Assembly: GCA_963733035.1 (NCBI GenBank)
Contig: CAVTBU010000005.1
Coordinates: 320,001-384,000, forward strand
Length of the DNA stretch: 64,000 nt
From: Pirellulales bacterium
GTDB lineage: Bacteria; Planctomycetota; Planctomycetia; Pirellulales; PALSA-1355
Reading direction: 5' to 3'
Each line of letters opens with the position of its first letter. Within the stretch, counting starts at the first letter, position 1. Below, piece after piece: positions 1 to 64,000 of this stretch. Under the pieces are notes generated by a model, which did not search any database, was not told the origin of the DNA, and worked only from the letters and a program-made list of their open reading frames with translations. Both the position numbers and the translations under genes were made by a program.

Positions 1-1472
1 ACCGGCTCGGGTGCCAGCGGATCGATGGCTGATGCTGGCTCCCGTACGTCGACACTATGCTCGCCTTGCGCCAAATAGGCGAGCGGCCAGTAGAGCCACC
101 ACTCACTGGCCACGATGCGGATCGCGTCCTCGGGTCCACGTTCGGCCAGGATTTTGCCTAAAGCAGCCAACTTCGGCTCGACCTTGGCTGTCCGAAATGC
201 GCGATGCGAGAGTCCCCCACTCCGCTCGATGAACTCGAAGTATCCAAGGTAAAACATGAGCGGGAACAGCCCTCCGACGAGCAACAATCCCCAGGCCGAC
301 GCTCGTGCCCAGGGCCGGGCAGGCTCGATCCACCACTCCAGTCCTCGCGAGAGAACGAGGGCCCCCGGCGCAACCAGGCAAATGCCGTAACGTTCGAGGT
401 GCGGAACGATCGCGCCTGGCCCGGCCACCAGCGCGAATCCCAACAGCATGATCGACCAACCTAGGAGCAAACTAACATCGACAGCGTCTGCGCCGTGCAA
501 GAGCCGTTGCACCAGTCCCCAGGCCCCAATCACCATGGCAAAGCCCAGAATCCAATTGCTCGCCAGCGGCAGCCAGACAAACGGCGCGAGTGCCTCCTTA
601 GCGACCTCCACGCCTGAAATATATTCGTATACCGTCGCACCGCTCAGCAAACGCAAATAGTTCTGGCAAAACTCGCCAAATTCGCTGGGGCCATGTAGTC
701 GAGTCACCAGGGTGGCCAATAACACCCAGGCGATATATACGACAATCGCGCTAATCGTCACGAGCCCGGCCAACGATCCAGGACGCGCGGGCAGGGCCGC
801 TGTTCGCAGGCGCCAAATCAGTTGGTTCCGGCGGGCGTAAATAATCGGCACGACCAGCAGCGGTGTGGCAAAAATGTTCGTGGGGTGAACGATCAGTGCG
901 GCCGCGAGTGCAACCATGGCCCCCAGCGGAAGCGGGCCGGCCGACGAGCGATGGCGCAGCCAGATGAGCGGCAGGTAGAGCACCACCACCGTGGCCAACA
1001 GGCTTTGGCTCGCATCCCAGCCCAGCCGACTGTAGGCGATGTTGATGGGCAGCGCCGCCAACAGCACAGTCGAAACCAAGGCGGTCCGGCAATCGAACGC
1101 CCGCCAACAAAGCCAGTAATTAACGACGAGTGACAGGATGCCACTTACGACTGCAACCGAACGTAGTACGACGAAAGACGGAGAAAAAACCGTGTGCAGA
1201 GCCGCCAACGGCAACAGAAAGAATACATTCACCGGGTTGCCGGTTGGCGTTCTCCAGGCAATGGGTTGCCCGTGTAACAGCCGCATTGCCTGCACGCCGG
1301 ACCAGGCTTCATCGCCGTTGATGCCCGGTAGATTGCCGAGTCTCCATATCCGTAGGAAACAGCACACCGTCAAAAGCAATACCGTTGCCGTCGCCAGCCA
1401 GAGCGATCCGCTGCCGCGCAATGACGTGTCCGGATCAGCAATGGCTCGAGGCGCTTCGCTAGTAGACGGCAT
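1..1472 (-). CDS. GT-C fold membrane glycosyltransferase (ArnT/PMT_2-like), 3' end runs off the window
   Basis: Not in the ORF track. Manual translation from ATG 1472 is open to position 1: MPSTSEAP...FLRIWRLGNLPGINGDEAWSGVQA (TM1 followed by DE motif)...IAYSRLGWDASQ, many hydrophobic helices. Confidence 0.75.
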   Translation of the reverse strand, partial: MPSTSEAPRAIADPDTSLRGSGSLWLATATVLLLTVCCFLRIWRLGNLPGINGDEAWSGVQAMRLLHGQPIAWRTPTGNPVNVFFLLPLAALHTVFSPSFVVLRSVAVVSGILSLVVNYWLCWRAFDCRTALVSTVLLAALPINIAYSRLGWDASQSLLATVVVLYLPLIWLRHRSSAGPLPLGAMVALAAALIVHPTNIFATPLLVVPIIYARRNQLIWRLRTAALPARPGSLAGLVTISAIVVYIAWVLLATLVTRLHGPSEFGEFCQNYLRLLSGATVYEYISGVEVAKEALAPFVWLPLASNWILGFAMVIGAWGLVQRLLHGADAVDVSLLLGWSIMLLGFALVAGPGAIVPHLERYGICLVAPGALVLSRGLEWWIEPARPWARASAWGLLLVGGLFPLMFYLGYFEFIERSGGLSHRAFRTAKVEPKLAALGKILAERGPEDAIRIVASEWWLYWPLAYLAQGEHSVDVREPASAIDPLAPEP

Positions 1473-1759
1473 GGAATACGGAAGGTCGTGTTCGTAGAGA
1501 AATCGGGGCCATCAAAGATAGCCTCGTCCTGCAATGTTCGCCGACGACGCCTTCCGTCGATCCCGGACCGCTGCGCCGCTACATTCGGTACAAGTTGCAT
1601 GGACTAGGAATTTCCCGCGATGAATGCGTTTGGCGGGCCTGCCCAACGTGCAGCATCGAGCTAAGTTTTCTCTGACCGGCACGACCGCTCGCTTTCAAAG
1701 TGCTCTGCCCACCGGCCGGCTTCCCCACCCGTAACAATTGCCACACCTGGAACGTTTGC

Positions 1760-2677
1760 ATGGATTTCCTTGCCACGATCCTCGAACGCCTGTCGGCCAG
1801 CGACCTGTGCGGCTATCAGCCCAAGGCCCCCGCAACGACCGAACCCACCGCGCTCGCCGCACTCGCCTTGTTCGCGCATGGTCGAGACCAAGCCGCCGAG
1901 CCTTTAGTGCAGCGTTTGCTCGAAATGCAGAACAATGACGGCAGCCTCGGAATTGATCGCCTTCAAGCGGAACCGGGCTGGCCCACCGGCTGGGCACTAC
2001 TTGCCTGGCGTGCCGCACAAAAGAGTTCGATCTTTGTCCCCGACTACCTGCGCGCGATCTTGCGCGGCAGAAACTGGATTCTCAACAACGCGGGAGACGT
2101 CGCGGACCCGGCCGGCTGGGGCGGACACGACACGAGCATGCACGGTTGGGCGTGGGTCGTGGGCACGCATTCGTGGGTCGAGCCCACCGCGATCAACTTG
2201 CTGGCACTTAAGCATAACGGCCAAGCGCACCACCGACGCGCTCGGGAAGCCGTCGCGTTGCTTGTCGACCGCTTGCTGCCGGATGGCGGCTGCAACTACG
2301 GCAACACGGTGGTCTTTGGCCAAACGCTCCGCCCCCATCTAGAACCGACAGGGATTGCCCTGCTGGCACTCCGGGAAGAGGAAGATCCCAGTGGCCGCCT
2401 CGACCGTTCCGTCAAATATTTGCAGCGCGAACTGAATGAACGCACCACAACCGCGTCGCTCTGCTACGGCCTGTTGGGCCTCGCGGCTCACGAGGCCTAT
2501 CCACCCGACGCGCCGCGATGGCTGGCGGCCGCCACTGACCGATCACTCAGACGTGACCCGTCGAGCTACAAGCTCGCGCTGATCGCGCTGGCCGCCCTGG
2601 GGTCCGCATGCCCATTGGTCTCCGATGTCTGGTCGCAGAATGAGACCCAATTGAACGAGGGATTGACCACGTCATGA
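1760..2677 (+). CDS. Prenyltransferase/squalene oxidase repeat (alpha/alpha barrel) protein
   Basis: QW-like repeats LLEMQNNDGSLG and LVDRLLPDGGCNYGN; GWAWVVGTHSWVEPT; ATG at 1760; overlaps next gene (ATGA). Confidence 0.7.
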   Translation: MDFLATILERLSASDLCGYQPKAPATTEPTALAALALFAHGRDQAAEPLVQRLLEMQNNDGSLGIDRLQAEPGWPTGWALLAWRAAQKSSIFVPDYLRAILRGRNWILNNAGDVADPAGWGGHDTSMHGWAWVVGTHSWVEPTAINLLALKHNGQAHHRRAREAVALLVDRLLPDGGCNYGNTVVFGQTLRPHLEPTGIALLALREEEDPSGRLDRSVKYLQRELNERTTTASLCYGLLGLAAHEAYPPDAPRWLAAATDRSLRRDPSSYKLALIALAALGSACPLVSDVWSQNETQLNEGLTTS

Positions 2678-3711
2678 CGACCGCCACCGTTCCACCAATC
2701 GAAACCGGCCCCGAAATACAGGTCGACCGCCGCGCGCTTCTCATCGGCGCCGGCTTGGCCGCGGCCGGAGTCATGGCGCTACCGTTCCTGCGGCGGGCCT
2801 GGTACGATTCGGCCTCGGTGTTTGTGGCCCGCAACCAGCGCTATGACGGCCCGCTGGAACAAACCATCCGCGACGGTCTGTTGGCAACTGGCTTCAGCCC
2901 GGCTGCGATTCACGGCCGCAAGGTGCTGCTTAAGCCCAACCTCGTCGAACCAATTCGTAGTTGCCCACAAATGACCACCGATCCGGCGGTCGTCGTGGCC
3001 GCGGCTAATGTATTTCGCAATTGGGGCGCGAGCGTCGTCGTTGGCGAAGGTCCCGGTCACATGCGCGACACGGAAATGGCCCTGGTCGAATCGGGCCTGC
3101 AGGAAGCGCTGGACGACGCACGTTTACCGTTTGTCGACCTGAACTACAGCCAGGTGGGCTGGATGAAGAACGAGGGTCGCGCCACCGAGCTGCCCGGCTT
3201 TTTCTTTCCTCAGCACGTGATTGAAGCCGACTTGATCGTTTCGCTGCCCAAGATGAAAACCCACCACTGGGTTGGCTATACCGGGGCATTGAAGAACCTC
3301 TACGGCGTCATCCCAGGCGTCAAATACGGCTGGCCAAAAAACGTATTGCATTATGCCGGCATCCCCGAGTCGATTTACGACATCAATGCCACGCTTACGA
3401 AAACTGTCTCAATTGTCGACGGCATCCTGGCCATGGAAGGCGATGGTCCCATTATGGGCAGCCCCAAACCGATGGGACTGTTGTTGGTCGGCACGAACAA
3501 CACCGCCGTCGACGCGACGTTGGGCCGCATCATGGGTTTCGAACCAGCGAAAATCTCCTATCTGAAGCTCGCCGCTAACAAGCTTGGCCCCATCGACGAC
3601 TCGCTGATCGAACAGCAGGGTGAACGCTGGCACGACGTGGCCCACCCGTTCCAAATCATCGATGCCCCGCAACTGCAAGGGCTACGCCGCCGTGGCGTCC
3701 AGGTGACATGA
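2674..3711 (+). CDS. DUF362 domain protein with Tat-like N-terminus
   Basis: KVLLKPNLV, VVVGEGPG, ADLIVSLPKMKTHHW, KNLYG, IVDGILAMEGDGP; N-terminal DRRALL plus hydrophobic stretch. Confidence 0.85.
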   Translation: MTTATVPPIETGPEIQVDRRALLIGAGLAAAGVMALPFLRRAWYDSASVFVARNQRYDGPLEQTIRDGLLATGFSPAAIHGRKVLLKPNLVEPIRSCPQMTTDPAVVVAAANVFRNWGASVVVGEGPGHMRDTEMALVESGLQEALDDARLPFVDLNYSQVGWMKNEGRATELPGFFFPQHVIEADLIVSLPKMKTHHWVGYTGALKNLYGVIPGVKYGWPKNVLHYAGIPESIYDINATLTKTVSIVDGILAMEGDGPIMGSPKPMGLLLVGTNNTAVDATLGRIMGFEPAKISYLKLAANKLGPIDDSLIEQQGERWHDVAHPFQIIDAPQLQGLRRRGVQVT

Positions 3712-5858
3712 GTTCGACGGCCAAGTTCAGCCCCGAGCGGCGATTGTCGGCCTGGATTTTGCTGGCCGCCGTCGGATGTTTCGTGGCCTTGGCGACCCCA
3801 TTTTTCGTTGGGCGAGTGTACGTGGCGGACGATCTGGGCGAGTTTCATCTGCCGGTACGTAACTTTTACGCCCAGCAACTCGCTCACGGAGAGCCGTTCG
3901 ACTGGATGCCTAGCCTCTACGGTGGCTTCTACGTCGCAGCCGAAGGCCAGCTCGGAAGCTATCACCCCTGGCACTGGCTACTATATCGCTTTCTACCGCT
4001 CGGTGCGGCATTTAACGTCGAGGTACTCGCCAGCTATCCCCTGCTCTTCGCGGGCACGTTTCTGTTCTTTCGGCGCCTCGTCGGCCGTCGCGATGCTGCA
4101 TTGTTTGGCGCGCTCACCTTCACGTTCAGTGGGTTCTGCTTGCTCCATTTCGTGCATCCGAATGCGATCGCTGTAGTCGCGCATTTGCCATGGATTCTGT
4201 GGGCGATCGACGTGGCTCTCTCGACGTCGAGCAACAAAGCCCGGGCCTGTGCTGAGTTGGCCGTGGGACTGCTCATCGCGTCGCAATTGCTGTTGGGCTA
4301 CCCGCAATTCGTGTGGCTGTCTCTACTGGCCGAGTTCGCCTTAGTGACTTGGCGTCTCTGGCGACATGAAGCGCGTGCGACCGGCATCGCTTGGCTTGCG
4401 GTGGCAGTTGTTGGCGGCGTGCTCGTCGGAGGTCTGCAATGGATCCCCACCTGGCACCTGCTTCGAGAATCAGTGCGACATGCCCCCGACGTGGCATTCG
4501 CCAACACTGGCTCCATGCACTTGCTAAACCTCGTGCAACTTGTCGGACCCTACCTGTTTAAAACCCGTGTCGTCGGCCAAAATACCCACGAACTAGGGCT
4601 CTATGTCGGCGCTGTGCCGCTTGTGTTGTGTGTTTGGCTACTGGCGCATCGCCAGCGGTGGGGAAGTTATCGCCCGCTGATTCGGGGATTGCTTATTTGC
4701 ACGGTCCTCGCGACGCTGCTGGCCGCTGGCGAATTCGGCGGGCTCTATCGACTGCAATCGCTAGTGCCGCTGGCCAATCGGTTTCGCTTCCCATGCCGGG
4801 CGATCGTGCTGGTGCAGCTTTGTGTGGCGGCGCTAGCGGCTGTCGGTGCGGCCTTGCTGTTCGCCCGCACGCAGGCCAGTTCCGTCGTCAGCGATTCCAA
4901 AAGCCGTTGGATCATCTATGTCGTGCTAGCGGCCGTCGCACTTGCGGTCACGGGACCGCTCTTTTGGCCAACCCATGTGGCCGCGCCATTGCTGATTTGG
5001 AGCGGCCCCCTGCTTGTGGGCACTGCCGCGGCATTGGTCGCCCTGACCGAACGTGGCATCCGTGCCGCCGCGGTTTGTCTCGCCCTGTTCACGGCTTTGG
5101 ATCTTAGCATCTACGGGCTGAGCTATTCGGTCTACGGGCGCACAGCCGACCTACATAGCTACGTCGGCCAGATCGCGCTTCCACCACCAGCCAACTCGCT
5201 CCGTGTCGCGGCGCCAGATCCTGGCGGAAATCTGCGCACGGGTGACCGGATGTTGCTGGCCGGCCTGAGTCGCGTCGACGGATATGCCGGATTGGAGCCC
5301 GCAAAACGTCTGGACTACCAGCAGCCGGAGGTACTCGCCCTGGCAGGAGTCGGTTGGATTCTAGAACCGGCACGGGATCGCTGGTGTACGAACCGCAATT
5401 GGCGAGCGATCTCTCCAACGGCGCCGCGCGTGAGGCTCGTCACGCAAACCATTTTGCAACAACCGGACCCTCGCGCCATGGTGCGCGACTGGAACACGGC
5501 AACTGCCGATCCGGCGATTGCGCTCGACGCAACCAACCCCGGCTCGGCCAAAGTCGTTGAAGACCGCCCAGGACGCATTGTCGTTGAAACGACCTGCGAC
5601 GAGGAACAACTGCTGGTCACCACCGAAAGCTTCGATTCCGGCTGGAACGCATCCATCGACGAACGGCCCGTGACGATCATTCGGGTTAATGAAGATTTTC
5701 TGGGTTGTCCGGTGCCGCGAGGGAACCATCGAGTAACGCTGGAATTTCGCCCGTTCGCGCGACGTTTGGGAGCCGCGATTTCCTGCTTTGGGCTAGGTTT
5801 ATTGATGCTGGCCGCGTGTGTTCGCGTGGCCGTTTCGCGACCGACTAGCGCGAACTGA
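3708..5858 (+). CDS. YfhO family membrane protein (GT-C type)
   Basis: DDL motif after TM1, WMPSLYGGF, YHP, ELGLYVG, RFRFPCR; C-terminal LLVTTESFDSGWNASID...VPRGNHRVTLEFRP. Confidence 0.85.
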   Translation: MSSTAKFSPERRLSAWILLAAVGCFVALATPFFVGRVYVADDLGEFHLPVRNFYAQQLAHGEPFDWMPSLYGGFYVAAEGQLGSYHPWHWLLYRFLPLGAAFNVEVLASYPLLFAGTFLFFRRLVGRRDAALFGALTFTFSGFCLLHFVHPNAIAVVAHLPWILWAIDVALSTSSNKARACAELAVGLLIASQLLLGYPQFVWLSLLAEFALVTWRLWRHEARATGIAWLAVAVVGGVLVGGLQWIPTWHLLRESVRHAPDVAFANTGSMHLLNLVQLVGPYLFKTRVVGQNTHELGLYVGAVPLVLCVWLLAHRQRWGSYRPLIRGLLICTVLATLLAAGEFGGLYRLQSLVPLANRFRFPCRAIVLVQLCVAALAAVGAALLFARTQASSVVSDSKSRWIIYVVLAAVALAVTGPLFWPTHVAAPLLIWSGPLLVGTAAALVALTERGIRAAAVCLALFTALDLSIYGLSYSVYGRTADLHSYVGQIALPPPANSLRVAAPDPGGNLRTGDRMLLAGLSRVDGYAGLEPAKRLDYQQPEVLALAGVGWILEPARDRWCTNRNWRAISPTAPRVRLVTQTILQQPDPRAMVRDWNTATADPAIALDATNPGSAKVVEDRPGRIVVETTCDEEQLLVTTESFDSGWNASIDERPVTIIRVNEDFLGCPVPRGNHRVTLEFRPFARRLGAAISCFGLGLLMLAACVRVAVSRPTSAN

Positions 5859-5869
5859 GGACCTTTTTC

Positions 5870-6973
5870 ATGTTGCGACGCTCCCTCCGGGACACGCTGA
5901 TCACAGCCGTCCTGCCAGTCTACAACGAAGCCGCCGTGCTGGCCGAACTGTTTCGCCGCGTGCGCGATGCCATCGAAAAGTCCGGATCGCGACAGGAGAT
6001 TATCTTCGTCGACGACGGCTCCGACGACGGCAGCGAAGAGCTGCTCGATAACCTGGCGGCCGACCATCCGCAAGTACGCGTGATTCACCTGTCGCGCAAC
6101 TTTGGACATCAAGCCGCCGTTCAGGCGGGTCTCGCACACGCGCACGGTGACGTCGTGCTGCTGATGGACAGCGATATGCAGGATGCACCGGAAGCACTCG
6201 AGCGGTTTCTGCTGCAGTGGCAAGCAGGCTACGACGTTGTGTACGCCGTCCGCCGCGATCGGCCCGAGCAGCTTTGGAAGCGGATCCTGTTCGCGGGGTT
6301 CCACCGTACGCTTGCCGCGATTGCCGACACCGCTGTGCCGGTTGGGGCGGGCAACTTCAGCCTTATCGATGCCCGCGTGGTCGAAGCGATCGTCCGCATG
6401 GGAGAACGCGACCGCTACCTGCCGGGCCTGCGGTCCTGGGTCGGTTTTAAGCAGATCGGCATCGACGTGCGCCGATTGCCACGCTACGATAACCGTCCGC
6501 GTGTCTCGCTGCGCGGGCTGTGGAAGCTGGCTAAGACAGCCATCTTTTCGTTTTCGACATTCCCGCTTTTCGTGTTTACGTTGATCGGCTATTCGGCGTT
6601 GGCCGTGTTTCTGGGGCTGAGCGCGTTCTCGCTGTTCTGCAAGCTGTTTACGAACCTGGCAATTCCAGGCTGGACGTCGAACGTGCTGGTGGCCAGCTTC
6701 TTCGGCGCGGTCAATGCCCTGGGCATTAGCATGCTCGGGGAATATGTGGCTCGCATCTACGACCAGGTTCGTGGCCGACCGATGTACCTTGTCGATCGCG
6801 CTGTGAATCTCACGACTGAGCGTGAAACCTCGGGTAGTCTGACTTGCGCCGAAAAGGACCTGGCATATGAGCAGCTTTTGCGGGAAGCAAAGGAACTCGT
6901 GCAAATGGTCGAAGACCACGACGAAAAATACGACTCGCAGCGGTCCTTGCCGACCGGTGCTGTCGAAGGCTGA
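5870..6973 (+). CDS. GT2 polyprenyl-phosphate glycosyltransferase (GtrB/ArnC/YkoT-like)
   Basis: VLPVYNE, VDDGSDD, LSRNFGHQAA, MDSDMQD, two C-terminal TM helices, GEYVARIYDQVRGRP. Confidence 0.92.
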   Translation: MLRRSLRDTLITAVLPVYNEAAVLAELFRRVRDAIEKSGSRQEIIFVDDGSDDGSEELLDNLAADHPQVRVIHLSRNFGHQAAVQAGLAHAHGDVVLLMDSDMQDAPEALERFLLQWQAGYDVVYAVRRDRPEQLWKRILFAGFHRTLAAIADTAVPVGAGNFSLIDARVVEAIVRMGERDRYLPGLRSWVGFKQIGIDVRRLPRYDNRPRVSLRGLWKLAKTAIFSFSTFPLFVFTLIGYSALAVFLGLSAFSLFCKLFTNLAIPGWTSNVLVASFFGAVNALGISMLGEYVARIYDQVRGRPMYLVDRAVNLTTERETSGSLTCAEKDLAYEQLLREAKELVQMVEDHDEKYDSQRSLPTGAVEG

Positions 6974-6994
6974 TCGCCCAGGCGCCCGCGACAG

Positions 6995-8074
6995 CTATGC
7001 CAAGAGCGCGCTTCGTTTCCACGAGGCAGTCCAAGCAGCACGCAGAACCGCAGGTGTCCGCGACGCCGTCAAACATAGCAGCGGTGCGATCTGCGATCCC
7101 CAGTATTGATTGAACTCGTTGCCCACGATGGCAAACGCCAGCGTGTAAGCAGCCACAGTCAAGCCAATCAACCGGCCAGCGGAGCTGTTCCAGGTGGCGG
7201 CTCCCAGCAGCGCACAAGCAAAATAGATGCCCGTCACCCATTGCGGCAATAGCAGCAGGTAGGCGTTCAACTGGGCGGTGGCGACAAGGAAGCCCGCGCC
7301 GCCAAAGCGAATCCAGCCGGCCTCGTGGGCCGTGGCATCGCCACCGATTCGTGGCAACACTTGCTGCGCATGAAGCCAGTAGAACACGCCGTAGGCGACC
7401 AAACCCACCGCCCAGACGCCGATTTCTCGGTAGCGATGCTGGCCAATCGCCAACAACAGGCAGACCACCACGTACGGCGCCGCCAATTCTCGAAAGAAGA
7501 GTGCGGCCAGCCCCACGGCAATCGCGGCCTTGCGACGCTCGAGCCCATAGCAAACGGCCGAGGTGGCGACCAGTACTCCCGACCACAATTCCGAAAGCAG
7601 CACCGGTTCGCCAAGGAAGCATGGCAGCAGCGCCCCACTAAGAAGCACCACGCAAGCCATACCCTGCAACGGCCCCCCTTCATCCGCCAGCAATGTAAAG
7701 GCAAGCAGGACGAGCGTCAGGCCGAGCACGACCAACATGGCGTTGGCCACTAGCATCTCGGGCAATTGCGCCACAAGCCACACCGGCAGGGGCGTGCGCC
7801 AGTTGAAGATGCTTCGCGTGGGATAGCCCCGGACCACAAGTTCCGCCGCGGCGGCGTCGTAATACGACTCTCCGGCATGCATTCTCGCGACTTCCGCCGC
7901 ATAGAGTCCCAAATCCCCCGGTCCACGATCCGGCGCGTCCGCGTACCCTTGAGCGAGAGGCGAAACGGCGATGCCCACGAAAAACGCGGCAGTCAGTAGG
8001 AATAGCGCCAACAGCACACGTGCGTGTGCGCGCTCGCCCACCATTTCAGACGCGTGCCGTACGACCGAAGCCAT
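6995..8074 (-). CDS. Polytopic membrane protein, possibly GT-C type; start uncertain (8044-8113)
   Basis: About 9 TM helices; loop after TM1 GDLGLY...GESYY...GYPTRSIFNWRTP; FFRELA and NQYWG motifs. Confidence 0.55.
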   Translation of the reverse strand: MASVVRHASEMVGERAHARVLLALFLLTAAFFVGIAVSPLAQGYADAPDRGPGDLGLYAAEVARMHAGESYYDAAAAELVVRGYPTRSIFNWRTPLPVWLVAQLPEMLVANAMLVVLGLTLVLLAFTLLADEGGPLQGMACVVLLSGALLPCFLGEPVLLSELWSGVLVATSAVCYGLERRKAAIAVGLAALFFRELAAPYVVVCLLLAIGQHRYREIGVWAVGLVAYGVFYWLHAQQVLPRIGGDATAHEAGWIRFGGAGFLVATAQLNAYLLLLPQWVTGIYFACALLGAATWNSSAGRLIGLTVAAYTLAFAIVGNEFNQYWGSQIAPLLCLTASRTPAVLRAAWTASWKRSALLA

Positions 8075-8218
8075 GCCCATCCAATGCCGAGAAAAGTGCC
8101 TATCAACCAGCACTCAACCCTAGCACCGTGCCTGGGCCCTCCGAAAGGAAGCACGTCCCACAAAGGCGTTCCGAGCGGTTCCCTTGCTGCACTTGCAATC
8201 CCTACAATCGCGCGGACC

Positions 8219-9562
8219 TCACGCCGATTCTTCATCCACGCGATCGAAGAAGGTCACGGCGAACAGGACCATCACCACCGCGGCAGCCGCCGCCGGAACA
8301 AGCCAGAACTGCCGCCAATCGACGTTGCCGTCGGTCGCGGTAAAGTAGTCCTTCGTAAGGCCAGCCAGCCAAGTCCCGACAAACCCGCCAACACCCAGAG
8401 TTATGAGGGTTATGAAACCTTGGGCCGACGCTCGGATCGCTGTCGGCGCCTTCTTATCGACGTAGATGTAACCAGTTACGAAAAAGAAGTCGTAACAAAT
8501 GCCATGAAGTGCAATGCCGATGTAGATCATCCACATGCCATCCTGGGCGTCCCCGTAGGCAAAAAGCACGTAGCGAACGGCCCAGCAAAGCATGCCGACC
8601 AACAACATCCACTTGACGCCCAATCGCGCGAAAAAGAACGGCATGACCAGCATGAAGAAAATCTCGGACATCTGCCCGTACGTCATTTTGGCGACCGCGT
8701 TGGTAACGCCAATCTCGTTGAGAAAAGGATTCGTGAAGGTGTAATAGAACTGGAGTGGAATACAGATCAGGAACGACCCAATGACAAAGACTAAAAATGA
8801 CCATTTCTTGAGCAAACTCAATGCGTCAAGACCTAGCACATCGCTCACGCTCATTCGCCGGCCGGCTTTTGGCGGCGGCGTATGCGGCAGTGCGAGACAG
8901 AATAGTCCAAGTGCCGCGGATGCGACAGCAGCGATCAAAAGGGGCACTCTCGTGGGTTCGATGGAGCTTTGCCCTGCTGCCAGCTCCCACCATGGCAACC
9001 GGAACACAAACTTTAAAACTTCGCCTTCGTAAACCAGGCACCCAATCAACAGCCCGGCGACAATCCACCCAATTGTCCCCAGCACGCGAACTCCCGGGAA
9101 TTGTTTCTCCGGACTCGACATAGCGCTGAACGACAACGAATTGGTCAGCGCAAGCGTCGGCATGTAACAAATAAAATATAGTAACAACAACGGGTAGAAC
9201 GAGGAAAACTCCGATACCTGCGATATGGCATACAGCAGGCCGGCACCAACAATATGCAGCACGGTCAAGATGTGCTGTGTCGCAAAAAAACGGTCGGCGA
9301 TCATACCTACGATAAAAGGCGCGATGATTGCACCCAGCGCTGATGTGCCATATGCCAATCCCACCTGCTGTCCCGTGAAACCGATCTTTCCCAAATAGGT
9401 ACCCAGCGTGACGAAAAACGCGCCCCAGGTGAAGTACTGCAGGAACATCATGATGGACAGCCTGGTCCGAACGCTCATTTCCAGCGGTATGACGCCAACT
9501 TCACCGGTTCGGGCCATCATCTCGCTCGCGGGATGCTCGGACTCGTGAGACGGGGTCGACAT
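8219..9562 (-). CDS. MFS nucleoside:H+ symporter (NupG/XapB family)
   Basis: LSIMMFLQYFTWG, GMIADRFF, FPGVRVLGTIGWI, GQMSEIFFM, HGICYDFFFV; GAGGAG RBS. Confidence 0.9.
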   Translation of the reverse strand: MSTPSHESEHPASEMMARTGEVGVIPLEMSVRTRLSIMMFLQYFTWGAFFVTLGTYLGKIGFTGQQVGLAYGTSALGAIIAPFIVGMIADRFFATQHILTVLHIVGAGLLYAISQVSEFSSFYPLLLLYFICYMPTLALTNSLSFSAMSSPEKQFPGVRVLGTIGWIVAGLLIGCLVYEGEVLKFVFRLPWWELAAGQSSIEPTRVPLLIAAVASAALGLFCLALPHTPPPKAGRRMSVSDVLGLDALSLLKKWSFLVFVIGSFLICIPLQFYYTFTNPFLNEIGVTNAVAKMTYGQMSEIFFMLVMPFFFARLGVKWMLLVGMLCWAVRYVLFAYGDAQDGMWMIYIGIALHGICYDFFFVTGYIYVDKKAPTAIRASAQGFITLITLGVGGFVGTWLAGLTKDYFTATDGNVDWRQFWLVPAAAAAVVMVLFAVTFFDRVDEESA

Positions 9563-9653
9563 CGGCAAGGGCTCCTCGCGTCGGGCTTTGGGCAGACTGG
9601 AAAGCGGTCATTCTAGTAGCTCGCGAGTGCCGACGAAAGCACCCCGCGCTGAT

Positions 9654-9669
9654 CGGCACAACCGTTGCC
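9654..9669 (+). promoter_or_regulatory. Possible sigma-54 promoter
   Basis: CGGCACA-ACCG-TTGCC with GG-N10-GC spacing, about 130 bp upstream of ATG 9798. Confidence 0.4.
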
Positions 9670-9797
9670 GCCGCACGTGCGAGCCACTCGGTGGAACCAG
9701 GTTTTGCCTCGTTTGCGATGCCGAACTAGGCTTTCGTGGCGGGCGACGGTCAACCCGGCGTCCACCGTTGCTTCAGCTTAATCCGAGGCCCCATCTG

Positions 9798-10410
9798 ATG
9801 GTACCTTCAGCCCTACTTGAACCTGCCGACAATCCCTACCGCTCGAAAATGAACTGGGACTCGCCGACCACGCGCGGTGGGTATACCGATGCCGACCTGA
9901 TCGAACTGCGGGCATTCGTCGGCTCCAACGTCGAGCACTTCCTCCGCAAATGGCTGCCGCGGCTCGAGGACCCACAGCATGGCGACGTCGGCTTCAGTTG
10001 GATCTGCCTGTTTTTCCCTTATTTGTGGTTCGGCTATCGCAGGATGTACAAGGTGGGATTGCTGCTGACGGGCACTAGTTGCCTGGTTCTCGTTCTACAG
10101 CAAATCGTATTTCTCAATAATTCTCGAACTTGAAGCCGCTCCGCAGGGGGCGAGTTTCATTTTCTCCCTGATGATCAACTTTGTGTGCGGGCTATACGGA
10201 AACGCCTGGTATTTGAGCCACGCCGAAGGAGCCATCGCCCGAGCCCGGCAAGAAGGGCTCGTCGGCGACCAACTTCTCATGACACTCATGCGGCGAGGCG
10301 GCACAAGTTGGCTGGGACTATTTGGAATGTGGCTGCTTACCGGTCTGGTGGGTGCCTTTACCGCGATATTCCTCCTCGTGCTGCAGCTTTCGCCCGTCGT
10401 CGCGTTTTGA
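9798..10410 (+). CDS. DUF2628-like membrane protein, frameshifted near 10115
   Basis: AFVGSNVEHF..KW, FSWICLFFPYLWFGYRRMY in ORF 9588-10133; continues in the +1 frame to CGLYGNAWY...RGGTSW (10171-10410). Confidence 0.7.
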
Positions 10411-11505
10411 GTTGCCGCATCGCTCGCTCGGCCCGGCCGGCGCTGAATCAAGGGCGCGGGCGATCACCTCTTCGCGCTTTCCCTCGGTCCATGCCTGGAT
10501 GGTCTCCGAGTCGCTCAGGCCAACCAGGCGGCCCACGAGCAGGAAAGCCATCACGGCGTGCTGTTCGGTGTTCCAGCGGGCCATTTCCACCAGGGGCGCA
10601 AGAGACTGTTCGCGAAGCTTTCGGAGGACTTGCTTGTTGCCGCCGCTGGTGAGCCCCAGTAGCACGAACATTGCCTTATTGCGATCCGTCCATGTGACAG
10701 ACTCGAGCAGATCGAGATACGTCTCGATGGGAGCGGTGGCACGCAGTTCCGGTTGTTCGTCGGCACCCTCAAGGATCACGCCGAGGGCGCGCACGGCGGC
10801 GTTGCGGACCCGTGCGTCGGCGTCCCTGGCGGCGAAGTTCAGTTCGCTGGCGGCTTGCGCTTTGTTGTCGGCATGCCCCAGCACGGTTGCGGCGATGCGT
10901 CGCTGTTCGGCACTCGCGGACGTTCGCAACACCTCGACCAGGCGGCTGTCGTGTCGGTTGGCAAGATCCGCGAATGACTCCTCCGCCTTTTGCAGATCGC
11001 GCTCTCGTTCGACGTCGCTTTGGCCGGCACCTTCGTGGTTCGGATTGCCAACGCGAAAAAGTGTTCGATATGCCCGCTCCCAAGTGCGATGCGCGTCGAC
11101 AATCTCCGCGGGCAGCGTGGTGTTCGAACTCGGAGCTTCGCGGAACATGACCGTGCCGCTGCCGGTCTCTTGGATGCCAAGATACACCGTCGGCACTATC
11201 GGGCTTTCGGTAGCCACGTCGGGCCGGCGTAACCGAATTACCGTCACCTTGGCCTTCTCGACGCCTGCGATCGCCTCCAACGCCCTCACCATTTTCTTGA
11301 TCTCGGCGGCGTCCGGCACGGGATCACCGGTGCGGACCCCAGCAGCCTCGAGCACGGCGGTCCGGCTCACCTTCTGGAGGCCGTAGGTGTCAATCGTGGC
11401 AATCGTCGGCTCACCACCACGGGCGGGCGGCGAGCCCGCCAGATAAATGACGAGCCAAACAAAGGCGGGCAAGTGCCCCGCACACCAGTGGACTTGGCAA
11501 GTCAT
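10318..11505 (-). CDS. Exported protein with POTRA-like N-domain and HEAT repeats
   Basis: Signal-like N-terminus; TIDTYGLQKVSRTAVLEAAGVRTGDPV (POTRA-like); ARDADARVRNAAVRALG (HEAT). Confidence 0.6.
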   Translation of the reverse strand: MTCQVHWCAGHLPAFVWLVIYLAGSPPARGGEPTIATIDTYGLQKVSRTAVLEAAGVRTGDPVPDAAEIKKMVRALEAIAGVEKAKVTVIRLRRPDVATESPIVPTVYLGIQETGSGTVMFREAPSSNTTLPAEIVDAHRTWERAYRTLFRVGNPNHEGAGQSDVERERDLQKAEESFADLANRHDSRLVEVLRTSASAEQRRIAATVLGHADNKAQAASELNFAARDADARVRNAAVRALGVILEGADEQPELRATAPIETYLDLLESVTWTDRNKAMFVLLGLTSGGNKQVLRKLREQSLAPLVEMARWNTEQHAVMAFLLVGRLVGLSDSETIQAWTEGKREEVIARALDSAPAGPSERCGNSKRDDGRKLQHEEEYRGKGTHQTGKQPHSK

Positions 11506-11677
11506 AACAATTGGCCCTCCATCTGGCACGCCACGGCTCACATCCGGCGAGTACTGGGGATAGCCTACGCTCGTTGGATTGACCGTCAACCCAGGCGAGC
11601 TGCGATATGCAGGGAGCGTGATGGCGAGTCTTACCTTCGGCGTCCGACGTAGACAAAAGCAATCACACAACGCGATC

Positions 11678-11724
11678 GAAAAAAGATGGCCCGCTGGCTA
11701 TTTTTGGAAAAAGCCAGCGGGCCA
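11678..11724 (-). terminator. Intrinsic terminator after the redoxin-monooxygenase gene
   Basis: 13-bp stem TGGCCCGCTGGCT/AGCCAGCGGGCCA followed by a T-run on the minus strand, 27 bp past stop 11752. Confidence 0.8.
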
Positions 11725-11751
11725 GGAAGAATTTGTTTCGCGTCCGATTTG

Positions 11752-14169
11752 CTAACGGGCCGCCTGGGCGTTGTCTTTGCCGTCTTTCGGCGCGGTCATC
11801 ACCTGGGCCAGGCCGGTCAGCAGGGCTTGGGCCGGCGGCGTGAAGGCAGCCGGGTCCTTGCTCCAGAAGTTGACTGTCACGCGTTGACCATTAACTGTGG
11901 CCGGCACGTGCAGGCTCGATTTCACTCCCCGGGCAAGCATCGCCTCGACCAGCTTGCCGTGGGCTTTCGACAGATCGTTGTTCACGACCACTTTGTCGCC
12001 CGCGGCATATTCGGCCAGGCTTTCGCCTTCGGCATTGACGGCTGGCAACGGTGCATTGATGCTTGCGGGCAACGACTTGCCGCCGGCGGCCTTCTGTTTG
12101 GCCTCGGTAATCAGTCGCTCGACCTCCTTTTCACCTTCATCATCGTCTTCCTCATCGTGGTGGCCCGGCGGTCCGCTCCGAGGTCCAAGCATTTCGACAA
12201 CCTTGCCGTCTTTGACCGTGGTGATGCAAACCCGATCGACCTGCGGAACCATACTTCGCAGAATGAAGCCAAACTGCCGGAAGATCCCCGGATCGACCAG
12301 CGCCATGTAGGCCCCGACCTTGATGTTGTCGTCCGGCTCACCCTTGGTGGCCGCTAGAATCACGTTGAATTGTTCGACCCGTGAAAGCGGCTTCGGCTGC
12401 GTCTCGGGATGCTGAAGATCTTCGTGAGCCGGCGTGGCCTCAAAGAAGCCGATCATCATTTCGTCGAACGTTTGATCGCCGAAACCGATCGTCTTCGTCG
12501 GATCGGGGTTGTTCAAATTGTCCTCCGAGTTGTCGAACACGGCATAGCAATCCATCCGCGTGCCGCGCGGCATCAGCTTGGGCTCGGCCAACCGATAGTT
12601 CGTCTGCCAGCCGAAATCGTAATGCGGCACGTCGAGCAGCACTTCCTTTTTGCCATCCGGATACGTCGCTTCGTAGCGGAACGCCTTGCCACGCAGGTGC
12701 ATGTGCGGCATCAGCGTCAACAGGAGCGAATCGTCGCGGAAAATGTAGCGAGCCTTGACCGGAAAATCCGGGTTGCCGGGCGGAATCTGAAATACCGCAT
12801 TGACGGCGCTGTTGACTTGGACTTCCCTCTTGACCGTCTTAGGATCGGCAAAGACAAACCCGCAGTAGCTGCGATCATCCTGCGCGGTGCCGTTTGGCGT
12901 GTAGTGCATCTGGAAGATCAACTTTGAACCGGCTGGCACAAAGCGGGCGAGCCCCTGTGTAAGGGGTTCAGGACGAAGCCCCGGCGCGTAGGCCCCTAGG
13001 AAATCGTTGCCGCTACCAAGGCCGTTGTTAATATTGCCGTCGGGCGGCAGCACAAAAATCAGAATGTGATGCACGACCGCCGGGTTGCCGGGCCGTGGTT
13101 CGATCGCGGCAATCCACTTATCTTCCTTCCAGCCCGGATCAGCGACGAACATCTGATAGTCGACGATGCCCGTGGCCGGCACGTGAAACGGCTTGTCTCC
13201 CATGTACAAAACTTGGTCGGGCTGTGGAATCATCCAACCCTCGGCAAATTTCGGCGGCTCAGGCAGGTCCTTCGGATCGCCCTCGGGCGCGCCGTTGGCA
13301 ACCCACTTGGCAATCGTCGCTTTGTCGGCGACGCTCATACGAGCATCGTTTTCGAAATGGCCGAACTGCTCGTTGGCGTGCCAGGGGGGCATCCGTTCGA
13401 GCCGCACAACCTCGTCAATCATCGAAGCCCAACCCGCGACGTCGTCGTAGCTGGTAAGCGTAAAGGGAGCGATCTGTCCTTCGCGGTGGCAGAACACGCA
13501 ATTGGCGTTCATGATCCGCGCGATCTGATTGGAATAGGTGACATCGCTATCGACGATTGGTTCGAGGTCTCGGCCAATCAAACAGCCCGCGGCAGGCGTT
13601 TCGCCCTTGAGGATTGGTTTGTCTGCCAGCAGGGCATCGATCGCGTCGGCCAGATTGTTCTCGGTCGCCTCGGACCGTTGATAGTTCTGGTTTTGCTGGA
13701 ACCCATACTGGTCGTCGATGCGGCCCCGATAGCGAATCGCACCGTCCTGGTCGAGTACGACGACCTCCGGAGTGCGTGTGGCGCCGACGGCGTTCGCTAC
13801 CTGCTGCTTGAGATCCTTGAGAATCGGGAACTCGACTCTATGCGACCGGGCAAAGGCGGCGATTTCAGTCACGGCGTCTTGCCGATTGGGGTCCAAACCC
13901 AGGAAGACCACGCCCTTCGGTTCGTACTTTTCGGCCAATGCAACCAGCCGCGTCGCATAGATCTTGGCTAGCGGGCACTCCGTTCCCAGGAACGCGAGGA
14001 CCACGATCTTGCCGCGGCCGGCGTCCTTCAGCGAGTGCGGTTGACCGAGATAGTCGCGAAGCGTGAAATCCGACACTTTTGTGCCGAGCGGAGCTGGTTC
14101 CAAGGCCGCCAGTGCCGTGGAGCCGCAGACAGCGGCTAGAACCGCGAGCGAAAGGGCGGTGGTTCGCAT
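11752..14169 (-). CDS. Exported redoxin + c-type heme + PHM/DBM-like copper monooxygenase with C-terminal GAF-like domain
   Basis: Signal peptide MRTTALSLAVLAAV; AhpC/redoxin domain (FLGTECP, GATRTPE, YRGRIDDQ); CVFCH; VVHH, FQMHY, PHMHLRG, DEMM. Confidence 0.85.
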   Translation of the reverse strand: MRTTALSLAVLAAVCGSTALAALEPAPLGTKVSDFTLRDYLGQPHSLKDAGRGKIVVLAFLGTECPLAKIYATRLVALAEKYEPKGVVFLGLDPNRQDAVTEIAAFARSHRVEFPILKDLKQQVANAVGATRTPEVVVLDQDGAIRYRGRIDDQYGFQQNQNYQRSEATENNLADAIDALLADKPILKGETPAAGCLIGRDLEPIVDSDVTYSNQIARIMNANCVFCHREGQIAPFTLTSYDDVAGWASMIDEVVRLERMPPWHANEQFGHFENDARMSVADKATIAKWVANGAPEGDPKDLPEPPKFAEGWMIPQPDQVLYMGDKPFHVPATGIVDYQMFVADPGWKEDKWIAAIEPRPGNPAVVHHILIFVLPPDGNINNGLGSGNDFLGAYAPGLRPEPLTQGLARFVPAGSKLIFQMHYTPNGTAQDDRSYCGFVFADPKTVKREVQVNSAVNAVFQIPPGNPDFPVKARYIFRDDSLLLTLMPHMHLRGKAFRYEATYPDGKKEVLLDVPHYDFGWQTNYRLAEPKLMPRGTRMDCYAVFDNSEDNLNNPDPTKTIGFGDQTFDEMMIGFFEATPAHEDLQHPETQPKPLSRVEQFNVILAATKGEPDDNIKVGAYMALVDPGIFRQFGFILRSMVPQVDRVCITTVKDGKVVEMLGPRSGPPGHHDEEDDDEGEKEVERLITEAKQKAAGGKSLPASINAPLPAVNAEGESLAEYAAGDKVVVNNDLSKAHGKLVEAMLARGVKSSLHVPATVNGQRVTVNFWSKDPAAFTPPAQALLTGLAQVMTAPKDGKDNAQAAR

Positions 14170-14418
14170 GGGACACCTCAACGTTGTATGGGAGAGTGTT
14201 TTGACTGAGATTGGTGCGGCCGATCGCCTTCCTGTTCCAACCACACGCGGGGGGAGGTGCTTGGCGGACATTCTAATCGAATGGCAAGCTCGCCTCCATG
14301 CCGATTGCCCAGCCACTTTACGCCCGACAGCGTGCTACGAGAAGATTCGCCCCGTTTCGCCCGATCTTGGCAAACGTGGCACGAAAAAACCTCGACCCGG
14401 ATGGTGAGGACGAAAAGA

Positions 14419-15798
14419 CTATTTGCCGATGCAAAACCGGCTGAATACTCGATCCAGGATGTCATCGGTATAGACGGCGCCGACCACCTTGCCAAGTTCG
14501 GTCAGGGCAATGCGGAGTTCCGCGGCAATTAATTCCTCGCCGGTTTTGTTGGCGTTCAGTTTCCGAGCTTGCTCGAGGGCGTCGCACGCGGCGCGCAGAC
14601 TGCCAGCACACCGCTCAGCCGTCAAGAAGGTCGCGAGATGACGATGCACCAAATCGCCGAGACGCGAACCTAACTCTCGGCGGAGTTGGCCGACACCCGC
14701 CCCCGTGGCGGCACTGACCTCAAGGGCCGTGTATTGGCGGTTCTCAACGGCTTCTGACACGCCAGACTCCAGGTCGCACTTAGTGAAGACAATCAGGCGA
14801 GTCCCCACCGGCGGCGTGGCCATACGCGATTCTTCCCATGCGTTCGGCGGACGACTGCAGTCCAGGCACAACAGTTCAATGTCGCAGTTCTCAGCAGCCA
14901 CGGCGGAAAGCTGTTGTGCCGAAAACTGAACTGAATCCTCCATCGCCGTGGCATCGTGTCCGGCAGTATCGATAAGTTGGCAGCCCAGGCCATCGACGTT
15001 GAGAGCCGTCGTCACGTAGTCGCGCGTTGTCCCCGCCTCATTGGAAACGAGTGCGGCCGTATTAGCCGCCAAGGCATTAAACAGCGTGCTTTTGCCAACA
15101 TTCGGCCAACCAACAAGTGCAACACGGGGCAAAGCATCCGTTCGTCGCCGCGTCTGAAGCTGACGAAAAGTGCTGTGGAGCGACTCCAAAGCAACCTCAA
15201 GCTGTTCCGAAATTGTCTGGCGGCTGACGAACTCGATGTCTTCCTCGACGAAGTCCAGCCCCGCCTCGAGGTGAGCCAGCAGTTCAAGCAGCGACTCCCT
15301 TAGGCGGTGCAGCGGGTTGGCCAATCCCCCGGCAAGTTGGTCGAGCGCGACCCGAAGCTCGTCATCGCCGCGAGCGTCGATCACCCCCAGCACGGCTTCG
15401 GCCTGGGTCAAATCGAGTCTGCCTGCCAGAAACGCACGTAACGTAAATTCCCCGGGTTCGGCGAGCCGTGCTCCTGCCAAACAGACAGCGTCGATCACGG
15501 ATGAGACGAAGGGAGCCGAGCCGATCGTATGAATCTCCGCCGCCGGCTGCCGCGTGTAGCTTCGGCTGTCAGGCCAGTAGTAGACAGTGACCGGCAACTC
15601 CACCTTGGCATTAGGCAATTCGACCGTACCATCGGTGGTCGTGGGCTCCCGAGCGGACTGAAGTTGGCGATCGAGCGGGACATGAATGCAACCGGAGAGA
15701 ATCGTTCCGGTCGCCGGACCCGAGATTCGCACGATGCCTCGTGCGGCACCGCCAGATGCGGAGGCAATCGCCGCAATAGTATCCTCAGGATGATACAC
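14419..15798 (-). CDS. mnmE: tRNA modification GTPase MnmE
   Basis: DTIAAIAS, AEPGEFTLRAFLAGRLDLTQAE, GWPNVGKS, GTTRD, DTAG, C-terminal FCIGK. Confidence 0.97.
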   Translation of the reverse strand: MYHPEDTIAAIASASGGAARGIVRISGPATGTILSGCIHVPLDRQLQSAREPTTTDGTVELPNAKVELPVTVYYWPDSRSYTRQPAAEIHTIGSAPFVSSVIDAVCLAGARLAEPGEFTLRAFLAGRLDLTQAEAVLGVIDARGDDELRVALDQLAGGLANPLHRLRESLLELLAHLEAGLDFVEEDIEFVSRQTISEQLEVALESLHSTFRQLQTRRRTDALPRVALVGWPNVGKSTLFNALAANTAALVSNEAGTTRDYVTTALNVDGLGCQLIDTAGHDATAMEDSVQFSAQQLSAVAAENCDIELLCLDCSRPPNAWEESRMATPPVGTRLIVFTKCDLESGVSEAVENRQYTALEVSAATGAGVGQLRRELGSRLGDLVHRHLATFLTAERCAGSLRAACDALEQARKLNANKTGEELIAAELRIALTELGKVVGAVYTDDILDRVFSRFCIGK

Positions 15799-15812
15799 GA
15801 CGGGGGCCCGAG

Positions 15813-18168
15813 TTACTTGCGGCCACGTTGACGCTTCTTGACGCCCGCGGCCCCGTTGCCGCTGGCACTCGCCGCGACGGTGGCGGCCTCACCCTCAGTT
15901 TTTTTTTGTGCCTTGGGAAGCAATTTTCGCTCGCAAACGCCCCACAAGCTCGATGCAATAAAGTAAACACACAGCCCACTGGCAACCTTGAAGAACAGGA
16001 TGCCCATGAAAATCATCATGTATTGCATCATCTTCTGTTGCATCGCAGCCTGCTCGTCGGCGGCCGGGGGCATAAACATCTTCTGCTGCCAAATAAACAG
16101 GGCAATCGTTACCAGGGGCAAGACATTCAAGTACGGGCCTAGCCCAAAGATGCCCGTACCGCTGGTAATGAATGGAGGCATGATGTGCGACCAATTCCAG
16201 AGCATATCCGGCGCGGCCAGATTTGAGGCCCAGCGAATGCTTTCGCTAAACAAGGGTGCCTGCCGCAGCTCGACGTCGACCATCAGGGAACGGTACAAAC
16301 CCACGAAGATTGGCAATTGGGCAAATGCCAACAGACATCCGCCGACCGGATTGTAGTTATGCTGGCGGAACAAATCCTGGGTCGTGCGCGTTCGCTTTTC
16401 GGCATCATTCTTGTACTTCTCGTTGATTCGCTTCATCTCAGGCTGCAATTCTTGCATCTTCTGCGCCGAGAGCCTGTTTGCGGCTGAGCGGGAACATGCA
16501 TCCGCGAACCAATACCGTAAGTACGATGATCGCGATGCCGTAATTGCCCACGATGGAATAGAAGAAGTGCAACACGCCGTTGAGCACGCGGGCAATGGGA
16601 CTAAACCAGCCGTAGTAGACCAACGGTCTGAGCGAGCCACCGGCCTGGCCATACTGGTCGAGTAATGCCGGGCGTTTCGGACCGGCGAACACCTGGAAGT
16701 GGTGTTCGAGCGGTGGACCGTCAGGTGCTATTTCAACCGCGAAGCTGTCCACTCGAAACGAGACGTTGATCAGTCGCTTGTCGGATGATTCTTCAGGAAC
16801 ATCGCCGAAACGGCGCGGCACGATGGATTGAAAGAGAATCTCGTCCGGAGTCTTCTTTTGTGGTATCAACGCGGCGGAGAAGTATTGGGCGTCTACGGCG
16901 ATGAAATCCAGGGACGCGTTCGCCCCCCAATCCTTTTGAAAGTCCTCCTCGGCGAGTTGGCCAGGCGTGGTTTGTTCGAGTCCGCCCCCCTCAAATTTTG
17001 TGATCACATCACGCAGGCCGCCGCTACCCCAACTATGACTCACTTTGCTCGCATACCAGGCACCTTCAATGGGCAGGCCATTTGGGCCATCGAGTCGGTA
17101 GGCGACTTTGTGGGCCTTGTCGCCGACGTTGGCCACCGAGACATCGAGCATCAGACCATAGGCCGGATAAACCTCGTTGTCTTGCTGATCGTCGGGCACC
17201 GTCTCCAGTCGATAAGTCTTGGTGATCTCCAGGTCGAGGTTGGTGACTCGCTTGCGAAAGCGAACCATCTTGTCGCTGGCCTCGACGACTTCCCAGGCTC
17301 CGGTGCGGAGGTTCACACCACCCAGCTCCTTGTCATCGTTCGAAAGCGTCCGATCGTCAAACTGTTGAATCGTCGCCAAAAAAGAGAGCGGGTCGTGATT
17401 TCCCGGTTCGACGATCTCAACCGGCTTCCGCTCGAACTCGGGTCGAATCAGGTCGAGCGGCTGTCGCGTGAGTGTCGCGGACAGCTGCTTGGTTTCGTTG
17501 CCACGTTGGACGGTCAGTTCGATTTTTTGCCCCGGTTCCGTCGTTTCGATGGCCGCCACAAACTCCGCCGCCGTTCGAATCTTTGTCTGGTCGAGCGTCG
17601 TGATCACATCGTCCACGGCAATGCCGGCCGCAGCCGCCGGCGTCCCCTTGCCGACGACACGAACCAACGCACCACTTTTCTGTCGAGCGTCGCTCGGAGC
17701 GAGGTAGCCCAGATAGCCATAGGGCTTCTCATTCTCCAGGGCGCGGTAATGATTGAGCTCAATCTTTTCGATCGCAGCGCCGCGATTGTTCCAGGTGACG
17801 AGCATGCGGTAGGGGCTATTGCCTTGCCCCGACCCCAATGTACCACGCTGGGGTGCCGTTTCGGGTTCGCTTGGTGCCTCCTCGTTCGCGTCTGGCTGCG
17901 CGGCAGGTTTTTGCGCCGCCTCTCCTTCCGCCGGGGCGGATTGCTCGGCCGACGCATCTTGCTGGGATTCCTTTGCCGCACCCACTTCGGGCGCACGTTC
18001 GTCCGCGTCTCGCTTGTCTTCCTTTGCCGGCTCGGCCTTGGCCACTTGCTTTGCGTTAGCGCCCGGTTTCCTGGGTGGCTCCTGCCGAAAGAAAGTCGAA
18101 AACACGATCTGGTTGACCACAAAGATCAAGGCAACCAGAACTGCAAACATAGCAAAGCGTCGGTCCAC
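15813..18168 (-). CDS. yidC: Membrane protein insertase YidC with inserted PDZ domain; frameshift near 16465
   Basis: FAGPK, YYGWF, GNYGIAIIVLTVLVR..MFPLSRKQ in the upstream frame; KMQELQPE, GGCL..QLPIF, ELRQAP, LAAPD, SGLCVYF in the downstream frame. Confidence 0.93.
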
Positions 18169-18462
18169 GGGAGGTTTCGTCCTTTAGCGGAGAAAAAAAG
18201 CAGGGGAGTCACGCTCAAGGGAGTCCGCCGGCCACGGTGCGAAACCCGGCGAGAGTTCAAGGTGACTAACCGCTAATTGTTCGACTTCGGGCGGAAGTTG
18301 CAATGGCAACAGGGTGCAACCGAGCAATTCGGAGAAATATTGGCACATCAGCCCGTGCTCTGTTAGGGCTATAACATGGCCAAAACCCTCGCTGGGGCAG
18401 GTTCGCTTCGACGCACGTATGCGGACGTTCGTGTGAGGCGGACGCCTGAGAATGGTCCCCGA

Positions 18463-19210
18463 CTAGCGCCCTTCACGGAGGCGGTCACCCAGGAAATTGT
18501 CCAATTCCGGGGTATCGTAGATCTTCTTGATCGTCTGCTCGAAGTCGTAGGACACCCGTCGGAACGTCAAGGACTTGTCTTCGAGAATCAAATAGCAGCT
18601 GCGCGGATCGCCATCACGAGGTTGTCCGACGGAGCCGACGTTGACCATCGTCTTTTCATCGCCCAGGCGGTAAGTGTAGTTCACTTCCTCGGGGCTGATG
18701 AAGTTCATGCTCTGCGTGAAAATGCCGGGTACGTGAGTATGCCCCTGAAAGCAATGGTGTTCGATCAGGCTGAAAATCTTCTCCATCTTCCGCTGGTTGT
18801 AAATGTCCTCCGGAAAGACGTACTCGTTGAGCGGATTGCGCGGATCCGTGCACATACAGGAAGCCATTCTCACGACGATTACGAGGCAACTCGCCAAGGA
18901 AATCCCAGCGCTTGGCATTATCTGCTGGGCTCCCCTGGGGGCTCTCCAATTGGTCACGGGTCCAGAAGATCGCTCGTTCCGCACCAGTGTTGAAGCCCTC
19001 GGGATCAAACAGTGCACCTTGATCGTGGTTTCCCAACAAGCACACGTCGCACCGCATCACCAAATCAATGCATTCGCGCGGATTGGGACCATAACCAATA
19101 ATGTCACCCAGACAGTAGATCTCGGTGATCGACTGCTCGCGAATGTCCTGCAACACTGCCTCGAGTGCTTCGAGGTTGCTATGAATGTCACTGATTAGTG
19201 TGCGCTTCAC
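18463..19210 (-). CDS. Metallophosphoesterase (calcineurin-like, MJ0912/YfcE type); frameshift near 18840
   Basis: [27 protein letters not shown], then in another frame [23 protein letters not shown]. Confidence 0.9.
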
Positions 19211-19443
19211 CAAGCGGCTCACTTCACCCAATGGGGCAGTAGAGCGACCGGGGAGACCGGTCGGGTTTCAGGTAGAGGATAGGGCTCAAACACGAACCAA
19301 CCATTGAGTTTACGGAGCGGGATTTGGATGGTCAAGCGGGGAGCGTTGTGACAAAAGCGTAGGTCCGGTAAGCCTGGGCGGCAAATCGCCTCAGCCATCG
19401 GGGACGACTTCGCAACCGCGACGCAAGACGCGGCACGGTCCCC

Positions 19444-19734
19444 CTATCCGCCCGGCTTTTTCATTGCCAGGCTGTGCAGGACCAATACGGCGCCGACCGA
19501 AAGGAACGCATAACCCAACCAAGTGGGCGGCCGCAAGGTTCGGCGTGGCGTCGGTCCAGCGGCCGCCATCAAACCGTCCGAACCGTCACTGTTGCTGGCC
19601 ACAAGCTTGAATCGTTCAGCAAGGAAGTGGCTCGTTTTCTCATTGAGCACGTAGCTCTCGACCATGCGAACTTGTAGCCCCAAAAACAGGACTACCAGGC
19701 CGATCAGAAAGTACTGGTTGCGATTGATTTCCAC
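19444..19734 (-). CDS. Small two-TM hypothetical membrane protein
   Basis: GTG start, MEINRNQYFLIGLVVLFLGLQ...PPTWLGYAFLSVGAVLVLHSLAMKKP. Confidence 0.7.
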   Translation of the reverse strand: MEINRNQYFLIGLVVLFLGLQVRMVESYVLNEKTSHFLAERFKLVASNSDGSDGLMAAAGPTPRRTLRPPTWLGYAFLSVGAVLVLHSLAMKKPGG

Positions 19735-20045
19735 GACAATTGCACCTGGGGGAGTCCGCGGCTCATGGCCCTGAGGTCGTGCGAATCCCACCATCGATTC
19801 CCGGAGGAGATTCGCGTAACTCCACAATCGTATCGGGCTCCCATGAACGGCGACTTCACGCGATCGGCGCATATACGGGTTGTGTGGCGCGGCACGAAGA
19901 GGAGGGTGAATGCCACCTCCAACAGAACGTCATTTGGCCTGCGGCGTGGACGCTTGTAGCATCTACGTCGATTCGTAGGATTGAAAGGAACCTGTCGAGC
20001 CGTGCGACCACGCGGTTTTCGGGTGCAAAACGCCGGAGTGCCAGG

Positions 20046-20989
20046 ATGACGATCATCAAAAAAGTCTGGACGATCCTCGAAAAGACGATCACCCGTTGGT
20101 CACGGAATGATGGCAACCTGCTGGCTGCTTCGATGGCCTACTATGCCGCGTTCTCGTTTTACCCGTTGCTGTGGGTGCTGATATCCGTCATGGGCTACGC
20201 GCTGCGCGTCTCTTCAAGCGCGCAGAACGCACGCCAGCAACTGCTTGATTTCCTCGCCCGCAGCATGTCCCCGACCTTGGCCGACGAGGTCTCGCGACTC
20301 TTAAACGGCGTGCAAGAGCGGGCTTTTAGCGGACTAATCGTATCGTTCATTCTGCTGATCGGTGCGATCGGAATCTTCTCGCAGCTCGAAGCCGCCTTCG
20401 ATCGCTTGTGGCACGCGGTGACCCCTCATGAACGTGGCGTTCGCGCCGCGATTCTAAACGCCCTCTGGAACCGCTTGAAAGCATTCTTGACGCTCGTCGG
20501 ATTAGGTTTTGTGGTCATTTTGGCCTTTGTTGCTCAATTGCTGCTCAGCGGCATGCAAAACTGGGCGATGCAGGAAAACCTTTCTTGGACGTTTTTTCTC
20601 TGGCCGAAATTGCAATTCGTGCTCAGCATGACCCTGAACACGTTCGCGCTCGCGTTGGTCTTCAAAATGGTCCCACGGGTCACCGTGCGTTGGGGCGATG
20701 CAACAATCGGAGCCTTGGCGGTCGCGGTTAGTTGGCAAATCGGCGCGCAAATCGTGTCTCGCTACATCGTGGGAGGACACTACACGGCTTACGGTGTCGT
20801 CGGGTCATTCATCGCGATGATGCTTTGGGTCTATTGCGCGAGCATCTTGCTATTCCTCGGGCGCAGCTGGTCCAGGTGCTCGGACATCCCGAAGAGAACA
20901 ATCTCGTCACGGCAGGCAGCATTTCCGATCGCGATCGTCGCCGGGAGGAGCGGAAGAGCAGAACGCGGCGTGGCAACAACAAACGTTAA
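20046..20989 (+). CDS. YihY/virulence factor BrkB family protein; frameshift near 20860
   Basis: LAASMAYYAAFSFYPLL, IFSQLEAAFDRLW, YGVVGSFIAMMLWVY..ILLFLG, continuing AQLVQVL in ORF 20732-20989. Confidence 0.88.
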
Positions 20990-21078
20990 ACGGCGTCTAT
21001 GGCTTGAATCGTTTTCTACGGTAAACTTGAAGATCATGTTCCCAGGTGCAACTTCCTCGGCATTCGACTGGCGTTCTT

Positions 21079-21570
21079 ATGGCGGAAGTACAGTGGTATT
21101 ACGCACGAAATGACCAGCAGTTTGGCCCTGTGTCTGCCGCCGAACTGAAGCAGTTGGCCGATGCCGGGCGGCTTTCGCCCGACGATCTGTTGTGGCGCGA
21201 AGGCATGGAGTCTTGGGCAACCGCGATCAATCTGCGCGGTCTATTCAATAATGAAGCTACGGCCAACACTCCGACAACGCCACAGCCACTCGTCAACGAA
21301 TCCGTGTCGACGAGTAAACCAATCCCGTCTCAACCGGCACGCGCGCCCGGAACACGCGGCCCCCTGCCTCTTGTGTTACGAACGACGCAAATTATTTTGT
21401 GGTCGACGTGCGTGCTCGTCGTGCTCATCGGCATGGTGTTATTCACGCGGGCTTTTCTCAAGGCCGAAACAGCCAGCGACGAGGCCGCGGCCGCCGCGGT
21501 ATTTGCCACGTTCTTCATCGGAGCTTACGTGCTCGCACGCTGCGGTGAAAAGCTCTCGCGATTGTTGTAG
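21079..21570 (+). CDS. DUF4339 (GYF_2) domain membrane protein
   Basis: WYYARNDQQFGPVSAAELKQLADAGRL...LLWREGMESW; two C-terminal TMs. Confidence 0.9.
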   Translation: MAEVQWYYARNDQQFGPVSAAELKQLADAGRLSPDDLLWREGMESWATAINLRGLFNNEATANTPTTPQPLVNESVSTSKPIPSQPARAPGTRGPLPLVLRTTQIILWSTCVLVVLIGMVLFTRAFLKAETASDEAAAAAVFATFFIGAYVLARCGEKLSRLL

Positions 21571-21605
21571 TCAATCGAGTCGGATGTGTCGTGCTCGGCA
21601 CTCCG

Positions 21606-22145
21606 TCAGTTGACGATCTCCTCGAGCGCCGCCGCGAACGCACCCAGTATGCCTTCGCTGAATAACACAAACCGTGCGTCTTCGATGGTTGGATCGCGCT
21701 CGAGAAACTCCTTGGTCGTCGCCAGTGCCACTCGACTGGCCTGGTCGACCGGGTAGCCGTAGATGCCACAAGAAATTGCCGGTAGGGCAATCGAGCGGCA
21801 GTCATGTTGGGCCGCCAGCTCGAGAGCCGCGCGATACGCACTGGCCAACAGCTCCGCTTCGCCCGCCCGGCCGCCATTCCAGCGCGGGCCGACAGCATGG
21901 ATGACGTAGCGGGCCGGCAGATCGCCTGCCGTGCTGATCACGGCCGAACCAGTTGGACACCCCGCGGGATAGCGGCGGTTGGTCTCCTCCATGATGGCAC
22001 GCCCGCCACGGCGATGGACCGCGCCGTCTACTCCGCCTCCTCCGACGAGACGGCTATTTGCCGCATTGACGATTGCATCGACATGCTGCTGCGTAATATC
22101 GCCGAGCGTGAGTTGGAGTGTGCGCCCCTGGATGTTGACCTGCAT
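21606..22145 (-). CDS. Macro domain O-acetyl-ADP-ribose deacetylase (YmdB-like)
   Basis: GDIT, DAIVNAAN, GGGGVDGAVH, VIHAVGP, PAISCGIYGYP. Confidence 0.93.
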   Translation of the reverse strand: MQVNIQGRTLQLTLGDITQQHVDAIVNAANSRLVGGGGVDGAVHRRGGRAIMEETNRRYPAGCPTGSAVISTAGDLPARYVIHAVGPRWNGGRAGEAELLASAYRAALELAAQHDCRSIALPAISCGIYGYPVDQASRVALATTKEFLERDPTIEDARFVLFSEGILGAFAAALEEIVN

Positions 22146-22286
22146 GGAGAAATCTCCTGCTTCAATTCCGGTCTATTTGCCCGGCCGGCAAGCGTCCCTG
22201 CGTGTTGGTACACTGGAAGTCGCGGGCGCGCTGCGACGCGCTGCGATGTCATGCGGCATTATAAACCCCTGCATCGATTGATCATC

Positions 22287-23198
22287 ATGCGAAGTTGGCT
22301 GACAATTGTAGTTATAAGTGGCGTCCTGGTCGGCACTGCAGTCGGGCGCGATATCTATGTGAGCAATTTGGGTGGCAACGACCGCCAGGACGGTAGCGCC
22401 ATGCAGTCGGTGCTCCCCGGGAGTGGACCCGTGCGAACCATCGGCGAAGCGCTGCGGCTGGCTCGCGCCGGTGATCGCATCGAGATTGCGAACACGGGCC
22501 GTCCCTACCGCGAAAGCCTGAGCCTCATCGGCCGTCGCCACGGCGGCAACGAGTTGGGGCCGCTTGTCATCGAAGGCCATGGCGCCGTACTTGATGGCAC
22601 CGTACGCATTCCCGACGATCAGTGGGAACACTACTCCCGCAGCGTCTTTGCCTACCGCCCAGCTCGGCTGGGGCATCAACAATTGTTTCTTGCCGGCCGC
22701 CCGGCCCGCCGACATCCGACGCCGAAAGAGTCGATCAAGCCGCCACCGCTGGCACCGCTCGAATGGTGCTTTTGGCGGGGGAAGATCTTGTTGCGCGTCG
22801 AGGAAGGCCGGCTGCCAGAAATGTACGACGCGTCGTGCTGCGGACTGCAAACGGGAATCACATTGTACTACGTCGACGACGTTTTAATTCGCAACTTGCT
22901 CGTGCAAGGCTTCGCGCAGGATGGCATTGCCGCGCACGACGTCGTCCGCAACACGAGGCTGGAAGCGATCACCTGCTGCGACAACGGCATGAGCGGCGTC
23001 TCGGTCCGTGGGGCCTCGCGGATCGAATTGGATGGCTGCCGCCTGTTTGGCAACGGTAAGTCGCAATTGCGTATCGAGGACTATGCTCACTGCTGGCTGT
23101 ACCGCTGCCAGCTGCCGTCCGATACGGCTCCGGCAATGCAGCGATTGGGCGGTGAAGTCAACGAGTCGGCAGAACCCTTCGCTCGAATTACGCCCTAA
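22287..23198 (+). CDS. Exported right-handed parallel beta-helix protein
   Basis: Signal peptide, IYVSNLGGND, GPVRTIGEAL..ARAGDRI, PbH1-like repeats (DGIAAHD, NGMSGVSVRG). Confidence 0.8.
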   Translation: MRSWLTIVVISGVLVGTAVGRDIYVSNLGGNDRQDGSAMQSVLPGSGPVRTIGEALRLARAGDRIEIANTGRPYRESLSLIGRRHGGNELGPLVIEGHGAVLDGTVRIPDDQWEHYSRSVFAYRPARLGHQQLFLAGRPARRHPTPKESIKPPPLAPLEWCFWRGKILLRVEEGRLPEMYDASCCGLQTGITLYYVDDVLIRNLLVQGFAQDGIAAHDVVRNTRLEAITCCDNGMSGVSVRGASRIELDGCRLFGNGKSQLRIEDYAHCWLYRCQLPSDTAPAMQRLGGEVNESAEPFARITP

Positions 23199-23295
23199 CG
23201 CGTCAGCGGTTGGTGTCCCTTGGGAGATCGGCCGCGATTCGTTAGAATGCAAGCAATCGATCGCGCCGGGCCGAACATGTCTCAGCACGGTTGCC

Positions 23296-23324
23296 TTGAC
23301 AGTCCAGAGCGTGAATGATAGTTT
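23296..23324 (+). promoter_or_regulatory. Sigma-70 promoter of tRNA-Ala
   Basis: TTGACA-17 bp-TAGTTT with TG extended -10, about 30 bp before the tRNA. Confidence 0.7.
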
Positions 23325-23355
23325 TCGGTGCTTTGGCAAACCGCCCAAAACCCAC

Positions 23356-23431
<76 letters not shown>

Positions 23432-23436
23432 GGAGC

Positions 23437-23484
23437 AAAAGCGGCTCATCGCGAAGACTCGCGGCGGGCCGCTTTTGATTTTTC
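23437..23484 (+). terminator. Terminator after tRNA-Ala
   Basis: AAAAGCGGCTCATCGCGA-AGAC-TCGCGGCGGGCCGCTTTT hairpin (G:U pairs, one mismatch) followed by T-rich tail. Confidence 0.75.
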
Positions 23485-23667
23485 CCTCACGATTTGCTGG
23501 TGGCCTTTGAGCCCGCACCGGCCACTCGATCAGCTATGTCGGATTTGACGTGACGTTGCCGACGGCTGATGGCAACCGGTCATTGATGATTGCCCGGTTG
23601 CTCAGAGTTCATGTCGTGCCGGACGACGGCAAGCCGTGTTACGCGCGGATGTGGGTGAAACGAGTTC

Positions 23668-23968
23668 TCAAGCCACTTCGCTGATGAAGTCCTCGAATTT
23701 TCCTGTGCGGCTGCGGGAGATTTCGTCAACTCTCCGCACGGTCACTGAGAATCGATAACCCAGCGTCTGCTGCATGTAGGTTTGTACGCGTTGAACTTCG
23801 TCGGATGTGAAATCGTGATCACGGACCGCATGCACGTCTATCTGTTGGGGCGTGCGTTGGATGACTTGGAACTGATAAAACGGCGGGAGCTCCTCGGGGC
23901 GGTCTCCCGCGGTGAAAACGGGCCAACGACTAGATCCGTCGGGCATGATCAACAGATTACGCCGCCAG
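23668..23968 (-). pseudogene. C-terminal fragment of a phenylacetate-CoA ligase (PaaK/CapK-like) family gene
   Basis: RRNLLIMPDGSSRWP, QFQVIQ, RVDEISRSRTGKFEDFISEV; the N-terminal adenylation domain is missing. Confidence 0.75.
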
Positions 23969-24418
23969 CATTGGGGCGACACGGCGTTGATGAAGCTGGG
24001 TGGCGAACTTGCCCTCTCCATGGCTGACCGAAGTCCGACGGAGCACTGGTACTGGTTCTTGATTTCGCAGGGTTACAAAACGTATCGATTCTTACCCATT
24101 TTTTTCCACGAGTTCTATCCGCGCTATGATGCGACGACGCCCGCCGCGATGCAGGACACGATCGACACGCTCGCGAGTTCGAAATATGGGAGCCAATACA
24201 GTCCGATCGACGGCGTCGTTCGCCCGACAGCTTCTCAATACCGCCTACGCGAAGGTGTCGCCGATGCCACCGAGGAACGTCGCCGCGACCCGCACGTCAA
24301 CTTCTTCGTCGAGAAGAATCCTGGCCACACGAGAGGAGAGGAACTGTGTTGCATCGCACCGCTTTCACGCAAAAACATGACGAAGGCAGCCCACCGAATT
24401 CTCAATTCAGGCGCATAG
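23960..24418 (+). pseudogene. C-terminal fragment of a GNAT-like hypothetical gene
   Basis: HWGDTAL, YWFLISQGYKTYRFLPIFFHEFYP, DPHVNFFVEKNPGHTRGEELCC; no credible start or N-terminal part. Confidence 0.65.
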
Positions 24419-24561
24419 CACCACGTTCTTGTCGTTGCGCGGGGTGGAACTAATGCTGTCTGGATGCCAAGTGGCCACGGCAAGGGCAACGTGAGCCAGC
24501 TTGACTAGCGCGCGTTCGACTGCTTGTCAAGCAGCCAGATCGGGCCAAGGGGTTGTTTTTT

Positions 24562-24608
24562 AAAAAAAACCAAACGCCAGCGCGCAAGGGTGCGCGCGGC
24601 GTTTGGTT
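24562..24608 (-). terminator. Strong hairpin with T-run (minus-strand intrinsic terminator)
   Basis: AACCAAACGCC-A-GCGCGCA-AGGG-TGCGCGC-GGCGTTTGGTT adjoining an A8 run on the + strand. Confidence 0.6.
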
Positions 24609-25201
24609 GGACGCTTTTCAAAAATAGAAGCGTGTCGTGCTCGGTTGAGCCGGGATTGGACTTTGAAAGTGGTTAATGGTTGGTCACTCCTCGGCCATCG
24701 ACCGAGCGGCGCGACACGCGGCATGCAGCACGAAGCACTCGTTTTACCAGTACGTCAAGTGACGGCAGCTTCCGCCACCGCCAAGCCAGGCTAAAAAACC
24801 TTCGTGCGGCAAAGACAGCCAGACCTGCCGCGCAAGTTGCAGCGCCGTGGTACCCCGGCGCCGTCGTATTGCGGCAAGCGGCGAACATGTGGACGCAAGC
24901 GAACCCCGTAATCCTCGTGCCGCCGAAACGTGTCGGCGGGGATGGGCAGGTTCCAAAGACAAGACAACCAAGGTCCCAGGCTTGTTGCTCGTCCACACGT
25001 CGCAGGCCATCCGACCGCGGGTGAGTATGCCGCAGGTGCTGGCCCGATTTCAAGCGCGAGAATTCTTGGATTGTCGGAAGGCGATTATTTGCTGAGGGAT
25101 CGGCGTTGCGCTTGACGGGCTAACCAAAGCATGGAGGCACGGCCAAGCATATGCGACGCCGACGTACTCCTACCGGATCGTGGAAAAAATCCGCGTTGCA
25201 A

Positions 25202-25918
25202 CTACTTGCGCCGCCCGTCGGCGCCTCTTGCGGAAACGGCCGGAGCCGGTTCCATGGCCTTGCCGACCGACTCTACTTGCTTGCCGAGGTTTTCAAACCC
25301 CTTGCCGACTTCATCCACCCCGTAGCTCATGCCCTTAACCAGCCTGGCGGAAATCGAGCGGACGTCTTTGGCCACGGTCTGCGTTGCGGCCTGAACTTCC
25401 TGTCCGCTCAGCTGAGCCGCATGCTCCAGGTTGTCAACCGCCGCCCGCAATTGCTCGCCGGTTCGCTCGGCTCGCTTTTGCAACCATGACCGTTCGGCCA
25501 TCAGGTAGTGATGACGCGACAAGCGATGCAGGGCGCGAGCCATCGGTCGATCGAGTTCTTGCACCGAGTCCACCTTTCCATTCTCGACACGGTGCGCCAG
25601 CGACTCCAACTCGTCGGCCGAGTGATTGAGCGGGGGCCCGGTCACGTCGCCGGACTGATTTGACTCGGAACGCAGTATCGTGGCAGCCTTCCGCAACCGC
25701 TTGGCGGTCGCTCCCAAGTCGACGGTCAGGAACGACTCTCGGGCCATGCCAAGTTGCAGGCCAGGTTCGTCGGACAGAGTGTCCGGCGAGTCCTCGTGAA
25801 CGAGGATTGGTTTCTGGGAAGCCTTTGCGTCGGCCGATGCGGTTGGTTCGGTGGCCAGGGAGGCAGCGGCAACGATATGCAAGGCACCAACGGCAAGAAT
25901 AAAAATGGAGCGTGTCAT
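25202..25918 (-). CDS. Exported helical hypothetical protein
   Basis: AGGAGG RBS, signal peptide MTRSIFILAVGALHIVAAASLA, amphipathic helical repeats. Confidence 0.75.
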   Translation of the reverse strand: MTRSIFILAVGALHIVAAASLATEPTASADAKASQKPILVHEDSPDTLSDEPGLQLGMARESFLTVDLGATAKRLRKAATILRSESNQSGDVTGPPLNHSADELESLAHRVENGKVDSVQELDRPMARALHRLSRHHYLMAERSWLQKRAERTGEQLRAAVDNLEHAAQLSGQEVQAATQTVAKDVRSISARLVKGMSYGVDEVGKGFENLGKQVESVGKAMEPAPAVSARGADGRRK

Positions 25919-26171
25919 GGCGCCTCCTTGAGCGTGCAGAATTGAGGGGTGCGAGTCCGTGCCCGAATCGTGGGAACGGTAGGGTAGCACTAAGATCGTG
26001 TCAATCGAGAACCTGTTCCGCCAGGGTCGTCGCTTCGGTGGCGTCTGGGCCCTTTTGTCGACCGGTGGCGGACACGCCCTGCCGCACACTTGTGTGCGGA
26101 TGTGCAGCATGGCGGTCAATTCAAATGGCGAATTGGGGGCCACATTGTCGCGGTTTCGCGTCCAGCGTGAA

Positions 26172-26187
26172 TGGCACGCCGCTTGCT
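26172..26187 (+). promoter_or_regulatory. Sigma-54 promoter
   Basis: TGGCACG-CCGC-TTGCT, a perfect match to TGGCACG-N4-TTGCW, in an intergenic region. Confidence 0.7.
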
Positions 26188-26302
26188 AGAATTTGCACGC
26201 ATTGGGGTAACTTGATGAAACACGGTCAAGTAGGCGGTCGCTCAACGACCAAGGTAAGGAACGGTCATGCCCCCCCTGCCATGCGAATATGGAATCAAGG
26301 CA

Positions 26303-26482
26303 ATGAGCGAACACGAAGAGCGCTGTGAGATATCCGGAGTTTACTTCGGTAGCGGCGGATGCGGCCATGCGACCGAGGTCAAGATTGCTCGGGACCAGCA
26401 ATTCCCGGACTGCAAGATTTGCGGCAAAGAACTAAATTGGACTCTCCTGCGGCCGATGGAAGTTCGACAGGACGATTTTTAG
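26303..26482 (+). CDS. Small YjzC-like zinc-ribbon protein (59 aa)
   Basis: ERCEISGVY..GCGH..FPDCKICG..NWTL pattern; downstream of the sigma-54 motif. Confidence 0.65.
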   Translation: MSEHEERCEISGVYFGSGGCGHATEVKIARDQQFPDCKICGKELNWTLLRPMEVRQDDF

Positions 26483-26584
26483 TCTGGCACGTGAGACAAC
26501 CCTCAAGGGTTCTGCCCGAAGGTTGAAAAACCTTTGTCGATCGCTTGCGCAGGCAACCGCTCTGTGGTTCGCGGCTGGACAAAT

Positions 26585-27460
26585 TTAGTCGCGGCGCCGC
26601 GGCTTCTTATCCGGCGGAGCCTGACTATAGTCGCCGAAGGGGGCGTCTCGCTCGGTCACGGCTGCTCGTACGCCTTGCTGTTCGGCCGTTCGCACGAACG
26701 CGCGTCCTTCGGGTGTATTGCGCATGATGCCGTCGAGGATTGTGCCCAGGTATTGCGTGCCCTGCAGGCCCATGTTGTCATAGGCCTGGTTGACCACCAA
26801 CTTCATGGCGGCCAGCTGCGTGGCGGGAATGCGCGCCAAGCGGTCGGCCCAATAGCGAGCCTTCTCGTCGAGTTCTTCGAGAGGGTAGGCGAAGTTGATC
26901 AATCCAACGTCGGCCGCCTCCGTGCCTGACAGGGACTCGCCAGTAAGGGCATAGAATTTTGCGCGCGTGAGTCCCAAGCGGTAAATCCACATGCCGGTTA
27001 GGTGGCAACCCCAGACCCGGGCGTAGGGAGTTCCGAAGCGGGCGTCTCTCGAGGCGATGACCAGGTCGGCGAGCAGCGCCATTTCCGAACCGCCGCCGAC
27101 GCACCAGCCGTGCACCTTGGCAATGACCGGTTTCGAGCTTCGCCAAAGGTGCATGAACGTAGGAATCGGCGCAGTGTAGGGATTCGTCACTTGGATGACG
27201 TCCATGCCCGGGTCGTATCCCTGCTCGGCCAGCCCTTCGTATTGCTTGAGACCGTCGGAGAAATCGAAACCAGCACAGAACGAATCTCCCGCCCCTTCGA
27301 GCACGATCACGCGCACGGCGGCATCGTGCTGCGCGTCGGCCAGGGCGGCGTCCATTTCCTGCCACATCACAGGGTGCAGGGCGTTGTACTTGTCGGGTCG
27401 ATTGAGGGTGATCGTGGCAACGCGGTCTTGCTTGGCGAATCGGATCATTTCAAACGACAT
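26585..27460 (-). CDS. Crotonase/enoyl-CoA hydratase family protein
   Basis: ITLNRPDKYNAL, FCAGFD, KPVIAKVHGWCVGGGSE, LTGESLSGTEA. Confidence 0.92.
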   Translation of the reverse strand: MSFEMIRFAKQDRVATITLNRPDKYNALHPVMWQEMDAALADAQHDAAVRVIVLEGAGDSFCAGFDFSDGLKQYEGLAEQGYDPGMDVIQVTNPYTAPIPTFMHLWRSSKPVIAKVHGWCVGGGSEMALLADLVIASRDARFGTPYARVWGCHLTGMWIYRLGLTRAKFYALTGESLSGTEAADVGLINFAYPLEELDEKARYWADRLARIPATQLAAMKLVVNQAYDNMGLQGTQYLGTILDGIMRNTPEGRAFVRTAEQQGVRAAVTERDAPFGDYSQAPPDKKPRRRD

Positions 27461-27599
27461 CGAAGTGCTCCAGCGGATGAGCTCTGGGCCGAGCGGTGAG
27501 ACGCAAGACGTGGGGCGCCGTATTGTAGGCGGTTTGCGGCGGAAGCTTCAAGCGCGCCGGAGCGATCGCCGACTTGAATCGATGAACCTGAGCGCTGCA

Positions 27600-28340
27600 T
27601 TAGGTCTTTACGCAATCGATCAGAATGGCGCTCGGCTTGTCGAGAAACTCTCGCCAGTACGCACCCCCGTCTTTGGCCTCGACGTTTGGGTCGAGCGACG
27701 GCCGATGGACCTGAAACTGGCAAAAACCCGCGTCCTCGAACGCCGCCTGGTACGCTTCGATGGGAAGGTAGTAGTTCTGAATCTCCAGCGTCGAGTCGTC
27801 TAGGTGAATCAACCAATCGATGGGAGCGCCCTCATAAGCCTGGTCGGCCAGACGTATGTCAAACCCATACTTTCGATAGTCGGGTTGTTTGAAATCATAC
27901 ACATTGGGATTCGTGGTGTACGTTACAAATCGTCCTCCCGGCTTCAGTAGTCGTGCGAGCCCCCGACACATTTGGCCGAGCTCTTGCCGGTCATGGGCAT
28001 ACACCAATAGCCACGCCGCCACCACCAGGTCGTAGTCACGCCGCGGCTCCTCGGCGCGAGCATCCTCGACGAGGTACTCGATGCCCACCGGGTCGGTCAT
28101 CTCCTGAGCGCGCGCCAACTCGATCATCATTTCTGAGATATCGAGTCCCAAGACTCTTGCTGCCCCTGCCTGCCGGAGCTTCCGCGTGAAGTATCCCTCT
28201 CCACAAGCCACGTCGACGACGGCTTTACCGTTTAGGTCTCCAATGAGCTCCATGAACGAATATGCTTCCACCGCCGAACGCCAAGGTTGCTGTTTGGCCT
28301 TCTTATACTGCTGGCTGATGAAGTTGTAGTCAGTCGTCAT
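27600..28340 (-). CDS. Class I SAM-dependent methyltransferase
   Basis: VVDVACGEG, GLDISEMMI, YDLVVAAWLL, LKPGGRF. Confidence 0.9.
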   Translation of the reverse strand: MTTDYNFISQQYKKAKQQPWRSAVEAYSFMELIGDLNGKAVVDVACGEGYFTRKLRQAGAARVLGLDISEMMIELARAQEMTDPVGIEYLVEDARAEEPRRDYDLVVAAWLLVYAHDRQELGQMCRGLARLLKPGGRFVTYTTNPNVYDFKQPDYRKYGFDIRLADQAYEGAPIDWLIHLDDSTLEIQNYYLPIEAYQAAFEDAGFCQFQVHRPSLDPNVEAKDGGAYWREFLDKPSAILIDCVKT

Positions 28341-28673
28341 GGTCGTTCCGTTTGGTCTGGCGGTCAACTGGCGCGTCCACGCGGCAAGGCCAACCTAGTG
28401 CCGTCGTGGTGGGGCTCGTCGCGGCCCAGGGACTGAAATTGTAGCGTGTGGCCGTGAGTTGTGTCGCGACGAATCACCGTAGCCTGTCAATTGGATGCGA
28501 TTGACAGCATGTGAACCGAAATCGCCGGCAACGTGGCCGGTAAATGTCGTTTCACGCGGCTTGTTCGACCGCCGCGGCTTGCCGTTCGAGCGGATTGTTG
28601 CAATTGCGCTTCAGGAGTTGCACACTACAAGCGGGTTGTAGCTTGTACGCGGGATCTACAAGGGAGCTTGGCA

Positions 28674-30074
28674 ATGAAACGTGGTGCGCTGGGTGTGTTG
28701 GGCTTTGCATGTGTTTTCGTTTTGCTCCTGGTGCCAGCCGTAGCCGCGGACTTGCGGCTGGCCGCGGGCGTGGCGACGGTTGACATTACCCCCGAGCCTG
28801 GGCTGCGGATGTGGGGATATAGCAATCGCACCAGCGGCGCGACCGGAACGCTCGATCCGCTGATGGCGAAATGCGTCGTGCTCAAGGTTGGCGATGCGTC
28901 GGCGGCAATCGTCACGCTTGATTTGGGCCGCGTCCCGGAGCCAGCGGTGCTGGAAAAGGTTCGCCAGCGGACGATTACCGAATGTGGAATTAAGAATCTG
29001 TTCATCACGGCCAGCCACACGCATGCGGCGCCCAGCGTCGAGAGTATGCCCGACAGTCCGAACCGGTTTGGAGAACAGGTTGGAGCGCAGATTGGCGACA
29101 TCATCGTCAAAGCATCCGCGTCCACCGAGCCGGTGCGAATTGGCGTGGGTCGCGGGGCGGCGGATCTGGCGCACAACCGTCGGAAGTTTCTGCCCGACGG
29201 ACGCGTGGCGATGCAGTGGCGGAACGTCGAGCGCGAGCCGACCGCGCCGGTGGATAAAGAGTTCGCAGTGATTCGGCTCGATCGCGCCGACGGGAAACCC
29301 CTGGCGGTGCTCTTTCACTACGCCTGCCATCCGGTCGTACTGGGCTCCGACAATTTGCAATATAGCGCCGATTTTGTCGGCGAGGCGTGCAAGACAGTGA
29401 CCAGCGAATTGGCGGCACCGTGCCTGTTTCTGCAGGGTGCGTGCGGCAACATCAACCCGTATGTGGACAAGACGCCGCTCGCCGAAGGTGGGATCGCCGA
29501 GATGCGGAAGATGGGGCACGAGCTCGGTGGACTGCTGCTGGCGACCGCGCGCGACGTAAAGACCGCGCCACCCGAGGCGCCGTCACTGCAGTTCGACGCT
29601 CAGGTCATTCCGATCCGCACGCGGTGGGATATCGAGGCGCCCGAGGTCCGGGCTGTCCTGAGCAAGGCCTACGGCGCCCGGTTCGACAACTACATTGCCC
29701 ACACGATCGAGAACAACATCGTCCCTTGCACGCTGACATCGCTTTTGATCGACGGAAACTTGGCGCTAGTCGGCATGCCGGGCGAGCTGTTCGTGCAGTT
29801 CCAGACCGACCTGAAACAGCGATCGCCGGTGCGCGATACGTTTTTAGTCGGCTACACGGCCGGCTACCAGGCCTACTTCCCGACGATTCGCGACGCCGCC
29901 GCCGGCGGTTACGGCGGCAAGACAGCCACTTACGTCGAGCCTGGCGCCGGCGAACGGCTCACCGATGCGGCGTTGGTCGAGCTGTATCAGATGAAAGATC
30001 AATTGCACGATGTGCCGCGTGCGGAGGATTTTCGTTTGCTGGAGTATGACGCGGTGCGCGCGACGGGTCGGTAA
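28674..30074 (+). CDS. Exported neutral/alkaline ceramidase-family amidohydrolase
   Basis: Signal peptide, VDITP, DPLMAK, ASHTHAAP, NRR, HYACHP, SADFVG, QGACGNINP, PGELF. Confidence 0.88.
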   Translation: MKRGALGVLGFACVFVLLLVPAVAADLRLAAGVATVDITPEPGLRMWGYSNRTSGATGTLDPLMAKCVVLKVGDASAAIVTLDLGRVPEPAVLEKVRQRTITECGIKNLFITASHTHAAPSVESMPDSPNRFGEQVGAQIGDIIVKASASTEPVRIGVGRGAADLAHNRRKFLPDGRVAMQWRNVEREPTAPVDKEFAVIRLDRADGKPLAVLFHYACHPVVLGSDNLQYSADFVGEACKTVTSELAAPCLFLQGACGNINPYVDKTPLAEGGIAEMRKMGHELGGLLLATARDVKTAPPEAPSLQFDAQVIPIRTRWDIEAPEVRAVLSKAYGARFDNYIAHTIENNIVPCTLTSLLIDGNLALVGMPGELFVQFQTDLKQRSPVRDTFLVGYTAGYQAYFPTIRDAAAGGYGGKTATYVEPGAGERLTDAALVELYQMKDQLHDVPRAEDFRLLEYDAVRATGR

Positions 30075-30266
30075 CGGCGAGGATGTGCCCTCCTTTGATT
30101 GGCCGCCACACGGGTTGCTCTCCCGGCATTATCGCCTTCCATTAGACGCCGCCACCGCGTCCGTCTATAAAGGACCGTGCCGCGGGATGACGCGCTTCGC
30201 ACTTGTAGACACGTCGCGCAACCGCGGGTCGTGCCCCCCTGCCCTTACGGACTTGGACTTCACCTC

Positions 30267-31352
30267 ATGGAACCTCCTTCCACGCCGGCTTTGATCGTCG
30301 ATGGTGAAACGACGCTACGGAATCTCACGCGCATGGCGGAATATGGCGTGGAGCATGAAGTTGATATTCGGCCGCATACCAAGACGCACAAGTCGCGACA
30401 ATTGGCCGATCTGCAGATGGGGCTGGGAGCCGTGGGGCTCACGGCGGCAAAAGTGGGCGAGGCGGAACTCATGGCCGAGGTGGCCGACGACATCCTGCTG
30501 GCATATCCGGCCATCGACCCGACTCGAACCGCGCGCCTCGGACATCTGGCCGGACACGTGACGCTACGGGTGGCGGCCGATTCGCTGGAAGGCATCAAGC
30601 GGCTGGGCGCGGCGGCCAATCGAGCCAAAACGACCATCGGCATTCTCGTGGATCTCGATGTCGGCATGGGACGCACCGGCGTGCAAACCGCCAACGAAGC
30701 CCTCAAGCTCGCGCAATGCGTCGATGCCACGCCGGGCGTACGACTTGACGGACTGTTTTGCTATCCGGGCCACATCCAGCAGCCGCCCGACCAACAAGCC
30801 GACGCGTTAGACGCCGTTTCGCGAAAGCTCGGCAAAACTCTCGAACTCTGGGCGGCGCACGGCCTGGAAGCGCGGATTGTTTCGGGTGGATCGAGTCCGA
30901 CGGCATACCAATCGCACCTGGTGCCCGAATACACCGAGATCCGACCAGGCACGTATATCTACAACGATATGAACGGCGTGCGCGGTGGATTTTGCCGTCT
31001 GGAGGATTGTGCCGCCCGCATCTTATGCACCGTGGTTAGCACCGCCGTGCCCGGACAGGTGGTCATCGATGCAGGCACAAAGACGCTCACCAGCGACAAG
31101 TGCGGACCACTGCCCGACAGCGGTCACGGCTACATCGTCGAGTATCCCGAGGCTGTGATCAACAAGCTGACCGAGGAGCACGGGCAGGTTGACATTCGTA
31201 CGTGTGCCAGCGTGCCGAAGATCGGCGAGCGGTTGACGGTGATCCCAAACCACATCTGCCCTTGCGTCAACTTGCAGGACAGCGTCTGGTGGCGCGATGA
31301 AAACGGCGAGCTGGTGGAACTGGCGATCGACGCTCGCGGGTTGCTGGTCTAA
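30267..31352 (+). CDS. Fold-III PLP enzyme, D-threonine aldolase/DSD1 family
   Basis: TPALIVD, RPHTKTHKS, GRTGV, GGSSPT, EIRPGTY, DAGTKTL, EEHG, PNHICPCVNL. Confidence 0.9.
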   Translation: MEPPSTPALIVDGETTLRNLTRMAEYGVEHEVDIRPHTKTHKSRQLADLQMGLGAVGLTAAKVGEAELMAEVADDILLAYPAIDPTRTARLGHLAGHVTLRVAADSLEGIKRLGAAANRAKTTIGILVDLDVGMGRTGVQTANEALKLAQCVDATPGVRLDGLFCYPGHIQQPPDQQADALDAVSRKLGKTLELWAAHGLEARIVSGGSSPTAYQSHLVPEYTEIRPGTYIYNDMNGVRGGFCRLEDCAARILCTVVSTAVPGQVVIDAGTKTLTSDKCGPLPDSGHGYIVEYPEAVINKLTEEHGQVDIRTCASVPKIGERLTVIPNHICPCVNLQDSVWWRDENGELVELAIDARGLLV

Positions 31353-31401
31353 ACAGGATAGGACATCGGTTAGACGATTCGGCACGGTTCGCCACAGAAT
31401 G

Positions 31402-32802
31402 TCAATCGTTGGCCGCTTCTTCGGAGAGTGGTTCCGGCAGAAAGAAACACGCGACGCTTCCGACGAAGAACACGAAGAAGGCCACTGCAGCCGCCGCGTT
31501 GGCGATTTGCATGGGGGGCGATCCGCCTGGCATATATTTGCTAAGCAAGAGCGTGATGGCGGCGAAAGAGGTTCCAATCATTCGACCACCGATGTTCGCG
31601 GCAAATCCCTCGCCCGTGCCACGCAAGTGGACGGGATAGGCGCGCGGCAAGTAGTTACCCAGGAAGCTAAACTGCCCGACGACGAACAAGCCGGCGAGGA
31701 ACGCCCCGACGGTCAGAGCGTTGAGACTGTGCTTGGGAGCCAGCACGAAGATCAACGGCACAATGATCAATCCCGGCACCTGGAATACCCGCAACAGCGA
31801 CCGCCGGCTAACGATTCGCACGGCAAGGATGGCGAGCAGAACACGGCCAACGAGGCCTCCGACCTCCTGCACTTCGCCGATAAAGGCAGACGTTTCCTGT
31901 TCGTGCTGTTTTTGCGCGGGGACCGGCATCTCGGAGATCTTGGCCTTGAGGTCGGGCACGCCAGGCACGATCTGCCGAATCTGCTGGATGGCACCGAACG
32001 CGCCGCCGTAGGCACAGGCGAAGATAATGGTCGAGACAATCGTCGTACGGCGCAACTCTGGGCTGAACAGTTCGGCGAAACTCGGCCGACGGAGTTGTCC
32101 GCTGGCACGCTTTTTGGCCCAGATGGGCGACTCCGGCAGGAAAGGCCGAATGATGATCAGCGGCAGCGCCGGGATCAAACCCGACATTAGAGTATAGCGC
32201 CAGGGTGCATTGCCGTTGTGGATCTCACCCATAAAGCTCAGAAAGCCGGGGAATTGGATCGTCGGCCAATCAGCGGCAAACTTCGCGGCCAGCCCATAGG
32301 CACCGGCAACCAGGAAGCCGCCAAGCGATGAGAATGCCTGCGTGTAGCCCAGCACGTTCTCGCGCTGCCGTGGGTCGGGGAACAGCTCGGCCAACCAGGC
32401 CACGGCGGCCACGAACTCGACGCAAACGCCTACGAAGGTCAGGCAGCGGAGCACTAGCAACATCTGAATAGACGTGGAATAGCCAGCCGCGAACGCCGAG
32501 AAAGCATAGATCAAGATGCTCCAGGTGAGCACGCGCCGCCGACCTAAGCGGTCAGTCAGGTAGCCGCCCAACAGTCCGAAGATGCCGCCAGCAACGGCCG
32601 GCACGTAGAACAATAGGGATCCCCAATAACGAAAGCCGTCGCTGCCTGGCTTGAAGTCGGTCAGTTCGACGATCAAGTCCTTGATAATGAACTGCATCAT
32701 CAGCAGTTCGTAGATGTCGAAGGCAAAGCCGATGGCCGCCAGCGAAACGATTAACCATTGCGTTGCGGTCAGCCTGTTGGAGCCAAGGGCCGGTGAGCTC
32801 AT
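31402..32802 (-). CDS. MFS transporter
   Basis: GFAFDIYE, GYLTDRLGRRRVL, AELFP, YPVHLRGTG; about 12 TM helices. Confidence 0.9.
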   Translation of the reverse strand: MSSPALGSNRLTATQWLIVSLAAIGFAFDIYELLMMQFIIKDLIVELTDFKPGSDGFRYWGSLLFYVPAVAGGIFGLLGGYLTDRLGRRRVLTWSILIYAFSAFAAGYSTSIQMLLVLRCLTFVGVCVEFVAAVAWLAELFPDPRQRENVLGYTQAFSSLGGFLVAGAYGLAAKFAADWPTIQFPGFLSFMGEIHNGNAPWRYTLMSGLIPALPLIIIRPFLPESPIWAKKRASGQLRRPSFAELFSPELRRTTIVSTIIFACAYGGAFGAIQQIRQIVPGVPDLKAKISEMPVPAQKQHEQETSAFIGEVQEVGGLVGRVLLAILAVRIVSRRSLLRVFQVPGLIIVPLIFVLAPKHSLNALTVGAFLAGLFVVGQFSFLGNYLPRAYPVHLRGTGEGFAANIGGRMIGTSFAAITLLLSKYMPGGSPPMQIANAAAAVAFFVFFVGSVACFFLPEPLSEEAAND

Positions 32803-33017
32803 GAAATGCCCTTCGTGGGTTTGCTTAGCGCGGGTGGAACGAGCGAAAGGTGGGAGCGACGACTGTGGGGGCATCCGTTCACGCGAGTCGTAGCCTCGCA
32901 TGATAGTGAAACGGGTCGGCCGCTGGCAAGCAGCCGTGCCAAACGCTTCGATTGCGGCCCCCGAAGCAGATACTTCGCATGCGAAGTAAATCCGTTGAAA
33001 ATCAGGACTTGGCTCGC

Positions 33018-33046
33018 TTGCTTGACTTGCGTACCAATGGTATAAG
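33018..33046 (+). promoter_or_regulatory. Sigma-70-type promoter of the kamA cluster
   Basis: TTGCTT-17 bp-TATAAG with TG extended -10. Confidence 0.55.
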
Positions 33047-33131
33047 CACGCCACAGTTCGCACGCCGAATTCGGATGCTCCGAGCGCGCGTTGCCGATGG
33101 ATGGCACTCTTGCTGGAGGGATTCGCTCAAC

Positions 33132-34559
33132 ATGAACCGATCGGAAACTGCGTCCATTGCAGTGCCCGCGGGCACCGCCACGCCGGACGACTTCGAGGAG
33201 CCTCCTGGTAGTCCTCGCCGGCACCCGAAATGGACCCTCGTCCCTGATGCGCAATGGGACGACTGGCGATGGCAGATGCAAAACGCCATTCGCACAACCT
33301 CTCAATTGGCCGAATTCTATTCTTTCGGCCCCCAGGAACTTGCCGCTCTGGAAGACCTGGAACAGAAGTACAAACTGGCGATTCCGCCGTACTACTTTTC
33401 GCTGATCGACCCGTTGGACCCGGCCGACCCAATCGGATTGCAAGCGCTGCCCTCATGGCGCGAACAATCAAGCACGGCCGGCGTGGAGCTGGAAGATCCG
33501 CTGGAGGAGGACAAGGACTCGCCCGTGCCGGGCCTGACGCATCGGTATCCCGATCGCGTGTTGCTGGTCACGACACACGTCTGCACGATGTATTGCCGTT
33601 TTTGCACGCGCAAGCGAGTCACGATGGACCGCGACGGTTGGGATGCTCCCAGCCACAACGACGAGCGGATGATCGCCTACATTCGCGACCACCGACAGAT
33701 TCGCGACGTGGTCGTTTCCGGCGGCGATCCCCTCTCGCTACCGCCCGCCCGACTACGATGGTTTGTCAGCGAATTGGCGGCCATCGATCACGTCGACGTG
33801 ATTCGCATCGGCACGCGGGTGCCGGTGACACTGCCGCAGCGACTGTTCGATCCGGAATTGATCGCGCTGCTCCGCAATGCCGGCAAGGTCTGGATCCAAA
33901 CGCACTTCAATCACCCTCGAGAAATCACACCGGCCTCGGCCAGCGCGGTTCGCAACCTGATAAACGCGGGCATGCCAGTGAGTAATCATGCGGTGCTGCT
34001 CAAGGGCGTGAACGACTCGGTCGACACGATGCGACAGCTCGTGCGCGGGCTGCTGCGGATCAAGGTGCGGCCCTACTACTTGTTCCATTGCGATCCGGTG
34101 ACGGGTGCCGGGCATTTTCGCACGCCAGTCTGGAAAGGTCTCGAGATCATCGAAGGGTTGCGGGGGCACGTTTCGGGGCTGGCCGTTCCGACCTATGTCG
34201 TCGACGGCATGCATGGCGCCGGCAAGATTCCGCTGATGCCGAACTACCTGGTGTCGGCCTCGGAGAATGCCGTCGTGCTGCGCAACTACGAGGGCCTGCT
34301 GTTTCGCTACGCTCCGGAAGATCGTCCCGAAAACGCGACCGCGGGTTACGCCTCGATCGGCGTCAGTTCGCTGCTCAGTGGCACACGTTCGGCGTTGTTC
34401 CCCGACGGCACTCCGCGATTGGAACGCCGTCAGCAACAGGCGTCGACTCCCACGTGCGAATCGGGAGAACCCGACGTGATCCAGCTTAGCGGTTACCAAG
34501 CCGGGGAAATGCGGGACGACTCACAAGACCCCTGGGCACGGTTGCCGAAGGCCAGGTGA
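33132..34559 (+). CDS. kamA: KamA family radical SAM/PLP aminomutase (lysine 2,3-aminomutase-like)
   Basis: WDDWRWQ, DPLEED..SPVPGLTHRYPDR, CTMYCRFCTRKR, SGGDPL, RIGTRVPV, THFNHPRE, PYYLFHCD, GAGKIP. Confidence 0.93.
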   Translation: MNRSETASIAVPAGTATPDDFEEPPGSPRRHPKWTLVPDAQWDDWRWQMQNAIRTTSQLAEFYSFGPQELAALEDLEQKYKLAIPPYYFSLIDPLDPADPIGLQALPSWREQSSTAGVELEDPLEEDKDSPVPGLTHRYPDRVLLVTTHVCTMYCRFCTRKRVTMDRDGWDAPSHNDERMIAYIRDHRQIRDVVVSGGDPLSLPPARLRWFVSELAAIDHVDVIRIGTRVPVTLPQRLFDPELIALLRNAGKVWIQTHFNHPREITPASASAVRNLINAGMPVSNHAVLLKGVNDSVDTMRQLVRGLLRIKVRPYYLFHCDPVTGAGHFRTPVWKGLEIIEGLRGHVSGLAVPTYVVDGMHGAGKIPLMPNYLVSASENAVVLRNYEGLLFRYAPEDRPENATAGYASIGVSSLLSGTRSALFPDGTPRLERRQQQASTPTCESGEPDVIQLSGYQAGEMRDDSQDPWARLPKAR

Positions 34560-34624
34560 GCCGCGGCAAGCAATTGCACCTGGGTTTTGTTTCCCCCCCA
34601 TCACCTCTTGTAGAGGAACGGCGC

Positions 34625-35686
34625 GTGAGAATTGGTTTGACTTTTAACGTCCGACGGGCCGAGCGCCCGTCGGACGTTTCGAGAGCAGGCTTTCTGCCTC
34701 TTCCCGGCGACGATCAAGAAGAGGAATTCGATTCGCCGGAAACGATTGCAGCGATTGCCGAGGTGCTCTCAAGCCTGGGGCACGAAGTCGAATTATTGGG
34801 AAACTGCGAGACGCTGCTCGAGCGGCTGCTCAACGGACCACGGCCGGACCTGGTCTGGAACATCGCCGAAGGCCAGGGTGGCGGCCGCTGTCGAGAAGCT
34901 CAGGTGCCGGCCGTACTCGAGATGCTCGGCATTCCGTACACCGGTTCCGATCCGCTCACGCTGTCCGCGACACTCGACAAGGATTGTGCCAAGCGATTGG
35001 TGTCCAGCGTAAACGTGCCGACCCCGCGTTGGTTCTTATATGACGGAGCCGCCGAATCGGTGTCCGTCGAGGCAAGCGCACTTGCCTTTCCCGTGTTCGT
35101 CAAACCGGCGTACGAAGGTTCGAGCAAGGGGATTCTCAACCGCAGTGTTCTTCACGATGTCGACGAACTGCAAGCAGCCCTCGAGCAGCTCCACGAAGTC
35201 TACCGACAGCCCGTGCTCGTCGAGGAGTTCATCGACGGCGACGAACTAACGGTCGGCGTCGTCGGCAACGAGGCTCCCGAAGTGCTGGGCATCATGCGGA
35301 TCCTTCCCCGCTTGAAATCGAGCCAGCCGTTCGTTTACGGTCTGGAGGTCAAGCGAGACTGGCAACGGCTGGCGAGCTACGAGTGCCCAGCCCGCCTGGC
35401 CCCCAAAGACATCGAGGCGGTAAACCGCGCGGCGCTTTCCGCGTGGCGCGTGCTGGGCTGCCGCGACGTGGCACGATTCGACTTCCGGCTGCGCGACGGC
35501 GTGCCCTATTTTCTGGAAACCAATCCCCTACCGGGTCTGTCTCCCACGTCTGGAGACCTGGTGTTGCTGGCCCGGGAGATTGGCGTCGAGCACGCCGCGC
35601 TCGTCGCCAAGATTCTGCAGGCCACGTGCGACCGGTTGGCGCATACGGACGCGCGACCGCACGCGACCAAGGTGTTGGCCCGCTAA
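34625..35686 (+). CDS. D-Ala-D-Ala ligase-like ATP-grasp protein 1
   Basis: GAGGA RBS plus GTG; NIAEG, GIPYTGSD, LDK, FPVFVKPAYEGSSKG, VEEFIDG, RDVARFDFR, LETNPLPG. Confidence 0.88.
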   Translation: MRIGLTFNVRRAERPSDVSRAGFLPLPGDDQEEEFDSPETIAAIAEVLSSLGHEVELLGNCETLLERLLNGPRPDLVWNIAEGQGGGRCREAQVPAVLEMLGIPYTGSDPLTLSATLDKDCAKRLVSSVNVPTPRWFLYDGAAESVSVEASALAFPVFVKPAYEGSSKGILNRSVLHDVDELQAALEQLHEVYRQPVLVEEFIDGDELTVGVVGNEAPEVLGIMRILPRLKSSQPFVYGLEVKRDWQRLASYECPARLAPKDIEAVNRAALSAWRVLGCRDVARFDFRLRDGVPYFLETNPLPGLSPTSGDLVLLAREIGVEHAALVAKILQATCDRLAHTDARPHATKVLAR

Positions 35687-35809
35687 AACTGCTGGCGTCG
35701 ACACCCCGCGCTGGTGTAGCATGTCTTGGCCCACAACGGCTACGTCATCGGCAACCTAGTCTGCCAGCTCTTACCGCCCACGAAGCGGTGGAACCAAGGG
35801 AGATTCGAC

Positions 35810-37801
35810 ATGGCAACGAACGGCAAAGCCAAGAAAAAGATCCAACGGACACTCGATGCACGGCCCGACACGTTGGACTTTCGCGACCAGATGTATGTGG
35901 CGACACTCGTCGAGGTACCGCCGCAGATCTCGCTGTCGAAGTACAAGAGTTTGAAAGTTCCCATTCTCGACCAGGGAACTGAGGGGGCCTGCACCGGTTT
36001 TGGATTGGCCACGGTGGCTAACTACCTGTTGCGTCATCGCCGCGTGTCTCCAGGCAACGCGCAGGTGAGTCCGCGAATGCTCTATGAAATGGCTCGGCGC
36101 TACGATGAGTGGCCGGGCGAAGCATACGAAGGTTCAAGCGCCCGCGGAGCCATGAAGGGCTGGCACAAGCATGGCGTATGCTCAGAGAAGATATGGCCGT
36201 ATCAGGCGTCCGATCGCGGGGAACTTTCGGCCCTGCGAGCCAAAGACGCGACGCGACGACCTTTGGGGGCCTATTTCCGCGTGAACCACAAAGACCTGGT
36301 TGGCATGCATGCCGCCCTGGCGGAGGTGGGCGTGCTCTATGCCACGGCTGTTGTTCACGACGGTTGGGACCGCGTTGGGAAAAACGGCAAGATAGCATTC
36401 AGCGACAAAGTGCTTGGCGGCCACGCATTTGCCATCGTGGCTTACGACCAGCGTGGGTTCTGGCTGCAGAATTCCTGGGGCAAGTCCTGGGGCGCGCAAG
36501 GCTTCGGGCACTTGACGTACGACGACTGGCTGCAAAACGGCACCGACATTTGGGTGGCGCGGTTGGGCGTGCCGGTCACAATCACCTCTGCCGGCGGCGT
36601 CGCGCTCACACATTCCGGCCAGCACCGCACAAGTGCCTACACGTTCGAAGAATTGCGACCGCATATCGTGAGCGTGGGCAATGACGGTTTGCCGAGAAAC
36701 GAAGGCACGTATGCCACGACGACAGCCCGTATCAGCGCGATCTTCGCCGATGACTTTCCGCGAATTACCAAAAGTTGGAAAAAGAAGCGGCTGCTGCTCT
36801 ATGCGCATGGGGGGCTCACCGACGAGGAGTCGGCCGTCCAACGGGTGGCCGACTTTCGCACCTCGCTACTCGAAGCCGAAATCTATCCCGTTTCCTTCAT
36901 TTGGAAAACCGATTACTGGACGACACTCAAGAACGTGCTGGAAGATGCCCTGCACCGTCGTCGACCGGAAGGCCGACTGATCGATGCTGCCAAGGATTTC
37001 ATGCTCGACCGACTCGACGATGCCCTGGAGATTCTCGCCCGTCGGCTGACAGGCAAGCTCGAATGGGATGAAATGAAGGAGAACGCGCTGCTTGCCACGA
37101 CGGGCCTCGGGGGTGCCGCCAGGCTGGTTGCACAAGAGGTGGCGAAGCTGAATTCGGTCGAATTGCACCTCGTCGGTCACAGCGCCGGCAGCATTTTGCA
37201 CGCGCCGCTGGCGCAACTGTTGGCAACGCCCGGCAAGATCGCCTCCGGCCCGATGAAGGGCGAACAGGGCCACGGCCTGAAAATTGCCTCATGCACGATG
37301 TGGGCGCCGGCCTGTACGGTTTCACTCTTTAACGACACCTATCGCCCGTTGATTGGCGGCGGACAACTCCAGCGGTTTGCCTTGTTCGGGCTGACGGATC
37401 AGGCCGAACAGGACGACGACTGTGCCGGCATTTATCACAAGTCGCTCCTGTATCTGGTCTCCAATGCATTCGAGCAGTTTGAACGGCTGCCGTTCGGTTC
37501 CTCGCAAGGAGAGCCGATACTGGGCATGCAGCGGTTCATCGATTCCGGACTGCGAAAACTATTGAAGCAAGCGCCGCACCAGTGGGTCTTGGCACCAAAC
37601 GCCGAACCGGTCGGCTCGGTCGCCGCCTCGGGCTCGCGGTCGCACGGAGGGTTCGACGATGACCGGGCCACGCTACGTGCCACACTGGCCTTCATCCTGA
37701 ACAAGGCCGTCTCGCACAACGGCACACACCTCGATCACACACTCTCGGGCCTGCGATCGATTCGAGGGCGGATCAACGACGCGTTGGTGTCGCTGCGCTG
37801 A
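35810..37801 (+). CDS. C1 (papain-like) cysteine peptidase fused to an alpha/beta-hydrolase domain
   Basis: DQGTEGACTGF (Gln/Cys), GGHAF, QNSWG; C-terminal LYAHGGL, LVGHSAGS, SHGGFDDD. Confidence 0.88.
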   Translation: MATNGKAKKKIQRTLDARPDTLDFRDQMYVATLVEVPPQISLSKYKSLKVPILDQGTEGACTGFGLATVANYLLRHRRVSPGNAQVSPRMLYEMARRYDEWPGEAYEGSSARGAMKGWHKHGVCSEKIWPYQASDRGELSALRAKDATRRPLGAYFRVNHKDLVGMHAALAEVGVLYATAVVHDGWDRVGKNGKIAFSDKVLGGHAFAIVAYDQRGFWLQNSWGKSWGAQGFGHLTYDDWLQNGTDIWVARLGVPVTITSAGGVALTHSGQHRTSAYTFEELRPHIVSVGNDGLPRNEGTYATTTARISAIFADDFPRITKSWKKKRLLLYAHGGLTDEESAVQRVADFRTSLLEAEIYPVSFIWKTDYWTTLKNVLEDALHRRRPEGRLIDAAKDFMLDRLDDALEILARRLTGKLEWDEMKENALLATTGLGGAARLVAQEVAKLNSVELHLVGHSAGSILHAPLAQLLATPGKIASGPMKGEQGHGLKIASCTMWAPACTVSLFNDTYRPLIGGGQLQRFALFGLTDQAEQDDDCAGIYHKSLLYLVSNAFEQFERLPFGSSQGEPILGMQRFIDSGLRKLLKQAPHQWVLAPNAEPVGSVAASGSRSHGGFDDDRATLRATLAFILNKAVSHNGTHLDHTLSGLRSIRGRINDALVSLR

Positions 37802-37887
37802 GAGCAATGGGGCGGGCTTCGCGAACGATAGGAGATTGGCTACGATGACGCTCGTCCAATGGGCCACGGCACAGGGTCGTTCGCGGC

Positions 37888-38916
37888 GTGAAAGTCATTC
37901 TCCTCTATAACGAACCGTCGTTGGCGGCCGACGATCCGGACGTGGAATCGGAGGCCGGGGTGCTGGAATCCGTGGACGCGGTCGATGCTGCCCTGGCCTC
38001 GCACGGCCATCGGACGCATCGGGTCGGACTGTCGGCCGAGCCTGCGCTGGCTGCCGAAACCATCGTGCGGCTTGCCGAGGCCGACGTGGTTTTCAATCTG
38101 TTCGAAGGATTTGGAGGCGTCGGCCACGGCGAAGCGGAGATTGCCGGACTGGCCGAGCTTTGCGGGCACGCCATCACCGGTTCGCCAGCGGAATGCCTGG
38201 CGCTGGTGCGCGACAAAGCCCGAACGAAATGGCTGTTAGCGGGTGGGGGCGTGTCGACGGCTGAATTCCGGCTTGTCGTGCCTGGCGACTTATTCGATCG
38301 CGAGGGGCTGCAACAGTTGCTCGAACTCGGGCCAGCAATCGTCAAACCAGCTCAAGAGGACGCCAGTCTGGGTATTGGGCCCCAGAGTGTCGTGAGTGAA
38401 CTAGCGCGGCTCGAAGAGCAGCTCGGTGTGATTCATCGCCGCTACGGACCGGCACTCGTCGAGCGGTTCATCGTGGGTCGCGAGTTCAACGTGTCGGTGC
38501 TCGCACTTCCCGAACCGGAGCTGCTGCCGCTGGCGGAGATTGAATTTGGGCCCGCGTTCGGAGAGGACCGGCAAATCGTCACGTACGCGGCCAAATGGGA
38601 ATTGGCGAGCCAGGACTTTTCGCACACGCCGGTGCGTTGTCCGGCGGACGTCGCACCGGAGCTGGCATCCGAGATCGGCCAAGTGGCCTTGGCGGCATTT
38701 CGGCTGACCGGTTGCCGCGACTACGCTCGCGTCGACTTGCGCGTCGATGCGGAAGGGAGGCCGCATGTACTGGAAGTCAACGCGAATCCCGACATCAGCC
38801 CCACAGCAGGTTTTGCCAGGGCCCTGCGAGCCGCCGAAATCGAGTACGATACGTTCATTGACCGACTGGTGAGAACGACGCATGCCAACCGCGCAGAAAT
38901 TCGAGCCCGCCGATGA
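37888..38916 (+). CDS. D-Ala-D-Ala ligase-like ATP-grasp protein 2
   Basis: VFNLFEG, ITGS, RDK, IVKPAQEDASLG, VERFIVGREF, TYAAKW, RDYARVDLR, LEVNANPD. Confidence 0.88.
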   Translation: MKVILLYNEPSLAADDPDVESEAGVLESVDAVDAALASHGHRTHRVGLSAEPALAAETIVRLAEADVVFNLFEGFGGVGHGEAEIAGLAELCGHAITGSPAECLALVRDKARTKWLLAGGGVSTAEFRLVVPGDLFDREGLQQLLELGPAIVKPAQEDASLGIGPQSVVSELARLEEQLGVIHRRYGPALVERFIVGREFNVSVLALPEPELLPLAEIEFGPAFGEDRQIVTYAAKWELASQDFSHTPVRCPADVAPELASEIGQVALAAFRLTGCRDYARVDLRVDAEGRPHVLEVNANPDISPTAGFARALRAAEIEYDTFIDRLVRTTHANRAEIRARR

Positions 38917-38971
38917 ACGCCCGGCCGCGACCGCCTCGAAACCACGTACTCGCCCGAGGAGGCTTCGGCGC

Positions 38972-39742
38972 ATGATTCACGTGCTAATCTGGGGCTTGGT
39001 TGTGTGGGTTGCTATCGCTTACCTGATACTTCCGGCGCTGTGGCGGCACTACGAACATCATCCGGATCTGGCCGTTGCGCCAAAGACCACCGAGACAAGC
39101 ACGGACATTCCCGGCGATCCACTCAACGTCGCCTTGATCGGCAGCAAGAGCGAAGTGATTCGGGCATTTCTCGACGCTGGTTGGTATCCGGCCGACCCGA
39201 TCACGCTAAAGACTTCGCTGGAAATCGCCGAACGGGTGTTGGTCGACAGGCCTTACCCCAAGGCCCCCGTAAGCAGCCTGTATCTATTTGGCCGCAAGCA
39301 GGACTTGGCTTTCGAGCGACCGGCCACCAAAAGCCCCAAGCAGCGCGAGCACGTGCGATTTTGGTTGTGGAAGGGACACGAGGAACAGAACCGGCCGATT
39401 TGGCTCGGCGCGGCCACGTTCGATAAGAGCGTGGGGCTCAGCCACTACACAGGACAAATCACGCATCACATTGCGCCAGACATCGACGACGAGCGCGATC
39501 GGCTGATCGCGGACCTGGGCAAGGCGGGGCAGTTGGTGCGCTCGTCGCAAGTGACCGGCATCGGCCCGACACTCAACGGTCGCAACGGCGGCGGCGATCG
39601 CTACTTTACCGACGGCGAAGTGGATGTCGCCGTCCTTTCGCCCGACAACGCTAAACAACAGGCGCCTCCCGAGCAGTTGCCCAACCCGCCGGCAGTGAAG
39701 CTGAAGAACCGGATTTGGGGATGGATTCGGCCCTGGCTCTAG
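38972..39742 (+). CDS. LssY C-terminal domain protein
   Basis: GAGGAGG RBS; PGDPLNVAL, AGW, APVSSLYLFGRKQDLAF, REHVRFW, GAATFD, ITHHIAPDIDDERD, YFTDG. Confidence 0.85.
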   Translation: MIHVLIWGLVVWVAIAYLILPALWRHYEHHPDLAVAPKTTETSTDIPGDPLNVALIGSKSEVIRAFLDAGWYPADPITLKTSLEIAERVLVDRPYPKAPVSSLYLFGRKQDLAFERPATKSPKQREHVRFWLWKGHEEQNRPIWLGAATFDKSVGLSHYTGQITHHIAPDIDDERDRLIADLGKAGQLVRSSQVTGIGPTLNGRNGGGDRYFTDGEVDVAVLSPDNAKQQAPPEQLPNPPAVKLKNRIWGWIRPWL

Positions 39743-39784
39743 CCGCGTACGATCGTTCGGTACATGGCGGCACGCGGGATTTGC

Positions 39785-41152
39785 TCAACCATCGACGCGC
39801 CGATATTGCCCCGAGTTCTTTTCCGAAAGCGTGCGCAGGAATTCGTCGGTGGGGCTGCCGGGAAATCCGGGAGCAATGCCGATCGTGTAGATGCTGATGC
39901 GGCGGACGCGATTCACCGTGGTGATGGCCCGGATGATGTCGACCGGAGCCAAAATCTTGCCGCTGGTCGGAGCACCATCGGAGAGAAAGTAGATTGCCTC
40001 GGTGTCATATGTCAGCGCGGTCTCCAACGCGTTGTAAGAGGCCGTGTTACCCTCTGGCGATTGGCGCTCGACGTAGATCACTGCCGCCTTCTTGTTTGTC
40101 GCGTTGGCCGGCATGAGCTTTTGCTGCCAGCGATCGACGCTGCCGTTGAACACCACGATGCCGAAGTGGGCGTAGTCTGGTAACCCTTGGATTGCCCGGA
40201 TCAACTCGCGTTTGGCCGCCAGCATGCGACCACCTTGCATGCTGCCGGAAATATCGAGCACGAAGACAAGTCGTTCGGCAAACAGGGGAATACCGTAGTA
40301 CTGCCCCGCCTCGCTGTCGAGTTCGTCGGCCCGCGTGACTTTCACGGTGAGTTGGGAGGGAACCGTAGCGGTGTGCGCCGAAGCGGTTTCCCGACGCTCG
40401 GCCAACCGCCACTTTTGCCAGGCGTCGACGTTCAGACCAAATGATTGTCCGGTCGCTCTCATCAGGTAGCGGACGGCGTCGGCCTTGGCTTCGCCACCGA
40501 CGATCCCAAGCATGCCAATCAGCGGATCGAGCGATTCCTCGGACGGAGTTTTGGTAAGCGCTTGAACAACGGCCCGGCGAATACCGAAGTGCGCCGCAAA
40601 CAACTTGGCGTTCGACATTCGCGCCAGAGGCCTGACGTCGGACGCCGTGCCGTGCGAACCCAATTCGTCGGCCAGCGCGACAAGCAGTTCGGGACCTTGG
40701 GGCGAGCTGGCCAGTTGTTCGTCCATGAATTGCTGAGCTTGCACTTGCGCCAGGGGCAAGTCCGAGGCCAAAAGGGCCGCCAGCGCCGGCAGCACCATCG
40801 GTGAGCCATTACGTTTTTTAAGGCTCGCCTGAGCCGCCGCCAATAGCGCATCGCACACTTCCTGCTCGTCGTTCATCTTGTGCAGCGCTTCGTAAGCTGC
40901 CGCGCGGACGCTGTCGTCCACGTCGACGAAACAGCTATGCACCAACCGAGCCGATTCCGCCACCCGATACTTTTCGAGCGACTTGAGGGCGTCGATTCGC
41001 TGCTCTACCTTGTTGCTATGCAGTTGCCGACGCAGCTTCGGTTGCATCTCGTCAAACTGCTCGTACACGCTTTGGGCGAGCGACGACTGCGATGCAAATA
41101 GCAATCCGGCGGCGGTCAGCACGTGCGCGAGAGTGCGCGCGATCTTTGACAT
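39785..41152 (-). CDS. Exported HEAT-repeat + VWA domain protein
   Basis: Signal peptide; HEAT repeats; MIDAS FVLDISGSM, GNT, YFLSDGAP, IYTIGI. Confidence 0.88.
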   Translation of the reverse strand: MSKIARTLAHVLTAAGLLFASQSSLAQSVYEQFDEMQPKLRRQLHSNKVEQRIDALKSLEKYRVAESARLVHSCFVDVDDSVRAAAYEALHKMNDEQEVCDALLAAAQASLKKRNGSPMVLPALAALLASDLPLAQVQAQQFMDEQLASSPQGPELLVALADELGSHGTASDVRPLARMSNAKLFAAHFGIRRAVVQALTKTPSEESLDPLIGMLGIVGGEAKADAVRYLMRATGQSFGLNVDAWQKWRLAERRETASAHTATVPSQLTVKVTRADELDSEAGQYYGIPLFAERLVFVLDISGSMQGGRMLAAKRELIRAIQGLPDYAHFGIVVFNGSVDRWQQKLMPANATNKKAAVIYVERQSPEGNTASYNALETALTYDTEAIYFLSDGAPTSGKILAPVDIIRAITTVNRVRRISIYTIGIAPGFPGSPTDEFLRTLSEKNSGQYRRVDG

Positions 41153-41338
41153 GCGGGACACCTCCTCTGACCCACCGACCGGCTGGACTCATCCAAGACG
41201 CACCATACGTCGGGGGCAACATCAATTGTCCTGCCTGATGCCGCGGTCTGTCAAGCAAGCACTCCGCGGTTGAGGGCATCCCGGGGAGACCACCGTGCGA
41301 TCGATCCGCGGTATTTCGTGCCGATCTCGTCGGCCAGA

Positions 41339-43385
41339 TCAAGCGACCACGTCGGTGATCTCCGTCGTCGATGGCGCCGCCTGCTGGCGACGGCTCATCT
41401 GCCGCCACAGTTGGCGAAGTTGGTCGCTTGTACTCTGCGGCAGCCGGCCACGAGCGTAGGCGGCCCGGGAGTAAAGCTCGGCTAGATTGCGGGCGTCGGT
41501 GGCGATTTCGCGATTCAGGCGGCCGACGTCGCGGGCCAGTTCGTGCGGAGTTTGATCGGCGTCGCGCTGGCAGCCGTGCTCGCGCGACCAGGCTTCGAAG
41601 GCCTCGAAGCTGTAGCGGACCAGTTCCTCCGGGGCCAGGCCAGATGCCGCGCCGCTGGCAAACGGATCGGCAAAGCTCGCAAACGGCGGCGGCGGAACGC
41701 GAATGTCGAGCACGGCGTCCTCGGCTACACCGTAATCGCGCTTGCCGCCCCACAGCGTCCGCCACCAGTTACGAAGCTCGGTGAGAAAATTGCGGATTGC
41801 CCGCAGAACTTCGTGCCAATAGCGCCACAAGGCGAGCAGCACTGCCAGGATAAACAGACCATAGAAGATGTATTTTGCAATCGTCATCAGCGGACTTAGC
41901 GGCGCCTCGAAAGACGGGATGTCCATTGGCTCGGAAGCTTGACTTTCAGCGTCCGCACTCGGTTCGGCCTGCTGACTCTGTTCGCCTTTCGGCTTGTTCT
42001 CATAGGGGGCCGCCAATTCCTTTTGCGCCTCTCGATACTTCTTCATGTTCCGCACAAATTCAGACTCGCGCGGAGTGTCTGTTTCTTCTGGCTGGCTGTT
42101 TTGCTCGGAAGGCGACTGTTGCTCGTTCTGAGCGGCCTGGCTGTCTGCGCCCTGTGCGGACTTACCAGACGGGCCGGACGACGGTTTGGACTGAGATGGC
42201 CGCGATTGCTGTTTGTCTCCTTGGCCTTGCTTTTCCGAAGATTGCCCGCTCGATTGATCGCTAGATTGCCGCTTGCCCGGCTGTTCACCTTGTCCGGAGC
42301 CCTCGCCGGGCGAGTCACCGGGCGAGTCGCCGCTTGCCTTGCCGGCCGACTGGCCGCCAGGTTGATGGCCAGTACCTTCCGGGGGATGATCGCCGGCTTG
42401 GAGTTCATTTTCTTTTTCTGCCGCCGGGCCTTGCTGATCGTCATGCGTGCCGTTTTTTTTGGAGGGGGCAAAGCGAGACGCTTGCTGATCTGGCGAGCCG
42501 ACGTTGAACGGCAGTTTCGAAATCGCGTATTCCGCGCTCGGCCGCGGCAGCAGCGCCGCCGTCACGATCAACACAGCGACGATGGCGGTGCCGGTCGCAA
42601 GCCAGAGATTGGCCATCATCGTCGGCATTTCGATACGGCGCTGGCGCAGATAGCGCCGCAGGCCGAGGAAGCTGGTCGTGAGTAGCAGTCCCAATCCGCT
42701 GGCTACGTAGACACACAACAGTAAAAAGACGTAGCGACGTCCGCCGGTGTCCGACGCGGGAATCAGCCATTGTCCCAGGCCAAAGATCGGCAGAGCCGCC
42801 AGTGAAAAATACACCACCCAAACGCCCGGCGCGTGCGGCCGTCGCTGATGCTCGACGTAGCGCTGCCAAAAGCTCGCGGGAACTTGCCGCGTAGTCGTGC
42901 CGGCCAGGCGCTCTTGGTCTGCAACCGCGTTTCGCTCGTCAGCCGGCCTCTCCAACCCGACGACCTGCATCAATCCTTCGCCAGATGAATCTTCCGCGTC
43001 GTCGACTACCGTGCAATCCCAGGTCAATTGATGGGCGCACCACCAGACGATTCCGATCACGGTGAAATTGATGATCCAACTGTACGGATCGACCCACGTG
43101 CCCTGGTATTCCATGAATCGGTTGGCGGCGATGCCGACCAGGATGGCCAAGACCGCGCCAAACGGTGCCGCCCGCTCGAATCCCTGTTCGATCGAGATCC
43201 GGCCGATCAGGACGGCGGCAAACACGAAGCAGGCCATCACGAAGTGCAATCGTTCTTGAAATTGCCCCTGGTAAAACACGCGTAGCAGAAAGAACATCAA
43301 GCTGCCGACCAGCGCCATGATCGAGCGCCGGGCTGATGGCGATCACGACGTAGTCGGCCAGCGTTTGATGGAGGCGGCGAGGCAT
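41339..43385 (-). CDS. Membrane protein with low-complexity linker and C-terminal DUF4129; frameshift near 43322
   Basis: MPRRLHQTLADYVVIAISPAL then IMALVGSL in another frame; several TMs; G/S/Q/P-rich linker; RDADQTPHELA...ELYSRAAYA. Confidence 0.8.
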
Positions 43386-43431
43386 ATTAACAGGATGCAG
43401 CCAGAAGGCTGGCAAGTGAAACAACACTTCC

Positions 43432-44772
43432 CTATTGATAAATCGATTGCGGGATGTCGGGGGCCGACTGCAGGACATGGGCCTGGCAGACGCTGCTGAC
43501 GCTCGTTTCGTCGCGGAGGTGGCGCGCGTCGATCTGCTCTGCCAGCAGCTTACCAGCCGCTGCGGCGTACTCGCGATCTTCGTAGATGCTGACCAGCGCC
43601 GTCACGGCAAAACCTCGTCGCCGGAGGTTGCCCAGCGCCACGGCGGTTTCGTCGCTGACGCTTGTCAGAATGGCAACCACGGTTGCATCGCGCGGCAGGC
43701 GCGGGGCGGTCTCCATGACCAGTTGCGCCAGTGTCAGGCCGTCGGTCAACTCGGCCCGCGCGAGCGTTTCGAGAATTCGCATGAGTTGTTCCGGGCCCCG
43801 GCGCGTCTCGACGACGAGCGGTTGCAGCCGGTCGCTGGCGTCGCGCATGCTAGCGGCACGCATGGCGGCGTCGCGGGTGCGAATGTCAAAGTCCCAGCCT
43901 TCCTGGCGAATGCGGTCGGCGGCGTCGCGGGCGTTGGTCACCAGCCCCACCTGCTGGCCCATTTGAAACACGGCGTTGGCCAATGATGCGGCGGCCGTGA
44001 CCGCCAATTCCGATCGCATCGGTTCGTGCCGCGCTTCGAATGAATCCCGATGAAAATCGAGCACGACGGTAATGCCGGCGACCGTCGAGGGCTCGTAGAT
44101 CTTGCTGTGTAGCTCGCCGGTCCGCGCGGTTGCGCGCCAATGTATGCGGTTCAGTGGATCGCCCGATTCGTAGCGCCGCACGCCGGCCATGCGCGTGGGA
44201 TCCTCGAACAGGCGATAGCTCATTTTCACTTCGCCGATCGGCCGCCGCGAAGCCAGATCGAATCCGGCCAGCGGCTGCACCTGTGGATAGACGAGCAGAA
44301 AATGCGGCTCGGTGGCCACGCGGTAGCGGCGATGCAGACCGAACACGTCTCCCGTCTCGAGCACCAGGGGACCAATCTGGTAATAGCCGCGGCGGTTGCA
44401 CTGCAGTTGGTAGTAGACGGTCTTGCGACCACGGCGGCCAAACATGGCCAGATTTAGTCGTTTGCCGCTAGGACGCAGACTAGGCGGGTCATAGACAAGC
44501 GAGTCGCGCGGCAGCAGATCTTCGGCCAAGACCCAGGCAATCGGCAGCGCTCCGCGATTCTCGATGTTGATGACCACGGCCACGCTTTCGCCGACATAGG
44601 CGGCCAATCGATTGCACTCCCGCGTGGCCGAAAGATTCTCGGACCAGGTGCGGGCCAAAAAGCGGCTGACCAGCATCACGCCTAGGAGCGTGTACATGGC
44701 ATAGGCCAACAGCCCCAGGTTGAACGCCAGGGCCACGACCAGCAACGACGTTGCTCCCAGGAACCATTTCAT
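43432..44772 (-). CDS. DUF58 domain protein
   Basis: RRGYYQIGPL, LLVYP, GVRRYESGDPLNRIHWRATARTG. Confidence 0.92.
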   Translation of the reverse strand: MKWFLGATSLLVVALAFNLGLLAYAMYTLLGVMLVSRFLARTWSENLSATRECNRLAAYVGESVAVVINIENRGALPIAWVLAEDLLPRDSLVYDPPSLRPSGKRLNLAMFGRRGRKTVYYQLQCNRRGYYQIGPLVLETGDVFGLHRRYRVATEPHFLLVYPQVQPLAGFDLASRRPIGEVKMSYRLFEDPTRMAGVRRYESGDPLNRIHWRATARTGELHSKIYEPSTVAGITVVLDFHRDSFEARHEPMRSELAVTAAASLANAVFQMGQQVGLVTNARDAADRIRQEGWDFDIRTRDAAMRAASMRDASDRLQPLVVETRRGPEQLMRILETLARAELTDGLTLAQLVMETAPRLPRDATVVAILTSVSDETAVALGNLRRRGFAVTALVSIYEDREYAAAAGKLLAEQIDARHLRDETSVSSVCQAHVLQSAPDIPQSIYQ

Positions 44773-45728
44773 GACGCGCGGGCTTCGGCGGCCATCGTGG
44801 GAACGGGAATTTCGCTCAAAATCTCCTCGACGATCGAGGCGCTGGTCACTTTGCGCAGGCGGCTTTCGGGCCGCACGATCAGTCGGTGCGTGAGCACCGC
44901 CGGAGCAACGCGTTTCACGTCGTCGGGCAGCACGAAGTTGCGCCCCAAAATCGCGGCCATCGCCTGCCCGGTGCGGAACAAGGCGAGCGACGCACGGGGA
45001 CTGCCACCAAGGCTTAACTCCTCGTGCGTGCGGGTTTCGTGCACGATCTGCATCAGGTAGCGGCGGACCTTTTCGTCGACGTGCACCTCGCGAACGGCGC
45101 GTTGGCAGGCGACCAGGTCGGCCGCCGAGACGACCGGCTCGAGCTTGTCGAGCGGATGGCCGTGCTCGAGCATGTCGAGCATTTTCAGCTCCTGATCCAT
45201 GGTCGGGTAGCCGAGGCTGAAACGGACCAAAAAGCGGTCAAGCTGCGCCTCGGGAAGCGGGAAAGTACCTTCGTGATCGACCGGGTTCTGCGTGCCAATG
45301 ACCAGGAATGGCTGGTCGAGCGTGTGCGTGATGCCGTCGACCGAAACGCGGCCTTCGGCCATCGCCTCAAGCAGCGCGGCTTGCGTACGCGGAGTGGCGC
45401 GATTGATTTCGTCAGCCAAGACGATCTGGGCAAAAATCGGTCCAGCACGGAACTCGAACTCCGTCGATTTGGGATTGAATACGCTCGCGCCTGTAACATC
45501 GGTCGGGAGCAGGTCGGGCGTGCACTGGATGCGCTTGAACGAACAGCCGACGCTGGCCGAGAGGGCCCGGGCAAGCATGGTCTTGGCCACGCCCGGCACG
45601 TCTTCGAGCAGGATGTGCCCTTCACAAAACCAACTCACCAGCGAGAGCACAATCTGCGAACGCTTGCCGACGATGACGTTCTCGACATTGCCGATGATGC
45701 GCTTGGCTGTCGTGGCAACTTCCGCCAT
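44769..45728 (-). CDS. MoxR family AAA+ ATPase
   Basis: GHILLEDVPGVAKT, RIQCTPDLLPTD, LADEINRATPRTQ, GTFPLPEAQLDRF. Confidence 0.96.
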   Translation of the reverse strand: MAEVATTAKRIIGNVENVIVGKRSQIVLSLVSWFCEGHILLEDVPGVAKTMLARALSASVGCSFKRIQCTPDLLPTDVTGASVFNPKSTEFEFRAGPIFAQIVLADEINRATPRTQAALLEAMAEGRVSVDGITHTLDQPFLVIGTQNPVDHEGTFPLPEAQLDRFLVRFSLGYPTMDQELKMLDMLEHGHPLDKLEPVVSAADLVACQRAVREVHVDEKVRRYLMQIVHETRTHEELSLGGSPRASLALFRTGQAMAAILGRNFVLPDDVKRVAPAVLTHRLIVRPESRLRKVTSASIVEEILSEIPVPTMAAEARAS

Positions 45729-45891
45729 GGCTCATGGCCTCGGGGTCTCAGTTCCGGCTACCAGAGTGGTAAGCCTTCATGCTACCCCGGAAATGGGCAG
45801 TTCGCCACCTGGGACGAAACCGACGGAATAACTCTGCATTCACTGGCTCGGCGGAGCAGTACCTAACGGGACACGAATTGCATTCCCCGAC

Positions 45892-45947
45892 GAAAGCGGC
45901 TGGGAGAACGCACCCGGCCGCATGACTAAGGCTTGCTTCCCAGCCGC
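45892..45947 (-). terminator. Possible terminator after the TlpA-like gene
   Basis: 10-bp inverted repeat GCGGCTGGGA/TCCCAGCCGC with long loop and short T-run. Confidence 0.4.
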
Positions 45948-45970
45948 AACCATATGCCATACGGCGACGG

Positions 45971-47146
45971 TTATTGCGTGGTGGATGTCTTTTCTTCTTC
46001 CGCCGGCTTGTCGTCAGCCGGTTCGGCGGGGCCCAGCAGCTCTTCCAGCAGTCGGCTTAGCTCCGGGCCGCGGGCTCGGGTGCTGACGACGTTCCCTTCT
46101 TTATCGACCAGGATGACGGTTGGAATGCCCATCACGCCGTAGTAGTTGGCCACGGGGTTGTCGCCCCAGTCGCCGTCGTGCAGCGTAACCCAAGGGTTTT
46201 GCTCGTCGGCAAGGAACTTCTCCAGAGCCTGGCGGTCGCGGTCAAGACTGATGCCGACAACGTCAAAACCCTTGTCATGGTAGAGCTCGTAGTTTTTCTT
46301 TACATTCGGCAACTCCGCACGGCACGGGCCGCACCAGGTGGCCCAAAAGTCCACCAGTACGACCTTGCCACGGTACTTGGCCCAATCGAACTTGCTGCCG
46401 TCCATTTCGGTGCCCGTGATTTCCATCGGATGCCCGATGAGCCCCAATCGCCGGGCCGCGCCTTCCATCTGTTCACCCATCTTGGCAGTCGTTGCAACGG
46501 GGCTCTTGGCCAGAATGCTTCCCAGCTCGCGATAGACGACGATCGCTTCGGCGGAATTGCCGCCGTACTCGAAACTCGAGGCGAGGGTACGGGCCGCCGC
46601 CACCGCGTACTTGGAGGGATTGTCGTGGGCGGCAAAATAGTTCTTCAAGTCGTCAAGCAACTGGCCTTTCTCTTCGTCGCTGGCATTGCGCTCCTGCGAC
46701 CGAGCATAGAGCAAATAGGCTTCCACGTCGCCGTACGTGGGCAGCTTCTTTTCCACGTCGGTGGCCAGCTTCTGAATCTTTTCGGCCGCCTCCTTCATGG
46801 CCTGCGTGCCACGGAGTCGGAACTGAAGGTATTCCTCCTGCGTTTTGGGCGAAAAGTCTGCCAGCTCCTTGAAGAAAGCCATCAATTTCTTGACGTCTCC
46901 TTCGGGCACGGCAAACCGATCGACTTTCGGCTCCTTCTCATCGTCGCCCGCCTCTTCTGACTTCTTTTCCTCGGACTTGTCGTCTTGTTGAGCGAAGGCG
47001 AGCTCAGCGACTACCGCGTGATCTGGTTTCACAATAGGTTTGGCCGTCCCCGAAGCGGACGGTTCTTTGGCCGATGCGCTCGCGCCTGCCAACACCACTA
47101 GCCCCGCCGCCCACATCAGCCCTTGGGTGAATCGTCGCACGATCAT
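45971..47146 (-). CDS. Exported TlpA/ResA-like thiol-disulfide oxidoreductase
   Basis: Signal peptide; GKVVLVDFWATWCGPC; GIPT; long helical N-domain. Confidence 0.92.
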   Translation of the reverse strand: MIVRRFTQGLMWAAGLVVLAGASASAKEPSASGTAKPIVKPDHAVVAELAFAQQDDKSEEKKSEEAGDDEKEPKVDRFAVPEGDVKKLMAFFKELADFSPKTQEEYLQFRLRGTQAMKEAAEKIQKLATDVEKKLPTYGDVEAYLLYARSQERNASDEEKGQLLDDLKNYFAAHDNPSKYAVAAARTLASSFEYGGNSAEAIVVYRELGSILAKSPVATTAKMGEQMEGAARRLGLIGHPMEITGTEMDGSKFDWAKYRGKVVLVDFWATWCGPCRAELPNVKKNYELYHDKGFDVVGISLDRDRQALEKFLADEQNPWVTLHDGDWGDNPVANYYGVMGIPTVILVDKEGNVVSTRARGPELSRLLEELLGPAEPADDKPAEEEKTSTTQ

Positions 47147-47374
47147 GGCTTGGCCTCCTAATTGAGTGAAGTCACCCTATTCCGAGCGTTTACCTACAAC
47201 AACTATAGTCTTATAGAATTGAGCCGAGAGAATCCATCCTTTTACGGACACGAATCCTGCCAGTTTACTCCACTTGAGATCCGGCAAGGGGGACCGGTAG
47301 CACGAGCTCCCGGCATTGTGTAGCTTGTCGATCAAGTCAGTCCTCAACGAGACCGGTTTGGCCTGGAGATTGCC

Positions 47375-48301
47375 GTGCGAGCGATTAGCAAAGTTGCGCC
47401 CGATTGGTGGGACTACACGACCCTCGATACCGAACTACTGGACGATGCGGCGCGGCTCTCGGCGGAAGACTTGCTGGGCCTTTCACGCCAAGGTTTTACG
47501 GTCCGATTCTATGACACGATCGAGGACTTCTATCTGGCCGAGGCCCTGGAGTACATCACCGCCTGGCGGCAAGCCACGGCCGACAATCCGGCGGGCATCT
47601 GTGGCCCGATCGGCCCGACCGAACAGTTGCCGCTCGTGGCGCGACTGGTCAACGAACTGGAGTTGGATCTGCGGCATGCGCACTTCTGGGGCATGGACGA
47701 ATGGGCGGTCGACGGCCGCGAGGTTGGCGAGGACTTTGCGCTGAGCTTTGCCCGCGCCGACAAGGAGCTGTGTTTCAACCGCATCCGCCCCGAGTTGCAA
47801 ATACCGGACAGCCATTTGCATTTCCCGGGCATTGATTCGACAGCCTACAGCCGCAGTTACGACGAGGTGCGCTGCGTGGTGATGCAGGGAGGTCAAGGCG
47901 AAGTGAAGCACTGGGCCTTCAACGATCCGGTGCGCCGCGGCGGCCAGTATCAGGACGCACCGCCCTCGCCCGAGGAGTACCGCAGGCTGGGTACGCGGCT
48001 CGTTGAGCTGCATCCCATGACTTTGATTCAAAACGCGCGCACCAGCGGCGGTGGCGTGGTGACGGGTGTGCCGACGCACGCCATCACCGTCGGCCCTCTG
48101 GAAACATGGAAGGCCGAGAAGGTGTCGATCTGGCACGCTGGCACGCACGACAATCCGTTCGGACTGCGGCTTACATCACTGATGATTGCCGAGCGGCTTC
48201 CCGATTCATCGGTGCCCATGTCGCTGTTGGCCGATCACCCGAACGTGCAGTTCAATTTTTTCCGGCCGGGCATCGGAACGTGTACGACAGAAATGCACTG
48301 A
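47375..48301 (+). CDS. Glucosamine-6-phosphate isomerase/deaminase-like (divergent NagB fold)
   Basis: [47 protein letters not shown]. Confidence 0.78.
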
Positions 48302-48356
48302 CAAGCGGTTCGTGCAATGGGGTGAAGGATCAGACAGGTAAAAAGGGGAAACTCCG

Positions 48357-49151
48357 ATGGGCAAGGAGAGAAAGCCGCGAGCATTTGCGGTGGCCGCGCA
48401 TCCAGACGATATCGAATTCGTGATGGCGGGGACGATGATTCTGCTCGGCCGCGCCGGGTACGAGCTGCACTACATGAATATCGCCAATGGCTGCTGTGGC
48501 TCGACCGAATACAGTGCTGCACACACGGCCGAGATTCGCGCCCGCGAAGGGCTGGCCGCGGCCGATTCGATTGGGGCGGAGTTCCACCCTAGTTTGGTCA
48601 ACGATCTGGAGATTTTCTACAACCACGAAACGCTGAGTCAATTGGCCGCCGTGATGCGCGAGGTGGCGCCGACGATCCTACTGGTGCACTCGCCGATCGA
48701 CTACATGGAAGACCACATGAACGCCTGCCGGTTAGCACTCACGGCGGCGTTTGCACGCGGCATGCCCAACTATCCGACCCAGCCATCGCGCGAACCGGTG
48801 GAAGAGCCGGTCACCGTCTACCACGCCCAACCTCATGGGAATCGCGATCCATTGGGTGCGGTGGTGCGACCGAGCATCTTCGTGAATATCGGCCCCGTGA
48901 TGCAGGAGAAGACGGCCATGTTGGCCTGCCACAAGAGCCAGCAGCAGTGGCTCGACACGAGCCAGGGACTCGACTCCTATTTGGCGGCGATGCAGGACTT
49001 GTCACGCGAGGTGGGACAGATGTCCGGACGGTTTGAGTTCGCCGAAGGCTGGCGACGGCACAATCACCTCGGATTTGGCGATCCGCATGCCGATCCGCTG
49101 GTCTCGGCGCTAGCGGCCGAAGTTTTAGGGCCTTTGGAGGCGTCAGGCTGA
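48357..49151 (+). CDS. PIG-L/LmbE family Zn-dependent de-N-acetylase
   Basis: [28 protein letters not shown]. Confidence 0.9.
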
Positions 49152-49267
49152 ACCGCGTCACCGGTTTGTCCCACAAGTATCGTCTGGCCACCGAGCGAGG
49201 GCATGTAGCGGTCTTAACGACAGTGCAAGCCCTTGCAGCGTAAGTTGCTTGGACACTGGATCTTAGC

Positions 49268-49295
49268 TTGACAGTGCCCCCCGCAGGACTATCAT
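49268..49295 (+). promoter_or_regulatory. Sigma-70 promoter upstream of the STAS gene
   Basis: TTGACA-16 bp-TATCAT. Confidence 0.6.
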
Positions 49296-49465
49296 TAGAT
49301 TTTTGCGGAACCATTTGTCGCGAATACAATTACGACAAATGGAGCCGACCGGGCAACCAGCCTGCGAGGCAAGGACGAGTTAACGACTGGATAAGAATCG
49401 ACTCGATCTGGCTTGCGTCGCCCCTTGGCGGCGGACGCTGGAAATCGACATGAGGAGCACGATTG

Positions 49466-49819
49466 ATGGCCGTTCATCGGCGGTTGCAATTGAATGAAGT
49501 CGGCGACGTGACCGTGGTACGGTTCGTCGACCGCAAGATCCTCGACGAAGCCAACATTCAGGAGTTGGGGCAGGAATTGTTTCAACTGATCGAGGAGGAA
49601 GATCGCAAGAGTTTGCTGCTCAACTTTTCGTCCGTCGAGTTCCTGTCGAGTGCCGCGCTCGGCAAGTTGATCACGCTCGATAAAAAGGTTAAGGCCCACG
49701 GCGGAAAACTAAAGCTCAGCAATATCCGACCTGAAATATACGAAGTCTTCGCCATCACGAAGCTCAACAAGTTGTTCGACATCAAAGACGACGAGGCCGA
49801 CGCGCTAGCCAGCTTCTAG
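49466..49819 (+). CDS. STAS anti-sigma factor antagonist (RsbV/SpoIIAA-like)
   Basis: LLLNFSSVEFLSSAALGKL, IYEVFAITKL; GAGGAG RBS. Confidence 0.93.
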   Translation: MAVHRRLQLNEVGDVTVVRFVDRKILDEANIQELGQELFQLIEEEDRKSLLLNFSSVEFLSSAALGKLITLDKKVKAHGGKLKLSNIRPEIYEVFAITKLNKLFDIKDDEADALASF

Positions 49820-50017
49820 CGCATGGGCCGATTCCCTCTTTAGGCGGCTCTCTGGCGATTCGGGGAGCATGTGCACATCCTGGCAGGGTGTGACCCATGC
49901 AAATCGGTTCGCTTCGGCCCCGCAAGAGGACAGTGGCGGGCCATCGCCCCAGCGCGATGGCAAGGGGACGCGCCTAGTGCAATGACCTGGCGGGCGCGTC
50001 AGGAAACGCGGTGAGCC

Positions 50018-50476
50018 ATGTCAAAAAATTCCGCAGCCTGGACTTACGAACAAACGATCCCCAGCGAATTGCACGAGGGGCATCGGGTACTCGAGGAATT
50101 GCTAAGCCGTCTGCAGTCCGAGGGCTGGGATTCAAGGCAAATCTTTGGCATTCGCCTGGCCCTGGAAGAAGCCGTCGTCAACGCCATCAAACATGGCAAC
50201 TGCTTGGACTGCCAAAAACAGGTGCACGTCATCTGCCAATCGACGTCCGATAAAATCTGGATCAAGGTCAGCGACCAAGGCCAGGGGTTCAATCCCCAGG
50301 AAGTACCCGATTGCACCGACGCCCAGCACATCGACCGCCCGAATGGCCGCGGCATTATGCTGATGCGAAACTTCATGAGCCGGGTCGAATACAACAAGAA
50401 GGGCAATGTCGTGGAAATGGAAAAACTCCGCGACAACGGCCATTCTGACCCGGTGGACGAAGCGGACGAACGCTAG
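50018..50476 (+). CDS. Anti-sigma factor Ser kinase (RsbW-like HATPase_c)
   Basis: LALEEAVVNAIKHGN, DQGQGF, GRGIMLM. Confidence 0.92.
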   Translation: MSKNSAAWTYEQTIPSELHEGHRVLEELLSRLQSEGWDSRQIFGIRLALEEAVVNAIKHGNCLDCQKQVHVICQSTSDKIWIKVSDQGQGFNPQEVPDCTDAQHIDRPNGRGIMLMRNFMSRVEYNKKGNVVEMEKLRDNGHSDPVDEADER

Positions 50477-50593
50477 CACCGTAGCGCCCTCGACTGCCCT
50501 TGAACCGCAAGGGCGATTTGGCTACAAGCCACGTCCCATTTTCCCCCGTCCCTTACCGTCCCGGACGATTGGATGCGTCCAGGAGTTGGGTTC

Positions 50594-51745
50594 ATGTGGT
50601 GGCGCGCGACAATTCTGTCACTGTTTACGGTGCTCGCCGGCCATGCTGCGCTCGGCGACGGCTTTCCGTACGTGGCCTACGTCAATTCCACCGACGTTTA
50701 CGTACGCAGCGGCCCGGGCCGCGACTACTACCCCACCGACAAACTGCCCAAGGGGGAACGGGTGGAAGTCTATCGCCACGATCCGGGCGGTTGGCTGGCC
50801 ATTCGTCCTCCCCGCGATAGTTTCAGTTGGGTATCGGCGCGGCACCTCGACCTGGAAGAGGGCGAGCTGGCCGTTGCCAACACCGACCGCGTGGTGGCCC
50901 GCGTCGGTAGCGCATTTAGCGACGTGCGCGACGTGATCCAAGTGCGCCTGGACCGCGACGAACAAGTGCGATTGTTGGAGCCGCCGCGTAGTGATTCTCC
51001 GTGGTGCAAGATCGCGCCTCCCGCCGGCGAATTTCGCTGGATTTTTGCAAAGTACGTGGATCGCCAACTCCCGCAGGACCTGGCCGAGGACGAGCACGAA
51101 GCCCGAGGATCCACGGCGCTGGTCGAAACGCGGACGGTAGATGGAGTGCGGCTGACCGCGGGCAGCAACGACGCGGATACGGCCGTCGACCCCGAAACGC
51201 GGCAACAGTTCGTCAGCGATCTCCAGCGGCTGCGCGAGCTGGAGGACATCGAGCTGGATCTCTCGGAAATCGTCGCCGAGGACATTTCACAGTGGTCCTT
51301 CACCGAGTTGCAAAAGCGGGCCGAGCTGGCACTCCGCGCGGCGCAGGGTTCGCTCGAGCGGGGACGGGCACGCGTGCTACTCGACAAATTGGCGCGGTTC
51401 GACGACATCAAACGTCGGCACGACGATGTCCGCGCCGGTGCCACGGCTCGACAGTCGGCACCGGCATTGACCAGCGTCTCACCGCTGGGAATGCGCGATC
51501 AACGATTTGACGGCGTGGGCCGATTGTCGCCTGTCGTTTCGCAAAAGACCGGCGGACCGCAGTACGCCTTGCTCGATCAATCCGGCGCGGTACTGTCGTT
51601 CGTCACGCCGGCGCCGGGAATCAACCTGCGTCAGTTCGTCGACCAATACGTTGGCGTCAACGGCCAGCGCGGCTATCTTCCCGACCTGCAGCGGCAGCAC
51701 GTGAGCGTGCAGCGGGTAACAGTGTTGGACGTCAAGCGCCGTTAG
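50594..51745 (+). CDS. Exported protein with two bacterial SH3-like domains
   Basis: AGGAG RBS, signal peptide, VYVRSGPG..Y...GWLAIRPP..SWV; second repeat WCKIAPP..FRWI. Confidence 0.75.
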   Translation: MWWRATILSLFTVLAGHAALGDGFPYVAYVNSTDVYVRSGPGRDYYPTDKLPKGERVEVYRHDPGGWLAIRPPRDSFSWVSARHLDLEEGELAVANTDRVVARVGSAFSDVRDVIQVRLDRDEQVRLLEPPRSDSPWCKIAPPAGEFRWIFAKYVDRQLPQDLAEDEHEARGSTALVETRTVDGVRLTAGSNDADTAVDPETRQQFVSDLQRLRELEDIELDLSEIVAEDISQWSFTELQKRAELALRAAQGSLERGRARVLLDKLARFDDIKRRHDDVRAGATARQSAPALTSVSPLGMRDQRFDGVGRLSPVVSQKTGGPQYALLDQSGAVLSFVTPAPGINLRQFVDQYVGVNGQRGYLPDLQRQHVSVQRVTVLDVKRR

Positions 51746-52013
51746 CCAAATTCGCTGGCCGGCCTCTTGCCCATTCCTCCCAGTCAATCCTGGATGAATG
51801 TTGCCTTTCCACTTCGTACGTCCTAAGGCTACGCCGATCGGCACGACCTGCTAGCTGCCGTCAGCCAGCGACCGCGCGGCGAAAAATTTCTCTCGCCTCA
51901 GCCGCTTCCCCGAGCCGAAAATCTTCTAACGTCGGCAGAGCCGACCAAGTCTGCCGCCTGGGCTCTTTGCAGCCTCGGTGGACCGGGGGAAGATCTGGGA
52001 TTGGGGGGAAACC

Positions 52014-52931
52014 ATGCCAGTACGACTTTTTGGGTGCCGCTGTGCGCCTTGGGCGGAAAAACTCGAACTTCAAAGGGCACTGAAGCACTTCACCGGGGCG
52101 GCCGTAATCGCCCTTGTCTGTTGCGCGTGGGCCGTGGCCGCCACGCCGAATCAAGCAACGTCGAGCCGCGCGGCGCGCGAAGACGCGCTACGCTCGATTC
52201 CGCTGGAAAAATTACCTGCCGAGATGCGCGAACAGGTCACTTCGACACTCAAGGCCACGAGTCTCTTTCGGCGACTGCCTGTGCAAGTCACGCCGTGCGA
52301 CCCGGAAATGTACCTGTTTCTGGTACGTCATCCGGAGGTGGTCGTCAACATCTGGGAAGTCATGAACATCAGCAACGTGGCGCTGCAGCGAACCGGTTCC
52401 GATACCTTTCGCGCAACCGACAACGCGGGCACCTTGTGTAACGTCAAGTTTTGTTACAGCGACGACGAGACACACGTTATCTATGCCGAAGGAGCGTACA
52501 GCGGCCCGATGTTTAATCGTCCGATTCGCGCTCGCTGCGTGCTGTTGCTCAAGAGCGGCTACATGCAAGAGACCGACGGGCAGTACTATGTGACCAGCCG
52601 TATGGATACGTTCATTCAGATCGAGCACGCCGGCGTGGAAGTGTTGGCCAAGACGCTGCAAATGCTGATTCATCGTTCGGCCGACTACAATTTTGTCGAA
52701 ACAGCAGCCTTCCTGGGCACCATTTCGCGAACAGCCGAGGCCAACCCGTACGGCATGCGACGACTGGCCGACAAACTTACAAACCTGCGTCCGGAAGTTC
52801 GCAACCAGTTCGCCGAATTGTCGGTGGAAGTGGGGGAAAAAGCCCGCGAGCGGCAGGCCATGCTGGGTAATTCAAAGATTGTTCCGGTAAGCAGTACCAC
52901 GCCGAAGCCAGACGACACGAAAGCGCGGTAG
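52014..52931 (+). CDS. Hypothetical exported protein
   Basis: Long ORF filling the gap; hydrophobic signal-like segment; start uncertain. Confidence 0.6.
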   Translation: MPVRLFGCRCAPWAEKLELQRALKHFTGAAVIALVCCAWAVAATPNQATSSRAAREDALRSIPLEKLPAEMREQVTSTLKATSLFRRLPVQVTPCDPEMYLFLVRHPEVVVNIWEVMNISNVALQRTGSDTFRATDNAGTLCNVKFCYSDDETHVIYAEGAYSGPMFNRPIRARCVLLLKSGYMQETDGQYYVTSRMDTFIQIEHAGVEVLAKTLQMLIHRSADYNFVETAAFLGTISRTAEANPYGMRRLADKLTNLRPEVRNQFAELSVEVGEKARERQAMLGNSKIVPVSSTTPKPDDTKAR

Positions 52932-52970
52932 CGGCGCGCTCCAGACCCAATGCCATGGCGCGCGGCTCGC

Positions 52971-54591
52971 TTAGGTGCGGGCCGCGCCCGTGCCGCCGCA
53001 TACCCGTTCTTCGACAAGATGTTTGAGGCCCTGCAGGTCGAGCTTGCCGGTACCCAGCAGCGGAATCTCGTCGACCTGGTAAAAGCTGTCCTTGTCGGGA
53101 ATCCATAAGTTGGGCAGCCCCGTGGCGACGAGTTCCTTCAGCACCTGGTCGAGCGGTTTGTCGCAGGGCAAATGGAACACGATCAGACGCTCCCCTTTCT
53201 TCGGGTCGGGGACGGACGTGACTGCCACGGCAAGTTTGTCCTCGTCGTCGCACATGATCTTCTGCAGCAGTTCCTCGACGCGGATGTGAGGCACCATTTC
53301 GCCGCCAATTTTCGAGAACCGACTGAGCCGCCCCGTGATGTGGATGAAACCGTCGTCATCGACCAACCCCATGTCGCCCGTGTTGTACCAACCGTCGTGC
53401 AATACCTCGGCGGTCTTTTCGGGCAGTTTGTAGTAGCCCTGCATGACGTTCGGTCCCTTGAAGAGCAGGATGCCCGTTTCTCCCTGGGGCAAGTCCTCGC
53501 CCGTTTCGTGGTCGATGGCCTTGCCGACGACGCCGGGAATGGGCCGCCCGACGGTGCCCAGTTTGGCCTGCGTGGTATCGCCACCGATGGCGCGGTTGGC
53601 CGGCACGTTGACCGAAACGATGGGCGAAAGTTCGGTGGTTCCGTAGCCCTCCATCGGTCGGATGTGAAATCGCTCCTCGAACGCCTCGCACAGCTCATTG
53701 GGCAGTTTCTCGGCGCCGGTCACCACCAGTTCCAGGCTGGCGAATTCCTCGGGTGTGCAGCGCCGCATATACCAGCGCAAGAACGTCGGCGTGGTGACCA
53801 GAATCGTTACCTTGTAGTCCTTGCACATCTTGCCAATCACTTTGGCATCGAGCGGACTGAAGTGATAGCAACCCTTGGGGCCCAGCGCCAGCACCGACCA
53901 CAGGCCCACCGTAAAACCGAACGAATGAAACAGCGGCAGAATGCCGAGCACCATGTCGTGGTCGTCGAGTTGCAAGATGTCGTCGATGGCAGCCGAGTTC
54001 GTGCCGACGTTTTTATAGGAGAGCATCACACCCTTTGGCTGCCCGGTGGAACCGGAGGTGTAGATGATCGTAAACAGCTCATCTGGGTCGATCGTGTGCA
54101 GGCCCAGCCAGCGTTCAAGCACGGCCGAGGGCCACGTATAGGCCTGCACGGCGGCGACAAGCTTATCGGCGGTCGTTACCTTTTCGCGCAGGTCTTCCAG
54201 ATAGACCAACTCGGCATCGAGCTTGAAGTTGAACCGTTCCATGAATCGCCGGCTCGTGAGCACGTGGCGAATGCCGCACTGGGCGATGCAATAGTTGAGC
54301 GTTTCGGACGGAACCGTGTAGTTCAGATTTACTGCCACACGACGACACAGCGTCGTGGCGGCGTTGGCCAGCACGCCACCGGCCGACGGCGGAACTAGCA
54401 AGCCCACAAACCTTTCGTCCGGCGCCAAGACCTCGCGCAGCAAGAGCCGTCGGAAGATAAGCGTCCGCATCAGGAGGCTGCCGCCGGTCATTTCCACGCC
54501 CGTCGAATCGACGATCTTGCGCAAACATCGATTTGCGGCATTGACGCAAAAAGGCCCGGGGCACGATGATCGTGCGCGCTTGAGGAGTCAT
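52971..54591 (-). CDS. Stand-alone Aas-like acyl-ACP synthetase (AMP-binding); probable frameshift near 54520
   Basis: YTSGSTGQPKGV, LPLFHSFG, EGYGTTE, GPNVMQGY, WYNTGD, GRLSRFSKIGGEMV; AGGA RBS plus ATG 54591 in another frame. Confidence 0.88.
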
Positions 54592-54829
54592 CTTGTCCTG
54601 GTTCACTGGGGTTGGCCGGCCTCGCCGAGGGGGCACACGCAAAGCTTGCGCACCTTCGCGAAGCGCGAGATTTTTCGCGGCAGTGGGTCGCCCGTCCGCG
54701 ACGAACTGCCCTTCATAAAGATACTACCTTGCGCGGCCCTGGGGTAGACCGATCGACGCCCCCGGCGGCAGCCACGAGAGGTATCGGAAAACGGTTCGAA
54801 CGATGTTCCGCCTTGGCCGCCGGCGACAA

Positions 54830-55636
54830 CTACAGGGGCTCGTCGCGCACCGGATTGGTCAACGATCCGATTTTTTCGATTTCGACGGTGATCTCGTCGC
54901 CGTCCTTGAGAAATACGGGCGGCTTGCGGGCCATGCCCACGCCGTGCGGCGTGCCGGTCAGGATCAAGGTGCCCGGCAGCAGGCGCGTGCTGCCGCTGAG
55001 AAATTCGATCAGCGTGGGGACGTCGAAAATCATGTCGTTGGTATTCCAATCCTGCATAACCTCGCCGTTTAAGATGGTCTTGATTTGCAGCACGTTGGGA
55101 TCGGGAATGTCGTCGGGCGTGACTAGCGCGGGACCCAGCGGACAGAAGGTGTCGAACGTCTTCCCTCGGCACCACTGACTGCCGCCCATTTGCTTTTGCC
55201 AATCGCGCGCGCTTACGTCATTCGCGCAGGTATAGCCCAACACGTGCTTCAGTGCTTCTTCGCGAAGTACGTTTTTGCACTCGCGCCCGATCACGACGGC
55301 GAGCTCACATTCGTAATCGACTTCGTCGCTCTTTAGTTGCCGGGGGAGCTCGATCGGGTCACCAGGATTTTGCGCGGTGCTGGGAAGCTTCATAAACAGC
55401 ACCGGCCACTTCGGAATCGGGGCATTTCCTTCCGCGGCATGGCGGCGGTAGTTTAGCCCGATGCAGAGGATCCCGGTGGGAACAATCGGCGTGAGCAGTT
55501 TTTGTACATCCGCGGTTCGTTCCGTTACCTCGTAGCGGCCGAAGATGTCGCCGGCGATTTCACGCGCCGAGCCGTCACCGAGTTGCGATGCGAACTTGAT
55601 CTGATTCTGACTGTCGCGATAGCGAATGATTTTCAT
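54830..55636 (-). CDS. Fumarylacetoacetate hydrolase family protein
   Basis: CIGLNY, FMK, DYECEL, NDVSARDWQ, GKTFDTF, TGTPHGVG. Confidence 0.95.
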   Translation of the reverse strand: MKIIRYRDSQNQIKFASQLGDGSAREIAGDIFGRYEVTERTADVQKLLTPIVPTGILCIGLNYRRHAAEGNAPIPKWPVLFMKLPSTAQNPGDPIELPRQLKSDEVDYECELAVVIGRECKNVLREEALKHVLGYTCANDVSARDWQKQMGGSQWCRGKTFDTFCPLGPALVTPDDIPDPNVLQIKTILNGEVMQDWNTNDMIFDVPTLIEFLSGSTRLLPGTLILTGTPHGVGMARKPPVFLKDGDEITVEIEKIGSLTNPVRDEPL

Positions 55637-55950
55637 GGCGGCCACGTGATGTCTGGGAGGTTTCGGTAAAGTCGCGATTATCCGTTCGCGAGGTAGCATT
55701 CGTCAATTGGGGCACCCGTGATCTGCACAAAGGCACTAACACCCCTAGCTGACGTATCTTGTGCGCTGCATGGGCGGGATGGGTCATGGCGACTCTCAAA
55801 TTACCAGCCAGAGACTCGTAATTGCCACTCTACGATCTATGTCATAACGCCCAAAAGACTGGTTGCGGAAGCTAACTTCCACTCCTAAAGTGCACTTCAG
55901 ACTGGTCGACGGGCCGCGACCGGCACTCTCCTCTCCCCCGCGATACGCAC

Positions 55951-56628
55951 ATGGCGTCGGCCAGGCGTCAAAACTTGAGCGAGCAAGTTGCCGCACGGAT
56001 CAAGCAACTCATCATCGATGAGGGGCTCAAGCCGGGCGACCGCCTCCCCACGGAACAGGAAATGGCCGACCGGTTTGGCGTCAGCCGTGTCAGCGTCCGC
56101 GAGGCCACCAAAGCCCTTAGCTTCCTGGGCATCATTCACGCCGCTCCGCGCCGCGGACTGACGATCGGCGAAGTCGACATGAGCCGCGTCACGGAATATC
56201 TCGGCTTTCACTTCGCGTTGGGCAGCTACCCGAAGCGAGAGCTCCTGCAAACGCGACTCGTCATTGAGTCTGGAGCCCTGCCCTACATTTCCCAGGCAAT
56301 GGCCACACAAGGGGATCTGTTCGACCGCCTTGTGCAGTTGATCGAAGCGAGCAAGCCGATCGTCAGCGTGCGACAGCGGATGGCAAGCGACCTGGCATTC
56401 CACCACGAACTGATAGCGGCCAGCGGCATGGGCCCGCTCCGTGTCTTCGACGACTTGCTGCAGATATTCTTTGGACATTTCGCGCCCGACCTCAGCGATG
56501 ACCAGTGGGAGTTGGCCACGGACCACCACGCCTGCTTGATCCGACTGCTGCGGGACGGCAAGGTGGAAAACGCAAGGCAATTGCTCTCAGAGCACCTGGG
56601 CACCTATTCGTCTCGAATTGGCGACTAG
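55951..56628 (+). CDS. FadR/GntR family transcriptional regulator
   Basis: LKPGDRLPTEQEMADRFGVSRVSVREA; FCD domain DLAFH. Confidence 0.93.
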   Translation: MASARRQNLSEQVAARIKQLIIDEGLKPGDRLPTEQEMADRFGVSRVSVREATKALSFLGIIHAAPRRGLTIGEVDMSRVTEYLGFHFALGSYPKRELLQTRLVIESGALPYISQAMATQGDLFDRLVQLIEASKPIVSVRQRMASDLAFHHELIAASGMGPLRVFDDLLQIFFGHFAPDLSDDQWELATDHHACLIRLLRDGKVENARQLLSEHLGTYSSRIGD

Positions 56629-56698
56629 TCTCACGCTCTGCGTTCAAGCCGGGTAGAATGGCAAGAATTGCCGCTCTGCCGATTGCCGGTCCGCTTGC

Positions 56699-58636
56699 AT
56701 GCCGCCCGACCCAATTGTTTCTATTGTCGATCGTTGTCTCGCGCCCGGCTGCTTCTATGTCGTGCCGGGGGCCCGGTTGCGCATTGAGGGCCACGTCGCC
56801 CAAGAGCTTCCCTGGGAAATCTACTTCGGGCATCTGCTAGATGCAAAGGTCGCTCGACGTCGCGAGCGATTCACGTCGTGGAAAATCTCCCTGGATGAAC
56901 CCGCTAGTTCCAATCATGGACCGCTTGTCTCGGTTCATTGGCAACCGCCAAATCGGCAATTGCACGTAACCCGGCAGATTCTGACACACGGTTTCGAGGC
57001 GTACGAAGACGAACCTGGTGTCATCCTGACCCGGCCGACACAGAAATGCGTCACGGAACTTGTCGGATCGGTGAGGCTCGCGGACGCCCGTTCGGAGCGC
57101 TTGGGGCATGAGCTTGGCGAACTCTTGTTTTTGGCGGTCATCGGTACCAGCCGTTTGCCAATCACGTCGCTCGAGTCGCCGCTGCCCGCCTATTCGCTGG
57201 GGCGGCTCGCTTACATCCCGGACTTGTCCCTGGCGGATGCTCCCTGGTCCGATGTGTCGTCGTTTCTCGGTGCGACGCTCACTGGCGAGCACTCCCTGAT
57301 CCAGCAGGCCAAAGCGTTGGAAACTGCCCTGCGGTCAGGCTCCGGGGCCGATATCGGGGAATTGACGGCTGTGTTGCGGCATAGCATCGGTGATGCGACC
57401 GCCGCGACTCGCTTGCTGCGCACCGTCTTCAACACGGCCGCGTTGTCGCCGTATACCCATTTCGCTGATTCGCTAATTGGTCTAATCATCGAACTTGCCG
57501 AAACGGAATGGTACGGCTCCGTTGAAGCGCTTGAATTGCTCAGTTACATGCTACGGCACCTATGCCGGCATCTGACGGCCTTCGATCTGGTCGTGTTCCA
57601 TAGTTTTGGTGCCAACTACCCTGACGCGCTATTCCTCGATGCACTGCTCAAGGCGTTTCTGAAGCTGCTTCCGCGACATGGCGCAACGGCGCTCGGCACA
57701 ACGGGTCGAATTCTAAGACGGGGCCTTCGGCAGGCCTGCTTGGCGCGTAAACACTATGAAGGCCATCGAGTACCCGACGCGCCGACTTCGATGGGCGAAA
57801 ACGTCCGCGTGCTACCTGAGCCGTTTCGACGCGTGCCCGACGAACAGATTCTCGAGTCAGGAAAACGTCGGCGACGTCTTTTCGACGGCGAACCGACCGA
57901 CAGCCTGCTGTCGGACGTCACGCGTGCCATATTCACGGCCAGTCTTGTCGATTTGGACGATCTCCGCGAGTTGCGCGAACTGGGAATGGCTCACTACCTC
58001 GACCGACCCTTGGGGGTGCTGAAGGCAGCCGGCGAAATCGATCGCACGCCGCTGCTTGCCTATGTGGCTTGCAGCCGGTTTGTCGCCGCTCGACGGCTTG
58101 CAAGTTTGCAATCCGCTGGTTGGATCGACGCGGCACGATATGAGGCTCTGCGCACGGCGTTGCCGGGAATTTCCGTCGTCGGGGTGCCAGCAAGTGAATT
58201 GCGAGCCACGGAGCGGCCGGGGGTCGTTTCGTTGGCCGATGCCAACAAGGCAGCGTCCGACTTCGTGTTCCTGCGCACAACACGCAGCTCGCTCGACGAA
58301 TTGCTTGGACGGTACGATTGGCGGCCGCTGGAGGAGTCTTATCCAGACGTCGTGCACTGGCTTCACGCAGATCGTGACGTGCTCGTCGTGCAACATTGTC
58401 CGCTGGAATCGCCCGATGGACCGGTTTTGCAGGCTTTTGCCGGCGAGGAATTACGATTGGAACTCGGATTTCCGCGCGAGCGAAGTACAATGGGCATTTA
58501 CCGGCAGCAAGCCGGTGGCGAAGTCGTCTGCAAGCTGCACGTATTGCGAGCGTGGGACGTGGCGAGGTGCGAATTGGTGCATATGCGCGAGCGTGGTCTT
58601 TGGCTCGAAGCCCGCGTGGAAGCAGGCACAACCTAG
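56699..58636 (+). CDS. Large hypothetical protein (645 aa)
   Basis: Long ORF with protein-like composition, co-oriented between gntR and the sulfatase; no recognised motif. Confidence 0.75.
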   Translation: MPPDPIVSIVDRCLAPGCFYVVPGARLRIEGHVAQELPWEIYFGHLLDAKVARRRERFTSWKISLDEPASSNHGPLVSVHWQPPNRQLHVTRQILTHGFEAYEDEPGVILTRPTQKCVTELVGSVRLADARSERLGHELGELLFLAVIGTSRLPITSLESPLPAYSLGRLAYIPDLSLADAPWSDVSSFLGATLTGEHSLIQQAKALETALRSGSGADIGELTAVLRHSIGDATAATRLLRTVFNTAALSPYTHFADSLIGLIIELAETEWYGSVEALELLSYMLRHLCRHLTAFDLVVFHSFGANYPDALFLDALLKAFLKLLPRHGATALGTTGRILRRGLRQACLARKHYEGHRVPDAPTSMGENVRVLPEPFRRVPDEQILESGKRRRRLFDGEPTDSLLSDVTRAIFTASLVDLDDLRELRELGMAHYLDRPLGVLKAAGEIDRTPLLAYVACSRFVAARRLASLQSAGWIDAARYEALRTALPGISVVGVPASELRATERPGVVSLADANKAASDFVFLRTTRSSLDELLGRYDWRPLEESYPDVVHWLHADRDVLVVQHCPLESPDGPVLQAFAGEELRLELGFPRERSTMGIYRQQAGGEVVCKLHVLRAWDVARCELVHMRERGLWLEARVEAGTT

Positions 58637-58647
58637 AGGTGTTCGAG

Positions 58648-60048
58648 ATGCATTTGCGATGGGCGGCGCTCGCCGCGTTGTTGAGTCTATGCTTCTTGCC
58701 GGTGGCCTGGTCGGCCGAGAAGAACGTGGTGCTGGTGGTGGCCGATGACCTGGGCTTGGATCTGGCCTGTTACGGCAATCGCTCGATCCGCATGTCGCAC
58801 CTCGACGCCTTGGCGAAAGACGCCACTGTATTCACGCATGCTTTTTGCACGACCTCCAGTTGCAGTCCCAGTCGGTCGGTAATCCTGAGCGGCACCTACA
58901 ACCACGCTAACGGCATGTACGGCCTGGCGCATGCGGAGCATCATTTCAGTTCATTCGAACGGCTACCGACGCTGACCGTGCAGCTTGCGAAGGCGGGATA
59001 TCGCACCGCCACGAGCGGCAAATTGCATGTCGGTCCACCGTCGAGCTACCCGTTTGACGTGGCATTGCCTGGCAGCCCGCGAAACGGCGTGCAGATGGCG
59101 GAAAACTGCCGCAAATTCGTCCAGTCGGACGACGAGCGCCCGTTCTTCCTATACTTCTGCACTGCGGATCCGCATCGCGGCGCCGGAGACGGTCCGCCAC
59201 CTTACCGGCCTAACCGATTCGGTAACGAAGTGAAACACCCGGGCATTGAGGAACAAAATTACACGCCCGAAGAAGTCGAGGTGCCGCCGTTCCTACCCGA
59301 CACTCCCACAGTGCGGGCCGAGTTGGCCGAGTACTACCAGGCGAGTTCGCGGTTCGACCAGGGTGTGGGACGGTTAGTCGAGGTGCTTAAAGAGGCCGGT
59401 TGTTGGGACAGTACGCTGCTGATCTTCATTTCCGACAACGGCATCCCCTTCCCGGGCGCTAAGACCACGCTCTACGAACCCGGCATGCGGTTGCCGTGCA
59501 TCGTGCGGAACCCGTATCAATCGGAGCGGGGAGTACGATCGTCGGCAATGGTCTCCTGGGTCGATATTGCGCCCACGATTCTCGATTTCGTCGGCGCTCC
59601 AATCGAACCCAAAATGCAGGGCCGATCGTTTTTATCCGTCCTCAACCAGACAGCGCCGGCAGGGTGGGACGAAGTGTTCGGCTCACACACGTTTCATGAG
59701 GTGACGATGTACTATCCGATGCGCGTCGTGCGCGGCCGGAAATACAAACTGATCTGGAATCTCGCACACGAGTTGACCTATCCGTCGGCCTCCGACCTAT
59801 ACAGTGGGGCCACGTGGCAGGAAGCACTCGCCAAGGGCACTGACTCGATCTTTGGGCAGCGAACCGTGGGACAATATCTGCATCGCCCCGAATTCGAGCT
59901 CTACGATTTGGAGAACGACCCGGGCGAATCGAAAAACCTTGCAGGCGAAAAAGAGCATGCCGCCACGCTGGCCGAGCTGAAAGCCAGGCTCAAGGCCTTT
60001 CAACAGCGCACCGGCGACCCTTGGATTCACAAGTGGGTCTACGAGTAA
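58648..60048 (+). CDS. Exported S1 sulfatase (N-sulfoglucosamine sulfohydrolase-like)
   Basis: ADDLG, CSPSR formylglycine motif, GKLHV, DPHR, SDNG, SHTFHE..YPMR. Confidence 0.92.
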   Translation: MHLRWAALAALLSLCFLPVAWSAEKNVVLVVADDLGLDLACYGNRSIRMSHLDALAKDATVFTHAFCTTSSCSPSRSVILSGTYNHANGMYGLAHAEHHFSSFERLPTLTVQLAKAGYRTATSGKLHVGPPSSYPFDVALPGSPRNGVQMAENCRKFVQSDDERPFFLYFCTADPHRGAGDGPPPYRPNRFGNEVKHPGIEEQNYTPEEVEVPPFLPDTPTVRAELAEYYQASSRFDQGVGRLVEVLKEAGCWDSTLLIFISDNGIPFPGAKTTLYEPGMRLPCIVRNPYQSERGVRSSAMVSWVDIAPTILDFVGAPIEPKMQGRSFLSVLNQTAPAGWDEVFGSHTFHEVTMYYPMRVVRGRKYKLIWNLAHELTYPSASDLYSGATWQEALAKGTDSIFGQRTVGQYLHRPEFELYDLENDPGESKNLAGEKEHAATLAELKARLKAFQQRTGDPWIHKWVYE

Positions 60049-60069
60049 TCGTCAACGAGCGGTCGTCAA

Positions 60070-61017
60070 CTACGCCTGAAAGAAGACTCGTTCGGCTGTC
60101 TTGCGGAGCAGCCAATTGCGATCTGCCGGCGAAAGGAACTCGATTCGGCTTCGCACCAGTTCGATCGAGTCGCGATACGTGTGGCCGTTCTGCACCTGGT
60201 AAGGACAGTCGGTCGCCCACATCAGCCGCTCCGGGCCATACGCATCGACAAGCCGACGGATCATCGGCGTCAGATCGGTGTACGGGGCGGCTTTCTTTCC
60301 CAGCGCATAGAAGGCTGACACTTTGACGTGCGTGTTGTTGTGTCGCGCCAGCCGGCAGAGGTTGTCGACATCGCGTTCCCGTATTTTCCCGTCGACACCG
60401 ACGCGGCCAAAGTGATCCACCACCACGGGCGTCTCGGGAAACTTCTCGCACATCTTGTCGAGGGGCTCGAGGGCCTCGGGATTGACGAGTCCGCACATCG
60501 CCATGCTTTCCTCGGCGCCAACCTTCCACATGGTGGCCATCCCGTCCGAACCGAGCCACCGATCGACCGCCTGCTTGGCCGGATGGATGCGAAACCCTCG
60601 TACGCCCTGCTTCTTCAGATCGCGCATCGTGGCCGGCACGCCGCCGTCGTGTTCGTCGATGACCGCCACGCCGGAAAACACGCCAGGATAGTCGCGGATC
60701 GCGTCGAGCATATAGCGGTTGTCGAAACCGTAGAAACTCATCTGGATCAGTACCACGCGGCCCACGCCGGCCGGCCGGGCCTCGGCCAGCAACTGGTCGG
60801 GCGTGAAGCTGGGGGGCTGCATGTCGGCGACGGTGTAGCCTTTGGTCAGGGGATATCGCCGAACGTCCGGCGTCCACACGTGGACATGGGCGTCGATTGC
60901 CAACTCATCGCGTTTTGGTTCGTCGGCCTTAACCGAGTAACTCATTGCTGCCGCGGCTGTCGCCAAACCGCCCTGGAGAAGTCGTCGCCGAGAAAGCCGA
61001 ACGTCGAAGTCGAGCAT
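60070..61017 (-). CDS. Amidohydrolase_2 family protein (lactonase-like) with Tat signal
   Basis: SRRRLL Tat motif, IDAHVHVW, VVDHFG, VKVS, WATDCP. Confidence 0.9.
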   Translation of the reverse strand: MLDFDVRLSRRRLLQGGLATAAAAMSYSVKADEPKRDELAIDAHVHVWTPDVRRYPLTKGYTVADMQPPSFTPDQLLAEARPAGVGRVVLIQMSFYGFDNRYMLDAIRDYPGVFSGVAVIDEHDGGVPATMRDLKKQGVRGFRIHPAKQAVDRWLGSDGMATMWKVGAEESMAMCGLVNPEALEPLDKMCEKFPETPVVVDHFGRVGVDGKIRERDVDNLCRLARHNNTHVKVSAFYALGKKAAPYTDLTPMIRRLVDAYGPERLMWATDCPYQVQNGHTYRDSIELVRSRIEFLSPADRNWLLRKTAERVFFQA

Positions 61018-61123
61018 TTCATAACCACATGTCGAATGAACCTACGAAGACCATCGATGGCGTAATCGTAGCATCGCGCGTCAACGAAAGAAACTTGTCC
61101 GCCTGACAACGGTCCGTTTGCCG

Positions 61124-63226
61124 TCAGATCGTGAGGTTCATGAGATATTCGTCCAGCGATTCCCGTTGGCGGGTTTCCTCGTCGGTGAGTTTCTTGATCT
61201 CATCCCGCAGACTTTCAACCGTGGTCTCCTGCTCGCCGAACTTTTGAACGTAGCGGCGATAGAGGTCGGAATTGCGGTCGAGCTGCCCCATGTTCTGACG
61301 AATACGAGTCTGCTCCTGAGTGATCTCGCCGATCTGGCCCGTTAGTTGCTCGCGGCTTTGGGCGACTTGCTGCAAGGCGTGTTTCCGCTTGACGACTTCT
61401 TGCAAGGCTGCCTTCACCTCGGGCCGGATCACCTTTTGGCTCGTGAAGAAGGCAATTGCACTGTCGTCGAGATTGGTCAGCGCCAGGGACTGTTGCACAA
61501 CTTGTTCCTCGACGACATCCAGCGTGACCGGTTTACCGGGTTCGGCAGTCACGGCAAACCGGTAGCGATCGCGGGTTTTTTCCGTCGGCTCGTGAGGCGA
61601 GACAAGCTTCCAATTGGCCTGCAGCGGCTGCTCGATCAGCACGGTCTTGGCCTTCGCATCGGAATTCTTCACCGTGTAGTCAGTCTCGCGCACGTATTTC
61701 CGAGTGACTTCGAGCGTACCCTTGACGATCTTGACGTTGGTCACCTGCTCAGGATGGCCCTTGCTCTGAGGGGCGACCTCGGTCTTCAGGTCCAGGGCGT
61801 AGCTCAGCAGGCGCTCGGCGCCAGGGGCCAGATCTTCGATCTTGGCGTCGCCCGCGTACGTGGCGCCGTCGAATACCGTGATCGGTCCCTGCATCAAGTT
61901 CAGGTCGGTCGAATTGACCAGCCGCAATCCGTTGAGTGGGTGCTTGGCCTGCACCGCCTGGTTGTAGATCGACACCTTTTCGCCTTCAACGCTTTCATTG
62001 ACGATCGGCAACATGGCCGACTTCTGCCGGGCCAGCTTAACCGGCCCATCGATCACGTATTGAAACAGTTCGCCCACGTCACCGCCCTGAGCTGCGCTGA
62101 CCGACCCCTGTAGAGACAGCTCTGATGTACCGAGCGTGTCAGCCGGCGCTGCGGCAGGCGCGGCGACGTCGCCGACGATCTTCGCACCCTGGGCGTAGAG
62201 CGCTGGTCCCCTCGCGCTGCCGCTAACGCCCCCCGGCCGCGCACGATTCTCGCCCGCGGCTCGCTTCAACTGTTCCACCTTTGCCAAGTCATCACCATAG
62301 ACTTGCGGTCGAAGCGCGGCATACAGCTCGAGCTGTTCCAGTGGCCGCTGCACGTACAGGGGCTCATAGAGGTCCATGCGGTAGGAAATCGGTCGGCCGC
62401 TGACCAGCGTCAATTGCACGTCGATCCAATCTTCCTCGGTCGTGTTTTCGACGATGGCCCAGCCTTGCAGAAAGGGCTTGCCCCGCTCGTCAAGCACCAG
62501 CCGATAGCTGGTTTTCCAGACGGGCGTCTCTTGGATATAGCCCACTCGCACGGGGCGCTTGCCGGTGCCGAGAAAATCGAGCGTGACCGATTTCTTGTCG
62601 TTGTTATGGCCCGTGGCCAGCACGGCTAGCGCCTGGTGAAAGTCCTTGTCGAGTTCGGCATTCAGCAGCTTGATGCGGCTAATCGAATCCATCGGCAAGC
62701 TGCGGAGGCCCTCGTCGGTCAGCAGGTTCAGAAATTCGACCTCAACCACTTCATCCTTGCCGGCCTCCTTCTTCCGCTTCTCGACGCCGAGCAGTGTTCC
62801 GCTGGTGGCCGCGGGTGCGTCGATTTGCACGCGTTCGCCGCGAACCTGGTTGAGAATGTCGGCCAGCGTGGGGTTGTTGGTCAGGTCAATCGGAAAGGTT
62901 TGCAGCGTCTTGGTGATCGGATCGCGCGAGCCGTAGGTGACGGTTGAGATTTTTCCACCGCCGCGGTCTTCCAGAATCATGCTTTTCAGCAGGTCGTTGA
63001 TGTCGTCGACATTGAACCGCAGCTCAATTTTTGCGTTGCCGTCAACTTCTCCCTGCCGTTCGAAATAGCCGACACCGGACGTGAACATCACCACTTTGCC
63101 GAGCGGTACACGATCGGCGACCGCCTGGTGCTTGTCGTCTTGCGCAATACCAAGCGGGGCCGACAGGGCGACCATTGAAAGTGCGACAAAACTGAACCGC
63201 AAGCCGCGCGCAACGGTGGTCAACAT
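61124..63226 (-). CDS. DUF4139 domain exported protein
   Basis: VVMFTSGVGYFER, INDLLKS, WKTSYRL, GWAIVENTTEEDW..V.LTLVSG. Confidence 0.85.
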   Translation of the reverse strand: MLTTVARGLRFSFVALSMVALSAPLGIAQDDKHQAVADRVPLGKVVMFTSGVGYFERQGEVDGNAKIELRFNVDDINDLLKSMILEDRGGGKISTVTYGSRDPITKTLQTFPIDLTNNPTLADILNQVRGERVQIDAPAATSGTLLGVEKRKKEAGKDEVVEVEFLNLLTDEGLRSLPMDSISRIKLLNAELDKDFHQALAVLATGHNNDKKSVTLDFLGTGKRPVRVGYIQETPVWKTSYRLVLDERGKPFLQGWAIVENTTEEDWIDVQLTLVSGRPISYRMDLYEPLYVQRPLEQLELYAALRPQVYGDDLAKVEQLKRAAGENRARPGGVSGSARGPALYAQGAKIVGDVAAPAAAPADTLGTSELSLQGSVSAAQGGDVGELFQYVIDGPVKLARQKSAMLPIVNESVEGEKVSIYNQAVQAKHPLNGLRLVNSTDLNLMQGPITVFDGATYAGDAKIEDLAPGAERLLSYALDLKTEVAPQSKGHPEQVTNVKIVKGTLEVTRKYVRETDYTVKNSDAKAKTVLIEQPLQANWKLVSPHEPTEKTRDRYRFAVTAEPGKPVTLDVVEEQVVQQSLALTNLDDSAIAFFTSQKVIRPEVKAALQEVVKRKHALQQVAQSREQLTGQIGEITQEQTRIRQNMGQLDRNSDLYRRYVQKFGEQETTVESLRDEIKKLTDEETRQRESLDEYLMNLTI

Positions 63227-63418
63227 GGCAGTAGAGCTCCCAACTTTGTGTTCCGGTGCCTAGAGCGAACCGGGAAGTGCTTTCCCCCGGCAGAATGCCC
63301 CCTAGCAGGCAATTCTAGCTCTTCGACGCTAGAGACGGGACCAAAGTTCCCAGCGGAATTTGGGAAATTGGCGAAAAGACGCGGCCCCTTGGCGGCACTA
63401 GCTGATTGTCGGCCGCGG

Positions 63419-64000
63419 CTAGCCGAAGAACGGCCGCAATGTCTCGATTGCGGTGATCGTGGCGAGCACGGAGAAGAAGATTCCGCCGATGAGCAAGCCA
63501 ATCCGCGAAATCCAGCCGGGCCGGAGTTCGGGCGGCAACAGCGTAACGTTGATCACCAGGGTATGGAAACAACTGAATCCGAGCGCGAAGTTCATGATGG
63601 TGGTCGCCGTGGTCAACAGGCCTAGCGGCTTACCGGTGGAGAGCAGCACCAAACCCAACAACATGTATCCCATGAGCACACCGAAATAGACTACTCGAAT
63701 GTGTTTGGGATCCCAGTTTCGCAGTCGAGGGCTCGAAGTCCAGATCACATCCACCCAGCGACGGATCGCGCCGTCGGCACTGGTGGCCATGGTGGGAGCG
63801 AGCACAAGGAAGCCGCACAACAGCGTGCCGTACCACATGATCGTGCCGGCCGTCACGCCCCAACTGGCCGCGACCGTGGAACGCACCCCATCGGCCGTCA
63901 TGCCCGCGGCATACCAGTCGCTGGCCTCGGTTCCGCGCGGCAGGAACTGCACCGACAGCATGCTCGGCAGAGCCATGCCCAGAAAACAAGCTGGCATCCA
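63419..64000 (-). CDS. Nramp/APC-type transporter, C-terminal part (5' end outside the window)
   Basis: Multiple TMs, DGAIRRWVD, NFALG, N..LLPPELRP. Confidence 0.65.
   Translation of the reverse strand, partial: WMPACFLGMALPSMLSVQFLPRGTEASDWYAAGMTADGVRSTVAASWGVTAGTIMWYGTLLCGFLVLAPTMATSADGAIRRWVDVIWTSSPRLRNWDPKHIRVVYFGVLMGYMLLGLVLLSTGKPLGLLTTATTIMNFALGFSCFHTLVINVTLLPPELRPGWISRIGLLIGGIFFSVLATITAIETLRPFFG

Follow-up and report, generated by a model that had tools for sequence, protein, structure and literature searches.

The genes kamA, AG1 and AG2, which encode a radical-SAM mutase of the KamA family and two Ddl-like ATP-grasp ligases, form a conserved and uncharacterised cassette, and the two ligases are not true Ddl. 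A literature search found no paper on the product of the cassette. Our best explanation, to which as a whole we assign a probability of roughly 0.6, is that these three genes, and not the five co-oriented genes among which they lie in the source genome, are the functional unit, and that the cassette would turn beta-lysine into a small, sometimes N-acetylated, amide or peptide through two ATP-dependent ligations.

A three-gene cassette within a row of five genes

The window is a stretch of 64,000 nucleotides from a Pirellulales bacterium. Its relevant features, in window positions, are as follows.

30177-31352: D-amino-acid-type PLP enzyme, BhcC/DSD1-like (179.5 bits, cut-off 690)
31402-32805, minus strand: divergent MFS transporter (NCBIfam MFS families, every score below cut-off)
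33022-33046, plus strand: weak promoter-like element, TTGACT, 13-nt spacer, TGGTATAAG; found by eye, a lead only
33132-34559, plus strand: KamA gene, first of the cassette, 475 aa, Pfam Radical_SAM and LAM_C
34556-35686, plus strand: AG1, Ddl-like ATP-grasp ligase, 376 aa from GTG at 34556
35726-37801, plus strand: C1H, C1 peptidase fused to an alpha/beta-hydrolase-like C-terminal domain, 691 aa from TTG
37888-38916, plus strand: AG2, second Ddl-like ATP-grasp ligase, 342 aa
38882-39742, plus strand: LssY_C protein, 286 aa, one N-terminal transmembrane helix

AG1 appears in the public collection as a 353-aa form that starts with GTG at 34625, and the likelier start of C1H is the ATG at 35810, which gives 663 aa. 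The start of the MFS transporter is placed near 32805, within an ORF listed to 33063, because alignments with its orthologues begin at about residue 87. Pfam confirms the five plus-strand ORFs and the domains that the preliminary description had given them. The single sigma-70-like promoter placed before them in that description was not recovered. A consensus scan of 32800-40000 finds no sigma-70-like site on the plus strand, and one on the minus strand against 1.3 expected by chance; the element seen by eye (TTGACT at 33022-33027, TGGTATAAG at 33038-33046) has a spacer of just 13 nt. The sequence GGAGG occurs 12 nt 5' of the kamA ATG. Models of known anti-phage defence systems (PADLOC) have no match to C1H, LssY, AG1 or AG2 at E values up to 0.01. 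The cassette sits amid housekeeping genes, not in an island.

A neighbourhood survey of the kind proposed in the preliminary description, covering 80 related AG1 loci with neighbours scored where loci had room, shows that the linkage of kamA with the two ligase genes is strongly conserved. KamA lies upstream of AG1 on the same strand in 62 of the 69 loci with at least 1500 nt of room, and within 700 nt in 57. AG2 lies downstream of AG1 in 69 of 76 loci, directly after it and within 400 nt in 68. The exceptions are seven loci of 69 for KamA, which is not adjacent there, and seven of 76 for AG2, which is missing. Of five genomes in which kamA does not adjoin AG1, four encode a KamA of the cassette type elsewhere (65-69% identity), and the fifth has a copy with in-frame stops. 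The same gene order occurs in three further, distant Planctomycetota genomes. Overall the cassette is found in Planctomycetota (24 of 301 sampled genomes), in Dehalococcoidia and in one Armatimonadia genome. The AG1 and AG2 subtrees share the same three groups, which fits co-inheritance.

The two other genes of the row behave differently. C1H occurs in none of the 80 related loci, and it is not present at full length in three genomes of the same genus, where AG1 and AG2 abut. In the source genome it puts 2.2 kb between them. In the one family-level relative that has a homologue, this gene and the AG1-AG2 pair are on separate contigs. At least 7585 proteins belong to the C1H family, in which identity across phyla is 59-65%, and relatives at about 60% identity are found in Nitrospira, Spirosoma, Sulfuricella, cyanobacteria and anammox bacteria; on the two plasmid records examined the homologue is solitary, in unrelated contexts. 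C1H is no part of the conserved cassette. It is a solitary, widely transferred gene whose insertion is specific to this lineage, and it would have been acquired horizontally before landing between AG1 and AG2.

As a protein, C1H belongs to the C1 peptidases (PF00112, 37.6 bits against a cut-off of 20.7, residues 77-264). It matches the xylellain-type papain-like peptidase 3OIS (E 1.1e-13), with which it has the C1 domain and the catalytic residues in common (Cys in GACTGF, His in GGHAFA and Asn in QNSWG), but it adds a C-terminal alpha/beta-hydrolase-like domain of about 390 residues. That domain has no Pfam match at E values up to 5. Nearly all top Foldseek matches to its model are alpha/beta hydrolases, the best at E 2.4e-3 and none reaching 1e-3; one homologue carries PF05990, and the serine of the GHSAG motif (S486) is invariant in 24 of 24 sequences.

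The LssY_C protein scores 222.6 bits against PF14067 (cut-off 25), and its gene start overlaps the 3' end of AG2 by 35 nt. Its model (pLDDT 87.9) has no clear match to a solved fold (best Foldseek E 0.084, best VIA Z 5.2). It follows AG2 in only four of the 80 loci (L009, L015, L016 and L021), and is a lineage-specific accessory added downstream in the closest relatives.

The preliminary description had taken all five genes as one system, in which the C1H peptidase matures or recycles a beta-amino-acid peptide and LssY takes part. The co-orientation, the short gaps, the overlap of LssY with AG2 and the recurrence of LssY_C after AG2 in those four closest loci speak for such a system. Against it are the absence of C1H from all related loci and from the same-genus genomes, its placement on another contig in the family-level relative, the size of its family and its solitary plasmid copies, and the absence of LssY_C from 76 of the 80 loci. 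The role for C1H is largely refuted by the survey and the same-genus genomes, and we regard the five-gene system as a whole as very improbable.

AG1 and AG2 are not true Ddl

The nearest known family of both ligases is Ddl. The Pfam model Dala_Dala_lig_C scores 118.8 bits for AG1 and 90.0 bits for AG2, and matches to Ddl structures in the PDB have E values of 5e-27 and weaker. The two proteins are paralogues with about 30-35% identity. Both fall far below the cut-offs of the Ddl models, with 167.5 and 119.7 bits for NF002378 (cut-off 243) and 144.8 and 111.2 bits for TIGR01205 (cut-off 245.65), while the canonical Ddl of the source genome, whose gene adjoins murB, scores 290.3 bits. In the ligase tree AG1 is a clade of its own (SH-aLRT 99), and the AG1 and AG2 clades are separate from Ddl; the tree comes from a quick search, has only two canonical Ddl sequences as outgroup and gives AG2 monophyly without AG3 a support of 49. 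The divergence from Ddl proposed in the preliminary description is borne out by model scores, by a phylogeny in which neither ligase groups with the two canonical Ddl sequences, by altered residues in the substrate site, and by the presence of the ligases in genomes that yielded no murB, murG or Ddl.

The residues of ATP and Mg binding and phosphate transfer are retained, as had been described: K97, K144, K215, R255, D257, E270 and N272 (E. coli DdlB numbering) are kept in 78-79 of 79 AG1 and in 64-68 of 68 AG2 sequences. The column of H63, in contrast with Ddl, holds Glu in 79 of 79 AG1 and 68 of 68 AG2 sequences. The triad Glu15-Ser150-Tyr216 of DdlB presumably forms the first D-Ala site, with Glu15 and Ser150 holding the free amine of the donor, and the triad as a whole is conserved in neither AG1 nor AG2. 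AG1 comes closer, with Glu in the Glu15 column in 78 of 79 sequences, Ser150 in 79 of 79, R255 and the Mg residues kept, and W, Y or F at position 216. AG2 does not have the Glu15/Ser150 pair: it has S, A or Q in the Glu15 column and A at position 150 in 59 of 68 sequences. It also has Trp at Y216 in 68 of 68 and Asp or Glu at G276 in 65 of 68, and its Y210 and S281 columns are replaced as well. The GGxSxE motif had been reported as lacking from both ligases. This holds for AG2; in AG1 the glutamate and the serine are present, but the glutamate stands in the context EEFDS, in an N-terminal alignment that is less certain than the C-terminal one. The acidic residues gained at the H63 and G276 columns fit a cationic substrate, and the loss of the Glu15/Ser150 pair from AG2 fits an N-blocked or peptide donor.

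A cell-wall function, with AG1 and AG2 as variant D-Ala-D-X ligases or as enzymes for attaching beta-lysine to peptidoglycan or to some other polymer of the envelope, would agree with Ddl as the closest known family and with the Glu15, Ser150 and Arg255 equivalents of AG1. The D-amino-acid-type PLP enzyme at 30177-31352 would also suit it; a gene cluster equated with this enzyme on position alone is found again at 13 related loci. However, the same genome has a canonical Ddl beside murB, and the genes that recur around the cassette include none for Mur, Fem or transpeptidase proteins. In five Dehalococcoidia carriers we found murB in none, murG in none and a canonical Ddl above cut-off in none; no completeness is given for these genomes, and murB and murG may have been missed in them. 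Since these carriers are apparently wall-less, modification of an envelope polymer, one of the options in the preliminary description, is unlikely, and we give very little weight to a cell-wall function in general.

The complex model of AG1 with AG2 reaches an ipSAE of 0.84 in three runs, against 0.00 for the best control. This mark was attained by 116 of 157 solved complexes, compared with 2 of 215 mismatched pairs. At least 72% of contacts agree between runs, partner pLDDT is at least 83, and the modelled pairing is through the N-terminal and central regions. This favours the heterodimer that had been suggested, although the result may just echo solved Ddl homodimers known to the model, and it does not separate a heterodimer from homodimers. 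No AG1-AG2 fusion occurs among 70 adjacent pairs. In one genome KamA is immediately followed by a 686-aa open frame that contains two ATP-grasp modules; here an AG1-like paralogue is joined to AG1, and the second module is not a clear AG2.

The ligases might instead modify a protein or carrier peptide, as RimK and LysX do, rather than make a free metabolite. ATP-grasp enzymes do include protein-modifying members, and AG2 has a weak match to the TTL family (17.4 bits, below the cut-off of 20.1). But AG1 and AG2 are of the Ddl type, not of the RimK or graspetide type, the 80 loci share no recurrent ORF of at least 90 aa for a small acidic carrier or precursor, and the acetyltransferase and transporter neighbours described below fit small-molecule metabolism better. 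We consider this reading improbable.

KamA and the recurrent neighbours

KamA belongs to its family by model TIGR00238 (305.9 bits, cut-off 199.2). The best-scoring equivalog model is AblA, TIGR03820, at 462.5 bits against a cut-off of 525.4, and the EpmB equivalog model scores 231.5 bits against 369.3, so both fall below cut-off. C151, C155 and C158 form the CxxxCxxC radical-SAM motif. In the alignment with PDB 2A5H (E 1.1e-124), K365 corresponds to the PLP lysine K337, and D321 and D358 to D293 and D330, which we take to bind the epsilon-ammonium group of lysine. Among 58 cassette KamA sequences the Cys triad is kept in all, and the PLP lysine and both aspartates in 57 each. Judged by these aligned residues, the KamA of the window retains a lysine-type site.

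Two known roles of such enzymes were considered and rejected. The preliminary description had noted no EpmA or efp, no AblB and no lysine-fermentation genes next to kamA, and none is adjacent. A role as EpmB, in beta-lysylation of EF-P, is ruled out, as a separate EpmB (387.7 bits against 369.3) adjoins efp on another contig, contig 6. The AblA equivalog is rejected by the TIGR03820 score and the lack of an adjacent AblB; model TIGR03827 for AblB has no match in the source genome, which is 92% complete.

The related loci show recurrent neighbours, a GNAT acetyltransferase and a divergent transporter, on which the preliminary description is silent. Of the 80 loci, 19 have a GNAT gene, which in 16 stands after AG2 or shares its reading frame. 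Every one of the nine Dehalococcoidia/Chloroflexi loci has it immediately after AG2, and five loci have it within the AG2 frame. A single 516-aa ORF in locus L061 comprises an AG2-type ligase domain and a GNAT domain, and the four-gene row kamA-AG1-AG2-GNAT recurs in L117. The window itself and 61 of the 80 loci have no GNAT; the nearest GNAT in the source genome, 36% identical, is encoded elsewhere, beside an OPT transporter. The nearest gene upstream of KamA encodes a transporter in 24 of 51 loci tested, MFS in 16 and an APC amino-acid permease in 8. Orthologues of the MFS type seen in the window occur in 14-15 of 80 related loci. The permease is found in Gemmatales-type loci, in 8 of 51 by Pfam and 12 of 80 by tblastn.

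These neighbours bear on a further alternative, that the product is secreted and cationic, such as a short oligo-beta-lysine with epsilon linkages or a conjugate of beta-lysine that is antimicrobial or binds metals. The MFS protein would export it, and GNAT would cap it or serve self-protection. Streptothricins offer a precedent: they carry epsilon-linked beta-lysine chains, and a GNAT that acetylates the beta-amino group detoxifies them. At 16 of 51 loci the nearest gene upstream of KamA is for an MFS protein, and L015, L016 and L021 have a second MFS gene downstream. Polycationic substrates would suit the additional acidic residues of both ligase sites, and the patchy distribution across the three phylogenetic groups fits transfer between lineages. 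On the other hand, the neighbour in Gemmatales-type loci is a permease of an importer-like family, the housekeeping surroundings do not resemble an island, and the neighbourhood shows no recurrent genes for immunity, regulators or further tailoring. A secreted product is, in our estimate, possible but unlikely.

Related systems and the proposed product

Three known pathways resemble parts of the cassette. In the AblA/AblB pathway, known from methanogens and as yodP-kamA in Bacillus subtilis, a mutase and an acetyltransferase make N-epsilon-acetyl-beta-lysine. The cassette likewise has a KamA-family mutase with the lysine-binding Asp pair and AblA as its best equivalog model, and a physically linked GNAT in 19 of 80 related loci. 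It differs in that its KamA scores below the AblA cut-off, the three linked GNATs tested in relatives have no match to TIGR03827, and its constant partners are two ATP-grasp ligases, which the Abl pathway does not have.

Ngg is a bifunctional GNAT and ATP-grasp enzyme that produces the N-acetylated dipeptide osmolyte NAGGN. As in the cassette, an ATP-grasp amide ligase is coupled, at times by fusion, to a GNAT that acetylates a small product derived from amino acids. The domain order of the L061 fusion is the reverse, with ATP-grasp N-terminal and GNAT C-terminal, where Ngg has GNAT at the N terminus. The best 25 of the 41 NCBIfam matches of this fusion are all Ddl or Van families, with no Ngg family among those 25. 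The cassette also has two ligases where Ngg has one, with a radical-SAM mutase to supply a beta-amino acid.

In the synthesis of mycosporine-like amino acids, the tandem ATP-grasp ligases MysC and the Ddl-like MysD act in turn. The likeness is in two different, side-by-side ligases that add amino-acid units sequentially to a small scaffold; the scaffold is unrelated, the cassette has no 4-deoxygadusol genes, and both of its ligases are of Ddl descent, as against one in the Mys pathway. From Ddl itself (DdlA/DdlB, Van), with which they share the ATP-grasp fold, the ligases are set apart also by context, the cassette having no mur genes around it and the true Ddl being encoded elsewhere.

The preliminary description had proposed a beta-amino-acid ligase system, and its core, the pairing of kamA with two non-Ddl ligases, stands; the peptidase partner is not supported, and the envelope polymer is unlikely. 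In our preferred reading, KamA would convert free L-lysine to beta-lysine. AG1 and AG2, which probably work together and perhaps form a heterodimer, would each form one amide bond through an acyl-phosphate, jointly yielding a small beta-lysine-containing amide or a di- or tripeptide-like compound. We infer beta-lysine as the ligase substrate from the adjacency of kamA, which is the sole link between the two, and the order of steps, the product and its role are inferences as well. At about a fifth of related loci the GNAT beside AG2 or in its frame would N-acetylate the product, and the divergent MFS transporter or amino-acid permease would bring in lysine or transport the product. The product would most likely serve as a nitrogen-rich small molecule of the cytoplasm, such as a stress protectant or compatible solute, comparable with N-epsilon-acetyl-beta-lysine or NAGGN.

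The five-gene row and its upstream region

The row that the preliminary description presented as a candidate beta-amino-acid peptide synthesis and turnover system consists of five co-oriented genes, and both Pfam and NCBIfam agree with the domains named there. The cassette examined here is kamA-AG1-AG2, where AG1 and AG2 are two Ddl-like ATP-grasp ligases.

33132-34559, + strand, KamA, lysine 2,3-aminomutase family, with GGAGG ahead of the ATG
34556-35686, + strand, AG1, first ligase; the form in the public collection has 353 aa and starts at 34625
35726-37801, + strand, C1H, papain-like C1 peptidase with an alpha/beta-hydrolase-like region; the likely start, ATG at 35810, gives a 663-aa form, as in the public collection
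37888-38916, + strand, AG2, second ligase
38882-39742, + strand, LssY_C protein, its first 35 nt overlapping AG2

The claim of a sigma-70-like promoter ahead of the row is weak; a consensus scan returned no site on the + strand, and what stands is TTGACT and TGGTATAAG, recognized by eye with a spacer of 13 nt. An Rfam search of the whole window found no riboswitch ahead of kamA or of the MFS transporter gene. Its sole match in the window was a tRNA gene at 23356-23428.

Conservation of the cassette and status of the other genes

Conservation was surveyed at 80 loci with AG1 relatives of 46-73% identity, drawn from species-representative genomes; 384 relatives were confirmed, and these are the best 80 among them. 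Planctomycetota among them are labelled Pirellulales, Gemmatales, Isosphaeraceae and Phycisphaera; the others are nine Dehalococcoidia/Chloroflexi MAGs and one Armatimonadia MAG. The proposed linkage of kamA with two ATP-grasp genes is kept across this set. Of the 69 loci that offer 1500 nt or more ahead of AG1, 62 have KamA upstream on the same strand, 57 of them at a distance of up to 700 nt, and AG2 lies downstream of AG1 at 69 of the 76 loci with room, within 400 nt in 68. Adjacent KamA is missing from seven loci (L025, L033, L062, L064, L066, L067, L071), and AG2 is missing despite room from seven (L025, L026, L028, L037, L042, L048, L074). Five genomes without adjacent KamA were searched; four have a cassette-type KamA elsewhere (65-69% identity), with nothing informative among its neighbors, and the fifth has a KamA copy with in-frame stops. 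This fifth case (L115/L116, G347 contig 28) keeps AG1-AG2 while its sole cassette-type KamA is broken by several in-frame stops, which may reflect pathway decay or an assembly error. In three additional Planctomycetota genomes, all distant, the arrangements are KamA-AG1-AG2-GNAT (the last an acetyltransferase), KamA-AG1-AG2, and KamA ahead of a 686-aa frame with two ATP-grasp regions. The cassette is accessory and patchy, since an AG1-like gene (E <=1e-60) occurs in only 24 of 301 genomes (~8%) in an even phylum sample of Planctomycetota, and in 19 of the 191 high-quality genomes sampled.

The C1 peptidase does not belong to the system as had been proposed. C1H occurs at none of the 80 related loci, and in three genomes of the same genus AG2 follows directly after AG1 (70-73% identity), leaving no space for a 2-kb gene; C1-domain matches elsewhere in these three genomes are weak. 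A genome of the same family and another genus, G007, has a split C1H homolog on a different contig from that of its AG1-AG2 pair. C1H is thus a passenger in the row. It belongs to a large family of proteins of about 660 aa, with at least 7585 of 8000 scored candidates at E <=1e-5. Among the relatives listed, the best 119 measure 644-703 aa and stem from unrelated phyla (named hosts are Jettenia, Brocadia, Gimesia, Nitrospira, Spirosoma, Ferruginibacter, Sulfuricella and one cyanobacterium); their identity to C1H of 59-65% across phyla indicates horizontal spread and suggests that transfer is frequent. On the two plasmid records examined, C1H is solitary and its surroundings are unrelated. No clear target-site duplication surrounds the insertion in the window; flanking repeats are short, imperfect and at chance level, for example 21 nt at 81% identity (35575-35595 and 37831-37851).

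The papain-type triad of C1H is intact and aligns with that of xylellain (3OIS). The C-terminal 390 residues of C1H returned no Pfam match; in this domain the serine of GHSAG (S486) is invariant, as are Asp563, Asp564 and His640. The predicted structure of the domain (pLDDT 72.9) gives only weak structural matches, nearly all to alpha/beta hydrolases. No signal peptide was seen in C1H by eye, and PADLOC defense models did not match C1H, LssY_C, AG1 or AG2.

The LssY_C protein is a lineage-specific addition, found at 4 of the 80 loci (L009, L015, L016, L021). It is a single-pass membrane protein from a family of 2818 representative clusters, with invariant Arg155, Arg159, Trp161, Asp181, His195 and Arg205. 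Its structure, predicted with high confidence (pLDDT 87.9), found no clear match among solved folds (best Foldseek E 0.084, best VIA Z 5.2).

Relationship of the two ligases to Ddl and to each other

Against the Ddl subfamily model, with a cut-off of 243 bits, AG1 scores 167.5 and AG2 119.7, while the canonical Ddl of the same genome, which adjoins MurB, scores 290.3. The genome encodes a third Ddl-like paralog, AG3, which scores 124.7 against the same cut-off and groups with the AG2 clade.

L003:976-2106 (contig 5, ~1.80 Mb), AG3, after a 322-aa Peptidase_Mx protein and before a response-regulator/PAS kinase

The preliminary description named grouping of the ligases with canonical Ddl as an outcome that would speak against its reading. 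A quick maximum-likelihood tree was built from 59 rows and has long branches and only two Ddl outgroups; in it, AG1 forms a clade with SH-aLRT support of 99, AG2 plus AG3 a clade with 96, and both stand apart from the two Ddl (99); AG2 without AG3 is supported at 49. The AG1 and AG2 subtrees contain identical Dehalococcoidia, Pirellulales-type and Gemmatales-type groups. Five cassette-carrying Dehalococcoidia genomes of unreported completeness all have the AG1-AG2 pair, and murB, murG and a Ddl over the cut-off were each found in none of the five. By sequence, AG1 and AG2 are not Ddl. Thousands of proteins in the two families are publicly named "D-alanine-D-alanine ligase" or "hypothetical", and ATP-grasp is also used; "D-alanine-D-alanine ligase" is almost certainly the wrong name for both. 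In the ESM Atlas, AG2 finds nothing but clusters that were labelled Ddl family automatically; they come from several phyla and serve as leads only.

Ligase sites were mapped on E. coli DdlB for 79 AG1 and 68 AG2 sequences and read by the roles that the Ddl literature gives to the DdlB residues (E15, S150 and others). Residues for ATP, Mg and phosphoryl transfer are kept in both families. In AG1 the E15 column holds Glu in 78 sequences, Ser150 is retained in all 79, every one of the 79 has Glu for His63, and Tyr216 is W, Y or F. In AG2, E15 becomes S, A or Q, S150 becomes Ala (59), Y216 Trp (68), Y210 Val or Leu, Gly276 Asp or Glu (65), S281 Ala (55) and His63 Glu (68). Both ligases have gained acidic residues, which would fit a positively charged substrate, for example beta-lysine. 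AG1 appears to retain the pocket for a free-amine donor; AG2 appears to have lost it, which would suit an N-blocked or peptide donor. This pattern of retention and loss suggests sequential action, AG1 and then AG2.

A heterodimer of the two ligases, also proposed earlier, was modeled in three runs with each partner supplied as an alignment of 27 sequences. The predicted complex reached an ipSAE of 0.84 in three runs, against 0.00 for the best control. Among solved complexes 116 of 157 attain this mark, and among mismatched pairs 2 of 215 do. At least 72% of contacts are shared between the runs, with partner pLDDT of at least 83. Because Ddl homodimers have been solved, this pass may reflect likeness only, and the model does not tell a heterodimer from homodimers. 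Pointing the same way, toward ligase pairing, is the frame with two ATP-grasp modules (L119:2256-4313, G277 contig 9), a single open frame of 686 aa directly after a cassette-type KamA. Its first module is an AG1-like paralog, closer to AG1 than to AG2 and not a clear AG2. No AG1-AG2 fusion was found in 70 adjacent pairs, nor any KamA-AG1 fusion in 64.

A candidate beta-lysine pathway

KamA matches the lysine 2,3-aminomutase of C. subterminale (2A5H) at E 1.1e-124. It has equivalents of Asp293, Asp330 and the PLP lysine Lys337, and 57 of the 58 cassette KamAs retain them. It passes the KamA family model but none of the models specific for AblA, Glu, Arg or EpmB. We infer, with good support, that KamA makes beta-lysine from free lysine. 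The established bacterial fates of beta-lysine are lysylation of EF-P and N-epsilon-acetyl-beta-lysine. In this genome EF-P is served by a separate EpmB encoded next to efp, and a genome search did not find AblB; this leaves the two ligases as the only linked candidates for using beta-lysine. D-lysine 5,6-aminomutase (PF09043) had no match in the genome, and the control likewise had none, so that this negative carries no weight.

Relatives of the cassette carry further genes. A GNAT acetyltransferase occurs at 19 of the 80 loci. In each of the nine Dehalococcoidia/Chloroflexi loci it follows AG2 at 11-39 nt, and in five Planctomycetota loci it shares the reading frame of AG2 (in L061 a single 516-aa ORF was verified to carry both domains); it is adjacent in L065, after AG1 in L048, and ~3.6-3.8 kb away in three loci. 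Three cassette-linked GNATs compared with the AblB model did not match it. The nearest solved relative of the GNAT is 2R7H (E 2.2e-33), deposited as a "putative D-alanine N-acetyltransferase", and the family numbers about 1000 proteins with generic annotation only. The nearest relative in the genome of the window (L110, contig 6, ~776 kb; 36% identity, E 1.3e-19) is divergent to an OPT oligopeptide transporter. The nearest gene upstream of KamA is an MFS transporter at 16 and an APC amino-acid permease at 8 of 51 loci tested; by tblastn, the same neighbors occur at 14 and 12 of the 80 loci. Glutamate dehydrogenase is an occasional neighbor (five loci). An M20 deacylase, found at only two loci (L075, L066), was dropped as a recurrent partner.

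Two features of the window flank this region. Beyond the MFS gene, 30177-31352 encodes a PLP enzyme of alanine-racemase-type fold, most like the 3-hydroxy-D-aspartate aldolase BhcC, for which it scores 179.5 bits where the cut-off is 690; a gene cluster in 13 related loci was equated with it by position only. Since its known relatives act on D-amino acids, it may be linked to the Ddl-like ligases. On the - strand, 39785-45728 encodes vWA/HEAT, DUF4129, DUF58 and a further ORF, resembling MoxR-type vWA operons; the vWA gene also stands beside the cassette in 11 related loci.

We read the cassette as a candidate pathway in which ATP-grasp amide ligases receive substrate from an aminomutase. KamA would supply beta-lysine from free lysine, and AG1 and AG2 would each carry out one ATP-dependent amide ligation that incorporates it, as their linkage and site chemistry suggest. 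GNAT, where present, would acetylate an amine, and the neighboring transporter would handle substrate or product. What results is probably a small amide or peptide of beta-lysine, rich in nitrogen. As to its role we favor, by analogy with N-epsilon-acetyl-beta-lysine and NAGGN, a cytoplasmic protectant, with a secreted polycation as the chief alternative. We give a probability of roughly 40% to the reading that kamA-AG1-AG2, with or without GNAT, represents a third, previously undescribed bacterial fate of beta-lysine, in which two Ddl-derived ligases acting as a heteromer build a new class of di- or tripeptides that contain beta-lysine and are sometimes N-acetylated, and which has spread by transfer among Planctomycetota, Dehalococcoidia and other phyla. 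At the level of listings and titles, we found no account of a KamA plus ATP-grasp cassette in the literature.

The row also cautions that an operon read from a single genome can mislead, the most eye-catching gene here, the peptidase, being a passenger. If true, the third-fate reading would account for genes labelled "D-Ala-D-Ala ligase" in Dehalococcoidia, which are apparently wall-less. Should the product be a solute or a polycation, the cassette would represent a new use of radical-SAM aminomutase chemistry and a new substrate class for Ddl-fold enzymes, with relevance for peptide-ligase engineering. It offers a testable pathway of three to four genes for a new beta-amino-acid metabolite in chemically little-known phyla, among whose carriers are uncultured Dehalococcoidia.
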